A stretch of 64,000 bases of DNA, taken from assembly GCA_015233405.1 (NCBI GenBank), contig JADFXT010000002.1, forward strand, positions 68,451 to 132,450, written 5' to 3'. The notes beneath the pieces are model-generated. The model searched no databases. It was not told the DNA's origin and saw only the letters and a program-made list of their open reading frames with translations. The stretch's first letter is position 1. The number at the start of each line of letters is the position of its first letter. This document shows positions 1 through 64,000 of this stretch, one piece after another. The translations under genes were made by a program, and so were the position numbers. Source of the stretch: Candidatus Omnitrophota bacterium. Its GTDB lineage: Bacteria; Omnitrophota; Gorgyraeia; Zapsychrales; Zapsychraceae.

Positions 1-2
1 CA

Positions 3-656
3 GGTCCGCTTTCTTTGATTTTACTTTCTGGTTTTATAGTTTCTGTTGTCGCGCATAAGAAAATTGGAACGGATAAGATTTCCATTTTCTGGGCGGTGGT
101 GATATGGATAGGCGTCCTTCTAAGCTTTCACGGCATGGCGCTGCAGGAACGCTTTTGGCTATTTGTTCTTCCTGTTTATTTTGGTGTCGGCTGTGCAGGA
201 ATCAATTACCTTTTGTCTTTTTTTAACAGAAAGACTTCAAAAGATTTGACGTTCGTTGTTCTTATCTTGGCTGCGATAATTTCTGTCGAACTGTCTTATA
301 ATTTATTTTCTTCTCGCCTTATTGAAAGATCCGATCCCGGGATATTTCGAGAGGCTGAAGCCTCAGCTTGTTTTTTAAAGAATAGGCTAAAACCCAATGA
401 TGCGGTCGTAACATCCTGGCTTATTGATCCAGCCCTCGGTTATTATTTCATGTTGCATCATATCCCCGTCGGATTTCTGGAGAAGGATTTAAGTACTGTC
501 GACAGGATTTTTCTTGTTGTTAAAGATAAGGAAGATGCTTCAGATAAACTTATGAGAGCAGTTCTAAGAAGCAATTATCCGAAGCCGCAATTGATTAAGA
601 GATTTGAATCTGGCAGGATTTATCTGATAAATGGAAAGAATACTCGTTCGAATTGA
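3..656 (+). CDS. polytopic membrane protein, C-terminal part (5' end outside window); probably another ArnT/PMT_2-like GT-C family member
   Basis: The frame is open from the first bases of the window, so the listed TTG at 15 is not a real start. Hydrophobic helices are followed by a soluble tail. The tail segment KPNDAVVTS...HIPVGF resembles LPKEILVASD...RPFISLP and TPTDLIATD...RPTVSLP in the 529-aa proteins at 15449 and 13801. Confidence 0.45.
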   Translation, partial: GPLSLILLSGFIVSVVAHKKIGTDKISIFWAVVIWIGVLLSFHGMALQERFWLFVLPVYFGVGCAGINYLLSFFNRKTSKDLTFVVLILAAIISVELSYNLFSSRLIERSDPGIFREAEASACFLKNRLKPNDAVVTSWLIDPALGYYFMLHHIPVGFLEKDLSTVDRIFLVVKDKEDASDKLMRAVLRSNYPKPQLIKRFESGRIYLINGKNTRSN

Positions 657-685
657 TGCTGCACCAAAGAAACACCACTCTTCTA

Positions 686-2353
686 CTACGGCGTAATTCT
701 TTTATAAATTCTTACCGCATGAGGCCATGCCCAGCCGGCGGGATTATTCCAGTCTCCGAAGGATTCAACAAGTTTAAAATGGTTTTTTAAATATGCGGCT
801 AAAAGCGGGCAGTAACTCTTACCGAATTGCCCCAATCCTTGCTCCCGAGAGTTGCTGCGGTTGGACAATAAGATATAATTTGTATTTTTTCTTTCCATGT
901 CAGCGATGATGCGCCGTTCCTGCTCTTCGGGGACATTTAAATAATTAAAGAACATGTGCTCGGGGATAGGATTGGAAATATCTGTTAAATAATAATAAAG
1001 CGGATCATAAGGAAGCGCTAAGAATGTTTCATTCTTCTTGAGGTGTGTTTTAAGATAGCTCGTCGTCTTTGTAACGGTATTTGTCCAATCGGGCGGATTT
1101 CTTGCATATATTTCTGTATGTTTTAAGTGGATAAAAAGACGAGGATTTTGCGTCAAACCTGTTTTGAATTCATACTTATCATGAATCGCCAGAGCAATAA
1201 CATATATAAGCCCAAGGAAGATAATCGTTTTATAGATTCTTTTTAAATTTTTTATGCTTATCCCCACCATAAAGAACACAAATAGAAGAATCAAGGGGTT
1301 CACCCAGCCAAGCCTGTAAATCGTGGCGCTTAAAACAAACTCATGTGATAGCAAAAGAATGAAAATGATTACCGTCGAGATAATCAGCCATGTCGAAGAA
1401 GGTGTTTTTTTCCGATAATCTTTTTTAATGAGAAAATAACTGAAACAAACTATTGAAAACGTGCTGAGCATGATAAAAATTTTATAAGATAAATCTTGTG
1501 AAAGGGTTGACGCCGGCTCTAAGAGAGATGGATTTCCCAAAATATTAGTAAGGATATCCTTTGCTAGGATCTGAAATGCGTGAGCTAAAGATGACCGGTG
1601 GAATTGGTCATAACCAGGAAAAAATGGGAAACATTGCAGGATGTAATAGGTCGGCAGCTTGATGATCAATAGGACATACGTTAAAGCGGATAAGATTATG
1701 GGCAGAAAAAAGATCTTTAAAGATGCGACAGGTTTTTGAAGTTTCCCAAAGTTCTTATAGGTGCTGTTTATAATTAAAATAGAAATGACGGTAGAAATAG
1801 TTGTTGCTACGCCCATATTGATTTTGATTAATAAGAGCGCCAATAAACTTGGCTGTAAGAGATAAATCCATTTTTGCTCTGGTTTTCTAATATATTGCAG
1901 GATGAGGTATAGGATTAATAAGATAACGAATACGCCGCCGAAATGGTTGAAGGAATACATAAAATCAGTATTAAATGTCCAGAACCAAAGAACGGCGAGG
2001 ATGGCGACGGCAGACTCGATAAAAGGAATCAGACTGAGGTATATTAAAATTCCGGACAGAAGATTTAAGAAGGTTTTCCCCAAGATAATGCTTGAGATTT
2101 GAACGCCAAACAATTTAAAACAAGCGGCGTAATAGTAAGGCATGAGTGGCCCATAATTCCAGAAATAGTCCTTGTAAGGAACTCCTCCCTCCAGTGTTTT
2201 CTTAAAGGAATACAGGTTATGGCCGACGTCGCCTTGAATTAAAAGCGGCAGATAATTATAAAAAGGCAAAGAGATGAAGATCCCACAGAGAGTAAGCAGC
2301 GTGAGGATCCGCCAGTTAAATTTAGTATTATTTCCGTCGGGATTAATGGACAT
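686..2353 (-). CDS. polytopic membrane protein, putative GT-C-type glycosyltransferase (DUF2029/GT87-like first loop)
   Basis: 555 aa with more than 10 predicted TM helices. The first loop, QGDVGHNLY...GGVPYKDYFWNYGPL, resembles the PY.DF..YPPL loop of GT87/DUF2029 proteins. A soluble C-terminal domain follows. It is the last gene of the glycan operon. Confidence 0.5.
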   Translation of the reverse strand: MSINPDGNNTKFNWRILTLLTLCGIFISLPFYNYLPLLIQGDVGHNLYSFKKTLEGGVPYKDYFWNYGPLMPYYYAACFKLFGVQISSIILGKTFLNLLSGILIYLSLIPFIESAVAILAVLWFWTFNTDFMYSFNHFGGVFVILLILYLILQYIRKPEQKWIYLLQPSLLALLLIKINMGVATTISTVISILIINSTYKNFGKLQKPVASLKIFFLPIILSALTYVLLIIKLPTYYILQCFPFFPGYDQFHRSSLAHAFQILAKDILTNILGNPSLLEPASTLSQDLSYKIFIMLSTFSIVCFSYFLIKKDYRKKTPSSTWLIISTVIIFILLLSHEFVLSATIYRLGWVNPLILLFVFFMVGISIKNLKRIYKTIIFLGLIYVIALAIHDKYEFKTGLTQNPRLFIHLKHTEIYARNPPDWTNTVTKTTSYLKTHLKKNETFLALPYDPLYYYLTDISNPIPEHMFFNYLNVPEEQERRIIADMERKNTNYILLSNRSNSREQGLGQFGKSYCPLLAAYLKNHFKLVESFGDWNNPAGWAWPHAVRIYKRITP

Positions 2354-2356
2354 GAA

Positions 2357-3826
2357 TTATATGAACTTTATTTTTCGGGCGGCAAAAAACACCATCCGTA
2401 AAAGCAGCCAACCGTGTTTCCAGCGTTGAATATTCGTGGTGCCGTATTTGCGTTCCCGGTATCGGATGGGCAGGTCAACCATCTTAAGATTCAATTTTGC
2501 GGCGCCAAAAATCAGATCGAAGTCTCCAAACGGGTCGAAGTCGCCAAAATATTTTCGGTTTTCAAGGATTTTTAAATAGTCCTCTTTTCTAAGCACTTTT
2601 GTCCCGCAAAGGGTGTCTTTGATATGTTGACCAAGAAGCCAGGAAAAAGCGAAGCTAAAGAATTTATTGGCCAGAAGATTTAAAAATCGCATGGCTTGTT
2701 TTTCCATTGGGTAGACCAGGCGCACGCCATTGACGAAATCTGCTTTTCCCGACGACAGAATAGTATAAAATTTCTCCAGGTCTTCCGGCACAACGGTTAT
2801 ATCGGCATCAAGGATCATGAGGATCTCCCCGCTGGCTTTGGAAAATCCATGCCGGACCGCATCTCCTTTTCCTTTTCCCGGTTGGCGAAACAATGCGGAC
2901 TTTTGGCCAGGAAATTCCGGGATCAATTTTTCGATTGTTCCATAGGTGTCATCTGAGGAATGCCCTTCGACAAAGATGAGCTCAGTCCCTTTTCCCATTT
3001 GAGGAGTGCGTTCAAAGATTTCCCGCATGTTCCCGGCTTCGTTGCGGGCTGGCACGATGACGGATACGGATATCTGTTGGGAATTGTCAGCAGTAGACTC
3101 TAGCGAACTGTTTGGTTTTGCAATAATGAAATTCGTCAGCGCCAGTGAGTTAAAAGGGAAAATTTTGACAAGATACCGGTTAAGAAAAGCGCTTAACAGC
3201 GGAATTGGAAACGGACATAAAATTTCCTGAGATGAGCGGATGACTTCAAAACCCGCGAGTGACAAAAGATTTCGTAGGTCTTCTTGGGTTAACCAGTTTT
3301 GCGGTAATGTCGGTCTAGCGAGTTTGAGCGCCTTGGCTAAAGATAGCGGCTTTTCCCAAATCCGGCTGTAAAAGTTAAGGATGATTCGTGTTTGACGATG
3401 GGAGACTTTTTTTATTTCTTCAAAAACCCTTTGGACATCCCAAAGGTCATTGACGAGATCGGAAAGAATAATAAAATCAAACGTTTCATTTAAATTTAAA
3501 TTGTGGGCGTCGCAAATTTCAAATCGGATGCCGGGATGTTTGTCTTTAGCTTTCGTGATCATCTCCGGTGAGAAATCGATGCCTACGCCATACGAAGGAT
3601 TTAAGGCCTTCAACAAGTCCCCTTCCCCGCTGCCGATTTCAAGAACACGGCTTTGAGGAGGGATGGAAAATTGATAAATTTCTGCCAGGCGTTTTTGGTA
3701 ATATTTCCCTAGCCCTCTTCGGGAAGATTCGTCGAGGATGATTTTTTCCCAATGTTTGATTCGGGTTTCGGTGTATTGTTTTTGGCTTTCGTCGGCGTAT
3801 GGATTGTTTTTAAGATGAACAGTCAT
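2357..3826 (-). CDS. fusion protein: class I SAM-dependent methyltransferase (N-terminal) plus family-2 glycosyltransferase of the polyprenyl-phosphate-sugar synthase (DPM1/GtrB/ArnC-like) type (C-terminal)
   Basis: N-terminal half carries SAM motif I, VLEIGSGEGDLL. C-terminal half carries VSVIVPARNEAGN, DDT, ILDADITV and a PIRYRERKYGTTNI tail, which are typical GT2_2 signatures. Confidence 0.75.
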   Translation of the reverse strand: MTVHLKNNPYADESQKQYTETRIKHWEKIILDESSRRGLGKYYQKRLAEIYQFSIPPQSRVLEIGSGEGDLLKALNPSYGVGIDFSPEMITKAKDKHPGIRFEICDAHNLNLNETFDFIILSDLVNDLWDVQRVFEEIKKVSHRQTRIILNFYSRIWEKPLSLAKALKLARPTLPQNWLTQEDLRNLLSLAGFEVIRSSQEILCPFPIPLLSAFLNRYLVKIFPFNSLALTNFIIAKPNSSLESTADNSQQISVSVIVPARNEAGNMREIFERTPQMGKGTELIFVEGHSSDDTYGTIEKLIPEFPGQKSALFRQPGKGKGDAVRHGFSKASGEILMILDADITVVPEDLEKFYTILSSGKADFVNGVRLVYPMEKQAMRFLNLLANKFFSFAFSWLLGQHIKDTLCGTKVLRKEDYLKILENRKYFGDFDPFGDFDLIFGAAKLNLKMVDLPIRYRERKYGTTNIQRWKHGWLLLRMVFFAARKIKFI

Positions 3827-3837
3827 TTTTAATTTCC

Positions 3838-4587
3838 TTATAAGGATTTTTTAGCGAAGAAATCAATATAAAACAAATCATCGATTTTTTCTCTTGTCAG
3901 ATTTTCTTTCTTAAAATTATTTTCAAATTCAATTTTAAATCCTAGCGTTTCCAAGAAGTTTAAATAATCGCCGGGTTCGATTCCGGATTTTTTTAAGCCC
4001 GAAGGGGAATATTCCCCGACCATGGCGACATTAGCTGACCTTTGTATCGTTTTCTCCATGCCTTTCATGGCGAAATATTCAAACCCTTGAATATCGATCT
4101 TGATGAAGTCCACTCTTTGATTCTGGCTAAGATAGTCGTCGATGGCGATACAGGCAATCTTTGTCTTTTTTCGGTTCTCGCCAGAATCATAAGTTTTACA
4201 ATCGACATTAAGAGTTTCCGAGTGGTAAAGAAACAAATCTCCGCTTTTTTCGCCGACCGCTGCGTTATTCAAAATGACGTTGTCGAGCCCTTTCGTATTC
4301 TTTTTTAGATAAGAAAAATTAAGAGCGTCAGGCTCAAAGGCATGGACTTTCCCCTCTTTTCCAACCAGTTTTGAAAACAAAATGGTGTAATATCCGATAT
4401 TCGCTCCGATATCAAGCACGGTCATGCCGGGCTTAATGATTTTAGTTAATTGGTCGATCTTCTCTCTCTCGCTAATCCCTTTATAAAGAAAATACGCGGG
4501 CTTATATAAAAAGAAAAGCCTCCTATATAGGACGACGTTGATTATTTTACAGACGAAGAAATGAAATTTATACCAAAAGGAATTCAT
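3838..4587 (-). CDS. FkbM-family methyltransferase
   Basis: VLDIGANIGYYT...VHAFEPDALNFSYLKKN...VILNNAAVG matches the FkbM (TIGR01444-like) pattern. Its start overlaps the upstream stop by 4 nt. Confidence 0.75.
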   Translation of the reverse strand: MNSFWYKFHFFVCKIINVVLYRRLFFLYKPAYFLYKGISEREKIDQLTKIIKPGMTVLDIGANIGYYTILFSKLVGKEGKVHAFEPDALNFSYLKKNTKGLDNVILNNAAVGEKSGDLFLYHSETLNVDCKTYDSGENRKKTKIACIAIDDYLSQNQRVDFIKIDIQGFEYFAMKGMEKTIQRSANVAMVGEYSPSGLKKSGIEPGDYLNFLETLGFKIEFENNFKKENLTREKIDDLFYIDFFAKKSL

Positions 4588-6059
4588 TGTGTTGTTCGCC
4601 TTTTATAGAGTTTAACGGGTCCTGCCCCGGCGACTTCTTTCCATTGTTTGAGGAAAGCGTCCAATTTATATTCTGTATAGACGGGATCATTGTTAAGGCC
4701 GTCTTGAATCCAGGTATCATCAAAATTAATAAGAGCATATTGGACATTATAAGGTGTTTTAAAGGGCTTGCCTGTATTAAAAACGTTTAGTTTTATAAGG
4801 TCTGGTTCTTGATAATCTTTCGAATAGATTTTATGGATAGAGTACAGGTTGTTTCTTAGTGATAAAGCCGGAAGAAACTCAAAAGTGGTTATGACTGAGG
4901 CATTCGGCGGGATCATGGAAACGAGCGACCATTTCTCATTAACATAATGATTCGCGTCGAAGCCAATTTTATGCTTTATTTGGCCGCGATGAGGATAAAG
5001 ATTTAATAAGGACGCACCCAATAAAAATAAGCAGAACAGTGTGTGGAATGATGGCCAACGTTTGATCTTTGTTAGAGTTTGAATGGCAGCTAAAAAGATG
5101 ATGGGTGTCATTGTCAAAGAATAAGAATAAAAGATTGTCTTTTCAGGAAAGTGGCTTGAAATGAGATGATAAGCGATCACAGGAGATATTAATGAAAGAA
5201 CTGTAGGACTTAAAATGGCTGGAAGAAGCAGTGCGCCAAACAATTCTTTTAAGAAATCAATGTTCGCTGGAAGTAAGAAAATCCCTTTTAAAGTGCGGAA
5301 TTGAAATAGCTTGTGAAGAATGTCTTTTGGCGTCGAGCCCAAGTAGCTAAAACGGACCCACAACGAGCTTTGTTCCATCCCTCGGAAATGAGGAATAATA
5401 AATTTTGCCGCAATAAGAAAATAACAAAAAGAAATTGCTAGAGGAACTACTCCCCACTTTATACGGTTTCGATCCTGCGCAAATATTCCCCAGAGGCTGA
5501 GCATCCCAACAATGAGCGGCATATTTTCTTTAATCAGAAAAAGAAAAATGATGCTGACAAAGTAGCCGCCCAAATTTTTCTTTCTATAAGAATAAACAGC
5601 TAGTAATAAGAAAAAAGGAGCTAACGACTCGGGATTGCAGTCATGGCACATGGCAAATAAATTCGGAGGAAATACTAGATAGGTCAGTGCGATGATAAAC
5701 GCGGGAAGTTTGCCTAAGCCTTCTTTGGCGATAACATACAACAGGAAAACCGATGAGATGAACAAGGCGATCTGGATAAATGAAAATGTCAGCGGATGAG
5801 GAAATAGCATAAAAATGGGCAAGGCAAATAAGTTAATGAACGTTGAATGGTCGCCGAAACAATTGAATCCATAAAGCGATGAGAATAATTTTCCGTGGGA
5901 AAGGTTCCAGAGGCATTGGTTCAAGAACGCCATGTCCCAGTCGTCATAAGCGAAATGAATATATCTATAGAGGATAAAAAATGCGTAAAGAAAGAAACCG
6001 ACCAGGCACAGCAGGACTATCGACCGATTTTCTTCATAAAATGTTAATAATCTTTTCAA
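4584..6059 (-). CDS. polytopic membrane protein, DUF2079-like putative GT-C glycosyltransferase
   Basis: 491 aa and multi-TM. The first loop, YDDWDMAFLNQCLWNLSHGK, resembles the DUF2079 signature D.g.fdQ..W....G. A soluble C-terminal domain follows. Confidence 0.5.
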   Translation of the reverse strand: MKRLLTFYEENRSIVLLCLVGFFLYAFFILYRYIHFAYDDWDMAFLNQCLWNLSHGKLFSSLYGFNCFGDHSTFINLFALPIFMLFPHPLTFSFIQIALFISSVFLLYVIAKEGLGKLPAFIIALTYLVFPPNLFAMCHDCNPESLAPFFLLLAVYSYRKKNLGGYFVSIIFLFLIKENMPLIVGMLSLWGIFAQDRNRIKWGVVPLAISFCYFLIAAKFIIPHFRGMEQSSLWVRFSYLGSTPKDILHKLFQFRTLKGIFLLPANIDFLKELFGALLLPAILSPTVLSLISPVIAYHLISSHFPEKTIFYSYSLTMTPIIFLAAIQTLTKIKRWPSFHTLFCLFLLGASLLNLYPHRGQIKHKIGFDANHYVNEKWSLVSMIPPNASVITTFEFLPALSLRNNLYSIHKIYSKDYQEPDLIKLNVFNTGKPFKTPYNVQYALINFDDTWIQDGLNNDPVYTEYKLDAFLKQWKEVAGAGPVKLYKRRTTQ

Positions 6060-6075
6060 AAGCCTGTTTCCTTCT

Positions 6076-7938
6076 TTAGTTTTGATGGTTTTTATGAAAT
6101 ACCCGATGCGTCCAGAAAAGCATAATAAATGGAGTTGCCCTTAAAAATAGCCTCGAGAGGACTTCGGGATAATATAATTTTAAGTCTTGCGATGGCCAGT
6201 TGATGCCTGCTGTTAATGAGAACAGAATGAGCAATGTCATCATGGAAAATAAAAATGTGTCTTGCTTCTCCCATTGCTTTTGTTGATTGCTCGACAGCAT
6301 AAATGCGACTCCTAAAATAATAGGAATGATAGACGATGGCGTTAAGAATGTCCAGACCATATTTAGCATGATCAAAATATTTTCCGTTGAGAAATGTTTT
6401 TGAAGGTGAAAAATATACGTCGAAACGCCGTTATTGTGAAGCCACAGCAGCCATCCTAGCGGGATTAAGAAAATAGCTCCAAACGAAACGCCCAGCATTA
6501 ATAATTTCTTTGGGGCAACCTCCTGTCGGCAGGATAAAAATAAAGATAGAAAACAAAAGAATGCAATGACCGCTCCTTCGAATTTTACGCCGCTTAGTCC
6601 GAGAAACATAAAGAAAGCTAAGGTCAATAACCGGTCATCTTTTTCTTTTAAGTTGATCCAGTTTAACAGGAAACCAGCGGCAGTCATTAAAAGTGCAAGG
6701 TATAAATTTTCAGGCAAGGCGGTAAGAAATATCCATTGGAAAAATACCAACAGGTAGACGCAGATAAGAATCTTAGATATGACGGGTTTAAAATTCCAAA
6801 AACTTAAGATCTTTTTTATTTGGGCGATAAAACATAAGAAAATAATAGCTGAGGTCCATTTGGCCGCTTCATCATAAGCGCCATTTAAGAAAAGAAATTG
6901 AACAGCATTATGGATGGGCCACAAGAGCGGATAATAGTTGTTGGCGTTCGAGGTATACTGAAAATCTAGATGTCCTTGATAAAAGAATATTTTGGCTTTG
7001 AGTAGCCATATCCACATTTCATCGACGACAGATATAGGGATAGAAATTGTTTTAAGAAAGATGACGATTAATAATGCGGCATAAAAGAAATGAGCCAAAG
7101 ATTCCCCAAAGAAAGATTTTGGCGCCGCGCCATTGCCGCCTCCTTTTTCTTCTAAACAAAAAGGTGCCGTTTGTCTTTTTCTTCTTAAAAAAAAGATTAT
7201 TCCGGAAAGGCCCCAGAGACCAATAACGGTTTGTTTTGTTAGCGTGCCTCCGATTAAGAGAAATATCCAGACGAGGAAATTGAGAAAGACAAAGCCTAAC
7301 AAATAAGATGTTCCCCAAAGCCAGAATTTATCTGTTTTTTGAGGAAGAATCCCAAAACTCGTCAGCATAAAAAAGCCGATAAGGCTGATAAAAGCGGTTA
7401 TGAGAAAGAAAATAATGATGTTTTTTTGTAAGGGATAGCTCGACGGGCTTTCTTTGGAGGATAAGAAGTTGTGGCCTTCTTGAGCAAATAGTCGAACGCC
7501 ATTTCCAAGCGGGAGTTCTTTAAATTGCTTAGACGAATTGTGGATCATCTGATGAAAATCAATGAAATAATCCCAGTTATCTCTAGAGAATTTGGCGGTG
7601 TTTGTCGGCGTGTAGATATTCGCGGATTCATCTTCTATTTTGAGCGGGTAAAGATTGTATTTTAAGCTGACCGACTCAAACGACATGGTTTTTGTTGGGA
7701 AAGATGTCTGGATTTTAGATTCCGCGGGGATAAGTCTTTTTGCTGATGTCCCGATGCGGTTAATAAAATAATCATTTCGGACGTTCTCATAATTCCCTTT
7801 TAAAGAAATCAACGTTCTCGTAATGATTGAAGCCGTTTCTTCGTTGATTATCTTTAAAGATTGGTTGTATAAGTAGATTGTCGCTAGAAGAATAAGCGCG
7901 ACGGATAAGATATTTCTAAATCGGCGGTTTTCAATCAT
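6076..7938 (-). CDS. large polytopic membrane protein of unknown function (N-terminal anchor, extracytoplasmic domain of about 150 aa, then about 12 TM helices)
   Basis: 620-aa ORF with strong hydrophobic periodicity. I recognise no family motif. Its operon context suggests a role in glycan assembly. Confidence 0.45.
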   Translation of the reverse strand: MIENRRFRNILSVALILLATIYLYNQSLKIINEETASIITRTLISLKGNYENVRNDYFINRIGTSAKRLIPAESKIQTSFPTKTMSFESVSLKYNLYPLKIEDESANIYTPTNTAKFSRDNWDYFIDFHQMIHNSSKQFKELPLGNGVRLFAQEGHNFLSSKESPSSYPLQKNIIIFFLITAFISLIGFFMLTSFGILPQKTDKFWLWGTSYLLGFVFLNFLVWIFLLIGGTLTKQTVIGLWGLSGIIFFLRRKRQTAPFCLEEKGGGNGAAPKSFFGESLAHFFYAALLIVIFLKTISIPISVVDEMWIWLLKAKIFFYQGHLDFQYTSNANNYYPLLWPIHNAVQFLFLNGAYDEAAKWTSAIIFLCFIAQIKKILSFWNFKPVISKILICVYLLVFFQWIFLTALPENLYLALLMTAAGFLLNWINLKEKDDRLLTLAFFMFLGLSGVKFEGAVIAFFCFLSLFLSCRQEVAPKKLLMLGVSFGAIFLIPLGWLLWLHNNGVSTYIFHLQKHFSTENILIMLNMVWTFLTPSSIIPIILGVAFMLSSNQQKQWEKQDTFLFSMMTLLILFSLTAGINWPSQDLKLYYPEVLSRLFLRATPFIMLFWTHRVFHKNHQN

Positions 7939-8029
7939 AATTGCGAACTGTTTTTCTACCCATGTGCCAGAAGGCCAAGGCTTTGCTGTTGACGAATGGC
8001 CTTCCGCTCAGGGTTTCGCCCGTTGGGCT

Positions 8030-8989
8030 TCACAATTTTTTAAGCCAGGCTTGGTTGTTTGTATACCACAGGATCGTTTCTTTGATCCCGTCTTCAAATG
8101 AGGTTTTTGGCTGCCAACCTAATTTACGGATCTTAGAGCAGTCAATGGAATATCGAAAGTCATGGCCGGGGCGATCTTTCACAAATTTAATCAAACGTTC
8201 ACTTTTCCCCATGAGCTTTAAAATAGTTTTAGCTGTTTCGAGGTTTTTTTTCTCAAAATTGCTGCCGATATTATAAATTTCTTTTAACGCTCCCTTTTTT
8301 AAAATTGTAAGGATCCCGTCGGCACAATCTTTAACATAGAGCCACTCTCGAATCTGTTCTCCCTTGCCATAAACAGGAATGGGCTGGTTCTTTAAAATTT
8401 TAGAGATTACCACAGGAAGAAATTTTTCAGGATATTGCCAGGGGCCATAATTATTCGACGGGCGAACGATGGTCGCAGGGAAATCGTGCGTCAAGATGGC
8501 CGCATGCACCAGGTGTTCCGCTGAGGCTTTTGTCGCCGAATAGAAATTGCGCGGTTCTAGCGGTGAAGATTCTTTAAAAAATCCTGTAAGGCTTTGGCCA
8601 TAAACCTCGTCGGTTGAGATATGAATAAATTTTTTGATATTAAATTCTTTGGAAAGCGTGATCAAATTATAGGTGCCTAAAATATTTGTCTGAAGAAATG
8701 GTTGGGCGTCCAGGATGCTTCTATCCACGTGCGTTTCTGCGGCAAAATGGATGATTTCATCGGGACGTTCTTTCGCGAACACGGATTTTAAGACGGAAGC
8801 GTTACAGATATTGATTTTGTAAAAGGAAATATCTTTTAGAACATCTTTAAGCCGCTCTTTTCTTCCGGCATAGGTCAAAGCATCAACGACGATGACTTTG
8901 TATTTCTGAAGGACCGCTTGCCGGACGAATTCGCTACCGATAAATCCAGCGCCGCCGGTCACTAATATTTTACGTATTGAGCCACGCAT
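8030..8989 (-). CDS. rfbB: dTDP-glucose 4,6-dehydratase
   Basis: Carries the [10 protein letters not shown] Rossmann motif, HISTDEVYG, YSATKAS (YxxxK) and a C-terminal PGHDFRYSID motif typical of RmlB. Confidence 0.9.
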   Translation of the reverse strand: MRGSIRKILVTGGAGFIGSEFVRQAVLQKYKVIVVDALTYAGRKERLKDVLKDISFYKINICNASVLKSVFAKERPDEIIHFAAETHVDRSILDAQPFLQTNILGTYNLITLSKEFNIKKFIHISTDEVYGQSLTGFFKESSPLEPRNFYSATKASAEHLVHAAILTHDFPATIVRPSNNYGPWQYPEKFLPVVISKILKNQPIPVYGKGEQIREWLYVKDCADGILTILKKGALKEIYNIGSNFEKKNLETAKTILKLMGKSERLIKFVKDRPGHDFRYSIDCSKIRKLGWQPKTSFEDGIKETILWYTNNQAWLKKL

Positions 8990-9792
8990 TCTTTTAAAAC
9001 CTCCTTAATATTTCGGACGGGAAAGCCTGATTTTGCGAGTTTGTCGACGGACAAGATAAGATTCGTGCGATTTAACTTTAATTGTTTTAGGCGAATCACT
9101 TCATATTGGAAGTCCGGCACCACCTGTTTATAGGCGCGCATTAATTCTGGATACCGTAATCCTCCCCGGCAGGTAACATTATAAATTCCTTGAGCATCAA
9201 TGCGAATTAAGTGCTTAAGCGCTTTTACAAAATCCGGAATATAAGTCGCGGAGTTCGGGGTATCAATGACTTTTTTATAGTTGATCAATTTTGTCAGAAG
9301 ATTTCGTTTGTCCGGATAAATATCCAATGGCACGCGGATCCGGATGGTTAAAATGTTGCACTTTTTTGACAACGTATTAAGTATTTGTTCTGCATAGATT
9401 TTTGTCCTGCTATAAAATAACGTGTAATAATCAGGCATCCTGGTCTCAGCGATCGGTTTTTGTTTGCCGTAGGTATAATTGTAAATACAGCCGCTACTGA
9501 TATGGACCAGCTTAATATTGTTTCGAAAGGCTATTTCTCCAAGCCACGTCGGGAGAAAAGTATTTGCCGTTAAAGTTTTATCAATGTCCAACTCGCAATC
9601 ATCCACGTTATTAATTCCCACATGACCGATGCAATTGACAAGGACTTTGGGCCGATACTTCTCTATTTCTTTCTGAATGTCGGCGTAAGAGGATATTCTT
9701 TTTTCGGACAGCGGGCAGCCCCATTCCTGATGAAGCCTTTTGCCGATAAATCCGCCGCCTAAAATAAGGATTTGATTATTCATTTTCCGCAA
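8962..9792 (-). CDS. NRS/ER-like NDP-4-keto-6-deoxyhexose 3,5-epimerase/4-reductase (SDR); alternatively an atypical RmlD
   Basis: Carries [40 protein letters not shown] and [14 protein letters not shown]. As I recall them, these match the plant/viral NRS/ER blocks ATGCIFEY, FYSKTKAMVEE, RVRMPIS and VVDIPNSMT far better than the E. coli RmlD blocks STDYVF, VYGKTKLAGE and RTSWVY. Confidence 0.65.
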
Positions 9793-10642
9793 TCCTTTCT
9801 AAATATTCCCCATAGGAAGAATGCAAAGGGCTCGAGAGCTTAAGGAGTTGATTCTTTGTGATATATCCCATGCGATAAGCGATTTCTTCGACGCACCCGA
9901 TTTTAAGGCCTTGGCGTTCTTCGATGATTTTTATGAACAAAGATGCGTCGAGCAAGGAATTGCACGTTCCTGTATCAAGCCAGGCAAATCCGCGCCCGAA
10001 GAGTTCTACGTTTAATTTTTTTCTTTTAAGATATACTTGATTGAGGTCTGAGATTTCCAATTCGCCCCGTTTGGATGGTTTTAATGTTTTAGCGATCTTA
10101 ACGACATCGTTGTCATAAAAGTAGAGCCCGGTCACCGCCCAATCGGATTTAGGGTTTTCCGGTTTCTCGACGATATCAATGGGTTTTCCTTTTTTATCAA
10201 AATAAACAACACCATAGCGCTTCGGGTCTCTGACTTTATAGCCGAAAATGGTCGCACCTTCCTTAAAGTTTTTATTTTTGTTGAGTAGTACGCCAAGCTT
10301 GTCGCCATAGAAAATATTGTCGCCTAAAATAAGCGCAACTTGATCGTTGCCGATAAAGTTTTCCCCGATGAGAAATGCCTGGGCGATTCCTTTGGGTTCT
10401 TGCTGCGGCAGGTAGGAAATGTGGATGCCCAGAAATTTCCCGTCGCCAAACAGATTCTGGAAATTGACAAGGTCTTTCGGGGTAGAAATGATCAAAATTT
10501 CACGAATGCCTGCTAAGAGAAGAACCGATAAAGGATAATAGATCATGGGCTTGTCATAAACTGGCAGCAATTGTTTGCACACACCTTTGGTGATGGGATA
10601 CAATCGCGTCGCCTTCCCTCCTGCGAGAATAATGCCTTTCAT
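9776..10642 (-). CDS. rfbA: glucose-1-phosphate thymidylyltransferase
   Basis: [18 protein letters not shown]...[17 protein letters not shown] is the canonical RmlA N-terminus. The 288-aa length fits the family. Confidence 0.9.
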
Positions 10643-10656
10643 GACAGGTCCTTTCT

Positions 10657-12366
10657 TTAATTGAATTGCTTAAAGCGCAAGCCGTTTTTATGTAAGACGA
10701 ATTTAAATAGTGTTTTAAGAATGTTGAGCCCATAAACAATGGACGGCCACAATTTTATCGACGAGGCTTCATCAAAATAACGCGTGCGGATAGGAACCTC
10801 TTCGAATTTCATGAATTTCAAAACGCCCTGGACAATGATCTCGGTATCAAAAACAAATCCATCGGAGTCGGCTTCAAAGTTTACGCTGGTTAAATACTTG
10901 CGGCTATACGCTCGAAATCCGGAATGATATTCCGTTAAATAAATCCCTAAGATGACATTTTCAAGCGCAGTTAAAAGAATATTGGCATTGTATTTCCAAT
11001 TCGGCATACCGCCTTCTAAGGCGCTTCCCTTCATCATGCGTGAGCCAAACACGGCATCGGCTTTTCCTTGTAAGATCGGTTCGATGAGCCGCGGAATCGC
11101 TGTCGGGTCATATTGATAGTCCGGGTGGACCATGACCACAACGTCGGCGCCTAATTCCAAGGCTTTTTTATAGCAAGTCTTTTGATTCCCTCCGTAGCCT
11201 GTATTTTTTTCATGACGAAAGGCTTTTAATCCTAAGCGCTTCGCCTCTTCCATCGTGTTGTCTTTGCTGACATCATCGACCAGAATAATATCGTCCACAA
11301 CATCTTTAGGAATATCGTTGATGGTGATTTCTAAAGTTTTTGCCGCATTATAGGCCGGAAGAACAACGACGACTTTCTTTTTTTTGTTTTGGACTTCTTG
11401 TTCTTCAGGAAGTTCTAATTCATGGAGATATTTCATTTGTCGGCTTTTACGCGCAAAGATCTCTATTTGATCGCCTAAGTCAAAGCTGATGGACATGTTT
11501 GCTAATTTAGGATGACGGTTTAAAAAGGTATTGATAAATTTTAAGGACGTTTTATAAGCGGTCAGATTTGAGAACCAATATCCGAGGGAAAAAGTCCTGG
11601 CATGGGAACGTGTCTTGATAGGGAAAAATCCCGATGCGATAAGAAGCTTCGATAATGTGGATTTGTTAAAATAGTAAAGGTGCGACTGCTTGATCCCCCA
11701 CCATTTGGCTTTTAATACGCGGCTAATGAGGCTGTTAATGTCTGGCGTATTACAGCAAATGACCCCGGAGGGTTTTAGGATCTGCCGGATCTCTTCAAGG
11801 ATCTCTTTGGGGTCCGTCAAATGTTCGATAACATCGGTCATAACCACAACGTCAAAAAAGTTTCTGGGAAATTGGGCTTGTTTAAGAGTCCCTTGTGTAA
11901 TATTGCTTAAGCCCAGTTTTTCTTTGGCATATGTCACTGCCCAAGAGGACAATTCAACGCCGTAAACTTCCCATCCTTGTTTGCGGGCCTCATCGAGGAA
12001 GAATCCTGACGCGCAGCCGATATCTAGTAGGCGGCCGCCCGGTTTTATTTTCTTAAGATATTTTAAAATGAAACGAGCAGAACTTCTGCGGCCTTCTTGC
12101 TCTTGGACATATTTTTCATCGATCATGCCAACGTAATTATCCGTGATTGTTTCTAAATCGAGGCGAGGATTAAGAAAAGAAAGCCCGCATTGACGGCAGG
12201 AAACAATGCGGATAGGCGCACCAACGGCATGGTCGGTTATTTTGTAATTTTCCGGTTTGAATTCTTGGTCAGTTTTTAAACTGTCATAGATAATCTGATA
12301 AGAATTGCTTCCACATAAATGACAACGGACTTCATCGAACATGAACCTCTCCTTATTTGGCGGCAT
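10657..12366 (-). CDS. fusion protein: Zn-ribbon plus class I SAM methyltransferase (N-terminal) and family-2 glycosyltransferase (C-terminal)
   Basis: The CHLCGS...CRQCG pair forms the Zn-ribbon. [12 protein letters not shown] is SAM motif I. Then come [32 protein letters not shown] and [13 protein letters not shown], which are GT2 signatures. Confidence 0.75.
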
Positions 12367-13822
12367 CTATTTTAGAGGCAAGCTTGGTTAAAATATAGAC
12401 CATAATACCTAAATAAAGTAAAAGTGGCAACAAGGTTAATAAAGATAAAGCCGGATTGCTTAGCCATCTTGAAAAACAGTTTATAAGGAAGAATCCCAAG
12501 TTAAAGCTTATTCGGCCGTTTAAAATCGCCGGCAGGCACCAATCCTGTAACGGTCGGGCAATTAAATGGGGAATAAATTCAGGATTGACGGCTGTTCCCA
12601 TTAAAATATAAATAAATGAGATCAACGCCAGCGCCTTAAAAAGAAGCAACATAAAAGGACGGTGTGAGAATCCGTTTAAAAAAAAGATTATCGGAAATGT
12701 TAAGAATGGCAAAATAGGAATCAGATAGCGCGGCCCAAAGCACCATCCTGAATACCAACCGAAGTAAGAAGAAAACCATAAGATATACGCTAAAGATAAG
12801 AATGTAAGTAAAATCCCCTCTTTTCTCAGTTGGCGTTGGCGAAAAAGAAAGCATAATCCAACAAAGGCAAGTGCCAAGAATGGAGAAAAATAAAAAAGTC
12901 CTCTATAAGGGCTGAAGGTGATTCCATATAAGTGCGCGACGTTAAAGGAACTAATGTTAATCCCAAATATGCCCTGTTTTGTTTTTGCATAATATTCCGG
13001 GAACCAGCAGTAATTATACCCAAGATGAAAAATGTTTTGAAAACACAATTTGTTGAAGATAAAAAGAGGAATTAATGACAGAAAAATGCCAAGTCCATAG
13101 TAAAGCAGCTTCTTTTTTTGGTCCAGGATCGTCGTCAGATAGACGCTTAATCCGATTAAGATTAGCCCTGTTTGATATTCACTGATAATCGAGTAGCCGG
13201 CTAGAATACCTGCTAGTAATAACGGAAAGTTTTCAAAAGCTTTTTTCCTCTTCATGTCGAAAATCATCCCGAAGCTTATGAAGCTGCATATTGCAGCGAT
13301 ATGGTGCCCATGAAAAAGAGTTGAGTAAGGGAATGCTAGCGTCGCCAAACCATATGCTAGGGCAAGCCAAAGTGCATAAATTGTTTTTTTGGCGAAAGAA
13401 TTGATGAATCTAAAGAAATAAATAATAAAAAGAGCCGATGGCAAAGAAACCGCCAGCAGAGTTATCAATGATGTAACAAACGTATTATTGGGGTCTTGAG
13501 GTATTGGTAGATGCAGGATGTTTGCTGCTGATTTGATAATAAAATAAACAGGGATTCCAAGGAATACTCCGCCGGGAGCTTTATCAAGATAAAAATGTTC
13601 TTTGAAATAAGCTTTGTCTCCGGTGTTCTCATGATAATCGTCAATTTGTAAGGTCCCTTTTTCAGCTACGGCATAAACAAAATCAAACCTCACCGTCGTC
13701 CCCCATCCTCCTCTGCCTTGAAGAAAATAGGCGTAAGCAAAAAAGATCGTACAAAACAACAATATTTCGATTCGCTTTTGTAAATTCATAGATTTAAGCA
13801 TCAATTCGCGTTTTTTGTCCAA
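12353..13822 (-). CDS. polytopic membrane protein, putative GT-C glycosyltransferase
   Basis: 489 aa and multi-TM. The first extracytoplasmic loop is acid-rich, with IDDYHENTGDKAYFKEHFYLDKAPG (compare the DKPP motif of ArnT/PMT_2 proteins). The gene overlaps both neighbours. Confidence 0.5.
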   Translation of the reverse strand: MDKKRELMLKSMNLQKRIEILLFCTIFFAYAYFLQGRGGWGTTVRFDFVYAVAEKGTLQIDDYHENTGDKAYFKEHFYLDKAPGGVFLGIPVYFIIKSAANILHLPIPQDPNNTFVTSLITLLAVSLPSALFIIYFFRFINSFAKKTIYALWLALAYGLATLAFPYSTLFHGHHIAAICSFISFGMIFDMKRKKAFENFPLLLAGILAGYSIISEYQTGLILIGLSVYLTTILDQKKKLLYYGLGIFLSLIPLFIFNKLCFQNIFHLGYNYCWFPEYYAKTKQGIFGINISSFNVAHLYGITFSPYRGLFYFSPFLALAFVGLCFLFRQRQLRKEGILLTFLSLAYILWFSSYFGWYSGWCFGPRYLIPILPFLTFPIIFFLNGFSHRPFMLLLFKALALISFIYILMGTAVNPEFIPHLIARPLQDWCLPAILNGRISFNLGFFLINCFSRWLSNPALSLLTLLPLLLYLGIMVYILTKLASKIDAAK

Positions 13823-15390
13823 ACATTGACAAATTCTTCATGAAAACCAATATGGTAGCCCAGTTTTATAAGAAATTCATCATAATTATCAGTAATGGTC
13901 AGGATAAATTTAGGGCGATATATTTGCAGATAATCTTTTAGATTCAAAAGCGTGACGCTTTTCTCCGGCGGTAAAGACACGGTCGGTCGATTAAGTGGAA
14001 AAATGCCTTGAATATGGTCGGTGGCAATTAGATCTGTTGGCGTCGAATGCTCTTCGATAAAGTGAAAGGCGGTCAGGTCTTGTTTTTTATAATCTTCCTG
14101 CTGAAGGACAAATTTTTTGTCATAAAAGTAAATATTGCCATGAAATACATCCTTCATATAAATGGTCAGCAGAATTGTGACAGAAATAAAGAAAATGGTT
14201 TTTGGGTGGATGAATTTAAATCGTTCTTTGAGAATTTTTCCAATGCCTTGTGTCAGAATTAAAACAAGAGGAATAATGGCCACATAGGGTATTAAAGAAT
14301 AACGTAAGATTTCAATTTTCGACAGGAAATAGAAATTTAATGAATAGCCAAAGATGTTGCCAGCGAGCAGCATCAGCAGAATAATTTCAACAGGATTTGT
14401 TTGATAAAAAATGTAGAAAATGATCGGGATAATAAGAAAGGACATCCCTCCTAATTGATCAAGAAAATCTTCGATGTGGTGAGGCACGTTATGGATAAGG
14501 AGCGAAAGTTGATCCAGCGTATTTCTTTCAGGCATGTTAAGAATGGGCGTCCCTGCTGTTTTATAATAGGCCCCGGGAAATCTTTCCGCTAAGTTGAACG
14601 TATACGCTGCCCGGGAATACGCGGGATAGAATTCATGGTATCTCAATACGCAAAACAGCTCATACAAAAATAGCGGCAGGACAAGCCCTAAAAAGAACAA
14701 AAACAATGATCTTTTGTTTATGTTTTTAACAAGATGATGAATAAAAAGTAGCGCTAATAAAATAGAAAAAATGACGTAAAGATTGGCGAAGCGTGTTAAA
14801 CAGTTGATGGATGATATGGCGCCGGCAATAAACATTTTCTTCCCGCTCTCCGTTTCCAGCCCGGAGAGCAGAAATAATAGGCTTATCAGTAAAAGAAAAA
14901 GATGAAGTTGCTCCGTCCAGGGGAAGACTGATGTATGGATCATCGACGGACTAATTCCTACCAGAATCGCTGACCAGAACGCTAAACTCGGATTGAATCT
15001 TTTATGTAAAAGTCCATAAAGAATAACGGAATTTGCCGCTGAGAGAATAACGTTAAAGATGTTTATGGCTGCGATACTTTTAAAGATATAGAAAATAGGA
15101 ATGATGACGATGCTAAACAATGGTTGCATATAGGGCAAGGCCGGATAAAAGACGTTGCCGGACCATTTTTGATAAAGATTGTAGGAAATGACCGGTCCGT
15201 GCCCGGAAAGGATATTACGCATGATGTCCAGATAGCCGCAGGCATCTGCAGTAATCCTTCCAAATGATGCAGGAAGAATCTTAGAAAAAAAACATAAAGA
15301 AAATATTAAAAGGATATTAAGAAAGATTGAGGAACGGTTTCGTTCTCTTTGATTCTTGGACATATGTGTTTTTGGGCGGTTTAATGGCAT
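13801..15390 (-). CDS. ArnT/PMT_2-like GT-C glycosyltransferase (paralogue A)
   Basis: 529 aa. The first loop is RITADACGYLDIMRNILSGHG. Shared blocks with the next gene are YMQPL, WTEQLHL, RFANLY and RPTVSLPPEKS. Confidence 0.55.
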   Translation of the reverse strand: MPLNRPKTHMSKNQRERNRSSIFLNILLIFSLCFFSKILPASFGRITADACGYLDIMRNILSGHGPVISYNLYQKWSGNVFYPALPYMQPLFSIVIIPIFYIFKSIAAINIFNVILSAANSVILYGLLHKRFNPSLAFWSAILVGISPSMIHTSVFPWTEQLHLFLLLISLLFLLSGLETESGKKMFIAGAISSINCLTRFANLYVIFSILLALLFIHHLVKNINKRSLFLFFLGLVLPLFLYELFCVLRYHEFYPAYSRAAYTFNLAERFPGAYYKTAGTPILNMPERNTLDQLSLLIHNVPHHIEDFLDQLGGMSFLIIPIIFYIFYQTNPVEIILLMLLAGNIFGYSLNFYFLSKIEILRYSLIPYVAIIPLVLILTQGIGKILKERFKFIHPKTIFFISVTILLTIYMKDVFHGNIYFYDKKFVLQQEDYKKQDLTAFHFIEEHSTPTDLIATDHIQGIFPLNRPTVSLPPEKSVTLLNLKDYLQIYRPKFILTITDNYDEFLIKLGYHIGFHEEFVNVWTKNAN

Positions 15391-15448
15391 TATGGATCAG
15401 ATCTTTTTATTTTAATTCAATGTGTCTTATGATTGCTATAAGTAATGT

Positions 15449-17038
15449 TTATTTTTTTAGCGGATTGTACACTGCTCCCTTTTTGATTCGTAAAAGCCTA
15501 AATGTTCTGTTTGAGAAAATTTGTTCATGCGGGATTCGATTAAAACATTCATTTGATGTATCTGAGGAAAGAAGATAATAATCTGGGGCGTAAATTTTAT
15601 TATAGAGGTTAAGATTATGACAATTATAAGATTCCCCGGGCGGTAAAGAAATAAACGGGCGGTGCATCAGATAGGCTTCTTGGTTTTCGTCGGAAGCCAC
15701 TAAAATTTCTTTGGGTAGGTTTTGGTCGATCCAGCTAAAACTTTTCAGAAAATCTTTATAATAAGGGGATTTTGTTTGAGGGTAATTTATTGCAAAAGGA
15801 TAAAGAATCCGTTGTATTCGAGCGTAATAGCTCTGTAGGGATAAAAAGGTCAGGACAACCAGAACGCCGATGGCAAAAAGCTTCCTCCATTTTTTAGGGG
15901 AGCGGAAGAAAAGTTCATACAAACAAAGCCAGCCGGCCAGGGCGGTTAGAATATGGGGAATCAATGCATAGCGTAAATAATCAAGCCAATCAAGAAGAAA
16001 AGAATATCCTACAATGACAAAAAGGCTTTGACAGAGGCAGTTGAGGATAAAATAACGTTGCTCGATGTTTTCGCGGGGTATTCGGAAAGCCAATGCTAAA
16101 GGAATGGCGAACAAGGAAAGGTGAAGTAGAAAATTTTTCATATGATCAAGAAAAAATGATTGGTGTTTAACGGCTGCCAAGGCCGTCGGTGGAATACAAA
16201 TTCCTGGCGGAAAACGATATGTTGCTAGAGCTGTTTTACTTGCGTAGTAATAATTTGCCCCGGGCTGTGCGTATTGAGGATACAGCGAGTGGAAAAAAAT
16301 TAAATTGAGCAATTCATATGATCCGAAGATAAGAATAAATCCGCTGGAGAAAGATATCAAAGATTTCAATCTGTCTCGAAATGGCTCCCTTCCCTCCTGT
16401 CCGATTAAAATGACCAGAATATACGCAGCGAAATTGTAAAGATGCGCGAATCTGACCAACATCATCAGGCCGTTTAATGCGCCCAACCAAAAAAGGATCC
16501 GTCGGTGGGCGGAAAATTTTATAAAAAGAATAAAGCTTATGATAAACAAAAGAAGATGCAATTGTTCCGTCCAGCAGGCCAGAGCAGAAATAAAGAAATG
16601 AAAAGAGAATATTAATGAGAACAAGAACAAAATGTTTAAACGAGTACGGATAAGGCTTTGAAGAAGAAAGAAAATCAGGGCGGAATTTATTCCTAAAATA
16701 AAAATATTGACGCGAATGACTTGGGTAATTCCTCCATGAGTAACAAATAAGGAGCATAAAATTGGATAAAGCGGCTGCATATACGGCCAAAGCGGGTGAT
16801 ATAATCCCGTAAAACAGTGGTAGAAATTATAACTGACGACAAATCCTTTGTGGTTGGCGATATTTTCCGCGATGTTTAGATAGGTGCTTCCATCGGCGGT
16901 GTTCCATCGCATAAGGGCAAAATCGGCGAAAAAAAGATAGACTCCGATAACGATAATGGAAAAGATAAAGAATGAAGGAGAAAACCGTTGAAAGAATTTT
17001 CTGAGGTTGCTTTCAAAATAGGCCATTAACTTTTCCAA
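15449..17038 (-). CDS. ArnT/PMT_2-like GT-C glycosyltransferase (paralogue B)
   Basis: 529 aa. The first loop is RWNTADGSTYLNIAENIANHKG. Shared blocks are YMQPL, WTEQLHL, RFAHLYN and RPFISLPPGES. Confidence 0.55.
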   Translation of the reverse strand: MEKLMAYFESNLRKFFQRFSPSFFIFSIIVIGVYLFFADFALMRWNTADGSTYLNIAENIANHKGFVVSYNFYHCFTGLYHPLWPYMQPLYPILCSLFVTHGGITQVIRVNIFILGINSALIFFLLQSLIRTRLNILFLFSLIFSFHFFISALACWTEQLHLLLFIISFILFIKFSAHRRILFWLGALNGLMMLVRFAHLYNFAAYILVILIGQEGREPFRDRLKSLISFSSGFILIFGSYELLNLIFFHSLYPQYAQPGANYYYASKTALATYRFPPGICIPPTALAAVKHQSFFLDHMKNFLLHLSLFAIPLALAFRIPRENIEQRYFILNCLCQSLFVIVGYSFLLDWLDYLRYALIPHILTALAGWLCLYELFFRSPKKWRKLFAIGVLVVLTFLSLQSYYARIQRILYPFAINYPQTKSPYYKDFLKSFSWIDQNLPKEILVASDENQEAYLMHRPFISLPPGESYNCHNLNLYNKIYAPDYYLLSSDTSNECFNRIPHEQIFSNRTFRLLRIKKGAVYNPLKK

Positions 17039-18174
17039 ACCAAAGGAATCCAGTCCTTTTGTTCTTCATTGAAGAGGTTTTGTATGCAAATGTTATCTCC
17101 ACGGCAAGGTGGCGTTTCCGTGACATGGACGCATGGAGAACACGGGATCTTTTTATAGTAGACTTCTTCTAGGAGCCCTTCGATCGGACGCAGCCGCGTT
17201 TGAGGGTCTGTGGGTCCCCACCAGGAAGAGCTTTTGATCCTAAAAATTCGGGCATAATGAAGCAAAGCAGAATCAACTCCCCAAAACTCGTCGCTGGAAT
17301 ACAAAACAGACAAGCTCTCTTTTAAGCTGGTTTTACCGCACAGGTTTGAAAATGTGCAAGACGGAAAATCAGAGGTAACGGCGGCGATAATATTTTCCGC
17401 CAGCGGCTTATCCTTGCCGGAGCCCAAGAAAATTATTTCTGCGCCCGCATGCTTCGCAAGTTTTCTTAAGAAAATGGTCTTCCATTGCTCGGCCGTGAGC
17501 ATGCGTTCCGGACTAAAATCAGAACAGGCATGGCCGATACAAATCTGATATTTCTCTTTCTTTACTTTAGGCCACGACGCTGTTAAATGGTCTTTGCATT
17601 CTAAGGTTGAACAGGGACTGACGGAAAATAGCCCAAACGCTTTATCGTAAAAATGATATGCTCCGGAGAAAACATTGAAGTAAAGCAAGTGTGTGCTGAT
17701 TCCTTTACGCCAAAATGCCGATTCTCGATAAAATCCGATGCGGTTCCTGGCACACGTTAATAATGAAAAAATGGTGGATATGCGGCTGTGGACTTCCAGG
17801 TCGACAATGGTATCTGTTTTAAAAGTTTTAAGATACGCTTTAATCCCGCTCAGGGTAAAACTACTGATGGTGCTGCTATCAATCTCTAAAATTTCGTCGA
17901 AAATGTTTAACGTCTGGGCAAACGGGGCAACGTCTTTCATGGTGACCAGGCTTATTCTTACATCAGGAAATTTTTTTCTAAGTCCTAGTAAAGCAGGTAA
18001 GGCGATCACAAGGCTTCCTCCGCCGAGGATTTTAATGACAGTGATTTTATTTTTGATGGTCAGTGAATGATTAATAGGCAAGATATGTCCCAGAATGATC
18101 GTCAAAGGCTTAAATATGACGATCAGTAGGTTTCCTAAATAAAAATCAATAATTTTGATGATCTTTAATTTCAT
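17026..18174 (-). CDS. glycosyltransferase family 9 (heptosyltransferase-like)
   Basis: VIKILGGGSLVIALPALLGLRKKFPDVRISLVT and the C-terminal GVDSALLHYARIF...WWGPTDPQTRLRP match GT9 N- and C-terminal signatures. Confidence 0.7.
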   Translation of the reverse strand: MKLKIIKIIDFYLGNLLIVIFKPLTIILGHILPINHSLTIKNKITVIKILGGGSLVIALPALLGLRKKFPDVRISLVTMKDVAPFAQTLNIFDEILEIDSSTISSFTLSGIKAYLKTFKTDTIVDLEVHSRISTIFSLLTCARNRIGFYRESAFWRKGISTHLLYFNVFSGAYHFYDKAFGLFSVSPCSTLECKDHLTASWPKVKKEKYQICIGHACSDFSPERMLTAEQWKTIFLRKLAKHAGAEIIFLGSGKDKPLAENIIAAVTSDFPSCTFSNLCGKTSLKESLSVLYSSDEFWGVDSALLHYARIFRIKSSSWWGPTDPQTRLRPIEGLLEEVYYKKIPCSPCVHVTETPPCRGDNICIQNLFNEEQKDWIPLVWKS

Positions 18175-18183
18175 GGAGGGTGT

Positions 18184-18753
18184 TTAAGGTTTGAGTGCTC
18201 GTGTGGAATAAACGCATCCACAATAGTTTTGTTGATAAAAGTGTTCGCGCGCTGTGACAGCCAAACTTTTTTGCTGGCCGCCCTCTTTTCTCCAATTGAA
18301 ATCCCAGAATAGGAGATTAGGATATTGGCTGGCGGCCCGCCGGCCGCTTGCATGAACTTGATTGATATCTTTCCACCTAGAAATGCTTAAAGAGGTGGCA
18401 AATAGGTTAAACCCGTTGTCCTGTGCGTACAAAGCACTGCGGACTAATCGCATATCAAAACAAACGCTGCAACGCTTTCCTCTCTCCGGTTCTTTTTCTA
18501 AACCCGTAACATTTTTAATCCAGAGATTTTGATCATAATCTCCGTCGAAGAATGGGACGTTATTTTTTTGGCAGAATCGGACTACTTCTATCTTTCGCCG
18601 TTCATATTCTTCTTTGGTGTCGATATTGGGATTATAAAAGAAAACGGTCATTGTAATTCCGGAATCCAAAAGCCTTTCAATAATGCCGCCACAACATGGG
18701 GCGCAACAGCAATGGAGTAAAAGTTTTTTCGCATTGTTCGGGAGCGTTAACAT
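18184..18753 (-). CDS. queH: epoxyqueuosine reductase QueH (DUF208)
   Basis: The LLLHCCCAPCCGG N-terminal cysteine cluster and the YCGCVYS C-terminal motif match the family, as does the size of about 190 aa. Confidence 0.8.
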   Translation of the reverse strand: MLTLPNNAKKLLLHCCCAPCCGGIIERLLDSGITMTVFFYNPNIDTKEEYERRKIEVVRFCQKNNVPFFDGDYDQNLWIKNVTGLEKEPERGKRCSVCFDMRLVRSALYAQDNGFNLFATSLSISRWKDINQVHASGRRAASQYPNLLFWDFNWRKEGGQQKSLAVTAREHFYQQNYCGCVYSTRALKP

Positions 18754-19598
18754 GATTTTAACGCCTCGGGAATAAGGTCGAGGATATCCGTCGGGATGAG
18801 TGAGATTTTTCCTCGTTTTTTCGCCGCCAAATCTCCGGCCTTGCCATGAATATAGGAGCCAAATTTAGCTGCATCAAAGGCGGATAATCCTTGCGCGACA
18901 AAGGCGGCAATGATCCCGGTTAAGACATCTCCGCTTCCTGCTTTGGCCATGCCGGCATTGCCGGTTTTATTGATATACGTTTTCCCATTGGATGATGCGA
19001 CAACGGTGTGATGTCCTTTTAGCAATAAAGCGCAGTGAAATTTTTTAGCAAAAATGAGGGCAATCTTCCGACGATCTTTTTCGACCTGATCTTTGGATAA
19101 ATCGGTCAACCTTGCCATTTCTCCAGAATGGGGAGTTAGAATTTTGGGAGTTGACGTTTTAATCAAGATGCTTGGATTTTTACTGATGGCGTTTAAGGCG
19201 TCGGCATCAATCACCAAAGGCTGTGTTGCTTTTTGGATCAAGGTGAAAATAAATTTTTGAGTGCTTAGGTTTATTGAGAGGCCTGGGCCTAAGGCAATTA
19301 CGGAATATTTGGTTAATTCTTTGGAAAGCTGAAGGAAGGCTTTATCGCTTATGGTCCCTTCTTTTGTTTCTTTTAAAGGAAACGTCATAACGGAATGGTT
19401 GATTTTCTTTTGGAGCGTTGTGTTAAGGCTTTCCGGGACGCCGACGGTGATAAGTCCTGCTCCACTACGCAGTGCCGCCAGGCTTGTTAAGGCCGCAGCT
19501 CCGAGCATACGCTTGGAACCGGCTAAGATAAGGACATGGCCGAAAGAGTTCTTATGGACGTGAGGATTATTTCGTGACAATTGCGTTGGCAACTGCAT
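18747..19598 (-). CDS. nnrD: ADP-dependent NAD(P)H-hydrate dehydratase (YjeF C-terminal type)
   Basis: Carries KNSFGHVLILAGS, LTPHSGEMARL and GNAGMAKAGSGDVLTG, the carbohydrate-kinase-like Nnr signatures. Confidence 0.8.
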   Translation of the reverse strand: MQLPTQLSRNNPHVHKNSFGHVLILAGSKRMLGAAALTSLAALRSGAGLITVGVPESLNTTLQKKINHSVMTFPLKETKEGTISDKAFLQLSKELTKYSVIALGPGLSINLSTQKFIFTLIQKATQPLVIDADALNAISKNPSILIKTSTPKILTPHSGEMARLTDLSKDQVEKDRRKIALIFAKKFHCALLLKGHHTVVASSNGKTYINKTGNAGMAKAGSGDVLTGIIAAFVAQGLSAFDAAKFGSYIHGKAGDLAAKKRGKISLIPTDILDLIPEALKSC

Positions 19599-19917
19599 AG
19601 TTATGGGTATGCGATAGGGAAATCAAGACCTTATGTTTGAAATTTTTTTTATTGATGAGGCAATAAGGTTTACCATTTTTGTCATTGAGGATCTTGATAT
19701 TTTTCCAGCTGATATCGGTGGTGTCTTTCAAGGCTTTATAAACGGCTTCTTTGGCGGCGAACCTGACGGCATAATGCTGTATAGGGTTCTTATTTTTTTT
19801 GGCGTAGGCAATTTCTTCTTTTAAAAAGATATGCTTTAAAAAGTCGTCGCCCCAACGATCAATGGCTTTCTTAATGCGGCTGAGCTCGATAATATCAATC
19901 CCGATTCCGATGATCAT
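19567..19917 (-). CDS. acpS: holo-[acyl-carrier-protein] synthase
   Basis: MIIGIGIDIIELSRI...FAAKEAVYKAL...ISLSH is the classic AcpS pattern. The adjacency to pdxJ is conserved, as in E. coli. Confidence 0.85.
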   Translation of the reverse strand: MIIGIGIDIIELSRIKKAIDRWGDDFLKHIFLKEEIAYAKKNKNPIQHYAVRFAAKEAVYKALKDTTDISWKNIKILNDKNGKPYCLINKKNFKHKVLISLSHTHNYAVANAIVTK

Positions 19918-20636
19918 GCGTTTCCTTTAATGACTTCTATCATTTCCTTGACGGCTTGGGGTAATCCGACGAATACCGCTCGGGAGATAATCGAGTGCCC
20001 AATATTGAGTTCATTCATCCCGGAGATCTTGGCGACAGCTTTTGTGTTATTGTATTTAAGCCCGTGCCCGGCATTGACGATAAATCCTAAGTCTAAGGCA
20101 TATTTTGTCATGTCTTTGATTTTATTGAGTTCAGCGGCCAGAGATTGTTTTGTTTTGGCGTTGGCATAACTTCCCGTATGGATCTCAATCACTTGTGCGC
20201 CAGTGTCTTTGGCTTTCTGGATCTGTTTTTTGACCGGATCGATAAACAGGCTGACCACAATGCCGCTTGCCTGTAGAGTCTCGACGGATTGCTTGATCTT
20301 GGAAAATTGGCCGATAATATCCAGCCCTCCTTCGGTCGTGATCTCTTCGCGTTTTTCCGGGACAAGCGTCGATTGATTGGGTTTTATTTGGCAGGCGATC
20401 TTAACAATATCGCTTTGAATCGACATTTCCAGATTGAAGCGTGTCTTAATTGATTTCTTAAGACGGAAAACATCCTCGTCATTGATATGACGTCGATCTT
20501 CTCTTAAGTGGGCGACAATGCTGTCTGCCCCGGCGTCTATGCAGATCTGGGCGGCTTTGATCGGGTCGGGATCAAATTCCCGCCGGGCTTGCCGCAAGGT
20601 CGCCACATGGTCGATATTAACACCGAGCTTGATCAT
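19914..20636 (-). CDS. pdxJ: pyridoxine 5'-phosphate synthase
   Basis: LGVNIDHVATLRQAR and HLREDRRHI match the family. I moved the start to the internal ATG at 20636 (MIKLGVNIDH), which has a GGAGA upstream and matches the family N-terminus. The ORF track starts at 20666. Confidence 0.9.
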   Translation of the reverse strand: MIKLGVNIDHVATLRQARREFDPDPIKAAQICIDAGADSIVAHLREDRRHINDEDVFRLKKSIKTRFNLEMSIQSDIVKIACQIKPNQSTLVPEKREEITTEGGLDIIGQFSKIKQSVETLQASGIVVSLFIDPVKKQIQKAKDTGAQVIEIHTGSYANAKTKQSLAAELNKIKDMTKYALDLGFIVNAGHGLKYNNTKAVAKISGMNELNIGHSIISRAVFVGLPQAVKEMIEVIKGNA

Positions 20637-20727
20637 CGAAATTTCTCCATGTTGACAAAGACCCATGTGATGACGGCTAAGAATAAAGCGACCAATTTCA
20701 ACGTTAAATTATGTGTGAGGATTTTCT

Positions 20728-21504
20728 TCATAATGTTTTCTTCTCTTTGGATTCGACCATGAGGATGTCTTTTAGGATCCTGACTAATCGTTCACGATTG
20801 ACAATAGGGATAAAACGCCCGTCGCAGGCAACAGAAATTTCCCCTGTTTCTTCAGAGACAATAATGACCACTGTGTCGGTTTGTTCCGTGATTCCTAAAG
20901 CAGCTCGGTGGCGCGTGCCGATAATTTTACTGAAATTCGGATTGTCGGACAGTGGAAATAAACACGATGCCGCAACGATTTGGTCTTCCCGTAAGATGAT
21001 CCCTCCGTCGTGCAAAGGGCTTTGGGGCGTAAAAATGCTTTGAATCAGCTCCGAGGAAACTTTCGCGCGAATGGCAACGCCGCTTTCAATATATGTTTTG
21101 AGCTTTGTCTCTCGTTCTAGTGCCATCAGACAACCGACTTTTTTTCTCGATAGTTTGAACGCTGCCGAGGTTAATTCCTCAATCACTTCGAGCATGGTTG
21201 ATTCCTCAAGCCCGAAGGAAAAAATATGGTGACGCCCCAGATGCGCCAATCCTTGACGGATCTCTTGCTGGAACACGATCATAAAAACGACAATGGAAAG
21301 CGCAAAAAATTTTGTCAAAAGCCAGTTAAGCGTGTTGAATCCTAAAAGCTGAAAAATAATAAACGCCAAAAGAAGATAGGCAATTCCGCGGAAAACTTGA
21401 AACGCCCGCGTGCCTTCAAAAAAAACAAGAACGCGATAATACGCGAACCATAAGATCGCGATTTCTAAGAAAGGTTTAATATGTCCCCACATTGCAAGTG
21501 TCAT
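20728..21504 (-). CDS. cdaA: diadenylate cyclase (membrane-anchored, CdaA type)
   Basis: Three N-terminal TM helices precede a DAC domain with LHDGGIILR and GTRHRAALGITE. Confidence 0.85.
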   Translation of the reverse strand: MTLAMWGHIKPFLEIAILWFAYYRVLVFFEGTRAFQVFRGIAYLLLAFIIFQLLGFNTLNWLLTKFFALSIVVFMIVFQQEIRQGLAHLGRHHIFSFGLEESTMLEVIEELTSAAFKLSRKKVGCLMALERETKLKTYIESGVAIRAKVSSELIQSIFTPQSPLHDGGIILREDQIVAASCLFPLSDNPNFSKIIGTRHRAALGITEQTDTVVIIVSEETGEISVACDGRFIPIVNRERLVRILKDILMVESKEKKTL

Positions 21505-22394
21505 AATGTTGTCAGAAATCTCCCCTCATTGATAATGGCATCTGTTACTGTAATAGCTTCTTTGAGCGCCGCGACATCGTGGATCCGGACGAGATGTGCT
21601 CCGTTTATGATGCCGGCACAGACGCTGGCGATGGTGCCTATCAGCCGGTCCGAGGTGTCTTTGTTTAAAATTTTCCCAATAAAAGCCTTTCGGGACGTGC
21701 CAATTAATAGAGGCTGATGTAATATTTTAAAAGCTTGTAGACGATTAAGGATTTCCAGATTGTGTTCTACGGTCTTTCCGAATCCTATTCCTGGATCGAT
21801 GATTATTCTATCTTTTTTTATTCCTATTTCCAAGCACTTTTCCAGAGATTTCTGCAAAGTTTCGACGATTTCCTGGACGCAATTCTTGTAGAAAATGTTT
21901 TTTTGCATGGTGCGTGGAGTCCCTTTGATATGCATTAAAACAATCGTGGCATCATAATTCTTGACCATCTTTAGCAGCTTGGTTTGAGGGTTCGTTCCCA
22001 TAATGTTGTTGACGATTGTTGCCCCGGCCTCCAATGCCTTTTGTGCGACTTGGGGTTTATACGTATCTATGGAAATAGGGATCTTAATTTTTTTTGCCAA
22101 GCAAGAAATCGTAGGGATCACCCGGGCAATTTCTTCGTTAGCTGAAATTTGTTTGGCGCCGGGTCGGGTGGATTCTCCGCCGATATCGAGGATGTCTGCC
22201 CCGTCCTGGATAAGTTTATGCGCCTGGCGAACCGCGCGGTCATGAAGATCCCGGTTATTTTTTAGAAGACCGTCGCCGCTAAAGGAATCCGGCGTAAGGT
22301 TCAGGATCCCCATGATCTTTGTTTGTGCCCCAAGTTGTAACTGATAACCTCCCGCATGAAGCGTGTAGGCTTTTCGTGGCACAGAGTTTGGCAT
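21501..22394 (-). CDS. folP: dihydropteroate synthase
   Basis: Carries IMGILNLTPDSFSGDG, DIGGESTRPGA and GTSRKAF. Confidence 0.9.
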   Translation of the reverse strand: MPNSVPRKAYTLHAGGYQLQLGAQTKIMGILNLTPDSFSGDGLLKNNRDLHDRAVRQAHKLIQDGADILDIGGESTRPGAKQISANEEIARVIPTISCLAKKIKIPISIDTYKPQVAQKALEAGATIVNNIMGTNPQTKLLKMVKNYDATIVLMHIKGTPRTMQKNIFYKNCVQEIVETLQKSLEKCLEIGIKKDRIIIDPGIGFGKTVEHNLEILNRLQAFKILHQPLLIGTSRKAFIGKILNKDTSDRLIGTIASVCAGIINGAHLVRIHDVAALKEAITVTDAIINEGRFLTTL

Positions 22395-22397
22395 AGT

Positions 22398-24338
22398 CTA
22401 TTTTATTTCGGGTTCTGGTACAGGTTTTTCTTCCGCCATGCCAAGAAGGATTTTTGCCTCGTCGATATCAATGACTTCTTTTTCAACAAGCCGTTGGGCG
22501 ATTTTATCGAGTTTGTCCTGATTTTCTGTCAGGAGTTTTTTCGCCCGCTGGTAAGATTCTTCGACGAGACTTCGGACCTCTTCATCGATCTTTTTAGCTG
22601 TGGCGTCACTATATTCTTTATGTTCCATTAAATCGCGGCCTAAAAATCGTAATTGATCGCTAGCTCCGTAACTTAATGGCCCTAAGTCTTTGCTCATCCC
22701 GTAAACGCACACCATGTGACGGGCAATATTCGTGACTTTTTCGAGGTCGTTCGAAACACCGGTGGACGTATCTCCGACATGAATTTCTTCGGAAACCAAT
22801 CCGCCCAGCAAAACCACCATCTGGCCTAAGAGTTCCGTTCGGTTAAGGTAATGTTTATCTTCCGTCGGAGGAGTCAGGGTATAACCGCCAGCCATTCCTC
22901 GCGGGATAATGGAAACTTTGGTGAATGTGTCGACCTCCGTCAGTAATAACGATAATAGCGCATGGCCGGCTTCGTGATAGGCCGTCATCTCTTTTTCTTT
23001 TTTGGAAATGGTCCGGCTCTTTTTTTCCGGCCCCATGGTCACGCGTTCGATCGCTTTGTAAAAGTCTTCCTGTTCAATGGCCTGTTTATTATTACGGGCC
23101 GCCAAAAGAGCGGCTTCATTACAGACATTCGCTAAATCCGCGCCGGAAAAATAAACGGTTTGCTGGGCAATCTTGGAAAGATTGACGTTCTCGGCGAGTT
23201 TAAGGGTTTGGGTATGGACTTTTAAGATGCCTTCGCGGCCATTAATATCCGGAAGCCCGACGACAACTTGGCGGTCAAACCGGCCCGGCCTTAATAATGC
23301 TGGGTCGAGTGTGTCTGGCCTGTTGGTCGCGGCAATAAGAATGAGTCCGGCCTGGGTCGTGAATCCGTCCATCTCTACAAGAAGCGCGTTTAAGGTCTGC
23401 TCCCTTTCATCGTTGCCTCCGCCTATTCCGGCAAATCGAAGCCTGCCGACCGCATCGATTTCATCGATAAAAATGATAGCACCTTTTCCCGAGGTTTTGG
23501 AAGCCCGTCGTCCTTTTTCAAATAAGTCGCGCACACGGGAAGCTCCGACCCCGACGAACATCTCAACGAAGTCCGAACCGCTTAACGAGAAAAACGGGAC
23601 ATCTGCTTCTCCGGCCACGGCCTTGGCCAGAAGGGTTTTTCCTGTTCCGGGTGGGCCTATGAGGAGAACGCCTTTAGGGATTTTTCCGCCTAAACGTTCA
23701 AATTTTTTCGGGTCTTTAAGGAATTCAATGACTTCCTGAAGCTCTTCTTTCGCTTCATCGACGCCGGCGACATCTTTGAAGGTGACTTTATTGTCTTTGG
23801 TCTGGGATTGGGTCCGCGCTTTGCCGAAGGACCAAATTTTGTTTCCCATTTGAGCGCCTCGGTGAGACACAAACCAAATGAATGCCAAAATCAAAAGGAT
23901 CGGCATAAACGAGAAAAACACCTGACTCCAGAACGTCTGCGCCGGAGCTACGGAAAAGTTGGGAACATTGTCCCGGATGACCTCAAAGATCTTTTCATCT
24001 TTCGTCGGAATATTGAGGGTAAACTCCGAGCCGTCTTTGAGTTTTCCTTTTAACGTGTTTTCCGTGCTCTCGGTCAATTCCAGGCTCTGGATGTCTTTCG
24101 TCTCTTTATTCTTCAGCAGCATAGAATAAAATTCGCTGTAGGTTAATTTCTTAGGCGGGTTGATGTTTGTTGTCAGCGAGTCATTTCGGCTCATCAAAAT
24201 TAAGAGAATAAATCCTAAAAGGATCCAAAAGAACCAGTTGCCGTTCTTCTTTTTGTTGTTATTGGACGGCCCCTCTTTCTCTGATTTTCTTAAATCTGGT
24301 TCTTCAGGTGATGAATCTTGAAAATTTTCGTCTTCCAT
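22398..24338 (-). CDS. ftsH: ATP-dependent zinc metalloprotease FtsH
   Basis: Walker A is GPPGTGKT, Walker B is IIFIDEIDA, and the SRH and HEAGHA zinc motifs are present. Two N-terminal TM segments. Confidence 0.95.
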
Positions 24339-24441
24339 TTTTGCTCCAATACTAAAAGTAAAAATATTAATAAAAATTTATTTCTTTAGCTTATAGATTA
24401 TAGCTAAAGTCTTGATTAATTCAACATCAAAATCATTGTGG

Positions 24442-25416
24442 TTATTTTGAGATGATGAGGCTGGTTGAAGTTTTCTGGACCTTTATTCCGCCGGGAAGAT
24501 GGACAATGGATTTGACAGGCCGGTTGTCCAAAAGATCGCTGATTTCATCGAGATGGGTTAAGGCCATACGGTTGGTGTTCCCTTTTAAATGAGCAATGGC
24601 TTTGCGAATGACCATGCGCTCAATTGCCTCGGGACACTTCTTTAATTTCTTGATGTCGAGTTGAAGGGAATTTTTTGCGGACGGGTTCTTTACAAGATTT
24701 TGAAAAAAAGCATCAGCCTGCTTGTCGAGATATTCGTAATCTGTAGAAATATTTCTTCCGAGATTGACAAGGAGTTCTTTGATGTTCGGACTATATTCTT
24801 TTTCTAAAAGCGGCAGAAGCTTCAGTCGGATTTTATTACGGAAAAAGTCTGGTTGTTTGTTCGTCGGGTCAATACGAAAAGGAATATTATTTTCCTTCAA
24901 AAAAGATTCAATCTCAAAGCGGCTTGTCTCTAGTAGCGGCCGGATGAACGTGTAGCCATAAAGTGTTTTCTTAGAGAGGATTCCTTGCAGCCCTTGAAGG
25001 CCAGCGCCGCGCAATATTCTCATAAGGATCGTTTCCGCCAGGTCATCCTTGTGATGCGCCAGGACAATGGCATCTGCATTGACTTTTTGGGCTGTTTCGG
25101 TAAGGAATTTAAATCTCTCTTTTCTGGCCAAGTCTTCAACGGATTTTGGATTTTTCCATGATTTGGTATGAAAAGGTAACCCGAATTTTTTAGCCAAAGA
25201 CTCGACAAATACCTGATCTTTGTTGGCCCCTCGTCTTAGCTGATGATTAAAGTGCGCGACGTGGATCTGGATCCCCAGTTCATGCTGAAGCGCCTGTAAG
25301 AGATAAAGCAGCGTCACCGAATCCGCTCCGCCGGAAACCCCGACCACAAGGACATCTCCGCGGTTAACCAGTTTTTTTCTGATGAGACGCTTTTTTGTCT
25401 TCTCAATGAGAGTCAT
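24442..25416 (-). CDS. tilS: tRNA(Ile)-lysidine synthase
   Basis: VGVSGGADS PP-loop. The tilS-ftsH neighbourhood is conserved. Confidence 0.85.
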   Translation of the reverse strand: MTLIEKTKKRLIRKKLVNRGDVLVVGVSGGADSVTLLYLLQALQHELGIQIHVAHFNHQLRRGANKDQVFVESLAKKFGLPFHTKSWKNPKSVEDLARKERFKFLTETAQKVNADAIVLAHHKDDLAETILMRILRGAGLQGLQGILSKKTLYGYTFIRPLLETSRFEIESFLKENNIPFRIDPTNKQPDFFRNKIRLKLLPLLEKEYSPNIKELLVNLGRNISTDYEYLDKQADAFFQNLVKNPSAKNSLQLDIKKLKKCPEAIERMVIRKAIAHLKGNTNRMALTHLDEISDLLDNRPVKSIVHLPGGIKVQKTSTSLIISK

Positions 25417-25428
25417 GAAGTCCTCTGA

Positions 25429-25983
25429 TTAATCGTTCTGAAGTCCGCGCAATTCTTTCTTGGCTTCTTTATAGGCGTCGCGAAGTTGGTCTGCATATTT
25501 TAGATTAAGCGGATTAAGATGCAGAAATGCAAACCCCTGCCGGAGGATTTCTGCGTTAGCGAACAGATTGTTTTCAGTAAGAAAGACATAGGCCTGTTTC
25601 GTCCCGTCTTCATTTCTTATTTCGGTGTCAAACTCAAGACGGGCCGTCTTACCTTCTAAAAGTTTTTTGGCATAATCGAAGGATTGTTCTTCCACGGAGG
25701 TTTCAGGAGAAACCGTTGGCTCAATCACGATACCGTTCGCATCTCGCTCGACGGGTAGGCTTCTGGGTGGTTCTGGTGCCTTTAATCCGATGAGCTTGAT
25801 TCTTTCTTCAGCCCCGTCGCTGTTTGTGATCAGGATTTTATCGGCGCTTAAAACACGGCTAATGGTGACATGGGCATATTTGTCTTTGTTCGTATTTCCC
25901 AATAAGAGCTCAAAATTATTTTGCGCCCAGGCATACGTTGTCAAAAAAGTCATGAAAAAAAAGAGTTTGATCAGATGTTTCAT
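25429..25983 (-). CDS. secreted thermonuclease (SNase)-fold protein with substituted catalytic residues
   Basis: Has a signal peptide (MKHLIKLFFFMTFLTTYAWA). IKLIGLKAPE aligns to the SNase block FRLLLVDTPE, QAYVF to LAYIY, and EILRQGFA to ALVRQGLA. Confidence 0.5.
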   Translation of the reverse strand: MKHLIKLFFFMTFLTTYAWAQNNFELLLGNTNKDKYAHVTISRVLSADKILITNSDGAEERIKLIGLKAPEPPRSLPVERDANGIVIEPTVSPETSVEEQSFDYAKKLLEGKTARLEFDTEIRNEDGTKQAYVFLTENNLFANAEILRQGFAFLHLNPLNLKYADQLRDAYKEAKKELRGLQND

Positions 25984-26034
25984 TTTAGGTCCCTTCTATT
26001 TATGCGCCAGCTGGAGGGTTAAATCCGGTAGGCT

Positions 26035-26385
26035 TTATTTCCGCAAGGCGATGGTTTGAGAAAATATTTTTGCGTAAAGGTCTACAACCGGCCAAACTGT
26101 ATACGAAGCAGCAGATTTCATAAAATCCGCAACTGGCATATGTCCTATGACAACGAGTTTGATGATGTTGTAAACAGAAAGAACAACGACCGGCGTAACG
26201 AATAATAGGCCTAAACTTGCCCAGAGAAATTGAACGGTATTTTCCCGAAAAGTTCTTCGCACGGCTCGTCGGGAATAAGTGGAGCCCCTCATCCCCCGGC
26301 TTGCAATGAGAATCAGCGGCAGCATGATTCCGATAAAGAGTAATGCAGCGCCAATAAAAACTAAATTTTGAGGGTTGGTGTCCAT
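26035..26385 (-). CDS. small two-TM membrane protein, unknown function
   Basis: 116-aa ORF with two clear hydrophobic helices and a basic loop (RRAVRRTFR). Confidence 0.45.
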   Translation of the reverse strand: MDTNPQNLVFIGAALLFIGIMLPLILIASRGMRGSTYSRRAVRRTFRENTVQFLWASLGLLFVTPVVVLSVYNIIKLVVIGHMPVADFMKSAASYTVWPVVDLYAKIFSQTIALRK

Positions 26386-26519
26386 TTAAAAATCTTTCTT
26401 AAAGGATATTTTAATGTCCTCGAGGAAAGAATACAAGATGAAAATTAGGAATACTATAAGCGTTTTATCCGTGAACCAGAAGGCCAAAGACTTCAGCCCG
26501 TGGATGAATGGTTCTTGGT

Positions 26520-26708
26520 TCAGGATGTCGTTTTGCTGGCCTTGCGGATCTGTTCGTCAAGGTTTTTGACAAATACGGTCAATTTGTCCGTCTTGGTGTT
26601 TTCTAAAGGCTTATCGATCTTATCTGATCCTCGTGGCCTTAAAAATTTGGAGGAAAGGATTCGACCGGCTTTTTTATGCCAGGCGGTCAATTTGGGTTTT
26701 TTGGTCAT
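26520..26708 (-). CDS. small basic hypothetical protein
   Basis: 62 aa, Lys/Arg-rich, and co-directional with its neighbours, starting 19 nt after the TamB-like stop. The competing plus-strand ORF 26500-26814 looks like an antisense artefact. The call is weak. Confidence 0.3.
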   Translation of the reverse strand: MTKKPKLTAWHKKAGRILSSKFLRPRGSDKIDKPLENTKTDKLTVFVKNLDEQIRKASKTTS

Positions 26709-26727
26709 GGCGTTATCTCTATGGAAA

Positions 26728-28011
26728 TTAAAAGTTGTTTTTATATTTTATAAATATTTTGTCGTCGGGCAAATTAGGCTGAATTTGTTCTCCGGGCACG
26801 GGTTCTTTCTTTAATTCTTTCTCAACGCTGACGGTCACACAGTCCGTAACTTTAAGATCGCCCAGCATTTTGTATTTGATGTCTTTTGTCTTGTCCGTAT
26901 TTTTTATTTCTTCCACCTCACATCCGACATCAAGGGCATCGGACAAAGATTTCTTTATGCCCGCAGAGCGCGTGTTTTGGTCCATTTTGACCCAACCGTC
27001 TTTGATTCCCAGCTTTTGGGCCATTTTTTCGCCGGAGCCGCCGAGAAAAGCATAATCAAAGAAATCTTTGACCATGTCGGAGGAGATTTCATTTTTATTG
27101 ATCTGGCCCAAAGAATTTTCCAGAGAGTTCCAGCTTTTATTGGTCGCCAGCATCACCAATAACCGGTCTTGGGACAGCGGCGGGTCAGATGTGAGTTTTA
27201 AGATGGGATTCTTCATCGAGCCGCGCAGCGAGATATTTATTTTTGTCGTGTCAATGACGGAAGTCCCATTGACAAACAAAGATGGGCTGCTGCCGGGTTG
27301 TTCGAGGAATACGATGTTGCTTTTAGACAATGTTATTTCTGAATCCCGGGCTTTCAATAAACCTTTTTCACAATAGAGGCCGCCTTTGATCTTTAAGAAA
27401 TTCGGTTCTTTGCTGATATCGAGCGACACGCGTAAAGGCACGTCAAAGAGAGAAAAGTTCTTTGATGTGAATTTTTTAACGAGCATGGTCCCTTCCAGAT
27501 GAGGGTGCGTAACGCTCCCGCTGATTTGAAGTTGTATGCTTTCCATGGCCCCCGTCGTCTTTTCCCAAAAAGCGCTTTTTTTAGGGAACAGGTTGAGGAT
27601 ATTAGCCAGATCAAGGCTTGTGGAATACAGGTCAAGATTAAGGGTGCCGCCATAATAATTGCCTGAAAAGATGATGGGTTCTTCTTGAGACAAGATCAGC
27701 CGGGCGTTTTCTATTTTTACTTTAAACGGAGGGGTTAGTAAATTGAGGTCAAGCGTAAGGTCTTGAATGCGCAAAACATGTTTAGTGGCGATCCATTGGC
27801 TATTCTTGATCTCTACGTTTTTAAAAAAGATCCCTTTTAGAATCGTCCCGCTAATTTTCTCGACGGTGATTTGTTCGGCTTGAAATCGCTGTGTTATAAA
27901 ATAGCGGCCGAATAAGGATGCAGCGCTTTCCGTACAAAGGCCGTAATATAGGCTTGTTAATGCAAGAATTATACTTAAGAATATAAATGTTTTTAAATAA
28001 TTTTGTCTCAT
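26728..28011 (-). CDS. short TamB/AsmA-like (DUF490-like) envelope protein
   Basis: An N-terminal anchor helix is followed by a long region rich in predicted beta strands. The C-terminus, DKIFIKYKNNF, ends in an aromatic residue as in TamB-type tails. Confidence 0.4.
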   Translation of the reverse strand: MRQNYLKTFIFLSIILALTSLYYGLCTESAASLFGRYFITQRFQAEQITVEKISGTILKGIFFKNVEIKNSQWIATKHVLRIQDLTLDLNLLTPPFKVKIENARLILSQEEPIIFSGNYYGGTLNLDLYSTSLDLANILNLFPKKSAFWEKTTGAMESIQLQISGSVTHPHLEGTMLVKKFTSKNFSLFDVPLRVSLDISKEPNFLKIKGGLYCEKGLLKARDSEITLSKSNIVFLEQPGSSPSLFVNGTSVIDTTKINISLRGSMKNPILKLTSDPPLSQDRLLVMLATNKSWNSLENSLGQINKNEISSDMVKDFFDYAFLGGSGEKMAQKLGIKDGWVKMDQNTRSAGIKKSLSDALDVGCEVEEIKNTDKTKDIKYKMLGDLKVTDCVTVSVEKELKKEPVPGEQIQPNLPDDKIFIKYKNNF

Positions 28012-28121
28012 CGCAAGGGCTCCGGTTCTTTTTTGTTCAAAAATATTTTAACTGTTATCTCTTTGAAAACAAGATTAATTATTGGGAAATCTCAGAGAAT
28101 TAGGATAAAATAATTCCGCTT

Positions 28122-30542
28122 ATGAAAAAAAATCTGAATATAGAGCCCTTTCTTTTCTTGTTCGTTGTCCTCATTGAAGTATTCTTTGCTGCCCTTTTTG
28201 TTTTTTCGAAACGGATTGTCCTTCACGATTCTCTGCTGAATTTCTTCTCGCAGTATTACTTTTATAATAGCATTGCCATGCATAAAGAAATTCCGTTATG
28301 GGTTCCTTATATGACCCACGGGATCCCTTCAGCTTGGCGGTATGCCCTTCAAGGTGGAAACACCTTGCTGACGGATGTGTTTACTCTAGGCGGATTTTTT
28401 TTAAATAAGGTTGTTAATTTTCTCATCCTTTACCGGTTAGGGATCTTATTCAACAAGCTCTTTTTTCTCGTCGGCGTATGGCTTTTATCTCAAAAATATT
28501 ACCGGCACAGTTCAACACGTTTCTTTGTGGCCGCGTGCTGTATGGCCTCTACTGTTGTCGAAACACAGGTGAATTGGAATTTCCTGGCGTTTTACGCTAT
28601 CCCGCTTCTTTTTTATTTTTTTCATCAGTTTTTGGAGTCGCCCAAATGGCGCTATATTTTTTTGGGGATTAATTTGTTCTGCCTTCAGATTACAGGTAAC
28701 TACTCGCCGTACATTCCGATAATTTCATTGTTCGTTTTTCTTTATATCGTTTTTTACGGTTTTCTTCATCCGGCGGAGATCCGGTCAGCATTTTCTCAAT
28801 TGAAACGGCAAAGGTTCCCTTGGCTGTTTTTTGCCTGGACGTCCAGCGTGGTTCTTGCTTTAGGCTGCCTTTTGTATTTTGCCAAAGATCCCAATCTCGT
28901 CAGTATGATCTTTGGAAGGCAACAGGACGGCAGCGTTTCTCTTCAAACTTTTTTGACCTATGGCGGCAATTCGGGGTTAAGACTATGGAAAGAATTGTTT
29001 TTTGGATTCTCTCCTGCCATCGACCATACGGTATTTATCGGCTTTTTATCGCTGCCGTTGATGCTCATCGGCATTTTTCTGTCAAACGATAAAAAAAAGA
29101 TGCTTCCCCTCTTGGGAACGGGAATTGTTTTTTTATTATTTAGTTTATCCACGTTTGTTTCGGTCTTCTTTTATTATGTTTGGCCTTTGATGAAATTTTA
29201 CCGTCATCTGGCGTTGTCCGCGCCGTTTATAAAATTGTGTTTATGTTTTTTGGCCGGGTTTGGTTTTGAGACATTATTCTTCGATTTGATTCGTCGAGAA
29301 AGATCGTTAGCAAAAATTATGACGGTCTCTTTATCCGGGGCGATGATGTTTTCGCTGGCCTTATTATTATCAAAGCTGGCGGTTCAAATCCCTCTAGCAG
29401 AAAAAATGATCTCGAAAATGTTTCTTGAGGAAAGCATGTTCATCAATGATACGGTTCTGCCGTCTTTCTTCACAAAGGCATTTTTTTTAGGATCGATATT
29501 CCTGTTTGTTTATTCGATAGCTTTCTTTTGTTTATTCATTCTTCCTAAAAAATGGTTTAAGTTCGCTATCGGCGTATTCCTTCTGATGCATGCGGTCAAT
29601 ATGTGGGGATACGCTTACAGCGAGGGGATTCGACGGACGTTTCCCCTTAACAGCGTTCAATACAATTTCTTACGTTTTAAAAAAATGCCTTTTTATCCCC
29701 GAAGGCAGTTCGTAAAGCATTCTGTGAATGGAACATATTCCTTAAGGTCTAACAATGAAAGGAACATCCTGCTTAATGTAAGAGGTTTGCTGACCTATTC
29801 GCGGGACAATTCGTTAGATGCGTTCTTATTTAATGATTTTTTGTTTCATTTATTTCGGACAGACGTTCTGGAGAAACCCGTCGACAAATTGATTGAGATT
29901 TATCACAAGACGCCTTTTCAAAATACGTTTTTATATCAAAAAAATTTACAGATGGTGGAATTTTTAGGCGCGATCGAGAATATTCCTGTGCCGTATTTAA
30001 AAATAGCCGGAGTTTCCCAAGACAAACTGCAGGTGTTTAGCACTGCTTATGATTGTTCGGATGAGAAAAAGTTGGCAGCGTATTTGGTCGACGAGAAATA
30101 TCAAGGAAGCGTTTTGTTCGTCTCCAAAGGCCCGCAGGGTAATTCTCTGGAAAAAGTGCCGAACGATAACTCGGGATCCTTTTTGTCCGGGGACAATCGA
30201 GTATATATTCCCTGTGAAATTGTCTCTTTTTCTCCGAACACCTTAGAGGTTATTGTAGATATTATTGATAGGCCTTCCGCTTGGCTGTATTACAGCGACG
30301 CATGGCATCCTTTCTGGAAGGCCACGGTAAATGATAAATCGGTAGGTGTTTATAAAGCGGATATCGCTTATAAAGCGGTGCCATTGGTTAAAGGAATGAA
30401 TCGCGTGAAATTTTATTATGAGGACAATAAAACGGTTTTTCTGCAGTTCTTCTTCGCTTTAAATGGTTTGTTTTGGGTTGGAATGGGCCTTTATCTTGCC
30501 GGCAGGATATGCTTTAATCCTTGTAAAAATTCGTCTGCGTAG
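28122..30542 (+). CDS. YfhO-like polytopic membrane protein (putative GT-C glycosyltransferase)
   Basis: 806 aa and multi-TM. The C-terminal block, DAWHPFWKATVNDKSVGVYKADIAYKAVPLVKGMNRVKFYYE, matches the characteristic YfhO tail (GW.a.vdGk...i...n..f.gv.l..G.h.v.f.Y). Confidence 0.55.
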   Translation: MKKNLNIEPFLFLFVVLIEVFFAALFVFSKRIVLHDSLLNFFSQYYFYNSIAMHKEIPLWVPYMTHGIPSAWRYALQGGNTLLTDVFTLGGFFLNKVVNFLILYRLGILFNKLFFLVGVWLLSQKYYRHSSTRFFVAACCMASTVVETQVNWNFLAFYAIPLLFYFFHQFLESPKWRYIFLGINLFCLQITGNYSPYIPIISLFVFLYIVFYGFLHPAEIRSAFSQLKRQRFPWLFFAWTSSVVLALGCLLYFAKDPNLVSMIFGRQQDGSVSLQTFLTYGGNSGLRLWKELFFGFSPAIDHTVFIGFLSLPLMLIGIFLSNDKKKMLPLLGTGIVFLLFSLSTFVSVFFYYVWPLMKFYRHLALSAPFIKLCLCFLAGFGFETLFFDLIRRERSLAKIMTVSLSGAMMFSLALLLSKLAVQIPLAEKMISKMFLEESMFINDTVLPSFFTKAFFLGSIFLFVYSIAFFCLFILPKKWFKFAIGVFLLMHAVNMWGYAYSEGIRRTFPLNSVQYNFLRFKKMPFYPRRQFVKHSVNGTYSLRSNNERNILLNVRGLLTYSRDNSLDAFLFNDFLFHLFRTDVLEKPVDKLIEIYHKTPFQNTFLYQKNLQMVEFLGAIENIPVPYLKIAGVSQDKLQVFSTAYDCSDEKKLAAYLVDEKYQGSVLFVSKGPQGNSLEKVPNDNSGSFLSGDNRVYIPCEIVSFSPNTLEVIVDIIDRPSAWLYYSDAWHPFWKATVNDKSVGVYKADIAYKAVPLVKGMNRVKFYYEDNKTVFLQFFFALNGLFWVGMGLYLAGRICFNPCKNSSA

Positions 30543-30632
30543 TTTTTCCTAAAATTAGATTTTGAGGGTGAGTTCCTTATAGTCAATGGGGAGATTTTTT
30601 ATGATCTCGTCGTGGAAAGAATTTGAAAAAAA

Positions 30633-30708
30633 TGGTAGCGAGGGACGGGGTCGAACCGTCGACACTGCGGGTATGAACCGCATGCTCTACCAACTGAGCT
30701 ACCTCGCC
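30633..30708 (-). tRNA. tRNA with CAT anticodon (elongator Met, or Ile2 if lysidine-modified); CCA encoded
   Basis: The reverse complement reads GGCGAGGTAGCTCAGTTGGTAGAGCATGCGGTTCATACCCGCAGTGTCGACGGTTCGACCCCGTCCCTCGCTACCA. It folds as a cloverleaf with a 7-bp acceptor stem (G1:U72), a D-arm, anticodon stem TGCGG/CCGCA, loop TTCATAC and a GGTTCGA T-loop. It lacks the initiator features of three GC pairs in the anticodon stem and a 1:72 mismatch. Confidence 0.9.
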
Positions 30709-30856
30709 ACGAAATGAAATATTGATTAAGCGGTAATTTTTCTTCACAAAGAACGGTTGCAAATGGGTCCCGACCAAAGCGTCGGGGGCTGAACTATCCC
30801 ACGTGAACGGAAATTATAGCATAGATTTATTGGATTTCTACAGAAAAATTATTCGC

Positions 30857-31054
30857 TTATTTTTTATAAGTTTTAATAAAATTTTCAATGGAGCGGTCAT
30901 AGGTTTTCTCTGCATCCGACGGGAAATAGCAAGCCGGTAACGCGCCTTTTTTTCTGTGGTAATGCAGGCATTCGCAGCACAAACCTTTCCTCGAGCACCC
31001 CGAATAACTGCAGGTGCAAATCTCTAAATTTCTTATTTTATTTGGGCAGTTCAT
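30857..31054 (-). CDS. Cys-rich miniprotein (probable metal-binding), unknown function
   Basis: 65 aa, with 8 Cys and 2 His in the first 44 residues: C..(9)..CTC....C.....CCEC.H.H........C. Confidence 0.5.
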
Positions 31055-31082
31055 AAAAAAGCAAACTCCTTTCTGGTGTTAC

Positions 31083-32396
31083 TTATGGGGCAGTCAGAAG
31101 AAGCGAGGTGTTGGTAAAAAATGCTCCGGCCACACAGGCGGTCATTAAACACGCTAGCGTTGCTGCAATCAACGCCTGAAACGCTACTTTGCTAATGGTG
31201 GCGGTCCTTTCTGGCGCCAAGGCTGAAATCCCGCCGACAAAGATAGCCATTGATGCTAAATGGGCAAATCCGCACAAGGCATAGGTCGCAATCACGGCGG
31301 ACCGAGGATCTGTTAAAAGGTGCTGTTTTAGTGCTTCAGCAAGGTCTTTATAGGCCACGACTTCGGTGACGACCATCCGCTCTCCGATGATTTTAGAAAT
31401 AATACTAACGTCCTGCGCAGGAACACCTAAAATCCACGTCAGCGGATAGAAAATATATCCCAGGATGTTTTTTAGCGACCAGATGAATTGCCAATGGAAA
31501 ACCGTGTTCATTTTTCCGCCGAGAAATCCTAGGAAAAGGTCAAACAAGGACACCAGCCCTAAGACGGCGATCAAAAGAGCCACAATACCGACGACCATTT
31601 TAAGCCCCTCATTTGCGCCTTTGATGATCGTTTCAAAAAGTGAGCTGTCTTTATCATAATGCGGATGGATATGGACGCCTAAGGTCTTGGGCGTTTCCGT
31701 TTCCGGAACCATGATCTTGGACATCACAATGGCGGCGGGCGCGGATAATAAAGACGCGGCCATCAGATGGGCGGTAATCGTCGGAAATTGTTCGCGCAGC
31801 GTAAAGACGTACAGCGACAAGACGTTGGCCGCGATGGTCGCCATGCCGGCGGTCAGGATCGTGCAGAATTCCGAGCGGGTCATTTTTTTAATATGCGGCT
31901 TGACCGTTAAATTGGATTCGATGCCCATAAAAATATTGCTGGCCGTGACTAAGGATTCCGCGCCGGAGACTTTCATCAGTTTGGTAAACATCGTCGAGAA
32001 TGTGCGGATAATAATCGGCATAATGTTACAAAAATATAGGATGTTGATAAGTGCCGAGAAAAAGATGATCGTCGGGAAGCCCTGAAAGGCCAGGATAAAT
32101 CCCAGCGACCCCTCTCCGGCTCCATTGGTTTGCCCCGGGGACAGCGCCAGGCGGCCGAAGATGAATTCGGAGCCTGCGGACGCGGAGTTTAAAATTTTAC
32201 CGACGAGATCATTGAGGAATAGAAAGAATTTTGAGCCCGCGGGGACGATAAAGACAAAAAAGGCGATCAGGATTTGAAGAATGACCCCCCAGGCAATAAC
32301 GCGCCAATTCATTTTCCGTTTGTTATCGGAAAAAAGCCACGCTAAGGCCATGAGGATAAAAATGCCGCAGAAACTGATCAGGTTATAGATCGTCAT
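31083..32396 (-). CDS. concentrative nucleoside transporter (NupC/CNT family)
   Basis: 437 aa and multi-TM. GFILAFQGFPTIIFFSALINILYF and the C-terminal ALCGFAHLASMAIFVGG block are typical of CNT/NupC proteins. Confidence 0.8.
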   Translation of the reverse strand: MTIYNLISFCGIFILMALAWLFSDNKRKMNWRVIAWGVILQILIAFFVFIVPAGSKFFLFLNDLVGKILNSASAGSEFIFGRLALSPGQTNGAGEGSLGFILAFQGFPTIIFFSALINILYFCNIMPIIIRTFSTMFTKLMKVSGAESLVTASNIFMGIESNLTVKPHIKKMTRSEFCTILTAGMATIAANVLSLYVFTLREQFPTITAHLMAASLLSAPAAIVMSKIMVPETETPKTLGVHIHPHYDKDSSLFETIIKGANEGLKMVVGIVALLIAVLGLVSLFDLFLGFLGGKMNTVFHWQFIWSLKNILGYIFYPLTWILGVPAQDVSIISKIIGERMVVTEVVAYKDLAEALKQHLLTDPRSAVIATYALCGFAHLASMAIFVGGISALAPERTATISKVAFQALIAATLACLMTACVAGAFFTNTSLLLTAP

Positions 32397-32397
32397 T

Positions 32398-32700
32398 TTA
32401 AGTATAGAAAATGATGTAAAGAAGCAGAGCGATGAGGATTCCGGCTAACAAGTAAAAGTCGTTAAAATAAAAGAAGTCTTTGACCCTATCTATGGGAGAG
32501 TGCGGATATTCCAGGTTTTCTTTGACGACGTGCCCGCTATTACGCAGGGATAAAACCTCCGCTTTTTTAAGGCGCAGGAATTTATTGGCAATCCGGTAAG
32601 CCTGAAGTTTCTTTTCTTCAATCAGGTCCATGACCTTTTTTTCGGTTATGCCTAAAAGTTGCGCGGTTTCCCGCACGGATATGAATTGGGATGTTGACAT
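32398..32700 (-). CDS. excisionase-type HTH DNA-binding domain with a C-terminal transmembrane anchor
   Basis: The N-terminus, ISVRETAQLLGITEKKVMDLIEEKKLQAYRIANKFLRLKKAEV, fits the HTH_17/excisionase pattern. The C-terminal LLAGILIALLLYIIFY is a TM helix. Confidence 0.6.
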   Translation of the reverse strand: MSTSQFISVRETAQLLGITEKKVMDLIEEKKLQAYRIANKFLRLKKAEVLSLRNSGHVVKENLEYPHSPIDRVKDFFYFNDFYLLAGILIALLLYIIFYT

Positions 32701-32709
32701 AGAGAATTA

Positions 32710-33231
32710 TTATCTGCTTTGTGTCGCCCATCGGTCGATTTGGGCGCGTTCAAATTTCCAGGAATTATCAATTTTTTTCCCCGGGATCTCGCCGGAGTTT
32801 GCTAACCGTTCGATCTCGGACATGTCAATCTCGAGGTATTTTGCCACTTCGCCAAGGTCGAGAAGTCCGCTGTCTTCGGGCATCTGGCAGTTACCCTGGA
32901 AGAATGCGCCTTCGACGATATTGAGTTTTGGCGTCGAGATGTTTCCTCGTAAAACCGCCGTGGGCATGAGGACCAGCATTTTACGGGCCAGGATGTCGCC
33001 TTTGACTTTTCCCGCGATAATGATGCTGTCGCCGTTAACGTTCGCTTCCACCTGGGCGGTATTACCAATAGTCAAGGTCCCTTTGGTTTCGAGGCTGCCG
33101 TTAAAATCCCCGTTAATTTTTAAATTGACCGGGTCATTAAAAACCATGGTACCTTGCATCTTGGCATTGATTTCAATGATCTTATCGATTTCAGGTTCTT
33201 GCTTAAGATTTGATTTTGGTTTAAAGGCCAT
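32710..33231 (-). CDS. bactofilin (DUF583 beta-helix) fused to a C-terminal excisionase-type HTH domain
   Basis: The bactofilin repeat pattern is INGDFNGSLETKGTLTIGNTAQVEANVNGDSIIIAGKVKGDILARKMLVLMPTAVLRGNISTPKLNIVEGAFFQGNCQM. Then LDLGEVAKYLEIDMSEIERLANSGEIPGKKIDNSWKFERAQIDRW is HTH_17-like. A strong AAGGAG RBS lies upstream. Confidence 0.75.
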   Translation of the reverse strand: MAFKPKSNLKQEPEIDKIIEINAKMQGTMVFNDPVNLKINGDFNGSLETKGTLTIGNTAQVEANVNGDSIIIAGKVKGDILARKMLVLMPTAVLRGNISTPKLNIVEGAFFQGNCQMPEDSGLLDLGEVAKYLEIDMSEIERLANSGEIPGKKIDNSWKFERAQIDRWATQSR

Positions 33232-33260
33232 TTGGACTCTCCTTGATAAGGAAAATATTT

Positions 33261-33701
33261 TTAATTTTGTTCCTCTTTTGCATTTTGATGCAAGCGGCTG
33301 TCAATTGAACGCATACCGACGAGGACGATAAAAACAACCAGGGTCACCATCACGGCTGCGGTGTAATGACCGGCGCCGACGCTAATGCCGATACAAGACA
33401 CGATCCACAATGTCGCTGCGGTCGTAAGGCCGATGACCGACGGGCCGGAACGGATAATGGTTCCCGCGCATAAAAATCCGATTCCTGTGATGATATTGGC
33501 GATCATGCGGGTTGGGTCAATCACAACGACACCTTTGTATATATCAAAAAGGTATAGTGAAGTCAACACAATCAGGCAAGATCCTACCCCCACTAAAATG
33601 TGGGTCCGAAGTCCCGCAACTTTGGAGCGGACTTCTCTTTCCGCGCCGATGACGCTGCATAAGAAAATCGTTAAGACAATTTTAATAAATTCTTGCAGCA
33701 T
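33261..33701 (-). CDS. MgtC/SapB-family membrane protein (membrane domain only)
   Basis: Carries the GAEREVRSKVAGLRTHILV signature and four to five TM helices. At 146 aa it lacks the soluble C-terminal domain. Confidence 0.75.
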   Translation of the reverse strand: MLQEFIKIVLTIFLCSVIGAEREVRSKVAGLRTHILVGVGSCLIVLTSLYLFDIYKGVVVIDPTRMIANIITGIGFLCAGTIIRSGPSVIGLTTAATLWIVSCIGISVGAGHYTAAVMVTLVVFIVLVGMRSIDSRLHQNAKEEQN

Positions 33702-33715
33702 AAAAATTCTCCTTT

Positions 33716-34651
33716 CTATACATAATGATATGCCATTCCCGCGACCATGGCTGCGTTATCGACGCATAAAGCGATCGGCGGGAAGAAGGTTTCAATTCCC
33801 GATTTTCCTGCTGCCTCTTGTAATTTATTCCGTAAACTAGAATTGGCCGCAACACCTCCACCGACCAAGAGCGTCTTTGTTTTTAATTTTTGGCACGCGT
33901 CTAAGCATTTGTAGACGAGATTTTGGACCACGCTCTCCTGGAAAGCAAAAACGACATCTTCCACCTTTGCCTTAGGGTTGGATTTGGTGTAATAAAGCAC
34001 CGCGGTTTTAATTCCGCTAAAACTGAAATTAAATGTGTCTTTTAAAGGCGCGCAGCTAAATCGGATATTATTGTTCTTGCTGCTTTTTTGAGCCAAGCGG
34101 TCAATGACCGGCCCGCCGGGATATCCTAAATTTAGTATTCGCGCAACTTTGTCAAATGCTTCACCGGCAGCGTCATCAAGCGTGTGCCCAAGTAGTTTAA
34201 AGTTTTTAAACGAAGTGATCTGATACAAGCTTGTGTGTCCGCCGGAGACGATAAGCCCGATGGCCGGAAGTTTTGGCGATTTCTCCAATAGGAAATTCGC
34301 GTACAAGTGGGCTTTGATGTGATCTATCTCGACCAAGGGTTTGTTTAAAGCAAAACTTAAAGCCCGTGCAAACGACGTCCCGACAAGCAAGGATCCAATA
34401 AGCCCTGGCGAAGCGGTGACCGCAACAGCGTCGATATCGTTAAGTTTGATATGGGCATCGATTAAAGATTGCTCGACGATGCTGTTAATGAATTCTAAAT
34501 GATGGCGTGAGGCGATTTCCGGAATGATCCCGCCGAACTTAGCATGTTTTTTTAAACTTGTGACAACGACGTTGGACAGAATCGTTCGGCCGTCTTTGAC
34601 GACGGACGCAGCGGTTTCATCGCATGATGTTTCAATGCCTAAAATATTCAT
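33716..34651 (-). CDS. tsaD: tRNA N6-adenosine threonylcarbamoyltransferase
   Basis: Carries MNILGIETSCDETAA, SGGHT and VGGGVAANS. Confidence 0.9.
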   Translation of the reverse strand: MNILGIETSCDETAASVVKDGRTILSNVVVTSLKKHAKFGGIIPEIASRHHLEFINSIVEQSLIDAHIKLNDIDAVAVTASPGLIGSLLVGTSFARALSFALNKPLVEIDHIKAHLYANFLLEKSPKLPAIGLIVSGGHTSLYQITSFKNFKLLGHTLDDAAGEAFDKVARILNLGYPGGPVIDRLAQKSSKNNNIRFSCAPLKDTFNFSFSGIKTAVLYYTKSNPKAKVEDVVFAFQESVVQNLVYKCLDACQKLKTKTLLVGGGVAANSSLRNKLQEAAGKSGIETFFPPIALCVDNAAMVAGMAYHYV

Positions 34652-34786
34652 ATTAAATCATAAATTCGGAGCGCGAAATTCGAAACAAATCTAAAATTCT
34701 AAGAAGCAAACATTTTGGGCTTCGAATTTAGAAGTTGTTTCGGATTTTGAATTTCGGTTTTCCGATTTCCGACAGATAAAGGCTAT

Positions 34787-36169
34787 TTATTTTGTTTTTT
34801 CTATCTTCTTTTCTGTCGCCTCTGTTGTATCAGTCGCCGGAGTATTGAGAAGATCTGTTCCAAACCCCTTATAAACTCGAATGCCTTTTAACACATTGAT
34901 AGCGGTTTGAACTTGATTGTCCGCTAATAACGCTGCATGAATATCCGCTGCACTTTTTTTGGTTCCTTCGGGTTCTTTATCTTTGGCAGGCTCTTTATTT
35001 TGTTTTTCGACATTTTCAAACAATTCATCGACCTTGGCTTTGGTGTCGTCTTTATCGTCTTTGGACAAGGCCATAGGTTCGACGATAATATCGGGAACGA
35101 TCCCTTTTTCATGGATAGAGGCCCCGGACGGCGTATAATATTTGCTCGTCGTTAACCGTAAGCCTGACCCGTCGGGTAAAGGAATCACGGATTGGACAGA
35201 ACCTTTTCCAAAGGATTTTGTTCCGATAAGAATACCGCGTTTGTTGTCTTTGATGGCACCAGCCAAGATCTCACTTCCTGAGGCGCTTCCCTCATTAATC
35301 AAGACCACCAAGGGCCAGTCGATCAAATGATTTTTATTTTCAGAAAGCGTGATCGTGTTCTGCGACGGATGACGGCCTCGAGTAGAAACAATCACTTCTC
35401 CGGCCGGAATGAATTCTTCCGTAATTTTAATCGCCACGTTTAAAAGCCCGCCGGGATTATTACGAAGGTCCAAAACCAGACTATTAGCGCCGAGCGTTTG
35501 GAGTTGATTTAAGGCTTTACGAAATTCCGTTGCGCTGTCTTCGCGGAATTCTGTCAAACGGATATAGCCTACGTTATCTTGCAGAATTTGCGTATTTTTC
35601 ACGTCCTGAATATGGATGATTTCTCGTTTCAAGGTCTCTTCGATAATTTCAAAAGGTTTCTCTCTTAAAATGGTAATGTGAACATCCGTTCCCGGTTCGC
35701 CGCGTAATTTTTTGACGGCGTCATTTAAAGTGATATCCTTTGTCATCTTCCCTTCGATCTTAACGATGCGGTCACCGGATTTTAATCCCGCTCGCCATGC
35801 CGGAGTGTCTTCAATGGGGCTCACGATAGTCAAAAGCCCGTCTTTGATGGAAATCTCAATGCCTAACCCTCCGAATTTCCCTTGGGTTTCTGTCTTAAGT
35901 TCGGTGTATTCTTCCGGGTCGAGGAATTGGCTATGGGGATCAAGTGAGGCGAGCATCCCTTTTAAGGAGCCGTAGATCAAGTCTTTGGGTGTGAGCTCGT
36001 CGACATAATCGGATTGGATGGTCGTTAAGCTGTAGCTAAAAAGTTCGATCTCAGAATACAGATCGTCTTTCTTGTCTCTGCTTTTATCGGTATCAGCAGC
36101 CATTACGGCCGTTGTGACCGATAATGCAAACAGCGTGGATAAAACAATGAGCGGCAGTTTCTTAAACAT
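34787..36169 (-). CDS. ctp: carboxy-terminal processing protease (S41) with PDZ domain
   Basis: Has a signal peptide, a PDZ domain (GGLGIEI...AGLKSGDRIVKIEG), the catalytic region LINEGSASGSEI and KSFGKGSVQ. Confidence 0.85.
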   Translation of the reverse strand: MFKKLPLIVLSTLFALSVTTAVMAADTDKSRDKKDDLYSEIELFSYSLTTIQSDYVDELTPKDLIYGSLKGMLASLDPHSQFLDPEEYTELKTETQGKFGGLGIEISIKDGLLTIVSPIEDTPAWRAGLKSGDRIVKIEGKMTKDITLNDAVKKLRGEPGTDVHITILREKPFEIIEETLKREIIHIQDVKNTQILQDNVGYIRLTEFREDSATEFRKALNQLQTLGANSLVLDLRNNPGGLLNVAIKITEEFIPAGEVIVSTRGRHPSQNTITLSENKNHLIDWPLVVLINEGSASGSEILAGAIKDNKRGILIGTKSFGKGSVQSVIPLPDGSGLRLTTSKYYTPSGASIHEKGIVPDIIVEPMALSKDDKDDTKAKVDELFENVEKQNKEPAKDKEPEGTKKSAADIHAALLADNQVQTAINVLKGIRVYKGFGTDLLNTPATDTTEATEKKIEKTK

Positions 36170-37613
36170 CGAGAATCCTCCTTTTTAACAACTCTGTGAT
36201 TTTTTTCGGATTTGCTTTTCCTTGCATTTTTTTCATTCCTTGTCCGACGAGAAATCCAATGGCTTTTTCTTCGCCGGCTTTAATTTGTCCTACAACTTTT
36301 TCATTTTCTTTGATCAATTCGTCAACGATTTTTAGAAGCGCGCCATCATCGGATACTTGCGCTAAGCCTTGACTTTGAATGATGTCTCCTGCATCCTGGC
36401 CGGTTTCCAAAATGTTTTTTAATATATCTTTCCCGACGAGATTGCTCACAACGCCTTCCTCGACTTTTTGAATGAGCGTCGTTAGATTTTTCGGTGACAG
36501 CTTTAGTTCTGTGATAGGCACTTTCTTGGCGTTTAACTCCTGAAGAACAGGCCCGGTGATCCAGTTACAGATCTTTTTAGCGTCGGGGTAAAGCGTTACG
36601 CATTCTTCAAAGAATCCGGCAACCAAGGGGTCTTGGACCAGGATAAACGAGTCATAATCGTTAAGTCTGTAACGCTCTTTTATTCTCGCTTGTTTTTGAA
36701 GTGGAAGTTCGGGCAGAGCTGTTTTTATTTCCTCAATTTTTTGTTCCGAGACCGTAAAAGGAACCAGGTCCGGTTCAGGGAAATAACGGTAATCATGCGC
36801 CTCTTCCTTGCTTCGCATCGAAAAGGTCATTTGCTTGTTTTCATCCCACAGCCGTGTTTCCTGGACAATGACTCCGCCGGAACGGACAACACTTTCCTGG
36901 CGGCCGATTTCATAAGACAGCGCCTCTTTAACGGCTTTAAAGGAATTCATATTCTTGATCTCTGTTTTGGTCCCGAGGTTTGTTTGTCCGACGGGCCTGA
37001 TGGAAATATTGGCGTCGCAGCGTAGGCTTCCTTTTTCCATGTCGCAATCGGAAACGTTAAGATATTGTAGAGTCAATTTGAGCATCTGAAGATATTCATA
37101 GGCGTCCTGAGGCGAATGCATGTCCGGCTCTGAGACGATTTCCATCAAAGGCGTTCCGGTCCGATTGTAATCGACCAGGCTGCAGTTTGCAGCATCGTCG
37201 TGAATGAGCTTGCCGGCATCTTCTTCCAGGTGTGCCCGATGGATGCGTATTTTTTTACTTTCCCCATTCTGCGATGGAGCCATGATAAAACCGTTTCGGG
37301 CAACAGGCATATCGTATTGGGAAATCTGATAAGCCTTCGGCAGGTCAGGGTAATAATAATTCTTTCGGTCAAATTTGATAAATGAACTAACGGTACAGTT
37401 TAAGGCCAGCCCGATCTTGATGCCGTATTCCAGGACCTGTTTGTTAAAGACTGGCAGACTTCCCGGAAGCCCTAAGCAGACGGGACACGTCAGCGTATTC
37501 GGCTCATGGCCAAAGGCATTGGCGCAGCCACAGAAAATTTTCGTCTTCGTGTCCAACTGTAAGTGGACCTCAAGGCCGATAACGGTTTCAAATTGTTGTG
37601 TTTGTTGGTTCAT
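36162..37613 (-). CDS. gatB: Asp/Glu-tRNA amidotransferase subunit B
   Basis: FETVIGLEVHLQL, KIFCGC and NRTGTPLMEIVSEPD match over the full length. Confidence 0.95.
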   Translation of the reverse strand: MNQQTQQFETVIGLEVHLQLDTKTKIFCGCANAFGHEPNTLTCPVCLGLPGSLPVFNKQVLEYGIKIGLALNCTVSSFIKFDRKNYYYPDLPKAYQISQYDMPVARNGFIMAPSQNGESKKIRIHRAHLEEDAGKLIHDDAANCSLVDYNRTGTPLMEIVSEPDMHSPQDAYEYLQMLKLTLQYLNVSDCDMEKGSLRCDANISIRPVGQTNLGTKTEIKNMNSFKAVKEALSYEIGRQESVVRSGGVIVQETRLWDENKQMTFSMRSKEEAHDYRYFPEPDLVPFTVSEQKIEEIKTALPELPLQKQARIKERYRLNDYDSFILVQDPLVAGFFEECVTLYPDAKKICNWITGPVLQELNAKKVPITELKLSPKNLTTLIQKVEEGVVSNLVGKDILKNILETGQDAGDIIQSQGLAQVSDDGALLKIVDELIKENEKVVGQIKAGEEKAIGFLVGQGMKKMQGKANPKKITELLKRRILDV

Positions 37614-37650
37614 TTGTTACGTTTTTTTATTTGTTATTCTAACCCTTTTT

Positions 37651-37718
37651 GTCATTCCCGCGAAGGCGGGAATCCAGGTGGAAATGCTGGATCCCCGCTA
37701 AAAGATTGCGGGGATGAC
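37651..37718. repeat. composite palindromic (REP/MITE-like) element between gatA and gatB
   Basis: The sequence is GTCATTCCCGCgaagGCGGGAATCCAGgtggaaatgCTGGATCCCCGCtaaaagattGCGGGGATGAC. It contains two GC-rich hairpins, and the termini GTCAT/ATGAC and CCAG/CTGG are themselves inverted. It is the GC-rich island in a 109-bp AT-rich spacer. Confidence 0.6.
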
Positions 37719-37722
37719 AACC

Positions 37723-39126
37723 TTACTTGTTTTGTTCAAACGTAAATCCGATACGAAATAGCATTTCCTCGTCGAATGGTTTAGCCATGATCTGAAGCCC
37801 GATGGGCAAATTATCTTTGGATAGTCCGCAGGGAATCGAGATCGCAGGAATGCCGCTTAAGTTTGCTGAGATCGTATAAATATCCGATAAATACATCGAC
37901 AACGGATCGTTGGTCTTCTCTCCGATTTTAAATGCCGTGGTCGGAGATGTCGGGGTGATGATGGCATCAACTTTTTTAAAAGCTTCATCAAAATCTTTTT
38001 TTATGAGAGTCCGGACCTTGAGTCCTTTCAGGTAATAGGCATCATAATATCCGGACGATAAGGCGTAAGTCCCGAGCATAATGCGCCGCTTGGCTTCTGT
38101 GCCGAATCCGATGTCACGGGTTTCTTCATAGAGATCAATGAGCGGCGTTTTTCGGATGTGGTCGGGTTTACGGCGCAGTCCGTATTGAATGCCGTCAAAC
38201 CGCGCCAAGTTCGAGCTGGCCTCGGCGGTGGCGACGATATAATAGGTCGAAACAGCATATTCGGTATGAGGCAGAGAGATTTCTTCAAATGTGGCACCGC
38301 ATTTTTTTAAAATTGCAATCGCGTCAAATACGGATTTCTTCACCTGCGGGTCAATCCCCTCGATGAAATATTCTTTAGGAATGCCGATCTTTAATCCTTT
38401 GACATCATTACGAAGGGCTTTTGTGTAGTCAGGAACCGGCAAGTCAACGGATGTGGAGTCATGCTCATCGTGACCGGCAATAATGTTCAGCAAAAGCGCC
38501 GCGTCCGTAATGTCTTTGGTGATCGGTCCGATTTGGTCCAAGCTGGATGCGAATGCGATTAAGCCATAACGGGAAACGCGTCCATACGTCGGCTTTAATC
38601 CAACGACACCGCAGAGCGCTGCTGGTTGGCGGATTGAGCCTCCGGTGTCGGATCCCAGCGCCCAAATAGCTTCGTTGGCGGCAACGGCCGCGGCAGAGCC
38701 GCCGCTTGAGCCTCCGGGAACGCACGCGAGGTTCCAGGGATTCCGTGTCGGTCCATAATAGGATGTCTCCGTCGAGGAACCGAACGCGAATTCATCCATG
38801 TTCGCGTGTCCGGTAAAGACAGCGCCGGATGCTTTGAGCTTTTGAATAACCGTCGCATCATAAGGCGGTTTAAATCCGGAAAGGATCTGAGAACTGCACG
38901 TCGTGAGCTCGCCTTTAATACAGATGTTATCTTTAATGGCAATGGGAATCGGAACCGCGGCATTTTCTTGGATTTGTGGGGCATCAAAAATTGTTGCGTA
39001 GGCATGAACGTCTTTTTCTGTTTTTTGGATTTGAGCAGACACCGACGCGAAAACATCCTTTGCAGAAAGTTTTTTCTGTTTGATGAGGTCAAGGATTGCG
39101 TGGGCTGTTAGTGTATTCGGTGTCAT
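37723..39126 (-). CDS. gatA: Glu-tRNA(Gln) amidotransferase subunit A
   Basis: Carries the amidase signature [13 protein letters not shown] and [12 protein letters not shown]. An ATGA overlap joins it to gatC. Confidence 0.95.
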
Positions 39127-39407
39127 TCGATGATTTTAGGGACTTTAAAGAAGCCATTCTGTTGTTCGACGGAAATCTTCAAGGCTTCTTGTTGTGAGAA
39201 TGAAGGTTTAATGATATCTTCGCGGAAAACATTTTTTAACGGCAGAACATGACTTGTCGGTTCGACATGGGATGTGTCGAGTTTTTCCAGGTTTTTAATA
39301 TAGCCGAGGATTCTCTCCAGGTCTTGGGTCAAGGCTTGCACTTCCTCGTCTTTGAGATGAATTCTGGAAAGGCTTGCGACATATTTGACGTCGTTTTTAG
39401 ATATCAT
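39123..39407 (-). CDS. gatC: Asp/Glu-tRNA amidotransferase subunit C
   Basis: 94 aa. [16 protein letters not shown]...LDT..VEPTSH is the typical GatC pattern. Confidence 0.85.
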
Positions 39408-39487
39408 AAGTTACTCAATAATATAAATATTTGTAGGAATTAATAGGGTTCATGTTACCATTCCCGGCATAAATTGACAAGATAAAA

Positions 39488-39886
39488 CTAGACTAAGAGG
39501 GCTTTGATGCGTTCCGGAATCGGGGTTGGTTTAAAATCTTTATCGAGGCTGACAAGGGTCACCTCAGCTTCCAGGATAAGGCGGCGGGTTTCTTTTTCAT
39601 AGATCTTCTGGTCAAAAATAAGTTGCGCTGCTGTCATTTTTTTAAGGGTTGATTCACATCTAAGGACATCGCCGTAACGCGCAGGGCTTTTGTAGGAAAT
39701 CGAACATTGCCTAACCGCATAAAAGAAGTGATTTTGATGCATTTCTTTGATGGAGATGCCCTTTTGTTCCAGGAATTCCGTGCGGTCTTCTTCGAGGAAT
39801 TTTAGATAATTGGCATAATAAACAACGCCGCCGGCGTCGGTGTCATGGTAATAAATCCTTTTTTCGATCATAATAGCTCCCTTCAT
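39488..39886 (-). CDS. acyl-CoA thioesterase, 4HBT/YbgC family
   Basis: YYHDTDAGGVVYYANYLKFLEEDRTEFL is the hot-dog fold catalytic Asp motif. Confidence 0.7.
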   Translation of the reverse strand: MKGAIMIEKRIYYHDTDAGGVVYYANYLKFLEEDRTEFLEQKGISIKEMHQNHFFYAVRQCSISYKSPARYGDVLRCESTLKKMTAAQLIFDQKIYEKETRRLILEAEVTLVSLDKDFKPTPIPERIKALLV

Positions 39887-40042
39887 TTTTAATATATCAT
39901 AAGATAAATATTCCTAAATAAAAACAAAAATCAAAAGAAAATTTTTTCTTGTAAGAGATATATGGATGTGTTAGCTTAAAATTGAAAGTCAGGATTCGAG
40001 ACGACGTAAGATCAACGGTCATTGAGGCCTAGGAGGTGACAG

Positions 40043-40441
40043 ATGGCTCCTTTAGGAAATCAGAAAAATACAAGTTCGCAAGATTCTGATCAAAGATATA
40101 TCCCCCGCTGGGAAGTGAGAAACCGCGTTTTATATTATCTCGACGATGAGAAAGTCCCGCATGAAGGTCAAACCAAGGATTTAAGTTGCGCTGGCGCCTG
40201 TCTTTGCTTAAACCAAGTCCCTGCCTCCGCTCAAAGAGTTAACATGGAGATCTTTTTGTCGGAAAAGAAAGTCGCTAAATTAGAAGGGCAGATCCGTTGG
40301 GTGAAAAGAACTAAAGATGAAACACAGGTAGGTGTTTCTTTTTCAAATGTGACCATTAAAGCTCAGGATTTGATCCTCGAGCATGCCTTCGCGATTTCTC
40401 CTAAGAATTATAATAACCTTTGGTTTCGAGGCTGGCAATAA
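40043..40441 (+). CDS. single-domain PilZ protein (putative c-di-GMP receptor)
   Basis: RYIPR (RxxxR) is followed about 24 residues later by DLSCAG (DxSxxG). A strong AGGAGG RBS lies upstream. Confidence 0.65.
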   Translation: MAPLGNQKNTSSQDSDQRYIPRWEVRNRVLYYLDDEKVPHEGQTKDLSCAGACLCLNQVPASAQRVNMEIFLSEKKVAKLEGQIRWVKRTKDETQVGVSFSNVTIKAQDLILEHAFAISPKNYNNLWFRGWQ

Positions 40442-40466
40442 TCCTTCTTTGTTGTTCTCTTACCTT

Positions 40467-41267
40467 TTATTTTTTTAAAGCATCCGCAATTTTTATATAA
40501 TCATCGACAGTAAGATTCTCCGGCCTTAACTGGGATTTGATCTTAAGGTCGGAGAGAATTTTTTCTAGTTCGTCTTTCGGGGCGGCAAATGACAGGGCGT
40601 TTAGCAAGGTCTTTCTTCTTTGCTGAAAAGTTTGGCGGATGATCTTAAAAAGGAAATCCTCGTCGTTGGATTTTAGCTGGCTCTTGTCTTTGAAGGTCAA
40701 TTCCAAAAAACAAGATTGCACTTTGGGCGCAGGCGAAAAACAGGTGTTTTTTATTCTAAAAAGTATTTTAGCGTTGGAATAATATTGAATAAAGCAACTC
40801 AACGGACTGTAATCTTTTGTGTCGGGTTTGGCCACCATCCTGTTGCCGTATTCTAGCTGCACGGTAATATAAAATGAATGGATCTTTTCCCGATGCTGAA
40901 AAACTTTCTCAATGATGGGTGTGGCGATATTATACGGCAGGTTCCCGATGATTTTTGTGTTTGAAAGAAGTGAATCAAAAGGATATCTTAAGATGTCGTC
41001 GTGAATAACACTAACAGAGCTTTCTTTAAATGCTTCTTTAAGTTTTTCTGCAAGAAATCCATCTTTTTCGACCGCCGTTACTGTTTTTACCTTTGCGGCA
41101 ATCCCATGAGTCAAGGCTCCCTTCCCTGGGCCAATTTCAAGGACATTGTCGTCGCTATTGAGATGACAAGAGACAATGATTTTTTCTCTGGTTTTGGGGT
41201 CGACGAGAAAATTCTGGCCTAATGATTTTTTGGGAACAAATCCGTTAGATGAATGTTTCCGTGGCAT
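40467..41267 (-). CDS. rsmA: 16S rRNA (adenine1518/1519-N6)-dimethyltransferase
   Basis: Carries KSLGQNFLVD, VLEIGPGKGALT and GNLPYNI. Confidence 0.9.
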   Translation of the reverse strand: MPRKHSSNGFVPKKSLGQNFLVDPKTREKIIVSCHLNSDDNVLEIGPGKGALTHGIAAKVKTVTAVEKDGFLAEKLKEAFKESSVSVIHDDILRYPFDSLLSNTKIIGNLPYNIATPIIEKVFQHREKIHSFYITVQLEYGNRMVAKPDTKDYSPLSCFIQYYSNAKILFRIKNTCFSPAPKVQSCFLELTFKDKSQLKSNDEDFLFKIIRQTFQQRRKTLLNALSFAAPKDELEKILSDLKIKSQLRPENLTVDDYIKIADALKK

Positions 41268-41268
41268 T

Positions 41269-42216
41269 TTAGGATAATTGCGCGGCTAATTTGATGGCTT
41301 GAAACATGGACGATTCATCGGCCTGCCCTTTGCCGGCGATGTTAAACGCCGTGCCGTGCGCCGGCGATGTGCGGACGAACGGTAAGCCGACGGTCATGTT
41401 GACTAATCCTGAGAAAGCGAGCGTCTTGGCCGCGATCAATCCCTGGTCATGGTACATCGCAACGACCGCGTCATAACGGTTCGCGATATCCGGAGAAAAA
41501 AGCGTGTCCGCAGCGAAAGGTCCAACGGCATTGATGCCTTTTTGAACAGCTTTCTTAATGGCTGGGATAATCAAGGTCTGCTCTTCGGTCCCGATTTTTC
41601 CTCCCTCACCGGCATGAGGATTGACGCCGCAAACAGCCAGAACAGGATTTTTGACCCGATAGAAATTTTTTAAAGAGTCTGCCGTCAGCTCAATGGCGTC
41701 AAAGATATTGGCAATCGTTAAGGAAGATACGACTTTGTTTAAAGGAATATGCCGGGTCACCACGATGGTGCGGATTTTATCTGAGACAAAAAGCATCCCA
41801 AACTTTTTTACGCCAAAAGACTCGGCGAGAAATTCCGTGTGGCCTTGAAAAGAATTGTGAATTTCTCGGATCGTTTCTTTGCAGACGGGCCCCGTCGCTA
41901 AAGAATGGATTTTTCTTTCTTTAAGAAGTGTCACCGCGGTCTTTAAATATTCTAAAGAAGCTCGAGCCCCGTCTAAAGACGGCTGGCCGATCTTAAAGTT
42001 CTTGGAAAACTCCGTAGGGACATGGAGAAAAGAAACATTGGGATATTTGTGCGCTGAATACCGGGCGTAATTTTTTTCATCGCCGATAAGCAGGAAACGC
42101 CCCATTTTTCGTAAGGTCTGGTTTGCCAAAGATTTGGCAATCACTTCCGGCCCGATCCCGGCGGGATCCCCTAAGGTAATTCCGACGATCTTGTTATTTG
42201 ATTTCAATGTAGGCAT
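41269..42216 (-). CDS. pdxA: 4-hydroxythreonine-4-phosphate dehydrogenase
   Basis: Carries ITLGDPAGIGPE, GHTEFL, NPHAGEGG and MYHDQGL. Confidence 0.9.
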   Translation of the reverse strand: MPTLKSNNKIVGITLGDPAGIGPEVIAKSLANQTLRKMGRFLLIGDEKNYARYSAHKYPNVSFLHVPTEFSKNFKIGQPSLDGARASLEYLKTAVTLLKERKIHSLATGPVCKETIREIHNSFQGHTEFLAESFGVKKFGMLFVSDKIRTIVVTRHIPLNKVVSSLTIANIFDAIELTADSLKNFYRVKNPVLAVCGVNPHAGEGGKIGTEEQTLIIPAIKKAVQKGINAVGPFAADTLFSPDIANRYDAVVAMYHDQGLIAAKTLAFSGLVNMTVGLPFVRTSPAHGTAFNIAGKGQADESSMFQAIKLAAQLS

Positions 42217-43138
42217 CTTTCTTAAGTTTTTCTATCCATTCGACGAGTTTTTCTTTGAACTTGATTTTATAAAGCAGCTTTTCGACGTCATTTTTAACGT
42301 CCTGAAGGCTCGCGATTTGAGCGGGAAATTTTCCGGTAACTTTAAAAACATAGACGCCTGTTTCGACTTCAATGGGATTTGACACTTCATTGACGTTGAG
42401 AGCAAAAAGGACATTCTCAATCGCGGGAAGGAATTTGCCTTTCTCAATGATCCCTAACGACGGAGCGTCGGAGATGTCCTTGGCGACATCTTCAAATTTT
42501 TCGCCATTTTTCAGTCGTGTTAACGCGCTTTGCGCCAGTTCTTGAATCACGGTCTTATTCCTTTTATCGAATGACAAGAAGATCGACTGGACATTGACCT
42601 TAGGCTCCCGCTTAAACTTGTCCTGATTGTCTTTATAAAATTTGGTGACCTCTTCCGGATTGACAAAAACTTTTGATTTGACCTGGTCTTCGATGACATA
42701 TTGAATCTTGAGCTGGTCGGTGATCTTTTTCCTTAATTCGGTTAGACTCGCCCGGTTTTCAATCAAGGCGTTGATAAGATTATCTTCCGATCCGTATCTT
42801 TTCTTAAGATCTTCGATTCTGTCGTCAATGGCTTTCGGATTGATGGTCATTTGGATTTGGTTGGCTTTGCTTAAGATCAATTTGTCTTCGATCAATTTCT
42901 GGATACCGTTTTGTTTTAGGTCATCCATGACTTCTTTGATCTTGTCTTGATCTTCCCCTTGGGTCACCATCGTAACATAGGCGGAGTGGATATAATCACG
43001 CAAGTCCTTTAAGGTGATGACTTCATTATTGACGACGCCAATAATAGCGTCCTCCAGAGCTGGCGCGGATTTGGTCAAGAAACATAATAAAAATAATGCG
43101 AGAATGGATATACGTAAAACTTTTAATAATGGACTCAT
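42194..43138 (-). CDS. surA: SurA-like periplasmic chaperone / parvulin-type PPIase
   Basis: I moved the start to the ATG at 43138 (MSPLLKVLRISILALFLLCF, a signal peptide), which forms an ATGA overlap with the mfd stop. A SurA_N-like region is followed by a parvulin domain. The surA-pdxA-rsmA order matches E. coli. Confidence 0.7.
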   Translation of the reverse strand: MSPLLKVLRISILALFLLCFLTKSAPALEDAIIGVVNNEVITLKDLRDYIHSAYVTMVTQGEDQDKIKEVMDDLKQNGIQKLIEDKLILSKANQIQMTINPKAIDDRIEDLKKRYGSEDNLINALIENRASLTELRKKITDQLKIQYVIEDQVKSKVFVNPEEVTKFYKDNQDKFKREPKVNVQSIFLSFDKRNKTVIQELAQSALTRLKNGEKFEDVAKDISDAPSLGIIEKGKFLPAIENVLFALNVNEVSNPIEVETGVYVFKVTGKFPAQIASLQDVKNDVEKLLYKIKFKEKLVEWIEKLKKDAYIEIK

Positions 43139-45027
43139 GATTTGGTATCCTTTGAGGTTTTTTTCAAGTTTTCCACAGATTCTTTGAGGAGTCGACAATA
43201 TAAATCAAATCCAATCGATACAATATAGCCGTGCTGTTCTTGTCCTAAAAGGTTTCCAGCGCCCCTGAGTTGCATGTCTTCAAACGCAATGGAAAAGCCC
43301 GAGCCTAGTCCGCTATATTTTTTAATAGCTTCAATCCGTAATTTGCCTTCGTGCGATAAAATCCTTTCCGGCGGCACGATAAAATAAGCGTAGGCTTGTT
43401 GGTTCGCTCGCCCGACCCGACCGCGCAACTGATGAAGGTCCGCTAGGCCGAAATGGTCGGCATTGTTCACGATCAACGTGTTGGCATTAGGAATATCAAT
43501 TCCCGACTCGATGATCGTCGTGCAGATCAAAACATCGATCTGTCCTTCTAAGAATTTGAGCATAATATCTTCTAGCTCTTTAGGCCGCATCTGTCCATGC
43601 CCGATAGCCATACGGGCATCCGGGACTAATCGCCCTACTATTCTAGCAATTTTTTCGATATCTTCAACGCGGTTATGAAGAAAAAAGACTTGGCCTTTTC
43701 TGTTGAGTTCTTTGCGGATGGCGGTTTGAATGGTTTCTTCATCAAACTCGACGATGTTGGTCTCGACCGGAATCCGATTTTGCGGTGGCGTTGAGATGAT
43801 GGACATATCTTTCGCGCCGGTCAAGGCCATGTGGAGCGTTCGCGGGATCGGTGTGGCGGTTAACGTTAAAACGTCCGCGAGCAGGCGAAAATGTTTAAGC
43901 CGTTCTTTAGCTGTAACGCCGAAGCGCTGCTCCTCGTCGATGATAATCAGCCCGAGATCTTTAAATCCGATGTCTTTGGATAAAAGCCGGTGGGTTCCGA
44001 TAACAATATCGACGCTGCCTTCTCTTAAATCTTTGATGATCTTGTCCTGTTCGGTTTTCGTGCGAAACCGGCTTAACATGGCAACTTTGACAGGATATTT
44101 TTTCATTCGGCTTGAGAAGTTGTAATGATGTTGTTCGGCTAAGATTGTCGTCGGGACTAAGACCGCGACTTGTTTATTGTCCATGACCGCTTTAAATGCG
44201 GCGCGTAAAGCCACTTCGGTCTTTCCATAGCCGACGTCGCCGCACAAAAGCCTGTCCATCGGTTGCGGGGATTCCATGTCTTGTTTGACTTTTTGTGTGG
44301 CTAAAAGTTGGTCTGGAGTTTCTGTAAATGGAAACGCGTCTTCAAATTCTTTCTGCCATTCGTTATCTTTAGAAAAAGAAAATCCCTCGAGGCTGGCGCG
44401 CAGAGCCTGGGTATGGAGAAGCTCGGCGGCAAGCTGTTGGATCTTTTTTTGAATCTGGGTCTTCACCCTCTTCCACTCGGCGCTGCCGAGTTTGTAGAGC
44501 CTAGGTGGGCGCTTGTTAAAACTGATATATTTTTGGATAAGCCGAATATCCTGCTCGGGGACAAAGAGCTTGTCGCCTCCCTCGTATTCAATGACTAAAT
44601 GCGTCTTGTGTTCTTTATTGATCTCAAATTCGGTAAGCCCGAGATATCGTCCGATGCCATGGTTATTATGGACGACATAATCGCCTTTTTGGATATCGAC
44701 GAAATTGCTTAGAGGAATGTCTGCGGAAAATATTTTTTTTCTTTGAGCTTCTTTACAGGGCAGGATGATGACAATCTTGTGCTGCCAGAGGGATTTGCCG
44801 GTCAAGATGTTGACGCTGGCGATACGTTCAATGCGGGTTTCGGTAAAGTCGATGCGTAGCGGGCTGTCGAAGCCGCTGGGGAAAATATCCAGGATTTCTC
44901 CCCGTTGGCTGAACTCTCCTTCTTCATTGGTTTTCTTCGCCCGGTGATAATTTAAGGCTACCAAGTTCTGAAGGAGAGTTTCAAGCTCAATCGTCTGTCC
45001 GACGAAAAGTTCTAAGGATTCAAACAC
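43135..45027 (-). CDS. mfd: transcription-repair coupling factor, unusually short form (630 aa)
   Basis: A UvrB-homology remnant (GEFSQRGEILDIFP) is followed by the CarD/RID block (GDYVVHNNHGIGRY...GGDKLFVP). SF2 motifs are GDVGYGKTEVA, DEEQRFGV and QLRGRVGR. The protein ends right after GFDLYCRLL. Confidence 0.85.
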   Translation of the reverse strand: MFESLELFVGQTIELETLLQNLVALNYHRAKKTNEEGEFSQRGEILDIFPSGFDSPLRIDFTETRIERIASVNILTGKSLWQHKIVIILPCKEAQRKKIFSADIPLSNFVDIQKGDYVVHNNHGIGRYLGLTEFEINKEHKTHLVIEYEGGDKLFVPEQDIRLIQKYISFNKRPPRLYKLGSAEWKRVKTQIQKKIQQLAAELLHTQALRASLEGFSFSKDNEWQKEFEDAFPFTETPDQLLATQKVKQDMESPQPMDRLLCGDVGYGKTEVALRAAFKAVMDNKQVAVLVPTTILAEQHHYNFSSRMKKYPVKVAMLSRFRTKTEQDKIIKDLREGSVDIVIGTHRLLSKDIGFKDLGLIIIDEEQRFGVTAKERLKHFRLLADVLTLTATPIPRTLHMALTGAKDMSIISTPPQNRIPVETNIVEFDEETIQTAIRKELNRKGQVFFLHNRVEDIEKIARIVGRLVPDARMAIGHGQMRPKELEDIMLKFLEGQIDVLICTTIIESGIDIPNANTLIVNNADHFGLADLHQLRGRVGRANQQAYAYFIVPPERILSHEGKLRIEAIKKYSGLGSGFSIAFEDMQLRGAGNLLGQEQHGYIVSIGFDLYCRLLKESVENLKKTSKDTKS

Positions 45028-45030
45028 GGA

Positions 45031-47232
45031 CTATTTTTTTCTATTCTCCCAAGCCAAAACCAACGGAGCGGCTACGTAGACGGAAGAAAAAGTTCCGATC
45101 ATAAATCCTACAATGAGACATAATGCGAATGTATTTAAGACTTCTCCTCCGAAGAAGAAAAGCCCGAAAACAACCAATAATGTTGCCAAAGACGTAAAGA
45201 TGGTCCGGCTTAAGGTTTCATTGATGCTGATGTTGATAATTTCCGATAAGCTGTTTTTTCTGAGTTTCGGCATGTTTTCCCGGATACGATCATAGACGAC
45301 GATGGTATCGTTGATGGAATAACCGGCGATGGTCAAGAGCGCGGTCACAACCAAAAGATCGATCTGGCGGTTAGCGATAATGACGGCGCCAAAGGCAATA
45401 ATGACGTCGTGCAGAAGCGCAAAAACGCCTGCGGCCGCGAAATCAAAGTGCTTAAAGCGGAAGGCAATATAGATCAAGATCCCTCCCAGCGCACAGATGA
45501 TCGCCAAGATCGCTTGTCTTTTTAAGGCTTGCCCGACGACGGGACCGACTTTCTCGATCCTTAGAACATCAAAATTATTGTCGGGAAAACTTTTCTTAAG
45601 GTTTGCAGACACTTTTTCATATGTATCCAGCGGTGTCCGGATGATGATGTTTTCCGGGTCTTTATCAAATTGTTGAATAACCGCATCCTGGATGTTGTTG
45701 GCTTTAAGGATTTCGCGGACTTTAGCTGCATCGACAGGTTTCTTAAAACGATACTGCTGAATCTGCCCGCCGGAGAAATCAATGCCGTAAATATGCTCTT
45801 TCTTTTGATGCCAGGCATAGAAGCTCGCGAGAATGAGAATCCCGGAAAGGGCAAAACAATAATATCTTTTGCCGATGAAGTCGATCTTGGTCTTGGTCAA
45901 GAATTTTAACATCGAAGCACTTTTGATCCAGTTGTTTTTAAGGCCGATCAAAAAGAACGTCTTAGAAACATAAATGGCTGTAAAAAGGCTTGCAATAATA
46001 CCAATGATCATTGTGACGGCAAAACCTTTGATGGGGCCGGACCCGAATTGGAACAGCATGAAAGAAGAAATCAGTGACGTACAGTGTGTGTCAATGATAG
46101 CTGAAAAGGCCCGAGCAAAACCGGTGGTGATGGCGGCTTGAAGCGGCCGGCCATTGGTAACTTCTTCCCTGATACGTTCATTGATAAGGATGTTGGAATC
46201 AACCGCCATCCCTAATGCCAAGATGATACCGGCAATACCCGGCAAAGTCATCGTGAGTTTAGCGTCGGGCATTGTCATGTTGATAAAGCCCATTGTTCCT
46301 AAAATGATCAGTAAATTGAGTATGAGCGCAAAGTTGGCGATAATCCCGGTCTTGTGATAATAAATCAACATAAAAAAGAAGACCAAACAAATACCAATAA
46401 CAGCAGCCTTGACCCCTGCATTAATAGAGTCTTGGCCTAAGAGCGGGCCGATGGTGCGTTCTTCTTCAATATGCATGGGAACGGGTAAGGCACCGGAACG
46501 AAGTGCTAAAGAAAGCATGGAGGCTTCCTCAAATGTAAATTGCCCGGTGATCTGGGCGCTGCCGCCTAGAATCGCATCTTTGATATTCGGAGCGGACAAA
46601 ACTTCATTGTCCATAATAATCGCCAATCTGCGGCCGATATTATTACGGGTGAGTGTCCCAAATTTATTGGCTCCCTCCGCATTAAATTTAAGCGAGATAT
46701 ATGGCTGGCCAAAACTTTGACGGTCGAAATCAACACGGGCATCTGCAATGGTGTCCCCATTCATGGCGACCGTGTCTTCCAACAGGATGGGTTCCCCGTT
46801 TTCTTTCTTCACGGACTTTAAGACGAACCCGGCCGGAGTATTCCCGGCAATGGCGGCTCTGAGTTTTTCCGGATCGTCATTGACTAAGCGGAATTCCAAC
46901 TGAGCCACACGGCCGACAATTTCAAGCGCTCGTTCTCTTTCTGTGACGCCCGGCAACTGGACGAGGATTTCATTGTCGCCTTGGCGCTGAATAACCGTTT
47001 CTCCGACGCCTAAATTATCAATGCGGTTTCGTAGAACTTCAATGGCGCGTAAGACGGAATCGTTTTTGGCCTTGGGTTCTAATTTTTCATTGTCGACTTT
47101 AAGGACCAGGTGCATCCCTCCTTTTAAGTCGAGGCCTAAATTAATGTGCTTTTGGAGAGGAAAAGCGAAAAAGATACAAGCTACGGTAACTCCCAGAATA
47201 ACAAAGATCCGGTTTCTTAATGATTTGTCCAT
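45031..47232 (-). CDS. secDF: protein translocase subunit SecDF (fused)
   Basis: The SecD periplasmic domain and the SecD and SecF TM bundles lie in one ORF. I moved the start to the ATG at 47232 (MDKSLRNRIF), which has AAGGAG 6 nt upstream. The ORF track starts at 47289, overlapping yajC. Confidence 0.9.
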   Translation of the reverse strand: MDKSLRNRIFVILGVTVACIFFAFPLQKHINLGLDLKGGMHLVLKVDNEKLEPKAKNDSVLRAIEVLRNRIDNLGVGETVIQRQGDNEILVQLPGVTERERALEIVGRVAQLEFRLVNDDPEKLRAAIAGNTPAGFVLKSVKKENGEPILLEDTVAMNGDTIADARVDFDRQSFGQPYISLKFNAEGANKFGTLTRNNIGRRLAIIMDNEVLSAPNIKDAILGGSAQITGQFTFEEASMLSLALRSGALPVPMHIEEERTIGPLLGQDSINAGVKAAVIGICLVFFFMLIYYHKTGIIANFALILNLLIILGTMGFINMTMPDAKLTMTLPGIAGIILALGMAVDSNILINERIREEVTNGRPLQAAITTGFARAFSAIIDTHCTSLISSFMLFQFGSGPIKGFAVTMIIGIIASLFTAIYVSKTFFLIGLKNNWIKSASMLKFLTKTKIDFIGKRYYCFALSGILILASFYAWHQKKEHIYGIDFSGGQIQQYRFKKPVDAAKVREILKANNIQDAVIQQFDKDPENIIIRTPLDTYEKVSANLKKSFPDNNFDVLRIEKVGPVVGQALKRQAILAIICALGGILIYIAFRFKHFDFAAAGVFALLHDVIIAFGAVIIANRQIDLLVVTALLTIAGYSINDTIVVYDRIRENMPKLRKNSLSEIINISINETLSRTIFTSLATLLVVFGLFFFGGEVLNTFALCLIVGFMIGTFSSVYVAAPLVLAWENRKK

Positions 47233-47242
47233 AATGAGCTCC

Positions 47243-47536
47243 TTACTCCTTTGCTTTATTAAGTACGACAACGACAGCTTCTCTGTCAAATTCTATTTTT
47301 GTATTATCATCAACGCGAAGGACCACGGTTTTATCTTTGACCTGAACAACCGTTCCATGAATGCCGGACGTTGTGACAACCTCGTCGTTCTTTTTCAGGT
47401 TGCTGAGCATATCTTTCAGTTCTTTTTGTTTGTCTTTTTGCGGTTTTATCAAAAGAAAATAGAAAATAAGGAAGATAAGTGCATAAGGAATGATCATGTG
47501 CATTAAAGGGTTTGAAGCAGCTTGATCAGCAGGCAT
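47243..47536 (-). CDS. yajC: preprotein translocase subunit YajC
   Basis: 97 aa with a single TM helix. GDEVVTTSGIHGTV is the YajC signature, and the gene sits directly upstream of secDF. Confidence 0.8.
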   Translation of the reverse strand: MPADQAASNPLMHMIIPYALIFLIFYFLLIKPQKDKQKELKDMLSNLKKNDEVVTTSGIHGTVVQVKDKTVVLRVDDNTKIEFDREAVVVVLNKAKE

Positions 47537-47571
47537 AAAAAATCCTTTCTTAAAACGGCGATCTTAAAAAA

Positions 47572-47829
47572 TTACTTTATTTTGGCCTTGGCAGCTTGTT
47601 TGGCTAGAGCTTTGACCGTTGCTGACATCTGAGCTCCGACTTTCACCCATTTGTTCAGTTTTTCCTGGTCGATAGAAAGTCCGGCCGGCTTTTGATACGG
47701 TTCATAATGCCCGAGGATATCGAGCGTGGCCCCGTCTCTTTTTGTGCTTTTGCTGATGGCCACAATACGAAAATTGCGGCAGTTTTTGGGTGATTTTCCA
47801 ATGCGTTGTAATCTAATACGTACTTCCAT
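47572..47829 (-). CDS. rpsP: 30S ribosomal protein bS16
   Basis: MEVRIRLQRIGKSPKN..FRIVA...KRDG...LGHYEP matches the family. Confidence 0.9.
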   Translation of the reverse strand: MEVRIRLQRIGKSPKNCRNFRIVAISKSTKRDGATLDILGHYEPYQKPAGLSIDQEKLNKWVKVGAQMSATVKALAKQAAKAKIK

Positions 47830-47852
47830 TAATGTTTACTCCTTCTTTGTTT

Positions 47853-49367
47853 TTAAAACGTTGATTGGTGCGCCATTTGAATGGCTGTTATTTGCGCTTT
47901 AGCTTTGTTCACTGTTTCCTGATATTCGTTCGCTGGTTTGGAATCGGCAACAATCCCGCCGCCGGCTTGAACATAGGCTTTTTTATCTTTTGCGACAATG
48001 GTTCGAATCGTGATGCAAGTATCTAAATTACCTGAGAAACTAAAATATCCTACGCATCCGGCATAAGGTCCGCGTTTGACGTTCTCGAGTTCATTGATGA
48101 TTTCCATGGCTCGGATTTTTGGAGCGCCGGAAACCGTTCCGGCCGGAAATGTCGCCGGTAAAATGTCAAAAATATCTTTGTCGTCGCGTAAAATGCCTTT
48201 GACGTTGCTGATAATATGCATTACGTGAGAATACTTTTCAATGACCATGAACTCCGATAAATGCACGGAGCCTTTTTTACAGATGCGTCCTAAATCATTT
48301 CGGCCCAAATCGACCAGCATAATATGCTCGGCCTTTTCTTTAGGGTCAGCCAAAAGTTCTTTGGCTAAGCGGACGTCTTCCTTTTCATCTTTGCCTCGAG
48401 GCCGAGTGCCGGCAATCGGACGCGTTTCGACAATGCCATTTTCACACCGGACAAAAACTTCGGGAGACGCTCCTGCGATATCAATTCCGTCAAAATGCAG
48501 ATAATACATATAAGGCGACGGATTAAGCGCCCGTAAAGTTCTATATATATTAAACGGATTTGTCTTTAAGTCAACCATAAATCTTTGCGATGGCACCACT
48601 TGAATGATCTCGCCTGCACGGATTTCTTTTTGAGCTTTACGGACCGCGGCTTCAAATTGTTTCTTGGTGAAATTGGAAGTCACTTTTAATGCGTTTACCG
48701 ATGCGGGTTTGCCACTTCTCGTCGATGGAATGTCCAAAGGTTGGCGTAATTCTTCGGTGAGCCGTTCAATTTTTTTAAGCGCCTGATTATATGCCGCAAG
48801 CTTCTCTTTATTTGAGGCCTTTTGATCTATATAAGCGCAGGAAATAATTTTGATTTTGTGGTTGAGGTGATCAAAGATAATTAAATCTTTGGCCAGGACC
48901 AGCAGGATGTCAGGCAGATTTAAGTCGTCTCTTTTTGGTTCGGGGAGCCTTTCAAAGAACCGAACGGTATCATAACTCATATATCCCACAAGCCCACCGC
49001 AAAAGATCGGCAATCCTCCAACAGCAACGAATTTATATTGTTTCATAATGTTTCTTAAAAAGGACAACGGCGTGTCTTTGATCGGATGAGTCTCTGTTTG
49101 GGCGGTATCCTTTTCAATCCGCGTAATGGTCACTTCCTTCCCCTTGCTTTGGAAAATGAGCTCGGGGTCTTTGGCCAAAAACGAGAATCGCGCGAATTTC
49201 TCTTCTCCTTCAATGGATTCGAGAAGAAAAGAATATTTGGCGTCTTTGGCGATTTTAAAATAAGCGGAAACTGGCGTCTCCAAATCCCCGAGGATTTCTT
49301 TATAGACGGGAATCAGGTTGCCTTTTTTCGTTAATTGTAGGAACTCTTTTTCTGATGGATAAATCAT
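47853..49367 (-). CDS. trpE: anthranilate synthase component I
   Basis: Carries the FLLESIEGEEKFARFSF regulatory motif, GAPKIRAMEII and the chorismate-binding C-terminal domain. Confidence 0.85.
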   Translation of the reverse strand: MIYPSEKEFLQLTKKGNLIPVYKEILGDLETPVSAYFKIAKDAKYSFLLESIEGEEKFARFSFLAKDPELIFQSKGKEVTITRIEKDTAQTETHPIKDTPLSFLRNIMKQYKFVAVGGLPIFCGGLVGYMSYDTVRFFERLPEPKRDDLNLPDILLVLAKDLIIFDHLNHKIKIISCAYIDQKASNKEKLAAYNQALKKIERLTEELRQPLDIPSTRSGKPASVNALKVTSNFTKKQFEAAVRKAQKEIRAGEIIQVVPSQRFMVDLKTNPFNIYRTLRALNPSPYMYYLHFDGIDIAGASPEVFVRCENGIVETRPIAGTRPRGKDEKEDVRLAKELLADPKEKAEHIMLVDLGRNDLGRICKKGSVHLSEFMVIEKYSHVMHIISNVKGILRDDKDIFDILPATFPAGTVSGAPKIRAMEIINELENVKRGPYAGCVGYFSFSGNLDTCITIRTIVAKDKKAYVQAGGGIVADSKPANEYQETVNKAKAQITAIQMAHQSTF

Positions 49368-49373
49368 ATATTA

Positions 49374-49733
49374 TTAGATTTTGATTTTACGATAAAAACA
49401 GCTCTTTTTAAACGTATGGCATGCGGCGCCGACCTGACGGACCGGAATTAAAAGCGTGTCACAGTCACAGTCATAATAAACCGCCTTCACAAATTGAAAA
49501 TGGCCCGACGTCATGCCTTTGACCCAATATTCTTTTCGTGAGCGCGACCAGAAACAGGTCTTGCCGATCTTAAGGGTTTGCTTTAAGGAGTCGATGTTCA
49601 TGTAGGCCATCATCAAGACTTCTTTGGTTTTGTAATCTTGGACGATCGCCGGGATGAGCCCGTTGTCGTCGAATTTTAATTTGTTGAGGTTCCTAGTTGT
49701 GATTTGGATTTCTTCAGGTTTTATCTTTGTCAT
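49374..49733 (-). CDS. hisI: phosphoribosyl-AMP cyclohydrolase (monofunctional)
   Basis: Carries [21 protein letters not shown] and DCDCDTLL. Confidence 0.85.
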
Positions 49734-50485
49734 AGTCGAACCTTAATGTCCCTTTCTTGTAAGAAGTTTTTCACGTCGTTAATCGAGAGTTCTCCGTAAT
49801 GAAACACCGACGCAGCTAAAGCGGCATCGGCTAAAGTTTTATCAAATATATCATAAAAGTCCTGCAATTTACCAGCGCCGCCCGAAGCGATCACGGGAAT
49901 GTTGACGGCCTTACAAATAGCATCGGTCAAAGCAATATCATAACCATTTTTGGTGCCGTCAAAATCCATGCTCGTTAAAAGAATTTCGCCCGCCCCTAAG
50001 CTTTCCGCCTCTTTGGCCCATTGAATGGCGTCTTTGCCCGTCGCTGTCCGCCCGCCGTGCGTATAGACCTCAAAATGATCTTTTACCTTTTTGGCATCGA
50101 TCGCGACAACAATGCACTGGCTGCCGAATTTTTCAGCCGATTCTTTTACGAGACTAGGGTTCTCGACCGCGGAGGTATTCATCGAAATCTTGTCCGCCCC
50201 GGCATTTAGCAGTTTACGAATGTCTTCGACATTTTTAATCCCGCCGCCGACGGTTAAGGGCATAAAAACCTTTTCCGCTGTTTTTGCGACCACATCTAAA
50301 ATAATAGAACGCTTTTCGTGACTGGCGGTAATATCTAAGAATACAATCTCATCCGCCTTCGCTTGGTCATAACTTTCCGCAACCGCCACAGGGTCTCCGG
50401 CGTCGCGTAAGTTGACAAAATTAATGCCTTTAACCACGCGTCCGTCTTTAACATCCAAACAGGGAATAATCCGTTTTGTTAACAT
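49730..50485 (-). CDS. hisF: imidazole glycerol phosphate synthase cyclase subunit
   Basis: [20 protein letters not shown] and [11 protein letters not shown] match over the full length. Confidence 0.95.
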
Positions 50486-50487
50486 TT

Positions 50488-51207
50488 TTAAGCGGCCTTT
50501 AAGGCTTCCTTTAAGTCGAGTTTGCCTTCATACAAAGCTTTGCCCGTAATAGCGCCGACAACACCTTTTTTTTCAAGTTTCTTAAGTTTCTTGATGTCTT
50601 CCAAACAGGAAATTCCGCCCGAGGCAATCACCGGTATCGTCGTCTTGTTGAGTAATTCTTCCAAAGCCTGAAAATTTGGGCCAGAGAGCATTCCGTCTTT
50701 AGCAACGTCCGTATAGATCAGGCAACTTAATCCAAAATTTTTTAATTCTTTGACGAGGTCGATCGCTTTAATGTTCGTTGCGGCGGTCCAACCTTTTTGA
50801 AGGACAATGCCGTTCGAGCAATCTAAACTGACCGCGATTTTATCTTTCCAAATGGACAAAACATCCTTTAAGAACGTTCGGTCTTCGACGATCTTTGTCC
50901 CTAAGATAACGCGAGCCACGCCGCCATCGAGGAGTTTTTGAATATCTTCTTTCGTTCGAATTCCGCCGCCAACTTGAATAGAGGCTTTAACCGATTTCAC
51001 GATCTTTAATATCGCGTCGGTGTTCTTCATTTGGCCTTCTTTAGCTCCGTCGAGATCAATAACGTGAATCCACTTGGCTCCTTGGCTCTGCCATTCCTGA
51101 GCAATGGCGATGGGGTCTTGGGAATATTTTGTCACTTGATCGAACTTGCCTTGAACCAGCCGGACCACGGAGCCTTCTTTTATGTCGATCGCGGGAAAAA
51201 TAATCAT
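50488..51207 (-). CDS. hisA: 1-(5-phosphoribosyl)-5-[(5-phosphoribosylamino)methylideneamino]imidazole-4-carboxamide isomerase
   Basis: Carries [23 protein letters not shown] and ASGGIS. Confidence 0.9.
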
Positions 51208-51809
51208 ACTGTCATTTCCGTAAAGTTTTTAAGGATTTTAAGCCCTAACGCCTGGCTTTTTTCTGGGTGAAACTGAACGCCAAAAATATTTCCTGTTGCA
51301 ATCGACGACGTGAAGTCAATGCCATAATCAGTTAGCGTTGCAATGTTTTTTCTGTCCGTCGGGTCAACATAATACGAATGGCAAAAATAAAAATTTGAGC
51401 CATTATTAATGCCTTTATATAATGGGCAATTTTTTTGCTGAATCTGAATTTGATTCCATCCCATCTGCGGCACTTTCAAGGATTGGAATTTTCGGACAGT
51501 TCCTTTAAGGATGCCAAGTCCTTCAACGTCTCCGCCCTCGTCGCTCTTTTCAAATAACAACTGGAGCCCCAGGCAAATGCCTAAAAAAGGCTTCCCTTCC
51601 TTGATCGCTTCTTTTATCGGCGTAATAAGTTTTAATTCCTTGAGCTTGTCAATGGCAGGCTTTATTGCCCCAACACCGGGAAGAACGATCTTTTCCGCCT
51701 TTTTAATATCCAAAGCGTTTTGCGTGATGAGGGCATTCGCGCCGACCTTTTCAAAGGCTTTCTGGACGCTGCGTAAATTTCCCATTCCGTAGTCGATGAT
51801 AGCAATCAT
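51204..51809 (-). CDS. hisH: imidazole glycerol phosphate synthase glutaminase subunit
   Basis: Carries IAIIDYGMGNLRSV, LPGVGA, GICLGLQLL and FHPEKS. Confidence 0.9.
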   Translation of the reverse strand: MIAIIDYGMGNLRSVQKAFEKVGANALITQNALDIKKAEKIVLPGVGAIKPAIDKLKELKLITPIKEAIKEGKPFLGICLGLQLLFEKSDEGGDVEGLGILKGTVRKFQSLKVPQMGWNQIQIQQKNCPLYKGINNGSNFYFCHSYYVDPTDRKNIATLTDYGIDFTSSIATGNIFGVQFHPEKSQALGLKILKNFTEMTV

Positions 51810-52430
51810 TTAATCAATGATTCCTTTGGTCGACGGAACAGCATCTTTACGCCGGGGATCTATTTGTGTCGCTTGGTCCATCGCGAGTCCTAAGGCTTTA
51901 AAGACCGTTTCTAAATTCGTGTGTAAATCTTCACCTGGATAATTAATTTTGACATGGAGTGTTGCGCCTAAGTTTTTCGCAAAGGATTCCAGGAAATGTT
52001 CGAGATAGGTAATAGCATAGCCATCGATCACGGACATCGCTGGATACGGCGGCTCCTGCTCTCCGATATGCAAGGACAAATACCCGCGGCCGCTGACGTC
52101 GATAATGCAGCGTCCGAGCGTATTTTCCATCGGAGCGAGTCCTACGCCGAACCGTTTAATGCCGGAACAGTTTTCTCCCAAGGCCTTCTTAAAAAGTTTT
52201 CCTAAAACAATACCGATATCTTCATTGGTGTGATGGATATCAATATTGAGGTCGGCTTTTTTGACTTCGAGGTTCAGGTCAAAATAGCCGTGAAAAGCGA
52301 ACAGTTCGAGCATATGGTCCAGGATGCCAATGTTGGTCTTGATTTTAGCTTTTCCAGTCCCGTCGACATTAAGTTCTGCAATGATCTCAGTTTCTTTACT
52401 TTTTCGTTCCAGTTTTGCTGTTCGGTCCAT
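51810..52430 (-). CDS. hisB: imidazoleglycerol-phosphate dehydratase (monofunctional)
   Basis: RKSKETEI and HHTNEDIGIVLG match the family. I moved the start to the ATG at 52430 (MDRTAKLERK), which has GAGGGG upstream and avoids overlap with hisD. Confidence 0.9.
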   Translation of the reverse strand: MDRTAKLERKSKETEIIAELNVDGTGKAKIKTNIGILDHMLELFAFHGYFDLNLEVKKADLNIDIHHTNEDIGIVLGKLFKKALGENCSGIKRFGVGLAPMENTLGRCIIDVSGRGYLSLHIGEQEPPYPAMSVIDGYAITYLEHFLESFAKNLGATLHVKINYPGEDLHTNLETVFKALGLAMDQATQIDPRRKDAVPSTKGIID

Positions 52431-52440
52431 AGTCCCCTCT

Positions 52441-53664
52441 TTAGTTAAAGCGCTGTTTAATGGATTCACAATGTTTAACCAATCCTTCTAAGGTGGAAAT
52501 TTTGACAATATGATCTTTGACGTTTTCCAGTGCTTTCTTCGAATAGGAAATCACGTGGCTCTTTTTGACAAAGTCTGAGACGCAGAGCCCTGAGAAAAAT
52601 CGGGCAGATCCCAACGTCGGAAGAACGTGGCTTGGTCCGGCGGCATAATCGCCCAAGGCCGTCGGGCTGTAAGGCCCTAAGAATATGGCTCCGGCATGCC
52701 GGATCTTCTTGGCCACGGCCGCTGGATTATTGGTGAGGATTTGAAGATGCTCCGGCGCAATTTTATTAACAATATCAGTTGCTTCATCGATGTTTTTCGC
52801 GTAGATGGCGTATCCAGAAGAAACTCTTTTACGGACCTGGCGCAAAATGTCTTTGGATGTCGTCACCAAAATCGCAAGCCCGCCTAAATGTTCTGCTTGC
52901 CCTTCAAGGTCTGCGACGATAAAATTGGGATTGCTGTAACGATTAGCGATTATGACAAGCTCCGACGGTCCTGCCAGCATATCGATATCGACAAAACCAA
53001 AAAGTTGTCTTTTCGCTTCGGTGACATACATATTGCCTGGGCCGATGATTTTATCCACCCGCGGGATTGTTTTTGTTCCGAAGGCCATTGCGGCAATGGC
53101 TTGGGCCCCGCCGACTTTATAAATTTCAGTGACTTTTAAAAGGCTGGCGACCGCCAGGATATGAGGATTGATATGCCCATTTTTATCTGGTGGCGTCGTG
53201 AGGACGATGCGTTTGACGCCGGCAATCCGTGCCGGGATGACCGCCATATAGACGGAAGACACCAAAGGCGCTGTTCCTGCCGGAATGTAAACCCCGACGG
53301 TATCGAGCGGCAAAATGTTTTCCTTAAGAAGTACCCCGTCGGCATCCTTGACGCGGCAAGGTTTTTGGACCTGTTTTTTATAAAATAAAGAGACATTGTT
53401 CATCACCACTTTGAGGGTTGCGATAAAATCGCTCGTGATCCCCTGAAAAGCGCTGCTGATCTCGCTTTCGCTCACCGCGATCTGTTTGGGGGTCAATTTC
53501 ACCTTATCAAACATTTTGGTGTATTTAATGATCGCGTCGTCCCCGTTGGAGCGGACATTCTCGATGATGTTACAAACTTTTTCGGTGACCACCCTTTTAT
53601 GGGAAAACAGGTTGCGGTCGTAAATTCTTTGAAGAGTTTGGCCTTTTTGCGTGACTATTTTCAT
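52441..53664 (-). CDS. hisD: histidinol dehydrogenase
   Basis: Carries VGVYIPAG.APL.SSV.M, GGAQAIAAMAFGT and GPSHVLPT. Confidence 0.9.
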   Translation of the reverse strand: MKIVTQKGQTLQRIYDRNLFSHKRVVTEKVCNIIENVRSNGDDAIIKYTKMFDKVKLTPKQIAVSESEISSAFQGITSDFIATLKVVMNNVSLFYKKQVQKPCRVKDADGVLLKENILPLDTVGVYIPAGTAPLVSSVYMAVIPARIAGVKRIVLTTPPDKNGHINPHILAVASLLKVTEIYKVGGAQAIAAMAFGTKTIPRVDKIIGPGNMYVTEAKRQLFGFVDIDMLAGPSELVIIANRYSNPNFIVADLEGQAEHLGGLAILVTTSKDILRQVRKRVSSGYAIYAKNIDEATDIVNKIAPEHLQILTNNPAAVAKKIRHAGAIFLGPYSPTALGDYAAGPSHVLPTLGSARFFSGLCVSDFVKKSHVISYSKKALENVKDHIVKISTLEGLVKHCESIKQRFN

Positions 53665-56294
53665 CGTAAACTCTCCTTGATAATGGTTTTGGCTTGCTCA
53701 ATGGCCTTTGCGATCTTCGACGGTTGTTTGCTGCCGGCCTGCGCTAATTGCGGGCGTCCGCCACCGCTACCTTCTATCAATATTGCCAAGGGTTTAATGA
53801 GCTCATTGGCTTTGATCTCTTTTTTGACAAGATCGTCGGAGACTGTGACTAAAAGAGATGCAGCGTCTTCGTTTGTCGCCCCTAAGACGGCAATCGCTGA
53901 CGGTGCTTTTTGTTTGATGAGATCGGCCACTTTTCGTAATGTTTCCATGTCGACATTTGTAAAACAATGGGTAATGATTTTGACCCCTCCGACGCTATCT
54001 GCGTGCGCAATAATTGTGTCTACGGATGCTTTGATCACATCAAAACGGTATTTTTCCAGTTCTTTCTCGAGGTCCCGGGTTTTCTTGATCTGATGATCGA
54101 TGCGTTCGACGATCTCAGCCGAGGGGACTTTTAATAGGCGTGAGATTTCCAAAAGCTGTTTTTCCTGGCCTTTGACATATTCAAAGGCATTGATCCCTGT
54201 CTTGGCCTCGATTCTTCGAATTCCTTGCGCGATAGCGCTTTCCCCGACGATCTTAAAAAGGCCGATTTGGCCCGTTGAATCCAAATGCGTACCGCCGCAA
54301 AATTCTTTGGAATAATTGCTGACGGAAACCACGCGCACCACGTCCCCATATTTTTCTGCAAAGAACGCCAGGGCCCCGCTGTTTTTTGCTTCTTCAATCG
54401 ACAAGTAATCTTTGGTCACGGTATCGCAGTAGAGGACAAAATTGTTCACGCTCTCTTCAATTTTTGTGATCTCCTCGTCGGTTAAGGCCTTATGGTGCGT
54501 AAAGTCAAAGCGCAAGCGTTCTTCATCGACGAGAGAACCTTGTTGTTTGACATGACTTCCTAAAATTTCCCGCATCGCGGCTTGAAGTAAATGGGTCGCG
54601 GTGTGATTACGCATAATAGCCAGGCGGCGGTCCAGATCAATTTGAGCCTTGACCTGGTCGTTCATTTTTATGGCGCCTTCCTCGATAACGCCGATGTGAA
54701 CGATCACATCCGCCATTTTTTGGGTGTCTGTGATACGGATGGTCAAATTGTCCTTGGTCAATGTTCCCGTGTCTCCGACCTGCCCGCCGGATTCCGCGTA
54801 AAACGGTGTTTTATCCAAAATGATGCGAACTTGATCATCCTTTTGAGCTTCGGACGTTTTTCGGTCCTCGACAAAAATGGCTAAGACCGTACTCGTCGTA
54901 AAAATATGATTATGACCTAAGAAATCCGTCTTAGGGACATTTAAGTTCAATTCGGAGTTCGTAAAGACATCGCCGGTCATTTTGCTGGTGGCGCGGGATT
55001 GCTCTTGTTGCTTTTCCATGAGGGTTTTATAAACATCAAGCGCCTGTTTTAACATTTTTTCTTCTATAACAATGGATTTCAAACTGGATTCGATCGTCGA
55101 GAGCGTAAGTCCGTAGGTGTCTTTATAAATAAAAACAAGCTGGCCTAACTCTTGAGCTGTCTTAAGCGTCTTGGCTTTAGCAATGAGTTCCGGAATTCGT
55201 TCTTTACGGACCTTTAGATACGATTCTTCGATGTTTCGGATAATCTCTGCAATATCTTTAGCTTTGTTCAGCAATTCCGGATATGGGGTTTTCATCGCCT
55301 CGACGACCGCCGGGACGAATTTATAGACGGTGGCTTTTTGTTCACCATGCCTAAAAATAATATCGGCACTATCAATGATAAGTTTTTTCATGACATAGCC
55401 CCGGCCTTCGTTGGAAGGAACAACGCCGTCCGCAATGCCGAATGTCACGGCCCGGATATGGTCAGCCAAAACATAGCGTTCGTTTCTTTCTCCGGGAATA
55501 GGGGTTATCTTAATATTCTCGTCGATAACTTTAAGGATGGGCGCAAAGATGTCCGTCTCAAAATTGCTTTTCTTGGCTTGCATGACCGCGCTTAAGCGTT
55601 CCAATCCCATGCCGGTATCGATATTTTTATTCGGGAGCGGCTCTAAGATCCCGCCGTCTTTGCGGTTAAATTGCGTAAAGACCAGGTTCCAGATTTCCGC
55701 GAATCGTCCGCAGTTACAACTCGGGTCGCATGTTGCGCTTTTACAATTCGCATTGACGCCATAATCGAAAAAGATTTCCGAACATGGTCCGCACGGCCCG
55801 TTAGGTCCCTTTTCCTTGGCATCCGCCGGCCAGAAATTGCTGTGATCTCCGAGCTTGACCAGTTTATGTTTCGGGATTTTGATTTCTTCCAGCCAGATTT
55901 TTTCTGCTTCTGTATCCTCTTTATAGACTGAAACCCACAGTTTTTCCGTCGGAATTTGAAGCTCTTTGGTTAAGAATTCCCACGCCCAGCAAATCGCGTC
56001 TTTTTTGAAATAGTCGCCAAAAGAAAAATTCCCGAGCATCTCAAAGAACGTATGGTGAAAATTGGTCCGGCCGACTTCATCAAGGTCGTCGGTGCGCAAG
56101 CATTTTTGAGATGTGGATGCGCGGGAAAAGCCTTCCAAGTGGCCTAAAAATTGGCGTTTAAATTGTTGCATCCCAGCGGTCGTAAAAAGCACGGTTGGGT
56201 CGTCTTTAGGGACGAGTGAGTCGCTAGCGATGATCTTATGGCTTTTGGAAGCGAAAAAATTAAGGAATTTCTGTCGGATTTCGTTTGTGGTCAT
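53661..56294 (-). CDS. alaS: alanine--tRNA ligase
   Basis: FLNFF..K.H, FTTAGM and the HTATHLL editing-domain motif are present, with a C-terminal DHHA1 domain. 877 aa. Confidence 0.95.
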   Translation of the reverse strand: MTTNEIRQKFLNFFASKSHKIIASDSLVPKDDPTVLFTTAGMQQFKRQFLGHLEGFSRASTSQKCLRTDDLDEVGRTNFHHTFFEMLGNFSFGDYFKKDAICWAWEFLTKELQIPTEKLWVSVYKEDTEAEKIWLEEIKIPKHKLVKLGDHSNFWPADAKEKGPNGPCGPCSEIFFDYGVNANCKSATCDPSCNCGRFAEIWNLVFTQFNRKDGGILEPLPNKNIDTGMGLERLSAVMQAKKSNFETDIFAPILKVIDENIKITPIPGERNERYVLADHIRAVTFGIADGVVPSNEGRGYVMKKLIIDSADIIFRHGEQKATVYKFVPAVVEAMKTPYPELLNKAKDIAEIIRNIEESYLKVRKERIPELIAKAKTLKTAQELGQLVFIYKDTYGLTLSTIESSLKSIVIEEKMLKQALDVYKTLMEKQQEQSRATSKMTGDVFTNSELNLNVPKTDFLGHNHIFTTSTVLAIFVEDRKTSEAQKDDQVRIILDKTPFYAESGGQVGDTGTLTKDNLTIRITDTQKMADVIVHIGVIEEGAIKMNDQVKAQIDLDRRLAIMRNHTATHLLQAAMREILGSHVKQQGSLVDEERLRFDFTHHKALTDEEITKIEESVNNFVLYCDTVTKDYLSIEEAKNSGALAFFAEKYGDVVRVVSVSNYSKEFCGGTHLDSTGQIGLFKIVGESAIAQGIRRIEAKTGINAFEYVKGQEKQLLEISRLLKVPSAEIVERIDHQIKKTRDLEKELEKYRFDVIKASVDTIIAHADSVGGVKIITHCFTNVDMETLRKVADLIKQKAPSAIAVLGATNEDAASLLVTVSDDLVKKEIKANELIKPLAILIEGSGGGRPQLAQAGSKQPSKIAKAIEQAKTIIKESLR

Positions 56295-56758
56295 AATATT
56301 TTGATGGCTTTCTGGGTTGCGCTTATGCTAAATCCTCGTCGGAGAAGATAATTAAATATCCGTTGTTTTAATTTTTCTTTTTCAACTGTTTTAGAATGCG
56401 CGGTGCGTTTTAAGGCTAATTGAGCCGCCGCTTCGTTCTCATCAAAAGTCTCAAGGGCTTTCCCGAGTTCTTCTTTGAGAATCTCATCCGTGACGCCTTT
56501 TTGCTTTAATTCGTGTTCAATCCGTCGTTTTCCAAAAGGTTTATTGAGCCGTGAGCTGATCCATCCTTTGGTGAATAACCGGTCGTCAATAAACCCGGCA
56601 GTTTTTAAATATTGAACCGTTTGTTCTATAACGTCGGCGGAAAAATCCTTCTTCATGAGTTTGTCGCGGATTTCCTTCTCGCTGCGGTTGCGTATCTTTA
56701 ACAGGCGATACGCAGCCGCTTGAGATTCTTTAAACGTTTTATCTTTTGTGTCCGCCAC
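56291..56758 (-). CDS. recX: recombination regulator RecX
   Basis: 155 aa with the helical-repeat pattern LL..R.RSEKEIRDKL...F. It sits between recA and alaS, as in E. coli. Confidence 0.8.
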   Translation of the reverse strand: MADTKDKTFKESQAAAYRLLKIRNRSEKEIRDKLMKKDFSADVIEQTVQYLKTAGFIDDRLFTKGWISSRLNKPFGKRRIEHELKQKGVTDEILKEELGKALETFDENEAAAQLALKRTAHSKTVEKEKLKQRIFNYLLRRGFSISATQKAIKIL

Positions 56759-56764
56759 CGTTGG

Positions 56765-57808
56765 TTATGCGACTTCGGATTTTGCCCGAAGTTGTTTTTC
56801 TATTTTTTGCGCGATCTTAGGGTTCTCTTTAAGGAATTTGCAGGCATTGTCTTTTCCTTGCCCGATCTTTTCCCCTTCAAATGCAAGCCAAGCGCCGGAC
56901 TTCTCGACGACGTTTAACTTGATCCCTAAGTCAATTAAGTCGGCCGTATAGGAAATGCCTTCGCCGAAATGGATCTCAAATTCAGCTTCCCGAAACGGAG
57001 CCGCGACTTTATTTTTAACGATCTTAGCCCGGATACGGTTTCCAGTGATCTGGTCGCCTTGCTTGATGCTTTCAATTCTGCGTAAGTCAATCCGCACCGA
57101 CGCATAAAATTTTAGCGCATTACCGCCGGTCGTGGTTTCCGGATTGCCGAACATGATCCCGATTTTCATGCGGATTTGGTTAATGAAAATAACGCAGGTG
57201 TGCGATTTGCTGATAGCGGCTGTAAGTTTACGTAAGGCCTGCGACATAAGTCGCGCCTGAAGTCCCATATGCGAATCGCCCATGTCCCCTTCGATTTCTG
57301 CACGAGGAGTCAAGGCAGCGACGGAGTCGATGACGACCAGGTCTACGGCATTGGAGCGGACCAAAGTCTCTGCGATTTCTAACGCCTGCTCGCCGGTATC
57401 CGGCTGTGACATCAACAGATCTTCTAGTTTTACGCCGATTCTTTGAGCGTATGAGGAATCAAAGGCATGTTCTGCGTCGATAAAAGCCGCTGTCCCGCCC
57501 AGTTTCTGTATTTGATGGATGATGCTTAACGTAAGCGTTGTTTTTCCGGAAGATTCTGGCCCGAAAATTTCAATCACGCGGCCTCGAGGAATTCCTCCCA
57601 CACCTAAGGCTAAATCAATCGCCAAAGACCCTGTAGGGATAACATCGATATTGGCTTTAACGGTCCCGTCGAGTTTCATGATGGACCCTTTTCCAAATTG
57701 TTTTTCGATTTGGGTCAAGGCAAGTTCGAGGGCTTTTTTCTTATTTTCTTGGTCAACAGCGACTTTTTCAACGTTCTTTTCAGCGGGTTTCTTTGCGTCT
57801 GACGTCAT
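56765..57808 (-). CDS. recA: recombinase RecA
   Basis: [10 protein letters not shown] Walker A, and the L1 and L2 loops, are present. I moved the start to the ATG at 57808 (MTSDAKK), which has GAGGAG 6 nt upstream. The ORF-track start at 57856 has no RBS. Confidence 0.95.
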
Positions 57809-57893
57809 GAGTTTCTCCTCTTTTTTTAGGTGAAATCGAGATGGTCTGTTTGCCATTGGGAGATTTCTTCAATTAATTTGATTCGAGGAGGAA

Positions 57894-57922
57894 ATTATAC
57901 ATGAGCCGATTTTGATTGTCAA
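57894..57922 (-). promoter_or_regulatory. consensus sigma70-type promoter upstream of recA
   Basis: The minus strand reads TTGACA-atcaaaatcggctcatg(17 nt)-TATAAT, which is perfect at both -35 and -10 with optimal spacing. It lies about 85 nt upstream of the recA ATG and is bracketed by a 9-bp inverted repeat (57895-57903 and 57923-57931). Confidence 0.55.
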
Positions 57923-57964
57923 CATGTATAAAAATCTATAAATATTAATTATATATATAATGGC

Positions 57965-58702
57965 TTATACGGAAAAATAGAGATTTGCGCAGGAAATTGA
58001 TGAAATTGCTGCGGTTTCGACCCTTAAGACCGTGTTTCCTAGAGTTACGGCCTTTGCGCCTTTTTCTTGCGCCAAGGCGTATTCTTCAGGCGTAAAATCG
58101 CCTTCCGGGCCAATAAGAAAGGATATTTTGAGGGAATGTTTGACTTCTTCCAAAGTTTTAAGCAGATTCTTTGGTTCGCCGCATAAGCTTGGGATTAGAA
58201 CGGTTGACGTTTTGGATAAAAGTTCCAGCGCCTCCCGGAATTTCATGGGTGGATGGATTTGGGGAACGGTCAGCCGGTGTGATTGTTTAGCAGCGCTCAC
58301 GGCGATGGTTTGGTAGCGTACAAGTTTTTTATCCAGTCGTTCGTCTTTTAGGTTGACTTCGGTCCGTTGGGTCATCAAAGGAATGATTTCATCAACGCCG
58401 AGTTCGGTGCATTTTTCAATAATGATCTCAAACTTGCTCTTTTTAGGAATGGCACAGGCTAAAATTAGATGCGGCATGTTTTTCTTTGTTTTGACTTTTA
58501 CGTCGAGAATATTGATAACAGCCTCATGAGATGAGACGCGCGTGATCACCCCTAACGCCTCCTCTGCGTTACCGTTAAAGATGGTAATCTGACTGTTCAC
58601 TTTCAGGCGCAAGACATTTTTTAAATGATGCAATTCTTCCGGATTATTGAGAACAATCTTTTTGTTTGAGAAATCAGCGTTGGGATAATAAAATCGGTGC
58701 AT
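57965..58702 (-). CDS. rsmE: 16S rRNA (uracil1498-N3)-methyltransferase
   Basis: MHRFY...HHLKNVLRLK gives the PUA-like N-terminus. The SPOUT C-terminus carries LIGPEGDFTPEE and LGNTVLRVETA. Confidence 0.85.
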   Translation of the reverse strand: MHRFYYPNADFSNKKIVLNNPEELHHLKNVLRLKVNSQITIFNGNAEEALGVITRVSSHEAVINILDVKVKTKKNMPHLILACAIPKKSKFEIIIEKCTELGVDEIIPLMTQRTEVNLKDERLDKKLVRYQTIAVSAAKQSHRLTVPQIHPPMKFREALELLSKTSTVLIPSLCGEPKNLLKTLEEVKHSLKISFLIGPEGDFTPEEYALAQEKGAKAVTLGNTVLRVETAAISSISCANLYFSV

Positions 58703-58751
58703 AATATTTTTTTATTTACTGTTTTGTTTGAAAAACTTTAATAAGTTTCCA

Positions 58752-59242
58752 TTATGGATTAAAACAGCTGCCGACTGCTGAAAAATTTCCAAATGTTGCA
58801 AAATTGCCAGAGCCGTAGGTCTTAGATTGTCCTGTTGAAGTGTCGTAATGGAATCTGATCTGCTCTCCGTTCATGTTGCTATGGTCTGATGGGCCTCCAT
58901 CCAGAGAATTTCTGTTAGCTAAGATTTGCACACATCCTGCTGGCATTGATCCGGTCTATTGATGCTGGTTAATATTGTGTAAAAAAAGTGAGCTCCACCG
59001 GCAGCGCCAGGGTCAGGGATATCCAGGTTAGTGAAATCATAGCAGTTCGTGTAGTCTCCATTATTCCATGAGGCGCAGCGATCCATGGCGCGGCGAACAG
59101 CGCTTAAAGCATTAAGAGCTTCGGAACTTCGCGAGAATTCAAGCGTTTGAAAATATCGCGGCAAAGCTATAGCGGCGAGGACACCAATGATGATAATGAC
59201 GATAATGATTTCTAATAATGTAAATCCGCTTTTTAGTTTCAT
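58752..59242 (-). pseudogene. type IV pilin-like gene interrupted by a frameshift (paralogue of 59372-59839)
   Basis: ORF 58919-59242 encodes the pilin N-terminus (KSG|FTLLEIIIVIIIIGVLAAIALPRY...). ORF 58752-58946, in another frame, encodes the C-terminus (ILANRNSLDGG...RFHYDTSTGQSKTYGSGNF), which aligns to IYATRNTLDGG...RLHYDISTGQTKTFGSGSF of the intact neighbour. The frame switch lies within roughly 58925-58955. Confidence 0.65.
59092..59182. repeat. 91-nt near-identical tract shared by the two tandem pilin genes (copy 1)
   Basis: By manual alignment, 90 of 91 nt are identical to 59686-59776, including a 72-nt perfect run. The flanking coding sequence of the same genes is clearly more diverged. 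Confidence 0.8.
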
Positions 59243-59371
59243 TCTAATATTAAGTATAACTTAAATTTAATTAGGCGGGCAATATTTTAAGAAATTATTT
59301 CTGAAATAGTCAGACGGACTTGCTTAAGCAAGTTAACAGGCATAAAACCTGCACTTAATTTTCGGTTTTCT

Positions 59372-59839
59372 TTAATCTCCCATACAGTAATGGGTGATAT
59401 AACGATATTGGCCCAATGGTTGAAAACTGCCAGAGCCGAAAGTTTTAGTTTGTCCTGTTGAAATATCATAGTGGAGTCTGACTTTGTCATTGGTGTTTCC
59501 TCCATCCAAAGTATTTCTGGTAGCATAGATCATTATACAATTTGGGTCAAAGGATGTGTGCATAGAAGCTCCGTAGCTAAAATGCGTTCCAGAGCTTGCG
59601 GAGATGTCAGAAATATCGAGTTGGGTGAGATCGAGGCAGTTTGTGTAGTCCCCATTATTCCATGTGGCACAACGGTCTATAGCACGGCGAACAGCGCTTA
59701 AAGAATTAAGAGCTTCGGAACTTCGCGAGAATTCAAGCGTTTGAAAATATCGCGGCAAAGCTATAGCGGCGAGGACGCCAATGACGATGATCACGATAAT
59801 AAGTTCTAATAGGGTAAATCCTTTTTGTTTCATCGTCAT
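59372..59839 (-). CDS. type IV pilin-like protein (prepilin N-terminal cleavage/methylation domain)
   Basis: MTMKQKG|FTLLELIIVIIVIGVLAAIALPRY carries the Glu at +5 and the hydrophobic alpha1-N helix. 155 aa. Confidence 0.8.
   Translation of the reverse strand: MTMKQKGFTLLELIIVIIVIGVLAAIALPRYFQTLEFSRSSEALNSLSAVRRAIDRCATWNNGDYTNCLDLTQLDISDISASSGTHFSYGASMHTSFDPNCIMIYATRNTLDGGNTNDKVRLHYDISTGQTKTFGSGSFQPLGQYRYITHYCMGD
59686..59776. repeat. 91-nt near-identical tract shared by the two tandem pilin genes (copy 2)
   Basis: See 59092-59182. The offset between copies is 594 nt. Confidence 0.8.
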
Positions 59840-59869
59840 TATTATATCAATTGAGAGAATTTTTTAGAA

Positions 59870-61915
59870 TTATTTTTTTAAAAGATTTTTGGCTTTTATT
59901 ATATTTGTTTTAATTTTTTGATTGGAAGGGTCAATCCTCAGCCCTTTTTCCCAAAGAGCGATGGCTTGGTCTAGAAGGCCGAGGTTTCCCGCTAAAGACC
60001 CAGCTTCAAAATATGTTTTGGCATTATTAGAGTCCAGCTTGAGAGATTTTTCAAAGAAATTAAGGGCTGTTTCATTTAGATTGCGCGAGGCATAAATGCT
60101 GCCTAGATCAGTCAAAGTGTTAGCATCTTGACAGATTGAAAGGACCCTTTTCGCGATGAGCGTTACCATCTTATATCTTTTATGGTTTAAATAAACGTCA
60201 GATAGAGAATATAACACGTTGTATCTATTAGGGTATTTTTGGATGATTTTATGATAGAGCATTAATCCTTTGTAGAAGTTTCCTTTTAGTGTATAGAGTT
60301 GTGCTAGGTTTTTATTCGCTTCAATTTGATTAGGATTAATTTTAATGGCATGGAGAAACATTTTTTTTGCTTCTGAGTAGTCCCCCTTCTCCCCGAGAAT
60401 AAATCCAAGATTATTATAGTAGGATTCATTTTGAGGGTCGATTTGGATCGCTTTACGGATTTCTTGTATGGCTAGATCGTACTGTTTTTCTTTGCCGTAC
60501 AAAATCCCTTTATTGTTGTAAGCCGTGTCGAGCTTAGGGTCTATTTGGATGGCTTTGTTGTAATCCGCTAGGGCTAAACTGTACTGATTTTCATGGTCCA
60601 TGTAATATGACCCGCGGCTGTTATATGCGTTAGCAAATGTGTCTTTATGGTGTTTTATTAAATCATTCCAGAGGGTGAGACTGTCTTTCCAAACCAAGCA
60701 TTGAGAATGTGTTTTGTAGGAAAAAAATGAGAACAAGATAATTAAGAACGCTAGAACTAGGTTTTTTATACTGACTTTTATTTTAGAAGTTGTTATGAGG
60801 TGATCGCCCAGAAATCCAAGAAAAATGCATATCCCAAGGCTTGGGAGGTACATAAACCGGTCGGCGACGATATTGAAGTCGGTGCCATAGTCAAATCTTA
60901 ATAGGAAAAAGATCGACAGGAAATAGAAAGCGAAAGCAAAAATGAGCGTACGGTTTTTAGGCTTAAAAATTAAATAGCCAATAAGGAAAATAAAGAATAT
61001 GACGGGAAGAAAAAAAGAATGATCAAGAATGGAAATGCGATTGGGCACGGCATAGATAGGCAAAAGGTCGAACGGTAAAAGAAACTGTTTTATATAAAAA
61101 ACGAACGATCGTATCCAAATAAGCAAGGCTTGTGAAATATTTTTGATTGGGACTCTTGCATGCAAGGTGTATGTTATCCAAGCAAGTGGGACAACATAGC
61201 TAAAGTGCGGAATTTTATCGAAGAGGGCTTCCTTGCTCCAGCTTCTTTTTTTAAACCAATCCAATAAAAAGAATATTAACGGAAGGCTTAGGGCCATGGG
61301 TTTGGATAGCATGCTCAACAGTCCGAAGACAATCGTCAAGGAATAGGTCTTGATTTTTTTGTTCTCGAGATATCTTAGATAGCTGCATAACGACAGCAGA
61401 TAAAATAAACTATATAAGACGTCCTTGCGTTCTGTTGCCCAAGCTACGGATTCGACATGCATAGGATGAATTGCAAATAATAATGTGGCAAGGGCTGCTG
61501 CAAATATTGGAAAGCCAAGGAGCATGACCAGCCAGAAAATAAGCCCTAAGTTTGCCAGGTGAAGTAAAAGGTTGTCCAAATGATAAATAAATGGGTTATA
61601 TTCGAAAAAGTGGTATTCAACGGCAAACGAAAGCGTTGTTAAAGGAGAATAAACTTGTAAGACGGTATTCGTAAAGATGTTTTTTATGTTATAACTAGCC
61701 AGTGATCGTACGGTTTCATTTTTTAAAATATAAGCCTCATCATCCCAATTGAGTAAGTTGGCTTTTAGAACAGGCTTAAAGGAAAGAACCGTGATGATAA
61801 TGATAAGAAAAAGCGCCAGAAAGACCGCCGTCTTCCTTGATTGAGGATTGGAGATGTTTTTCTTTAGGTAATAAAAAAGCAAAAGAATTAGAGGTGTTGT
61901 TAGAAGTAGGTTCAT
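59870..61915 (-). CDS. TMTC-like protein: GT-C-type membrane glycosyltransferase domain fused to C-terminal TPR repeats
   Basis: The N-terminal half has about 11 TM helices, with the first-loop motif LLNWDDEAYI, YSPLTTLSF and HVESVAWATERKDVLYSLFYLLSL (compare the eukaryotic TMTC/DUF1736 blocks). The C-terminal 260 aa or so contain several TPR units (AYNSRGSYY..., AYNNKGILY..., YYNNLGFIL...). Confidence 0.65.
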   Translation of the reverse strand: MNLLLTTPLILLLFYYLKKNISNPQSRKTAVFLALFLIIIITVLSFKPVLKANLLNWDDEAYILKNETVRSLASYNIKNIFTNTVLQVYSPLTTLSFAVEYHFFEYNPFIYHLDNLLLHLANLGLIFWLVMLLGFPIFAAALATLLFAIHPMHVESVAWATERKDVLYSLFYLLSLCSYLRYLENKKIKTYSLTIVFGLLSMLSKPMALSLPLIFFLLDWFKKRSWSKEALFDKIPHFSYVVPLAWITYTLHARVPIKNISQALLIWIRSFVFYIKQFLLPFDLLPIYAVPNRISILDHSFFLPVIFFIFLIGYLIFKPKNRTLIFAFAFYFLSIFFLLRFDYGTDFNIVADRFMYLPSLGICIFLGFLGDHLITTSKIKVSIKNLVLAFLIILFSFFSYKTHSQCLVWKDSLTLWNDLIKHHKDTFANAYNSRGSYYMDHENQYSLALADYNKAIQIDPKLDTAYNNKGILYGKEKQYDLAIQEIRKAIQIDPQNESYYNNLGFILGEKGDYSEAKKMFLHAIKINPNQIEANKNLAQLYTLKGNFYKGLMLYHKIIQKYPNRYNVLYSLSDVYLNHKRYKMVTLIAKRVLSICQDANTLTDLGSIYASRNLNETALNFFEKSLKLDSNNAKTYFEAGSLAGNLGLLDQAIALWEKGLRIDPSNQKIKTNIIKAKNLLKK

Positions 61916-62011
61916 TTCTTATTTTCTAAAATTTTTAACATCTATTTAAGCCTGTTGGTTGCTGATGGGTCATGGCTGTGAAAATAGTTTTTTTCATGGG
62001 CGAGTTAAAAA

Positions 62012-62644
62012 TTACCAGCTATGCCCAGGAGGGCTGATTCGGGTCGAGATTGTTGTTTCGGGATTGGTTATGGGATCAATATTAGTGTTAGGTTTATCTC
62101 GTAAGGTAAGTGATATTTCAACATAGCCATAGTGGGCTTCTGGGTCAACTTTTAGCCAAAATGTTACATCTTTGACTTTTTTGGAGAGAGTTTTAGCTTT
62201 ACTAGTAGAACACTGTCCTCCCGCACCAAGACTAGGACTTGCTCCTCCTTGATCTTCTGTCTGTTCGCAAATTCTCAGCGTGTGGGCATTAGGGTCGTTT
62301 ACATAAATAACCCAAGTATCATCATTAAAATCAGTGGGAGTGTTCTTTCTATCTTGGCGAAAAGAAACTGTGCCATGCAGGCTTTCAGGGAAAGGACTAT
62401 TGACATCTATAATTCCATAGTTTCCGGCATACCCAACAGCTTTGGATGCGTTTCTGGTTATATTGCTTATTATGGTTGCAGCTTGCAAAGATAATAAAGC
62501 GGATTTATTGGTCGAGCTTTGAATTTGCTGAATAGCATAATTAAAAGAGACAACGCCAACCATAACAATCCCGACGAGAATTGTGGAAACCATTAATTCT
62601 GTTAAGGTTAGCCCGGAGATGTTTTTCTTATTATGGCAACGCAT
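62012..62644 (-). CDS. minor pilin/pseudopilin (PilW/GspJ-like) with prepilin N-terminus
   Basis: ISG|LTLTELMVSTILVGIVMVG is the prepilin N-terminus. 210 aa. Confidence 0.7.
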   Translation of the reverse strand: MRCHNKKNISGLTLTELMVSTILVGIVMVGVVSFNYAIQQIQSSTNKSALLSLQAATIISNITRNASKAVGYAGNYGIIDVNSPFPESLHGTVSFRQDRKNTPTDFNDDTWVIYVNDPNAHTLRICEQTEDQGGASPSLGAGGQCSTSKAKTLSKKVKDVTFWLKVDPEAHYGYVEISLTLRDKPNTNIDPITNPETTISTRISPPGHSW

Positions 62645-62660
62645 ATTTTTTTATGCTCTT

Positions 62661-63023
62661 TTATTGATCCGGATAATCGATGGTCATCTGAAGTTTTCGC
62701 ACATCGCTGTTAGCGACTTGTTGAAGCCACCAAGTGACCTCAAAATTCCCTTCACTAGTATCGATTGTCTGGGTGTGTTCTATATTGACGGATAAAAGAC
62801 TGTCGGGGTCATTCCAAACTTGAGCATCGATGTAGCCGCGTAGGTCATCGATAATGCCTTTGCCTAGGTAGAGAGCTTTTAATTTTTTTGAAGATTGAAC
62901 TGCATGAGGTCTCAGACTTGTGATCGTTGTAAAAATACCAAAAGCAGCAATAATAAAGATAATTGAGGTCACAACAACCTCAATCATTGAAGCAAATCCG
63001 TTTTTCTTTAGAGATCGCAGCAT
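62661..63023 (-). CDS. minor pilin/pseudopilin (PilV/GspI-like)
   Basis: KNG|FASMIEVVVTSIIFIIAAFG is the prepilin N-terminus, with the Glu one position later than canonical. 120 aa. Confidence 0.6.
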   Translation of the reverse strand: MLRSLKKNGFASMIEVVVTSIIFIIAAFGIFTTITSLRPHAVQSSKKLKALYLGKGIIDDLRGYIDAQVWNDPDSLLSVNIEHTQTIDTSEGNFEVTWWLQQVANSDVRKLQMTIDYPDQ

Positions 63024-63048
63024 AATCTTTGATTCCTTTATTGCTCTA

Positions 63049-63555
63049 TTACCCCCAACATTGCCAGAACCATTCTGGAAAAACGTCTTCTGAACAGGGA
63101 GACAAGCTTGGACATGCCCCCCACCCCGACAAGCAACAAGGATTATTAGAATCGGTTGTTGTCTTAGAGCTTACGCCAATTTCATAGGAACCTGAGGAGT
63201 CGCTTTTCCATGCTCCTGCAACAAAAATTTTTCCAGAGTCATCATAATCGCCGCACTCATCACTTCCATCGCCATCATAATAATAATAATTAAATCCATT
63301 AGAAATAATATTAGTGTGAAAGACTTCATTTATTGCGGCAGTGCCTGATAGTTCGCCATGATAAGGATGGCCATTTTCGGACTCGTACAGTTCGGCCGCA
63401 GAGTGCAGAAGCTTGAGTTGCGCAATGGCATCTTTCTCATGGGCTTTCTCGACGGATTTTGTATAGCTTGGAATGGCAAAGGCCGCGATGATGCCGACAA
63501 TCGTAACGGTTATTATGACTTCAATAAGAGTGAAGCCTGCTAATTTATTTTTCAT
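63049..63555 (-). CDS. type IV pilin-like protein with Cys-rich C-terminus
   Basis: LAG|FTLIEVIITVTIVGIIAAFAIPSY is the prepilin N-terminus. The C-terminal 70 aa contain 6 Cys, including NNPCC. Confidence 0.75.
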   Translation of the reverse strand: MKNKLAGFTLIEVIITVTIVGIIAAFAIPSYTKSVEKAHEKDAIAQLKLLHSAAELYESENGHPYHGELSGTAAINEVFHTNIISNGFNYYYYDGDGSDECGDYDDSGKIFVAGAWKSDSSGSYEIGVSSKTTTDSNNPCCLSGWGACPSLSPCSEDVFPEWFWQCWG

Positions 63556-63980
63556 TGGCAGTTATTAGTAGAAGAAAGTAAACAGTCATAGTAACAGGGG
63601 TTATTATTACCGAGATCTTCGCTTCTGATGATGATTGTACAATTTGCCGCAGTTTTCGCTTGCGCTAAAAATTGAGAACCGCCTGATGAAGAAAAAGAAT
63701 AAGCTGTTCCATCCTTGGAAACAAGATTAATATGAAATGTGCTATTGATGGATGCAATGTCCGTTAAAGATATAGAAGGACTTTGTCCTGCCTGTGCTTT
63801 GTAAATGAGCGCTGCTGCGCGTAAGGCTGTGAGTTGGATAAGAGCGTCCCTCTCGTCTGCTTTTCGTACAGCTTTAGCGTAGTTTGGAAGGGCAAAAGCG
63901 GCAACAATGCCAATAATAATCACCGTTGCTATGAGTTCAATCATAGTAAAACCTTTTTTCTTGCCGTTTATTTTTGCCAT
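63552..63980 (-). CDS. type IV pilin-like protein
   Basis: KKG|FTMIELIATVIIIGIVAAFALPNY is the prepilin N-terminus. It is a paralogue of the preceding gene (AKAVRKADERDALIQL versus TKSVEKAHEKDAIAQL). The C-terminus has 4 Cys, including NNPCYYDC. Confidence 0.75.
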   Translation of the reverse strand: MAKINGKKKGFTMIELIATVIIIGIVAAFALPNYAKAVRKADERDALIQLTALRAAALIYKAQAGQSPSISLTDIASINSTFHINLVSKDGTAYSFSSSGGSQFLAQAKTAANCTIIIRSEDLGNNNPCYYDCLLSSTNNCQ

Positions 63981-64000
63981 GGTCTTTAATATCCGATTTT

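Follow-up and report, generated by a model that had tools for sequence, protein, structure and literature searches.

In Pseudomonas aeruginosa group IV strains (Pa5196, PA7), type IV pilin is modified by TfpW (AAM52060.1), a D-arabinofuranosyltransferase that is needed for pilin glycosylation (TfpW preprint). [quoted passage not shown] An essential DDX motif is found in its periplasmic loop 1 and the motif Y-X6-P-F-X7-P in its loop 4, and its best structural template is ArnT. The tfpO gene is also situated directly after pilA (TfpW preprint), and PilO/TfpO and PglL are polytopic inner-membrane enzymes that move lipid-linked glycans onto pilins in the periplasm. In animals, TMTC1-4 (CAZy GT105) possess 11 TM helices and non-cytoplasmic TPRs; their motifs and residue roles, including an Arg in motif M7 that binds lipid phosphate, have been defined, and full-length prokaryotic homologues have earlier been remarked on and are uncharacterised (PMC7801869). 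No literature linking TfpW with TMTC was found in the library that we searched. Enzymes of family GT41 use a nucleotide sugar. A TPR glycosyltransferase of this kind, the cyanobacterial Ogt (Synpcc7942_0051), is encoded beside pilin genes and is needed for pilin glycosylation (PMC9306852); its N-terminal TPRs and GT41 (GT-B) domains, with no TM segments mentioned (PMC9306852), set it apart from the protein described here as unrelated in fold and mechanism.

Here we describe a gene from an uncultured member of the Omnitrophota. Its product is related to the animal TMTC transferases and has a GT-C membrane domain followed by TPRs, and the gene is embedded in a cluster of pilin genes. Coordinates are those of the window, by which we mean the whole 64-kb stretch of DNA that was analysed; the gene, its domains and motifs, and the pilin genes around it all lie on the minus strand.

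Results

The gene (59870..61915) is an open reading frame with an ATG start and encodes 681 aa. The databases contain an identical protein (P0001) under the name 'MAG: tetratricopeptide repeat protein [Candidatus Omnitrophica bacterium]', and the public annotation goes no further than the repeats because the membrane domain is modelled by neither Pfam nor NCBIfam; both collections, searched at E <= 10 with the complete protein and with its membrane domain separately, yielded nothing but TPR matches. Beyond the identical entry the next best database match has 51-55% identity, with no close orthologue among the matches. A metagenome scan for near relatives found none, tblastn against plasmids was without a match, and the 64-kb window holds no paralogue of the protein.

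An earlier, sequence-only reading of this DNA had described about 11 TM helices followed by TPRs, and hydrophobicity, the AlphaFold model, the positive-inside rule and Pfam TPR_1 agree on this arrangement. The membrane domain comprises residues 1-405 (60701..61915), and its 11-TM topology, which places the C-terminus outside, is consistent with the hydrophobic segments, with the AlphaFold helices and with the distribution of positive charge (27% K+R in the proposed cytoplasmic loops versus 10% in the periplasmic ones). AlphaFold modelled the full-length protein with pLDDT 91.4 and pTM 0.87. As the Foldseek search with this model was swamped by TPR proteins (the TPR region matched OGT, SPY and consensus TPRs), the membrane domain was re-predicted alone, with pLDDT 92.4 and pTM 0.92. 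Against the PDB, the top 34 or so matches of this second model were all GT-C-fold proteins, with probabilities of 0.77-1.00 and query-normalised TM-scores of 0.35-0.56, beyond which there was noise (probability <= 0.15); among the top matches are ArnT, PglB/STT3/AglB, Pmt1/2/4, EmbB/C, AftD, ALG3/6 and the GT-C-like PIGU. The membrane domain, as modelled, has a GT-C fold, and PMT structures, with which a comparison had been proposed, are among these matches. A sequence search of the PDB, whether with the single sequence or with a 12-sequence profile, returned nothing or TPR matches only.

Profile comparisons identify the membrane domain as specifically homologous to those of the animal TMTCs. 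A family HMM matched all 12 of the 12 animal TMTC membrane domains tested, at 90-127 bits, and gave no match to ArnT, yeast Pmt1 or shuffled sequences, and hhalign aligned the family with TMTC over 362 columns (probability 99.92%, E = 3.8e-35). The sequence-only reading had likened the protein both to the DD loop and to the DUF1736 region of TMTC. The former likeness stands, together with the TMTC homology around it, and the latter does not: the block that had been taken for DUF1736 is the counterpart of TMTC loop EL2 and motif M3, and neither Pfam DUF1736 (PF08409) nor PMT or PMT_2 matched the window protein or 11 homologues at E <= 10. [quoted passage not shown] Pfam likewise found no MIR domain in the window protein.

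The segments LLNWDDEAYI, YSPLTTLSF and HVESVAWATERKDVLYSLFYLLS (within residues 150-175), on which that comparison had been based, are all present where they had been placed in the reading frame. The first carries D58-D59 (61739..61744), in the periplasmic loop 1 that follows TM1, a GT-C acidic motif corresponding to M1 of TMTC and to the DDX of TfpW; across the 120 homologues in which residue conservation was counted, D58 is invariant and D59 is 99% conserved, and hhalign sets the pair against D52/D53 of TMTC1. Further along loop 1, YSPLTTLSF (residues 89-97; 61625..61651), in which Y89, P91, L92 and T93 are each at least 95% conserved, aligns with TMTC SYRPLCVLTF and is the counterpart of the M2 segment SYRPL..LTF, although only Y-x-P is kept of the M2 sequence SHKSYRP, its S-H-K being missing. 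In periplasmic loop 2, HPMHVESVAWATERKD (residues 150-165; 61421..61468) is the counterpart of TMTC HPIHTEAV..GRAD (M3, RxD); this HPxHxExV...RxD block aligns with loop EL2, and H150, P151, E155, W159, R163 and K164 are invariant in it. K205-PMALSLP (61280..61303) in loop 3 begins with an invariant Lys, which the alignment pairs with the Lys of TMTC M4 (KE[T/Q]xxT), a phosphate-binding residue, whereas Pro206 stands where M4 has a metal-binding Glu. In loop 5, DRFMYLP (residues 352-358; 60842..60862) aligns with TMTC AERVLYMP and is the counterpart of M7 (ERxxY), with R353, Y356 and L357 invariant. The counterparts of M1, M3 and M7, that is D58-D59, R163-K-D165 and D352-R353-F-M-Y356, are at least 98% conserved. 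No counterpart was found for M5, the DW of which, with its metal-binding Asp, falls in a gap of the hhalign alignment; as both this DW and the M4 Glu are missing, the mechanism may differ from that of TMTC. In TMTC1 the residues aligned with K205 and R353 are K219 and R404, which bind phosphate, and the conservation of K205 and R353 suggests that the donor would be a polyprenyl-phosphate-linked sugar.

A proline-rich block, FYIKQFLLPFDLLPIYAVPNR (residues 273-293; 61037..61099), occupies periplasmic loop 4 and has the form Y-X6-P-F-X8-P. It reads Y274-X6-P281-F282-X8-P291, a short motif that is one residue longer than the published Y-X6-P-F-X7-P of TfpW. Among the homologues Y-X6-P occurs in 96% and Y-X6-P-X7-9-P in 93%, with PF in only 26%. 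In this the bacterial family differs from the four human TMTCs, whose equivalent loop yielded no such motif.

The remainder of the protein (residues 412-681; 59873..60682) is a TPR domain of about 8 repeats, which by the predicted topology is on the outer side of the membrane and is presumed to be an acceptor-binding module. Pfam TPR_1 matches it with E = 5e-31 (residues about 425-660), and the AlphaFold model has 16 helices from 412 to 680. Among the TPR families of pilus biogenesis, TIGR02521 PilW scored 77.9 bits, under its cutoff of 154, and Tgl 41.3, under 225; GltE was also sub-threshold. One homologue has been named 'Tfp pilus assembly protein PilF' by JGI.

The position of the gene, described earlier as lying between two pilin genes and four further pilin or pseudopilin genes on one strand, was confirmed from the open reading frames and from Pfam N_methyl, which matches 5 of the 6 flanking genes. 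Downstream lies a 155-aa prepilin (59372..59839; N_methyl E = 2.6e-8) with a major-pilin-like N-terminus, GFTLLELIIVIIVIGVLAAIALPRY, and matches to TIGR02532 and GspG/PpdD-like models that are under cutoff; we regard it as a candidate acceptor. A second copy of this pilin follows (58752..59242; N_methyl E = 6.6e-7), split by a frameshift into 58919-59242 and 58752-58946, of which the latter, a 64-aa ORF, corresponds to the C-terminal half of the 155-aa protein. The four prepilin genes upstream begin with a 210-aa minor-pilin-like prepilin (62012..62644; N_methyl E = 1.4e-4; motif GLTLTELMV) and continue with a 120-aa pilin-like protein (62661..63023), which has the degenerate N-terminal motif GFASMIEVVV and is the one without a Pfam match, a 168-aa prepilin (63049..63555; N_methyl E = 4.6e-7) and a 142-aa prepilin (63552..63980; N_methyl E = 5.6e-7), beyond which the window contains no further complete gene. 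The cluster continues past the window end at 64000. A gap of 96 nt separates the minor-pilin-like gene from the glycosyltransferase gene, and 30 nt separate the latter from the gene of the 155-aa prepilin; no terminator-like site was found in either gap, and the promoter and terminator scans were otherwise at background level. Within the 64-kb window, prepilin motifs are confined to this cluster and there are no pilus assembly genes. No donor-synthesis genes adjoin the glycosyltransferase gene, no polysaccharide genes flank it, and the annotated ORFs of the window include none for D-Araf biosynthesis. The glycan operon at 0.7-18 kb, which the sequence-only reading had offered as a possible source of lipid-linked donors, is 42 kb from the gene, with housekeeping genes in between.

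The family to which the protein belongs is very large (about 33,000 clusters at 50% identity, E <= 1e-30), and its paralogues are numerous within single Omnitrophota genomes, with at least 6 loci from one MAG and tandem triplets seen. Linkage to pilins was assessed in 139 non-redundant related loci (79 genome loci and 80 metagenome loci with duplicates removed; 1.75 Mb and 180 family genes), which were scanned for prepilin motifs within 600 bp; a prepilin HMM made from the six pilins of the window proved too restrictive (2 matches), so the motif scan was kept. Prepilin motif density is 5.6 times higher at less than 600 bp from a family gene (6 versus 9 motifs, binomial P = 0.003), a figure that is drawn from 15 partly non-independent motifs, with 2 of the 6 near ones contributed by locus L106 and the match in L006 lacking a resolved prepilin ORF. 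No such motif was found within 600 bp in 133 of the 139 loci (about 96%), and in the 79 genome loci alone the association is seen in 2. Pilin linkage among the relatives is statistically enriched, yet it is a minority association.

Where a family gene does adjoin a pilin gene, both are in every case read in one direction, and they overlap or are separated by a very short gap. L070 and L153 share an operon of the order PilM-secretin-PilB-PilC-prepilin-TMTC-like, and L153 has four GT-C genes consecutively; in L082 a prepilin gene is followed after a 3-nt gap by the TMTC-like gene and then by further prepilins. The family gene comes directly after a pilin gene in L070, L153, L106 and L082. The first three of these make up a clade of their own, in which the gene is placed immediately after pilA within a complete pilus operon; the window protein, L082 and L148 fall elsewhere, which gives at least 4 lineages with pilin adjacency. 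A different neighbourhood, of phosphoribosyltransferase, sigma-70, PPDK and tRNA synthetase genes, is common to about 20 related loci, and in 16 related loci an alginate-export-type porin is present several kb off, inside a housekeeping syntenic block. A synteny search of the 79 genome loci with recA, recX, alaS, rsmE and the window pilins found no positional orthologue of the window gene. It had been proposed beforehand that relatives at unrelated locations, with no linkage to pilins, would refute the pilin-modifying role; most of the family is so placed, given the roughly 96% of loci that lack a nearby pilin, although none of those relatives is a positional orthologue.

Discussion

The window protein has the architecture of TfpW as published, namely an 11-TM GT-C domain, a loop-1 DDX and a periplasmic TPR domain. 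Given that TfpW has already been described with an equal build and with its gene after pilA, the suggestion that the window protein represents a new class of pilin-modifying enzyme is unsupported. There are differences between the two, however. The window gene comes after a minor-pilin-like gene and before the major-pilin-like genes, and so is not simply post-pilA; furthermore, its host belongs to the Omnitrophota and not to the Pseudomonadota, and the family has many paralogues per genome. With the TMTCs, the protein shares sequence homology across the whole membrane domain and a common set of motifs (the M1 DD, Y-x-P-L..L-[ST]-F, HPxHxExV...RxD, the M4 Lys and [DE]RxxY), although it is without the M2 S-H-K, the M4 Glu and the M5 DW, and its DUF1736 loop is shorter. 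A bacterial donor would be a polyprenyl-phosphate sugar and not dolichyl-phosphate-mannose, and the acceptors cannot be cadherins; bacteria are not known to have cadherin substrates of the TMTC type. The resemblance to the PMT enzymes (GT39, fungal and actinobacterial) lies in the GT-C fold and the acidic motif of loop 1, with Pmt4 and Pmt1/2 among the Foldseek matches, whereas the window protein has no Pfam PMT or PMT_2 domain and has TPRs instead of MIR. PilO/TfpO and PglL differ in being of the Wzy_C/O-antigen-ligase type, and no such Pfam domain is reported for the window protein.

It is plausible, from the position of the gene, that the protein is a pilin glycosyltransferase. The reading that we tentatively prefer, at somewhat less than even confidence, is that it is a TMTC-homologous GT-C glycosyltransferase with the neighbouring pilins as its most likely acceptors. 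The enzyme would reside in the inner membrane with its conserved residues (D58-D59, H150-P..E155..R163-K-D165, K205 and D352-R353..Y356) on periplasmic loops, where by homology they would bind a sugar linked to polyprenyl phosphate and catalyse its transfer. The 8 or so periplasmic TPRs would recruit the acceptor, and the type IV pilin-like products of the flanking genes would be modified at Ser/Thr in the periplasm before assembly, for which the action of TfpW on the Pseudomonas group IV pilin is a precedent. It is by homology and gene position that we attribute to the protein catalytic activity, a donor sugar carried on a lipid, and the pilins as its acceptors.

Alternatively, the protein may be an active TMTC-like glycosyltransferase with another target, such as a different protein of the envelope or a wide range of secreted proteins selected through the TPRs, in which case the position of the gene would be incidental. 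We consider this possible, if doubtful. The family is so large and paralogous, with many copies per MAG and tandem arrays, that some could sit beside pilins by chance; in the great majority of related loci no prepilin motif is close by, about 20 share a housekeeping neighbourhood, and the window protein does not belong to the clade that is linked to pilins. Chance placement does not, however, sit easily with the enrichment of prepilin adjacency, with the co-orientation and the short gaps or overlaps of the genes concerned, or with the embedding of the window gene amid six pilin genes and not at the edge of their cluster.

It is also conceivable that the substrate is a glycan and not a protein, the membrane domain acting as a GT-C polymerase or modifier of a surface polysaccharide or of a lipid-linked glycan and the TPRs forming a scaffold in the periplasm, as they do in AlgK, BcsC or PgaA. 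The nearly invariant Y-X6-P...P of loop 4 resembles the chain-length-control motif of Emb and Wzz-type proteins, yet a similar proline motif is present in TfpW, which glycosylates pilin. ArnT, Emb and AftD, all matched by Foldseek, act on lipids and glycans, but by sequence the protein is homologous to the TMTC protein O-mannosyltransferases, with no match to ArnT; and while a porin of the alginate-export type accompanies 16 related loci and L153 has its run of four GT-C genes, that porin is several kb distant in a housekeeping block and the window gene has no polysaccharide genes at its flanks. We regard a glycan substrate as unlikely. Last, the protein might serve pilus biogenesis in a mainly non-catalytic manner, with TPRs that aid secretin or pilus assembly as in the PilF/PilW/Tgl lipoproteins and a membrane domain that acts as an anchor. 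The sub-threshold matches to PilW, Tgl and GltE, the PilF name given to one homologue, and the family gene that ends a secretin-containing pilus operon in L070 and L153 point in this direction. The PilW score is far under its cutoff, however, the protein spans the inner membrane with 11 TM helices and is no lipoprotein, and its GT-C catalytic loops are conserved most, above the TPRs; as a mere anchor needs no conserved catalytic loops, we find this account highly improbable.

Prokaryotic TMTC homologues are abundant and uncharacterised, and within this multitude the pilin-linked subset offers a concrete candidate acceptor. With a profile for the membrane domain, tens of thousands of proteins could be better annotated. 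The pilin-linked subset also suggests that the animal TMTC family and Pseudomonas TfpW are linked, a connection that is not drawn in the literature searched. If confirmed, pilin modification would assign bacterial TMTC-like enzymes a function for the first time, with implications for the origin of the machinery of cadherin O-mannosylation. One may speculate further, although we think it unlikely, that the bacterial TMTC homologues including TfpW constitute one ancient family of TPR-guided protein O-glycosyltransferases using lipid-linked sugars, which ancestrally decorated the filaments and proteins of surface adhesion, type IV pilins among them, and from which the cadherin-mannosylating animal TMTCs descend. 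Were this so, the Omnitrophota would run an unusually large and substrate-specific system of periplasmic protein glycosylation, by way of paralogues with different TPR domains.

Results

The gene under study (59870..61915, minus strand) encodes a 681-aa protein and is embedded among pilin genes; GenBank has the identical protein, from a Candidatus Omnitrophica MAG, under the bare title "tetratricopeptide repeat protein". Downstream, after a 30-nt gap, lies a 155-aa prepilin (59372-59839, minus), followed by a second, frameshift-split copy (58919-59242 and 58752-58946, minus); upstream, after 96 nt, are four pilin-like genes on the same strand (62012-62644, 62661-63023, 63049-63555 and 63552-63980). 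Pfam N_methyl is matched by five of these six, the prepilin motifs of the 64-kb window were confined to this cluster in a motif scan, and a terminator scan returned no terminator-like site in either gap flanking the glycosyltransferase gene. The cluster extends past the window end, and the remainder of the window comprises housekeeping genes and a separate glycan operon (0.7-18 kb). The three peptides quoted in the sequence-only reading, and the placement among same-strand pilin genes, are thus all present in the window.

The split pilin (58752-59242, minus) nearly duplicates the 155-aa pilin but is read as a 107-aa ORF overlapping a 64-aa ORF in a different frame, with the break at approximately 58920-58950 and not at the T7 run near 58985; possible readings are a pseudogene, an error of sequencing or assembly, and a variable copy. 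The long glycan-biosynthesis operon (686-18174, minus) encodes a further two membrane proteins of GT-C type (a PMT_2 match at 13801-15390 and a weak one at 686-2353), a DUF2079 protein (4584-6059), two methyltransferase-GT2 fusions (2357-3826 and 10657-12366), an FkbM methyltransferase, a nucleotidyltransferase, epimerase/dehydratases and a GT9 enzyme. Three of its large ORFs (6076-7938, 12353-13822 and 15449-17038) have no Pfam match, and the same is true of an 806-aa ORF (28122-30542) on the plus strand, which carries few of the window's ORFs.

TPR repeats at residues ~425-660 are the only matches of the window protein in Pfam and NCBIfam. Because residues 1-425 match nothing in Pfam (E <= 10), in NCBIfam or, by sequence or small profile, in the PDB, the HMM scan against PMT_2 and DUF1736 proposed earlier is, at face value, negative. 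More than 2,256 relatives were retrieved, and conservation in the membrane domain is strong, with invariant or near-invariant D58, D59, E100, N115, H119, H150-P151, E155, W159, R163-K164-D165, K205-PMALSLP, D219, R353 and Y356-L357-P358, a pattern typical of an enzyme and not of an anchor. The structural matches (Foldseek) of a full-length AlphaFold model (pLDDT 91.4) are swamped by TPR proteins; with a second model restricted to residues 1-425 (pLDDT 92.4, pTM 0.92), the approximately 34 best PDB matches are all of GT-C fold (ArnT, PglB/STT3/AglB, Pmt1/2/4, EmbB/C, AftD, ALG3/6 and a GT-C-like GPI-transamidase subunit), with noise beneath. Eleven TM helices are supported jointly by the hydrophobic segments, the helices of the model and the positive-inside rule, and the topology analysis places all conserved motifs, with their acidic and basic residues, and the TPR domain on the periplasmic side. 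Within residues 1-28 (61831-61915), the first 16 (MNLLLTTPLILLLFYY) are hydrophobic, have low model confidence and precede the start of the family alignment (~residue 29); this stretch could be an extra N-terminal helix or reflect a mis-placed start codon.

No TMTC structure is among the PDB structural matches of the membrane-domain model, and the published alignment of TMTC N-terminal domains (supplement of PMC7801869) was therefore tested against an HMM of 120 family members, that is, relatives sharing the membrane domain. The 12 TMTC1-4 sequences, from human, zebrafish and fly, all score 90-127 bits (E 1e-24 to 1e-35, Z = one million), with no match to the ArnT or yeast Pmt1 rows of the same alignment, nor to 12 shuffled TMTCs. 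Profile-profile alignment of family and TMTC covers the whole domain (362 columns, 99.92% probability, E = 3.8e-35), and the window protein by itself scores 47-70 bits. Among the motifs defined in PMC7801869, M1 (DD; D58-D59), M3 (RxD; R163-K-D165) and M7 (ERxxY; D352-R-F-M-Y356) are kept, M2 (SHKSYRP) is reduced to Y-x-P-L..L-S-F, M4 (KE[T/Q]xxT) retains K205 with Pro in place of Glu, and M5 (DW) is absent, its position being an alignment gap. Since two TMTC metal ligands are lost, the sequence suggests an active site arranged differently from that of TMTC, or independent of metal. The block HPMHVESVAWATERKD, previously labelled the DUF1736 region, is instead TMTC loop 2 (EL2), which contains M3; the DUF1736 loop proper lies between TM7 and TM8 and is reduced in length in the window protein. 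Given the 11 TM helices and the periplasmic motifs and TPR domain, together with the fold and TMTC homology, the description "TMTC-like GT-C/TPR protein" is correct.

The family comprises 32,953 clusters (50% identity, E <= 1e-30). No close orthologue of the window protein is on record, the next best match being 51-55% identical; the metagenome scan contained no close relative, and none of the related loci is syntenic with the window. Omnitrophota are highly paralogous for the family (a single MAG contributes at least six of the best 80 loci), and family genes occur in tandem triplets at loci L006 (6109-11977) and L148 (7980-14488). At L153 (7498-14553) four GT-C genes come after the pilus operon, in the order TMTC-like, PMT_2, TMTC-like, TMTC-like. 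One locus, L067 (JAHFEC010000141.1), is a 2.6-kb contig encoding a family member in a bin named 'Candidatus Micrarchaeota archaeon'; it is redundant (>= 98% identity) with an earlier locus of the same study, and the archaeal assignment probably reflects a binning error. Of the other Omnitrophota-like MAGs in the genome collection, many bear the title 'uncultured Planctomycetales bacterium'.

Approximately 20 of the 79 genome loci have a common housekeeping neighbourhood unrelated to pilins. This subgroup (~16-23 of the 79) has a phosphoribosyltransferase, a sigma-70 factor, pyruvate phosphate dikinase, a LacI-type binding protein, a class II tRNA synthetase, an alginate-export-type porin and a ParA-CBM48 protein nearby (e.g. 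L057 14851-16281, L047 4801-7578, L031 7541-8365); the porin might point to a polysaccharide connection, although it is several kb away from the family gene.

A prepilin motif lies within 2 kb at 2 of these 79 loci. After the addition of 80 metagenome loci and removal of duplicates (139 loci, 1.75 Mb, 180 family genes), six motifs fell within 600 bp of a family gene versus nine across the other 1.26 Mb, which makes motifs 5.6 times denser near family genes (binomial P = 0.003); these counts are low, and the motifs are only partly independent of one another. In every clear case the genes are tightly spaced and co-oriented. L070 and L153 share the order PilM, secretin, PilB-type ATPase, PilC-type platform protein, prepilin, TMTC-like gene, the last two overlapping by 7 nt in L153; L106 has two prepilins, 16 nt, then the TMTC-like gene; at L082 a prepilin is followed after 3 nt by the TMTC-like gene and then by further prepilins, which is the layout of the window; and in L148 a prepilin follows the three tandem copies. 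The neighbour-joining tree (170 tips) places L070, L153 and L106 together in a clade that no other tip joins; the window protein, L082 and L148 fall outside it, and there is therefore one pilin-linked orthologue group and at least three further lineages with adjacency.

Discussion

The window protein is very probably an active TMTC-type GT-C enzyme. By analogy with the related families, its sugar would come from a polyprenyl-phosphate carrier on the periplasmic side, with D58/D59 acting on the acceptor hydroxyl, K205 and R353 holding the phosphate, and the TPR domain selecting a folded protein acceptor; gene context and the precedent of TfpW point to the neighbouring pilins as possible acceptors for this copy. 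This fuller statement, with pilins as candidate acceptors, is offered tentatively, at slightly under even confidence.

The principal competing explanation, a distinct possibility though a lesser one, is that the same TMTC-type enzyme acts on targets other than pilins and that its location is incidental. Most family members are indeed positionally unconnected with pilin genes, which weakens the proposal of a pilin glycosyltransferase; a minority adjoins them above chance expectation, the window copy included. The proposal is reasonable, with somewhat more support than the window alone gives it. A glycan-directed role, for which the distant porin is the kind of neighbour one might cite, is unlikely and ranks below action on other targets, and a non-catalytic assembly role, to be set beside the enzyme-like conservation, is very improbable and again ranks below it.

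TfpW, the pilin arabinosyltransferase of Pseudomonas aeruginosa group IV strains, has in published accounts 11 TM helices and a periplasmic C-terminal TPR domain; the DDX motif of its periplasmic loop 1 is essential, its loop 4 carries Y-X6-P-F-X7-P, and its best structural template is ArnT. The tfpW gene directly follows pilA and is co-transcribed with it, and homologues follow pilA in Azotobacter, Acinetobacter, Teredinibacter, Pseudomonas indica and Kingella. The protein architecture of TfpW is that of the window protein, likened here by description and not by sequence, and the suggestion that the window protein would represent a new class of pilin modifier, separate from TfpW, was accordingly overstated. 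Loop 4 of the window protein reads Y274-X6-P281-F282-X8-P291 (X8 versus X7 in TfpW); 96% of the family has Y-X6-P, which was not found in the corresponding loop of the four human TMTCs. Other pilin-associated enzymes are of different kinds, TfpO/PilO and PglL being of the O-antigen-ligase type and cyanobacterial Ogt a TPR plus GT41 enzyme (PMC9306852). The window protein is a distant new case of known GT-C plus TPR enzymes encoded with pilin genes, and belongs to a prokaryotic TMTC-like family already known though uncharacterised. In the literature searched, no paper names both TfpW and TMTC.

The tandem TMTC-like arrays suggest that Omnitrophota possess large, diversified sets of predicted periplasmic glycosyltransferases. 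The most useful leads are the possible connection between TMTC and TfpW and the pilin-linked clade, which offers a candidate acceptor.
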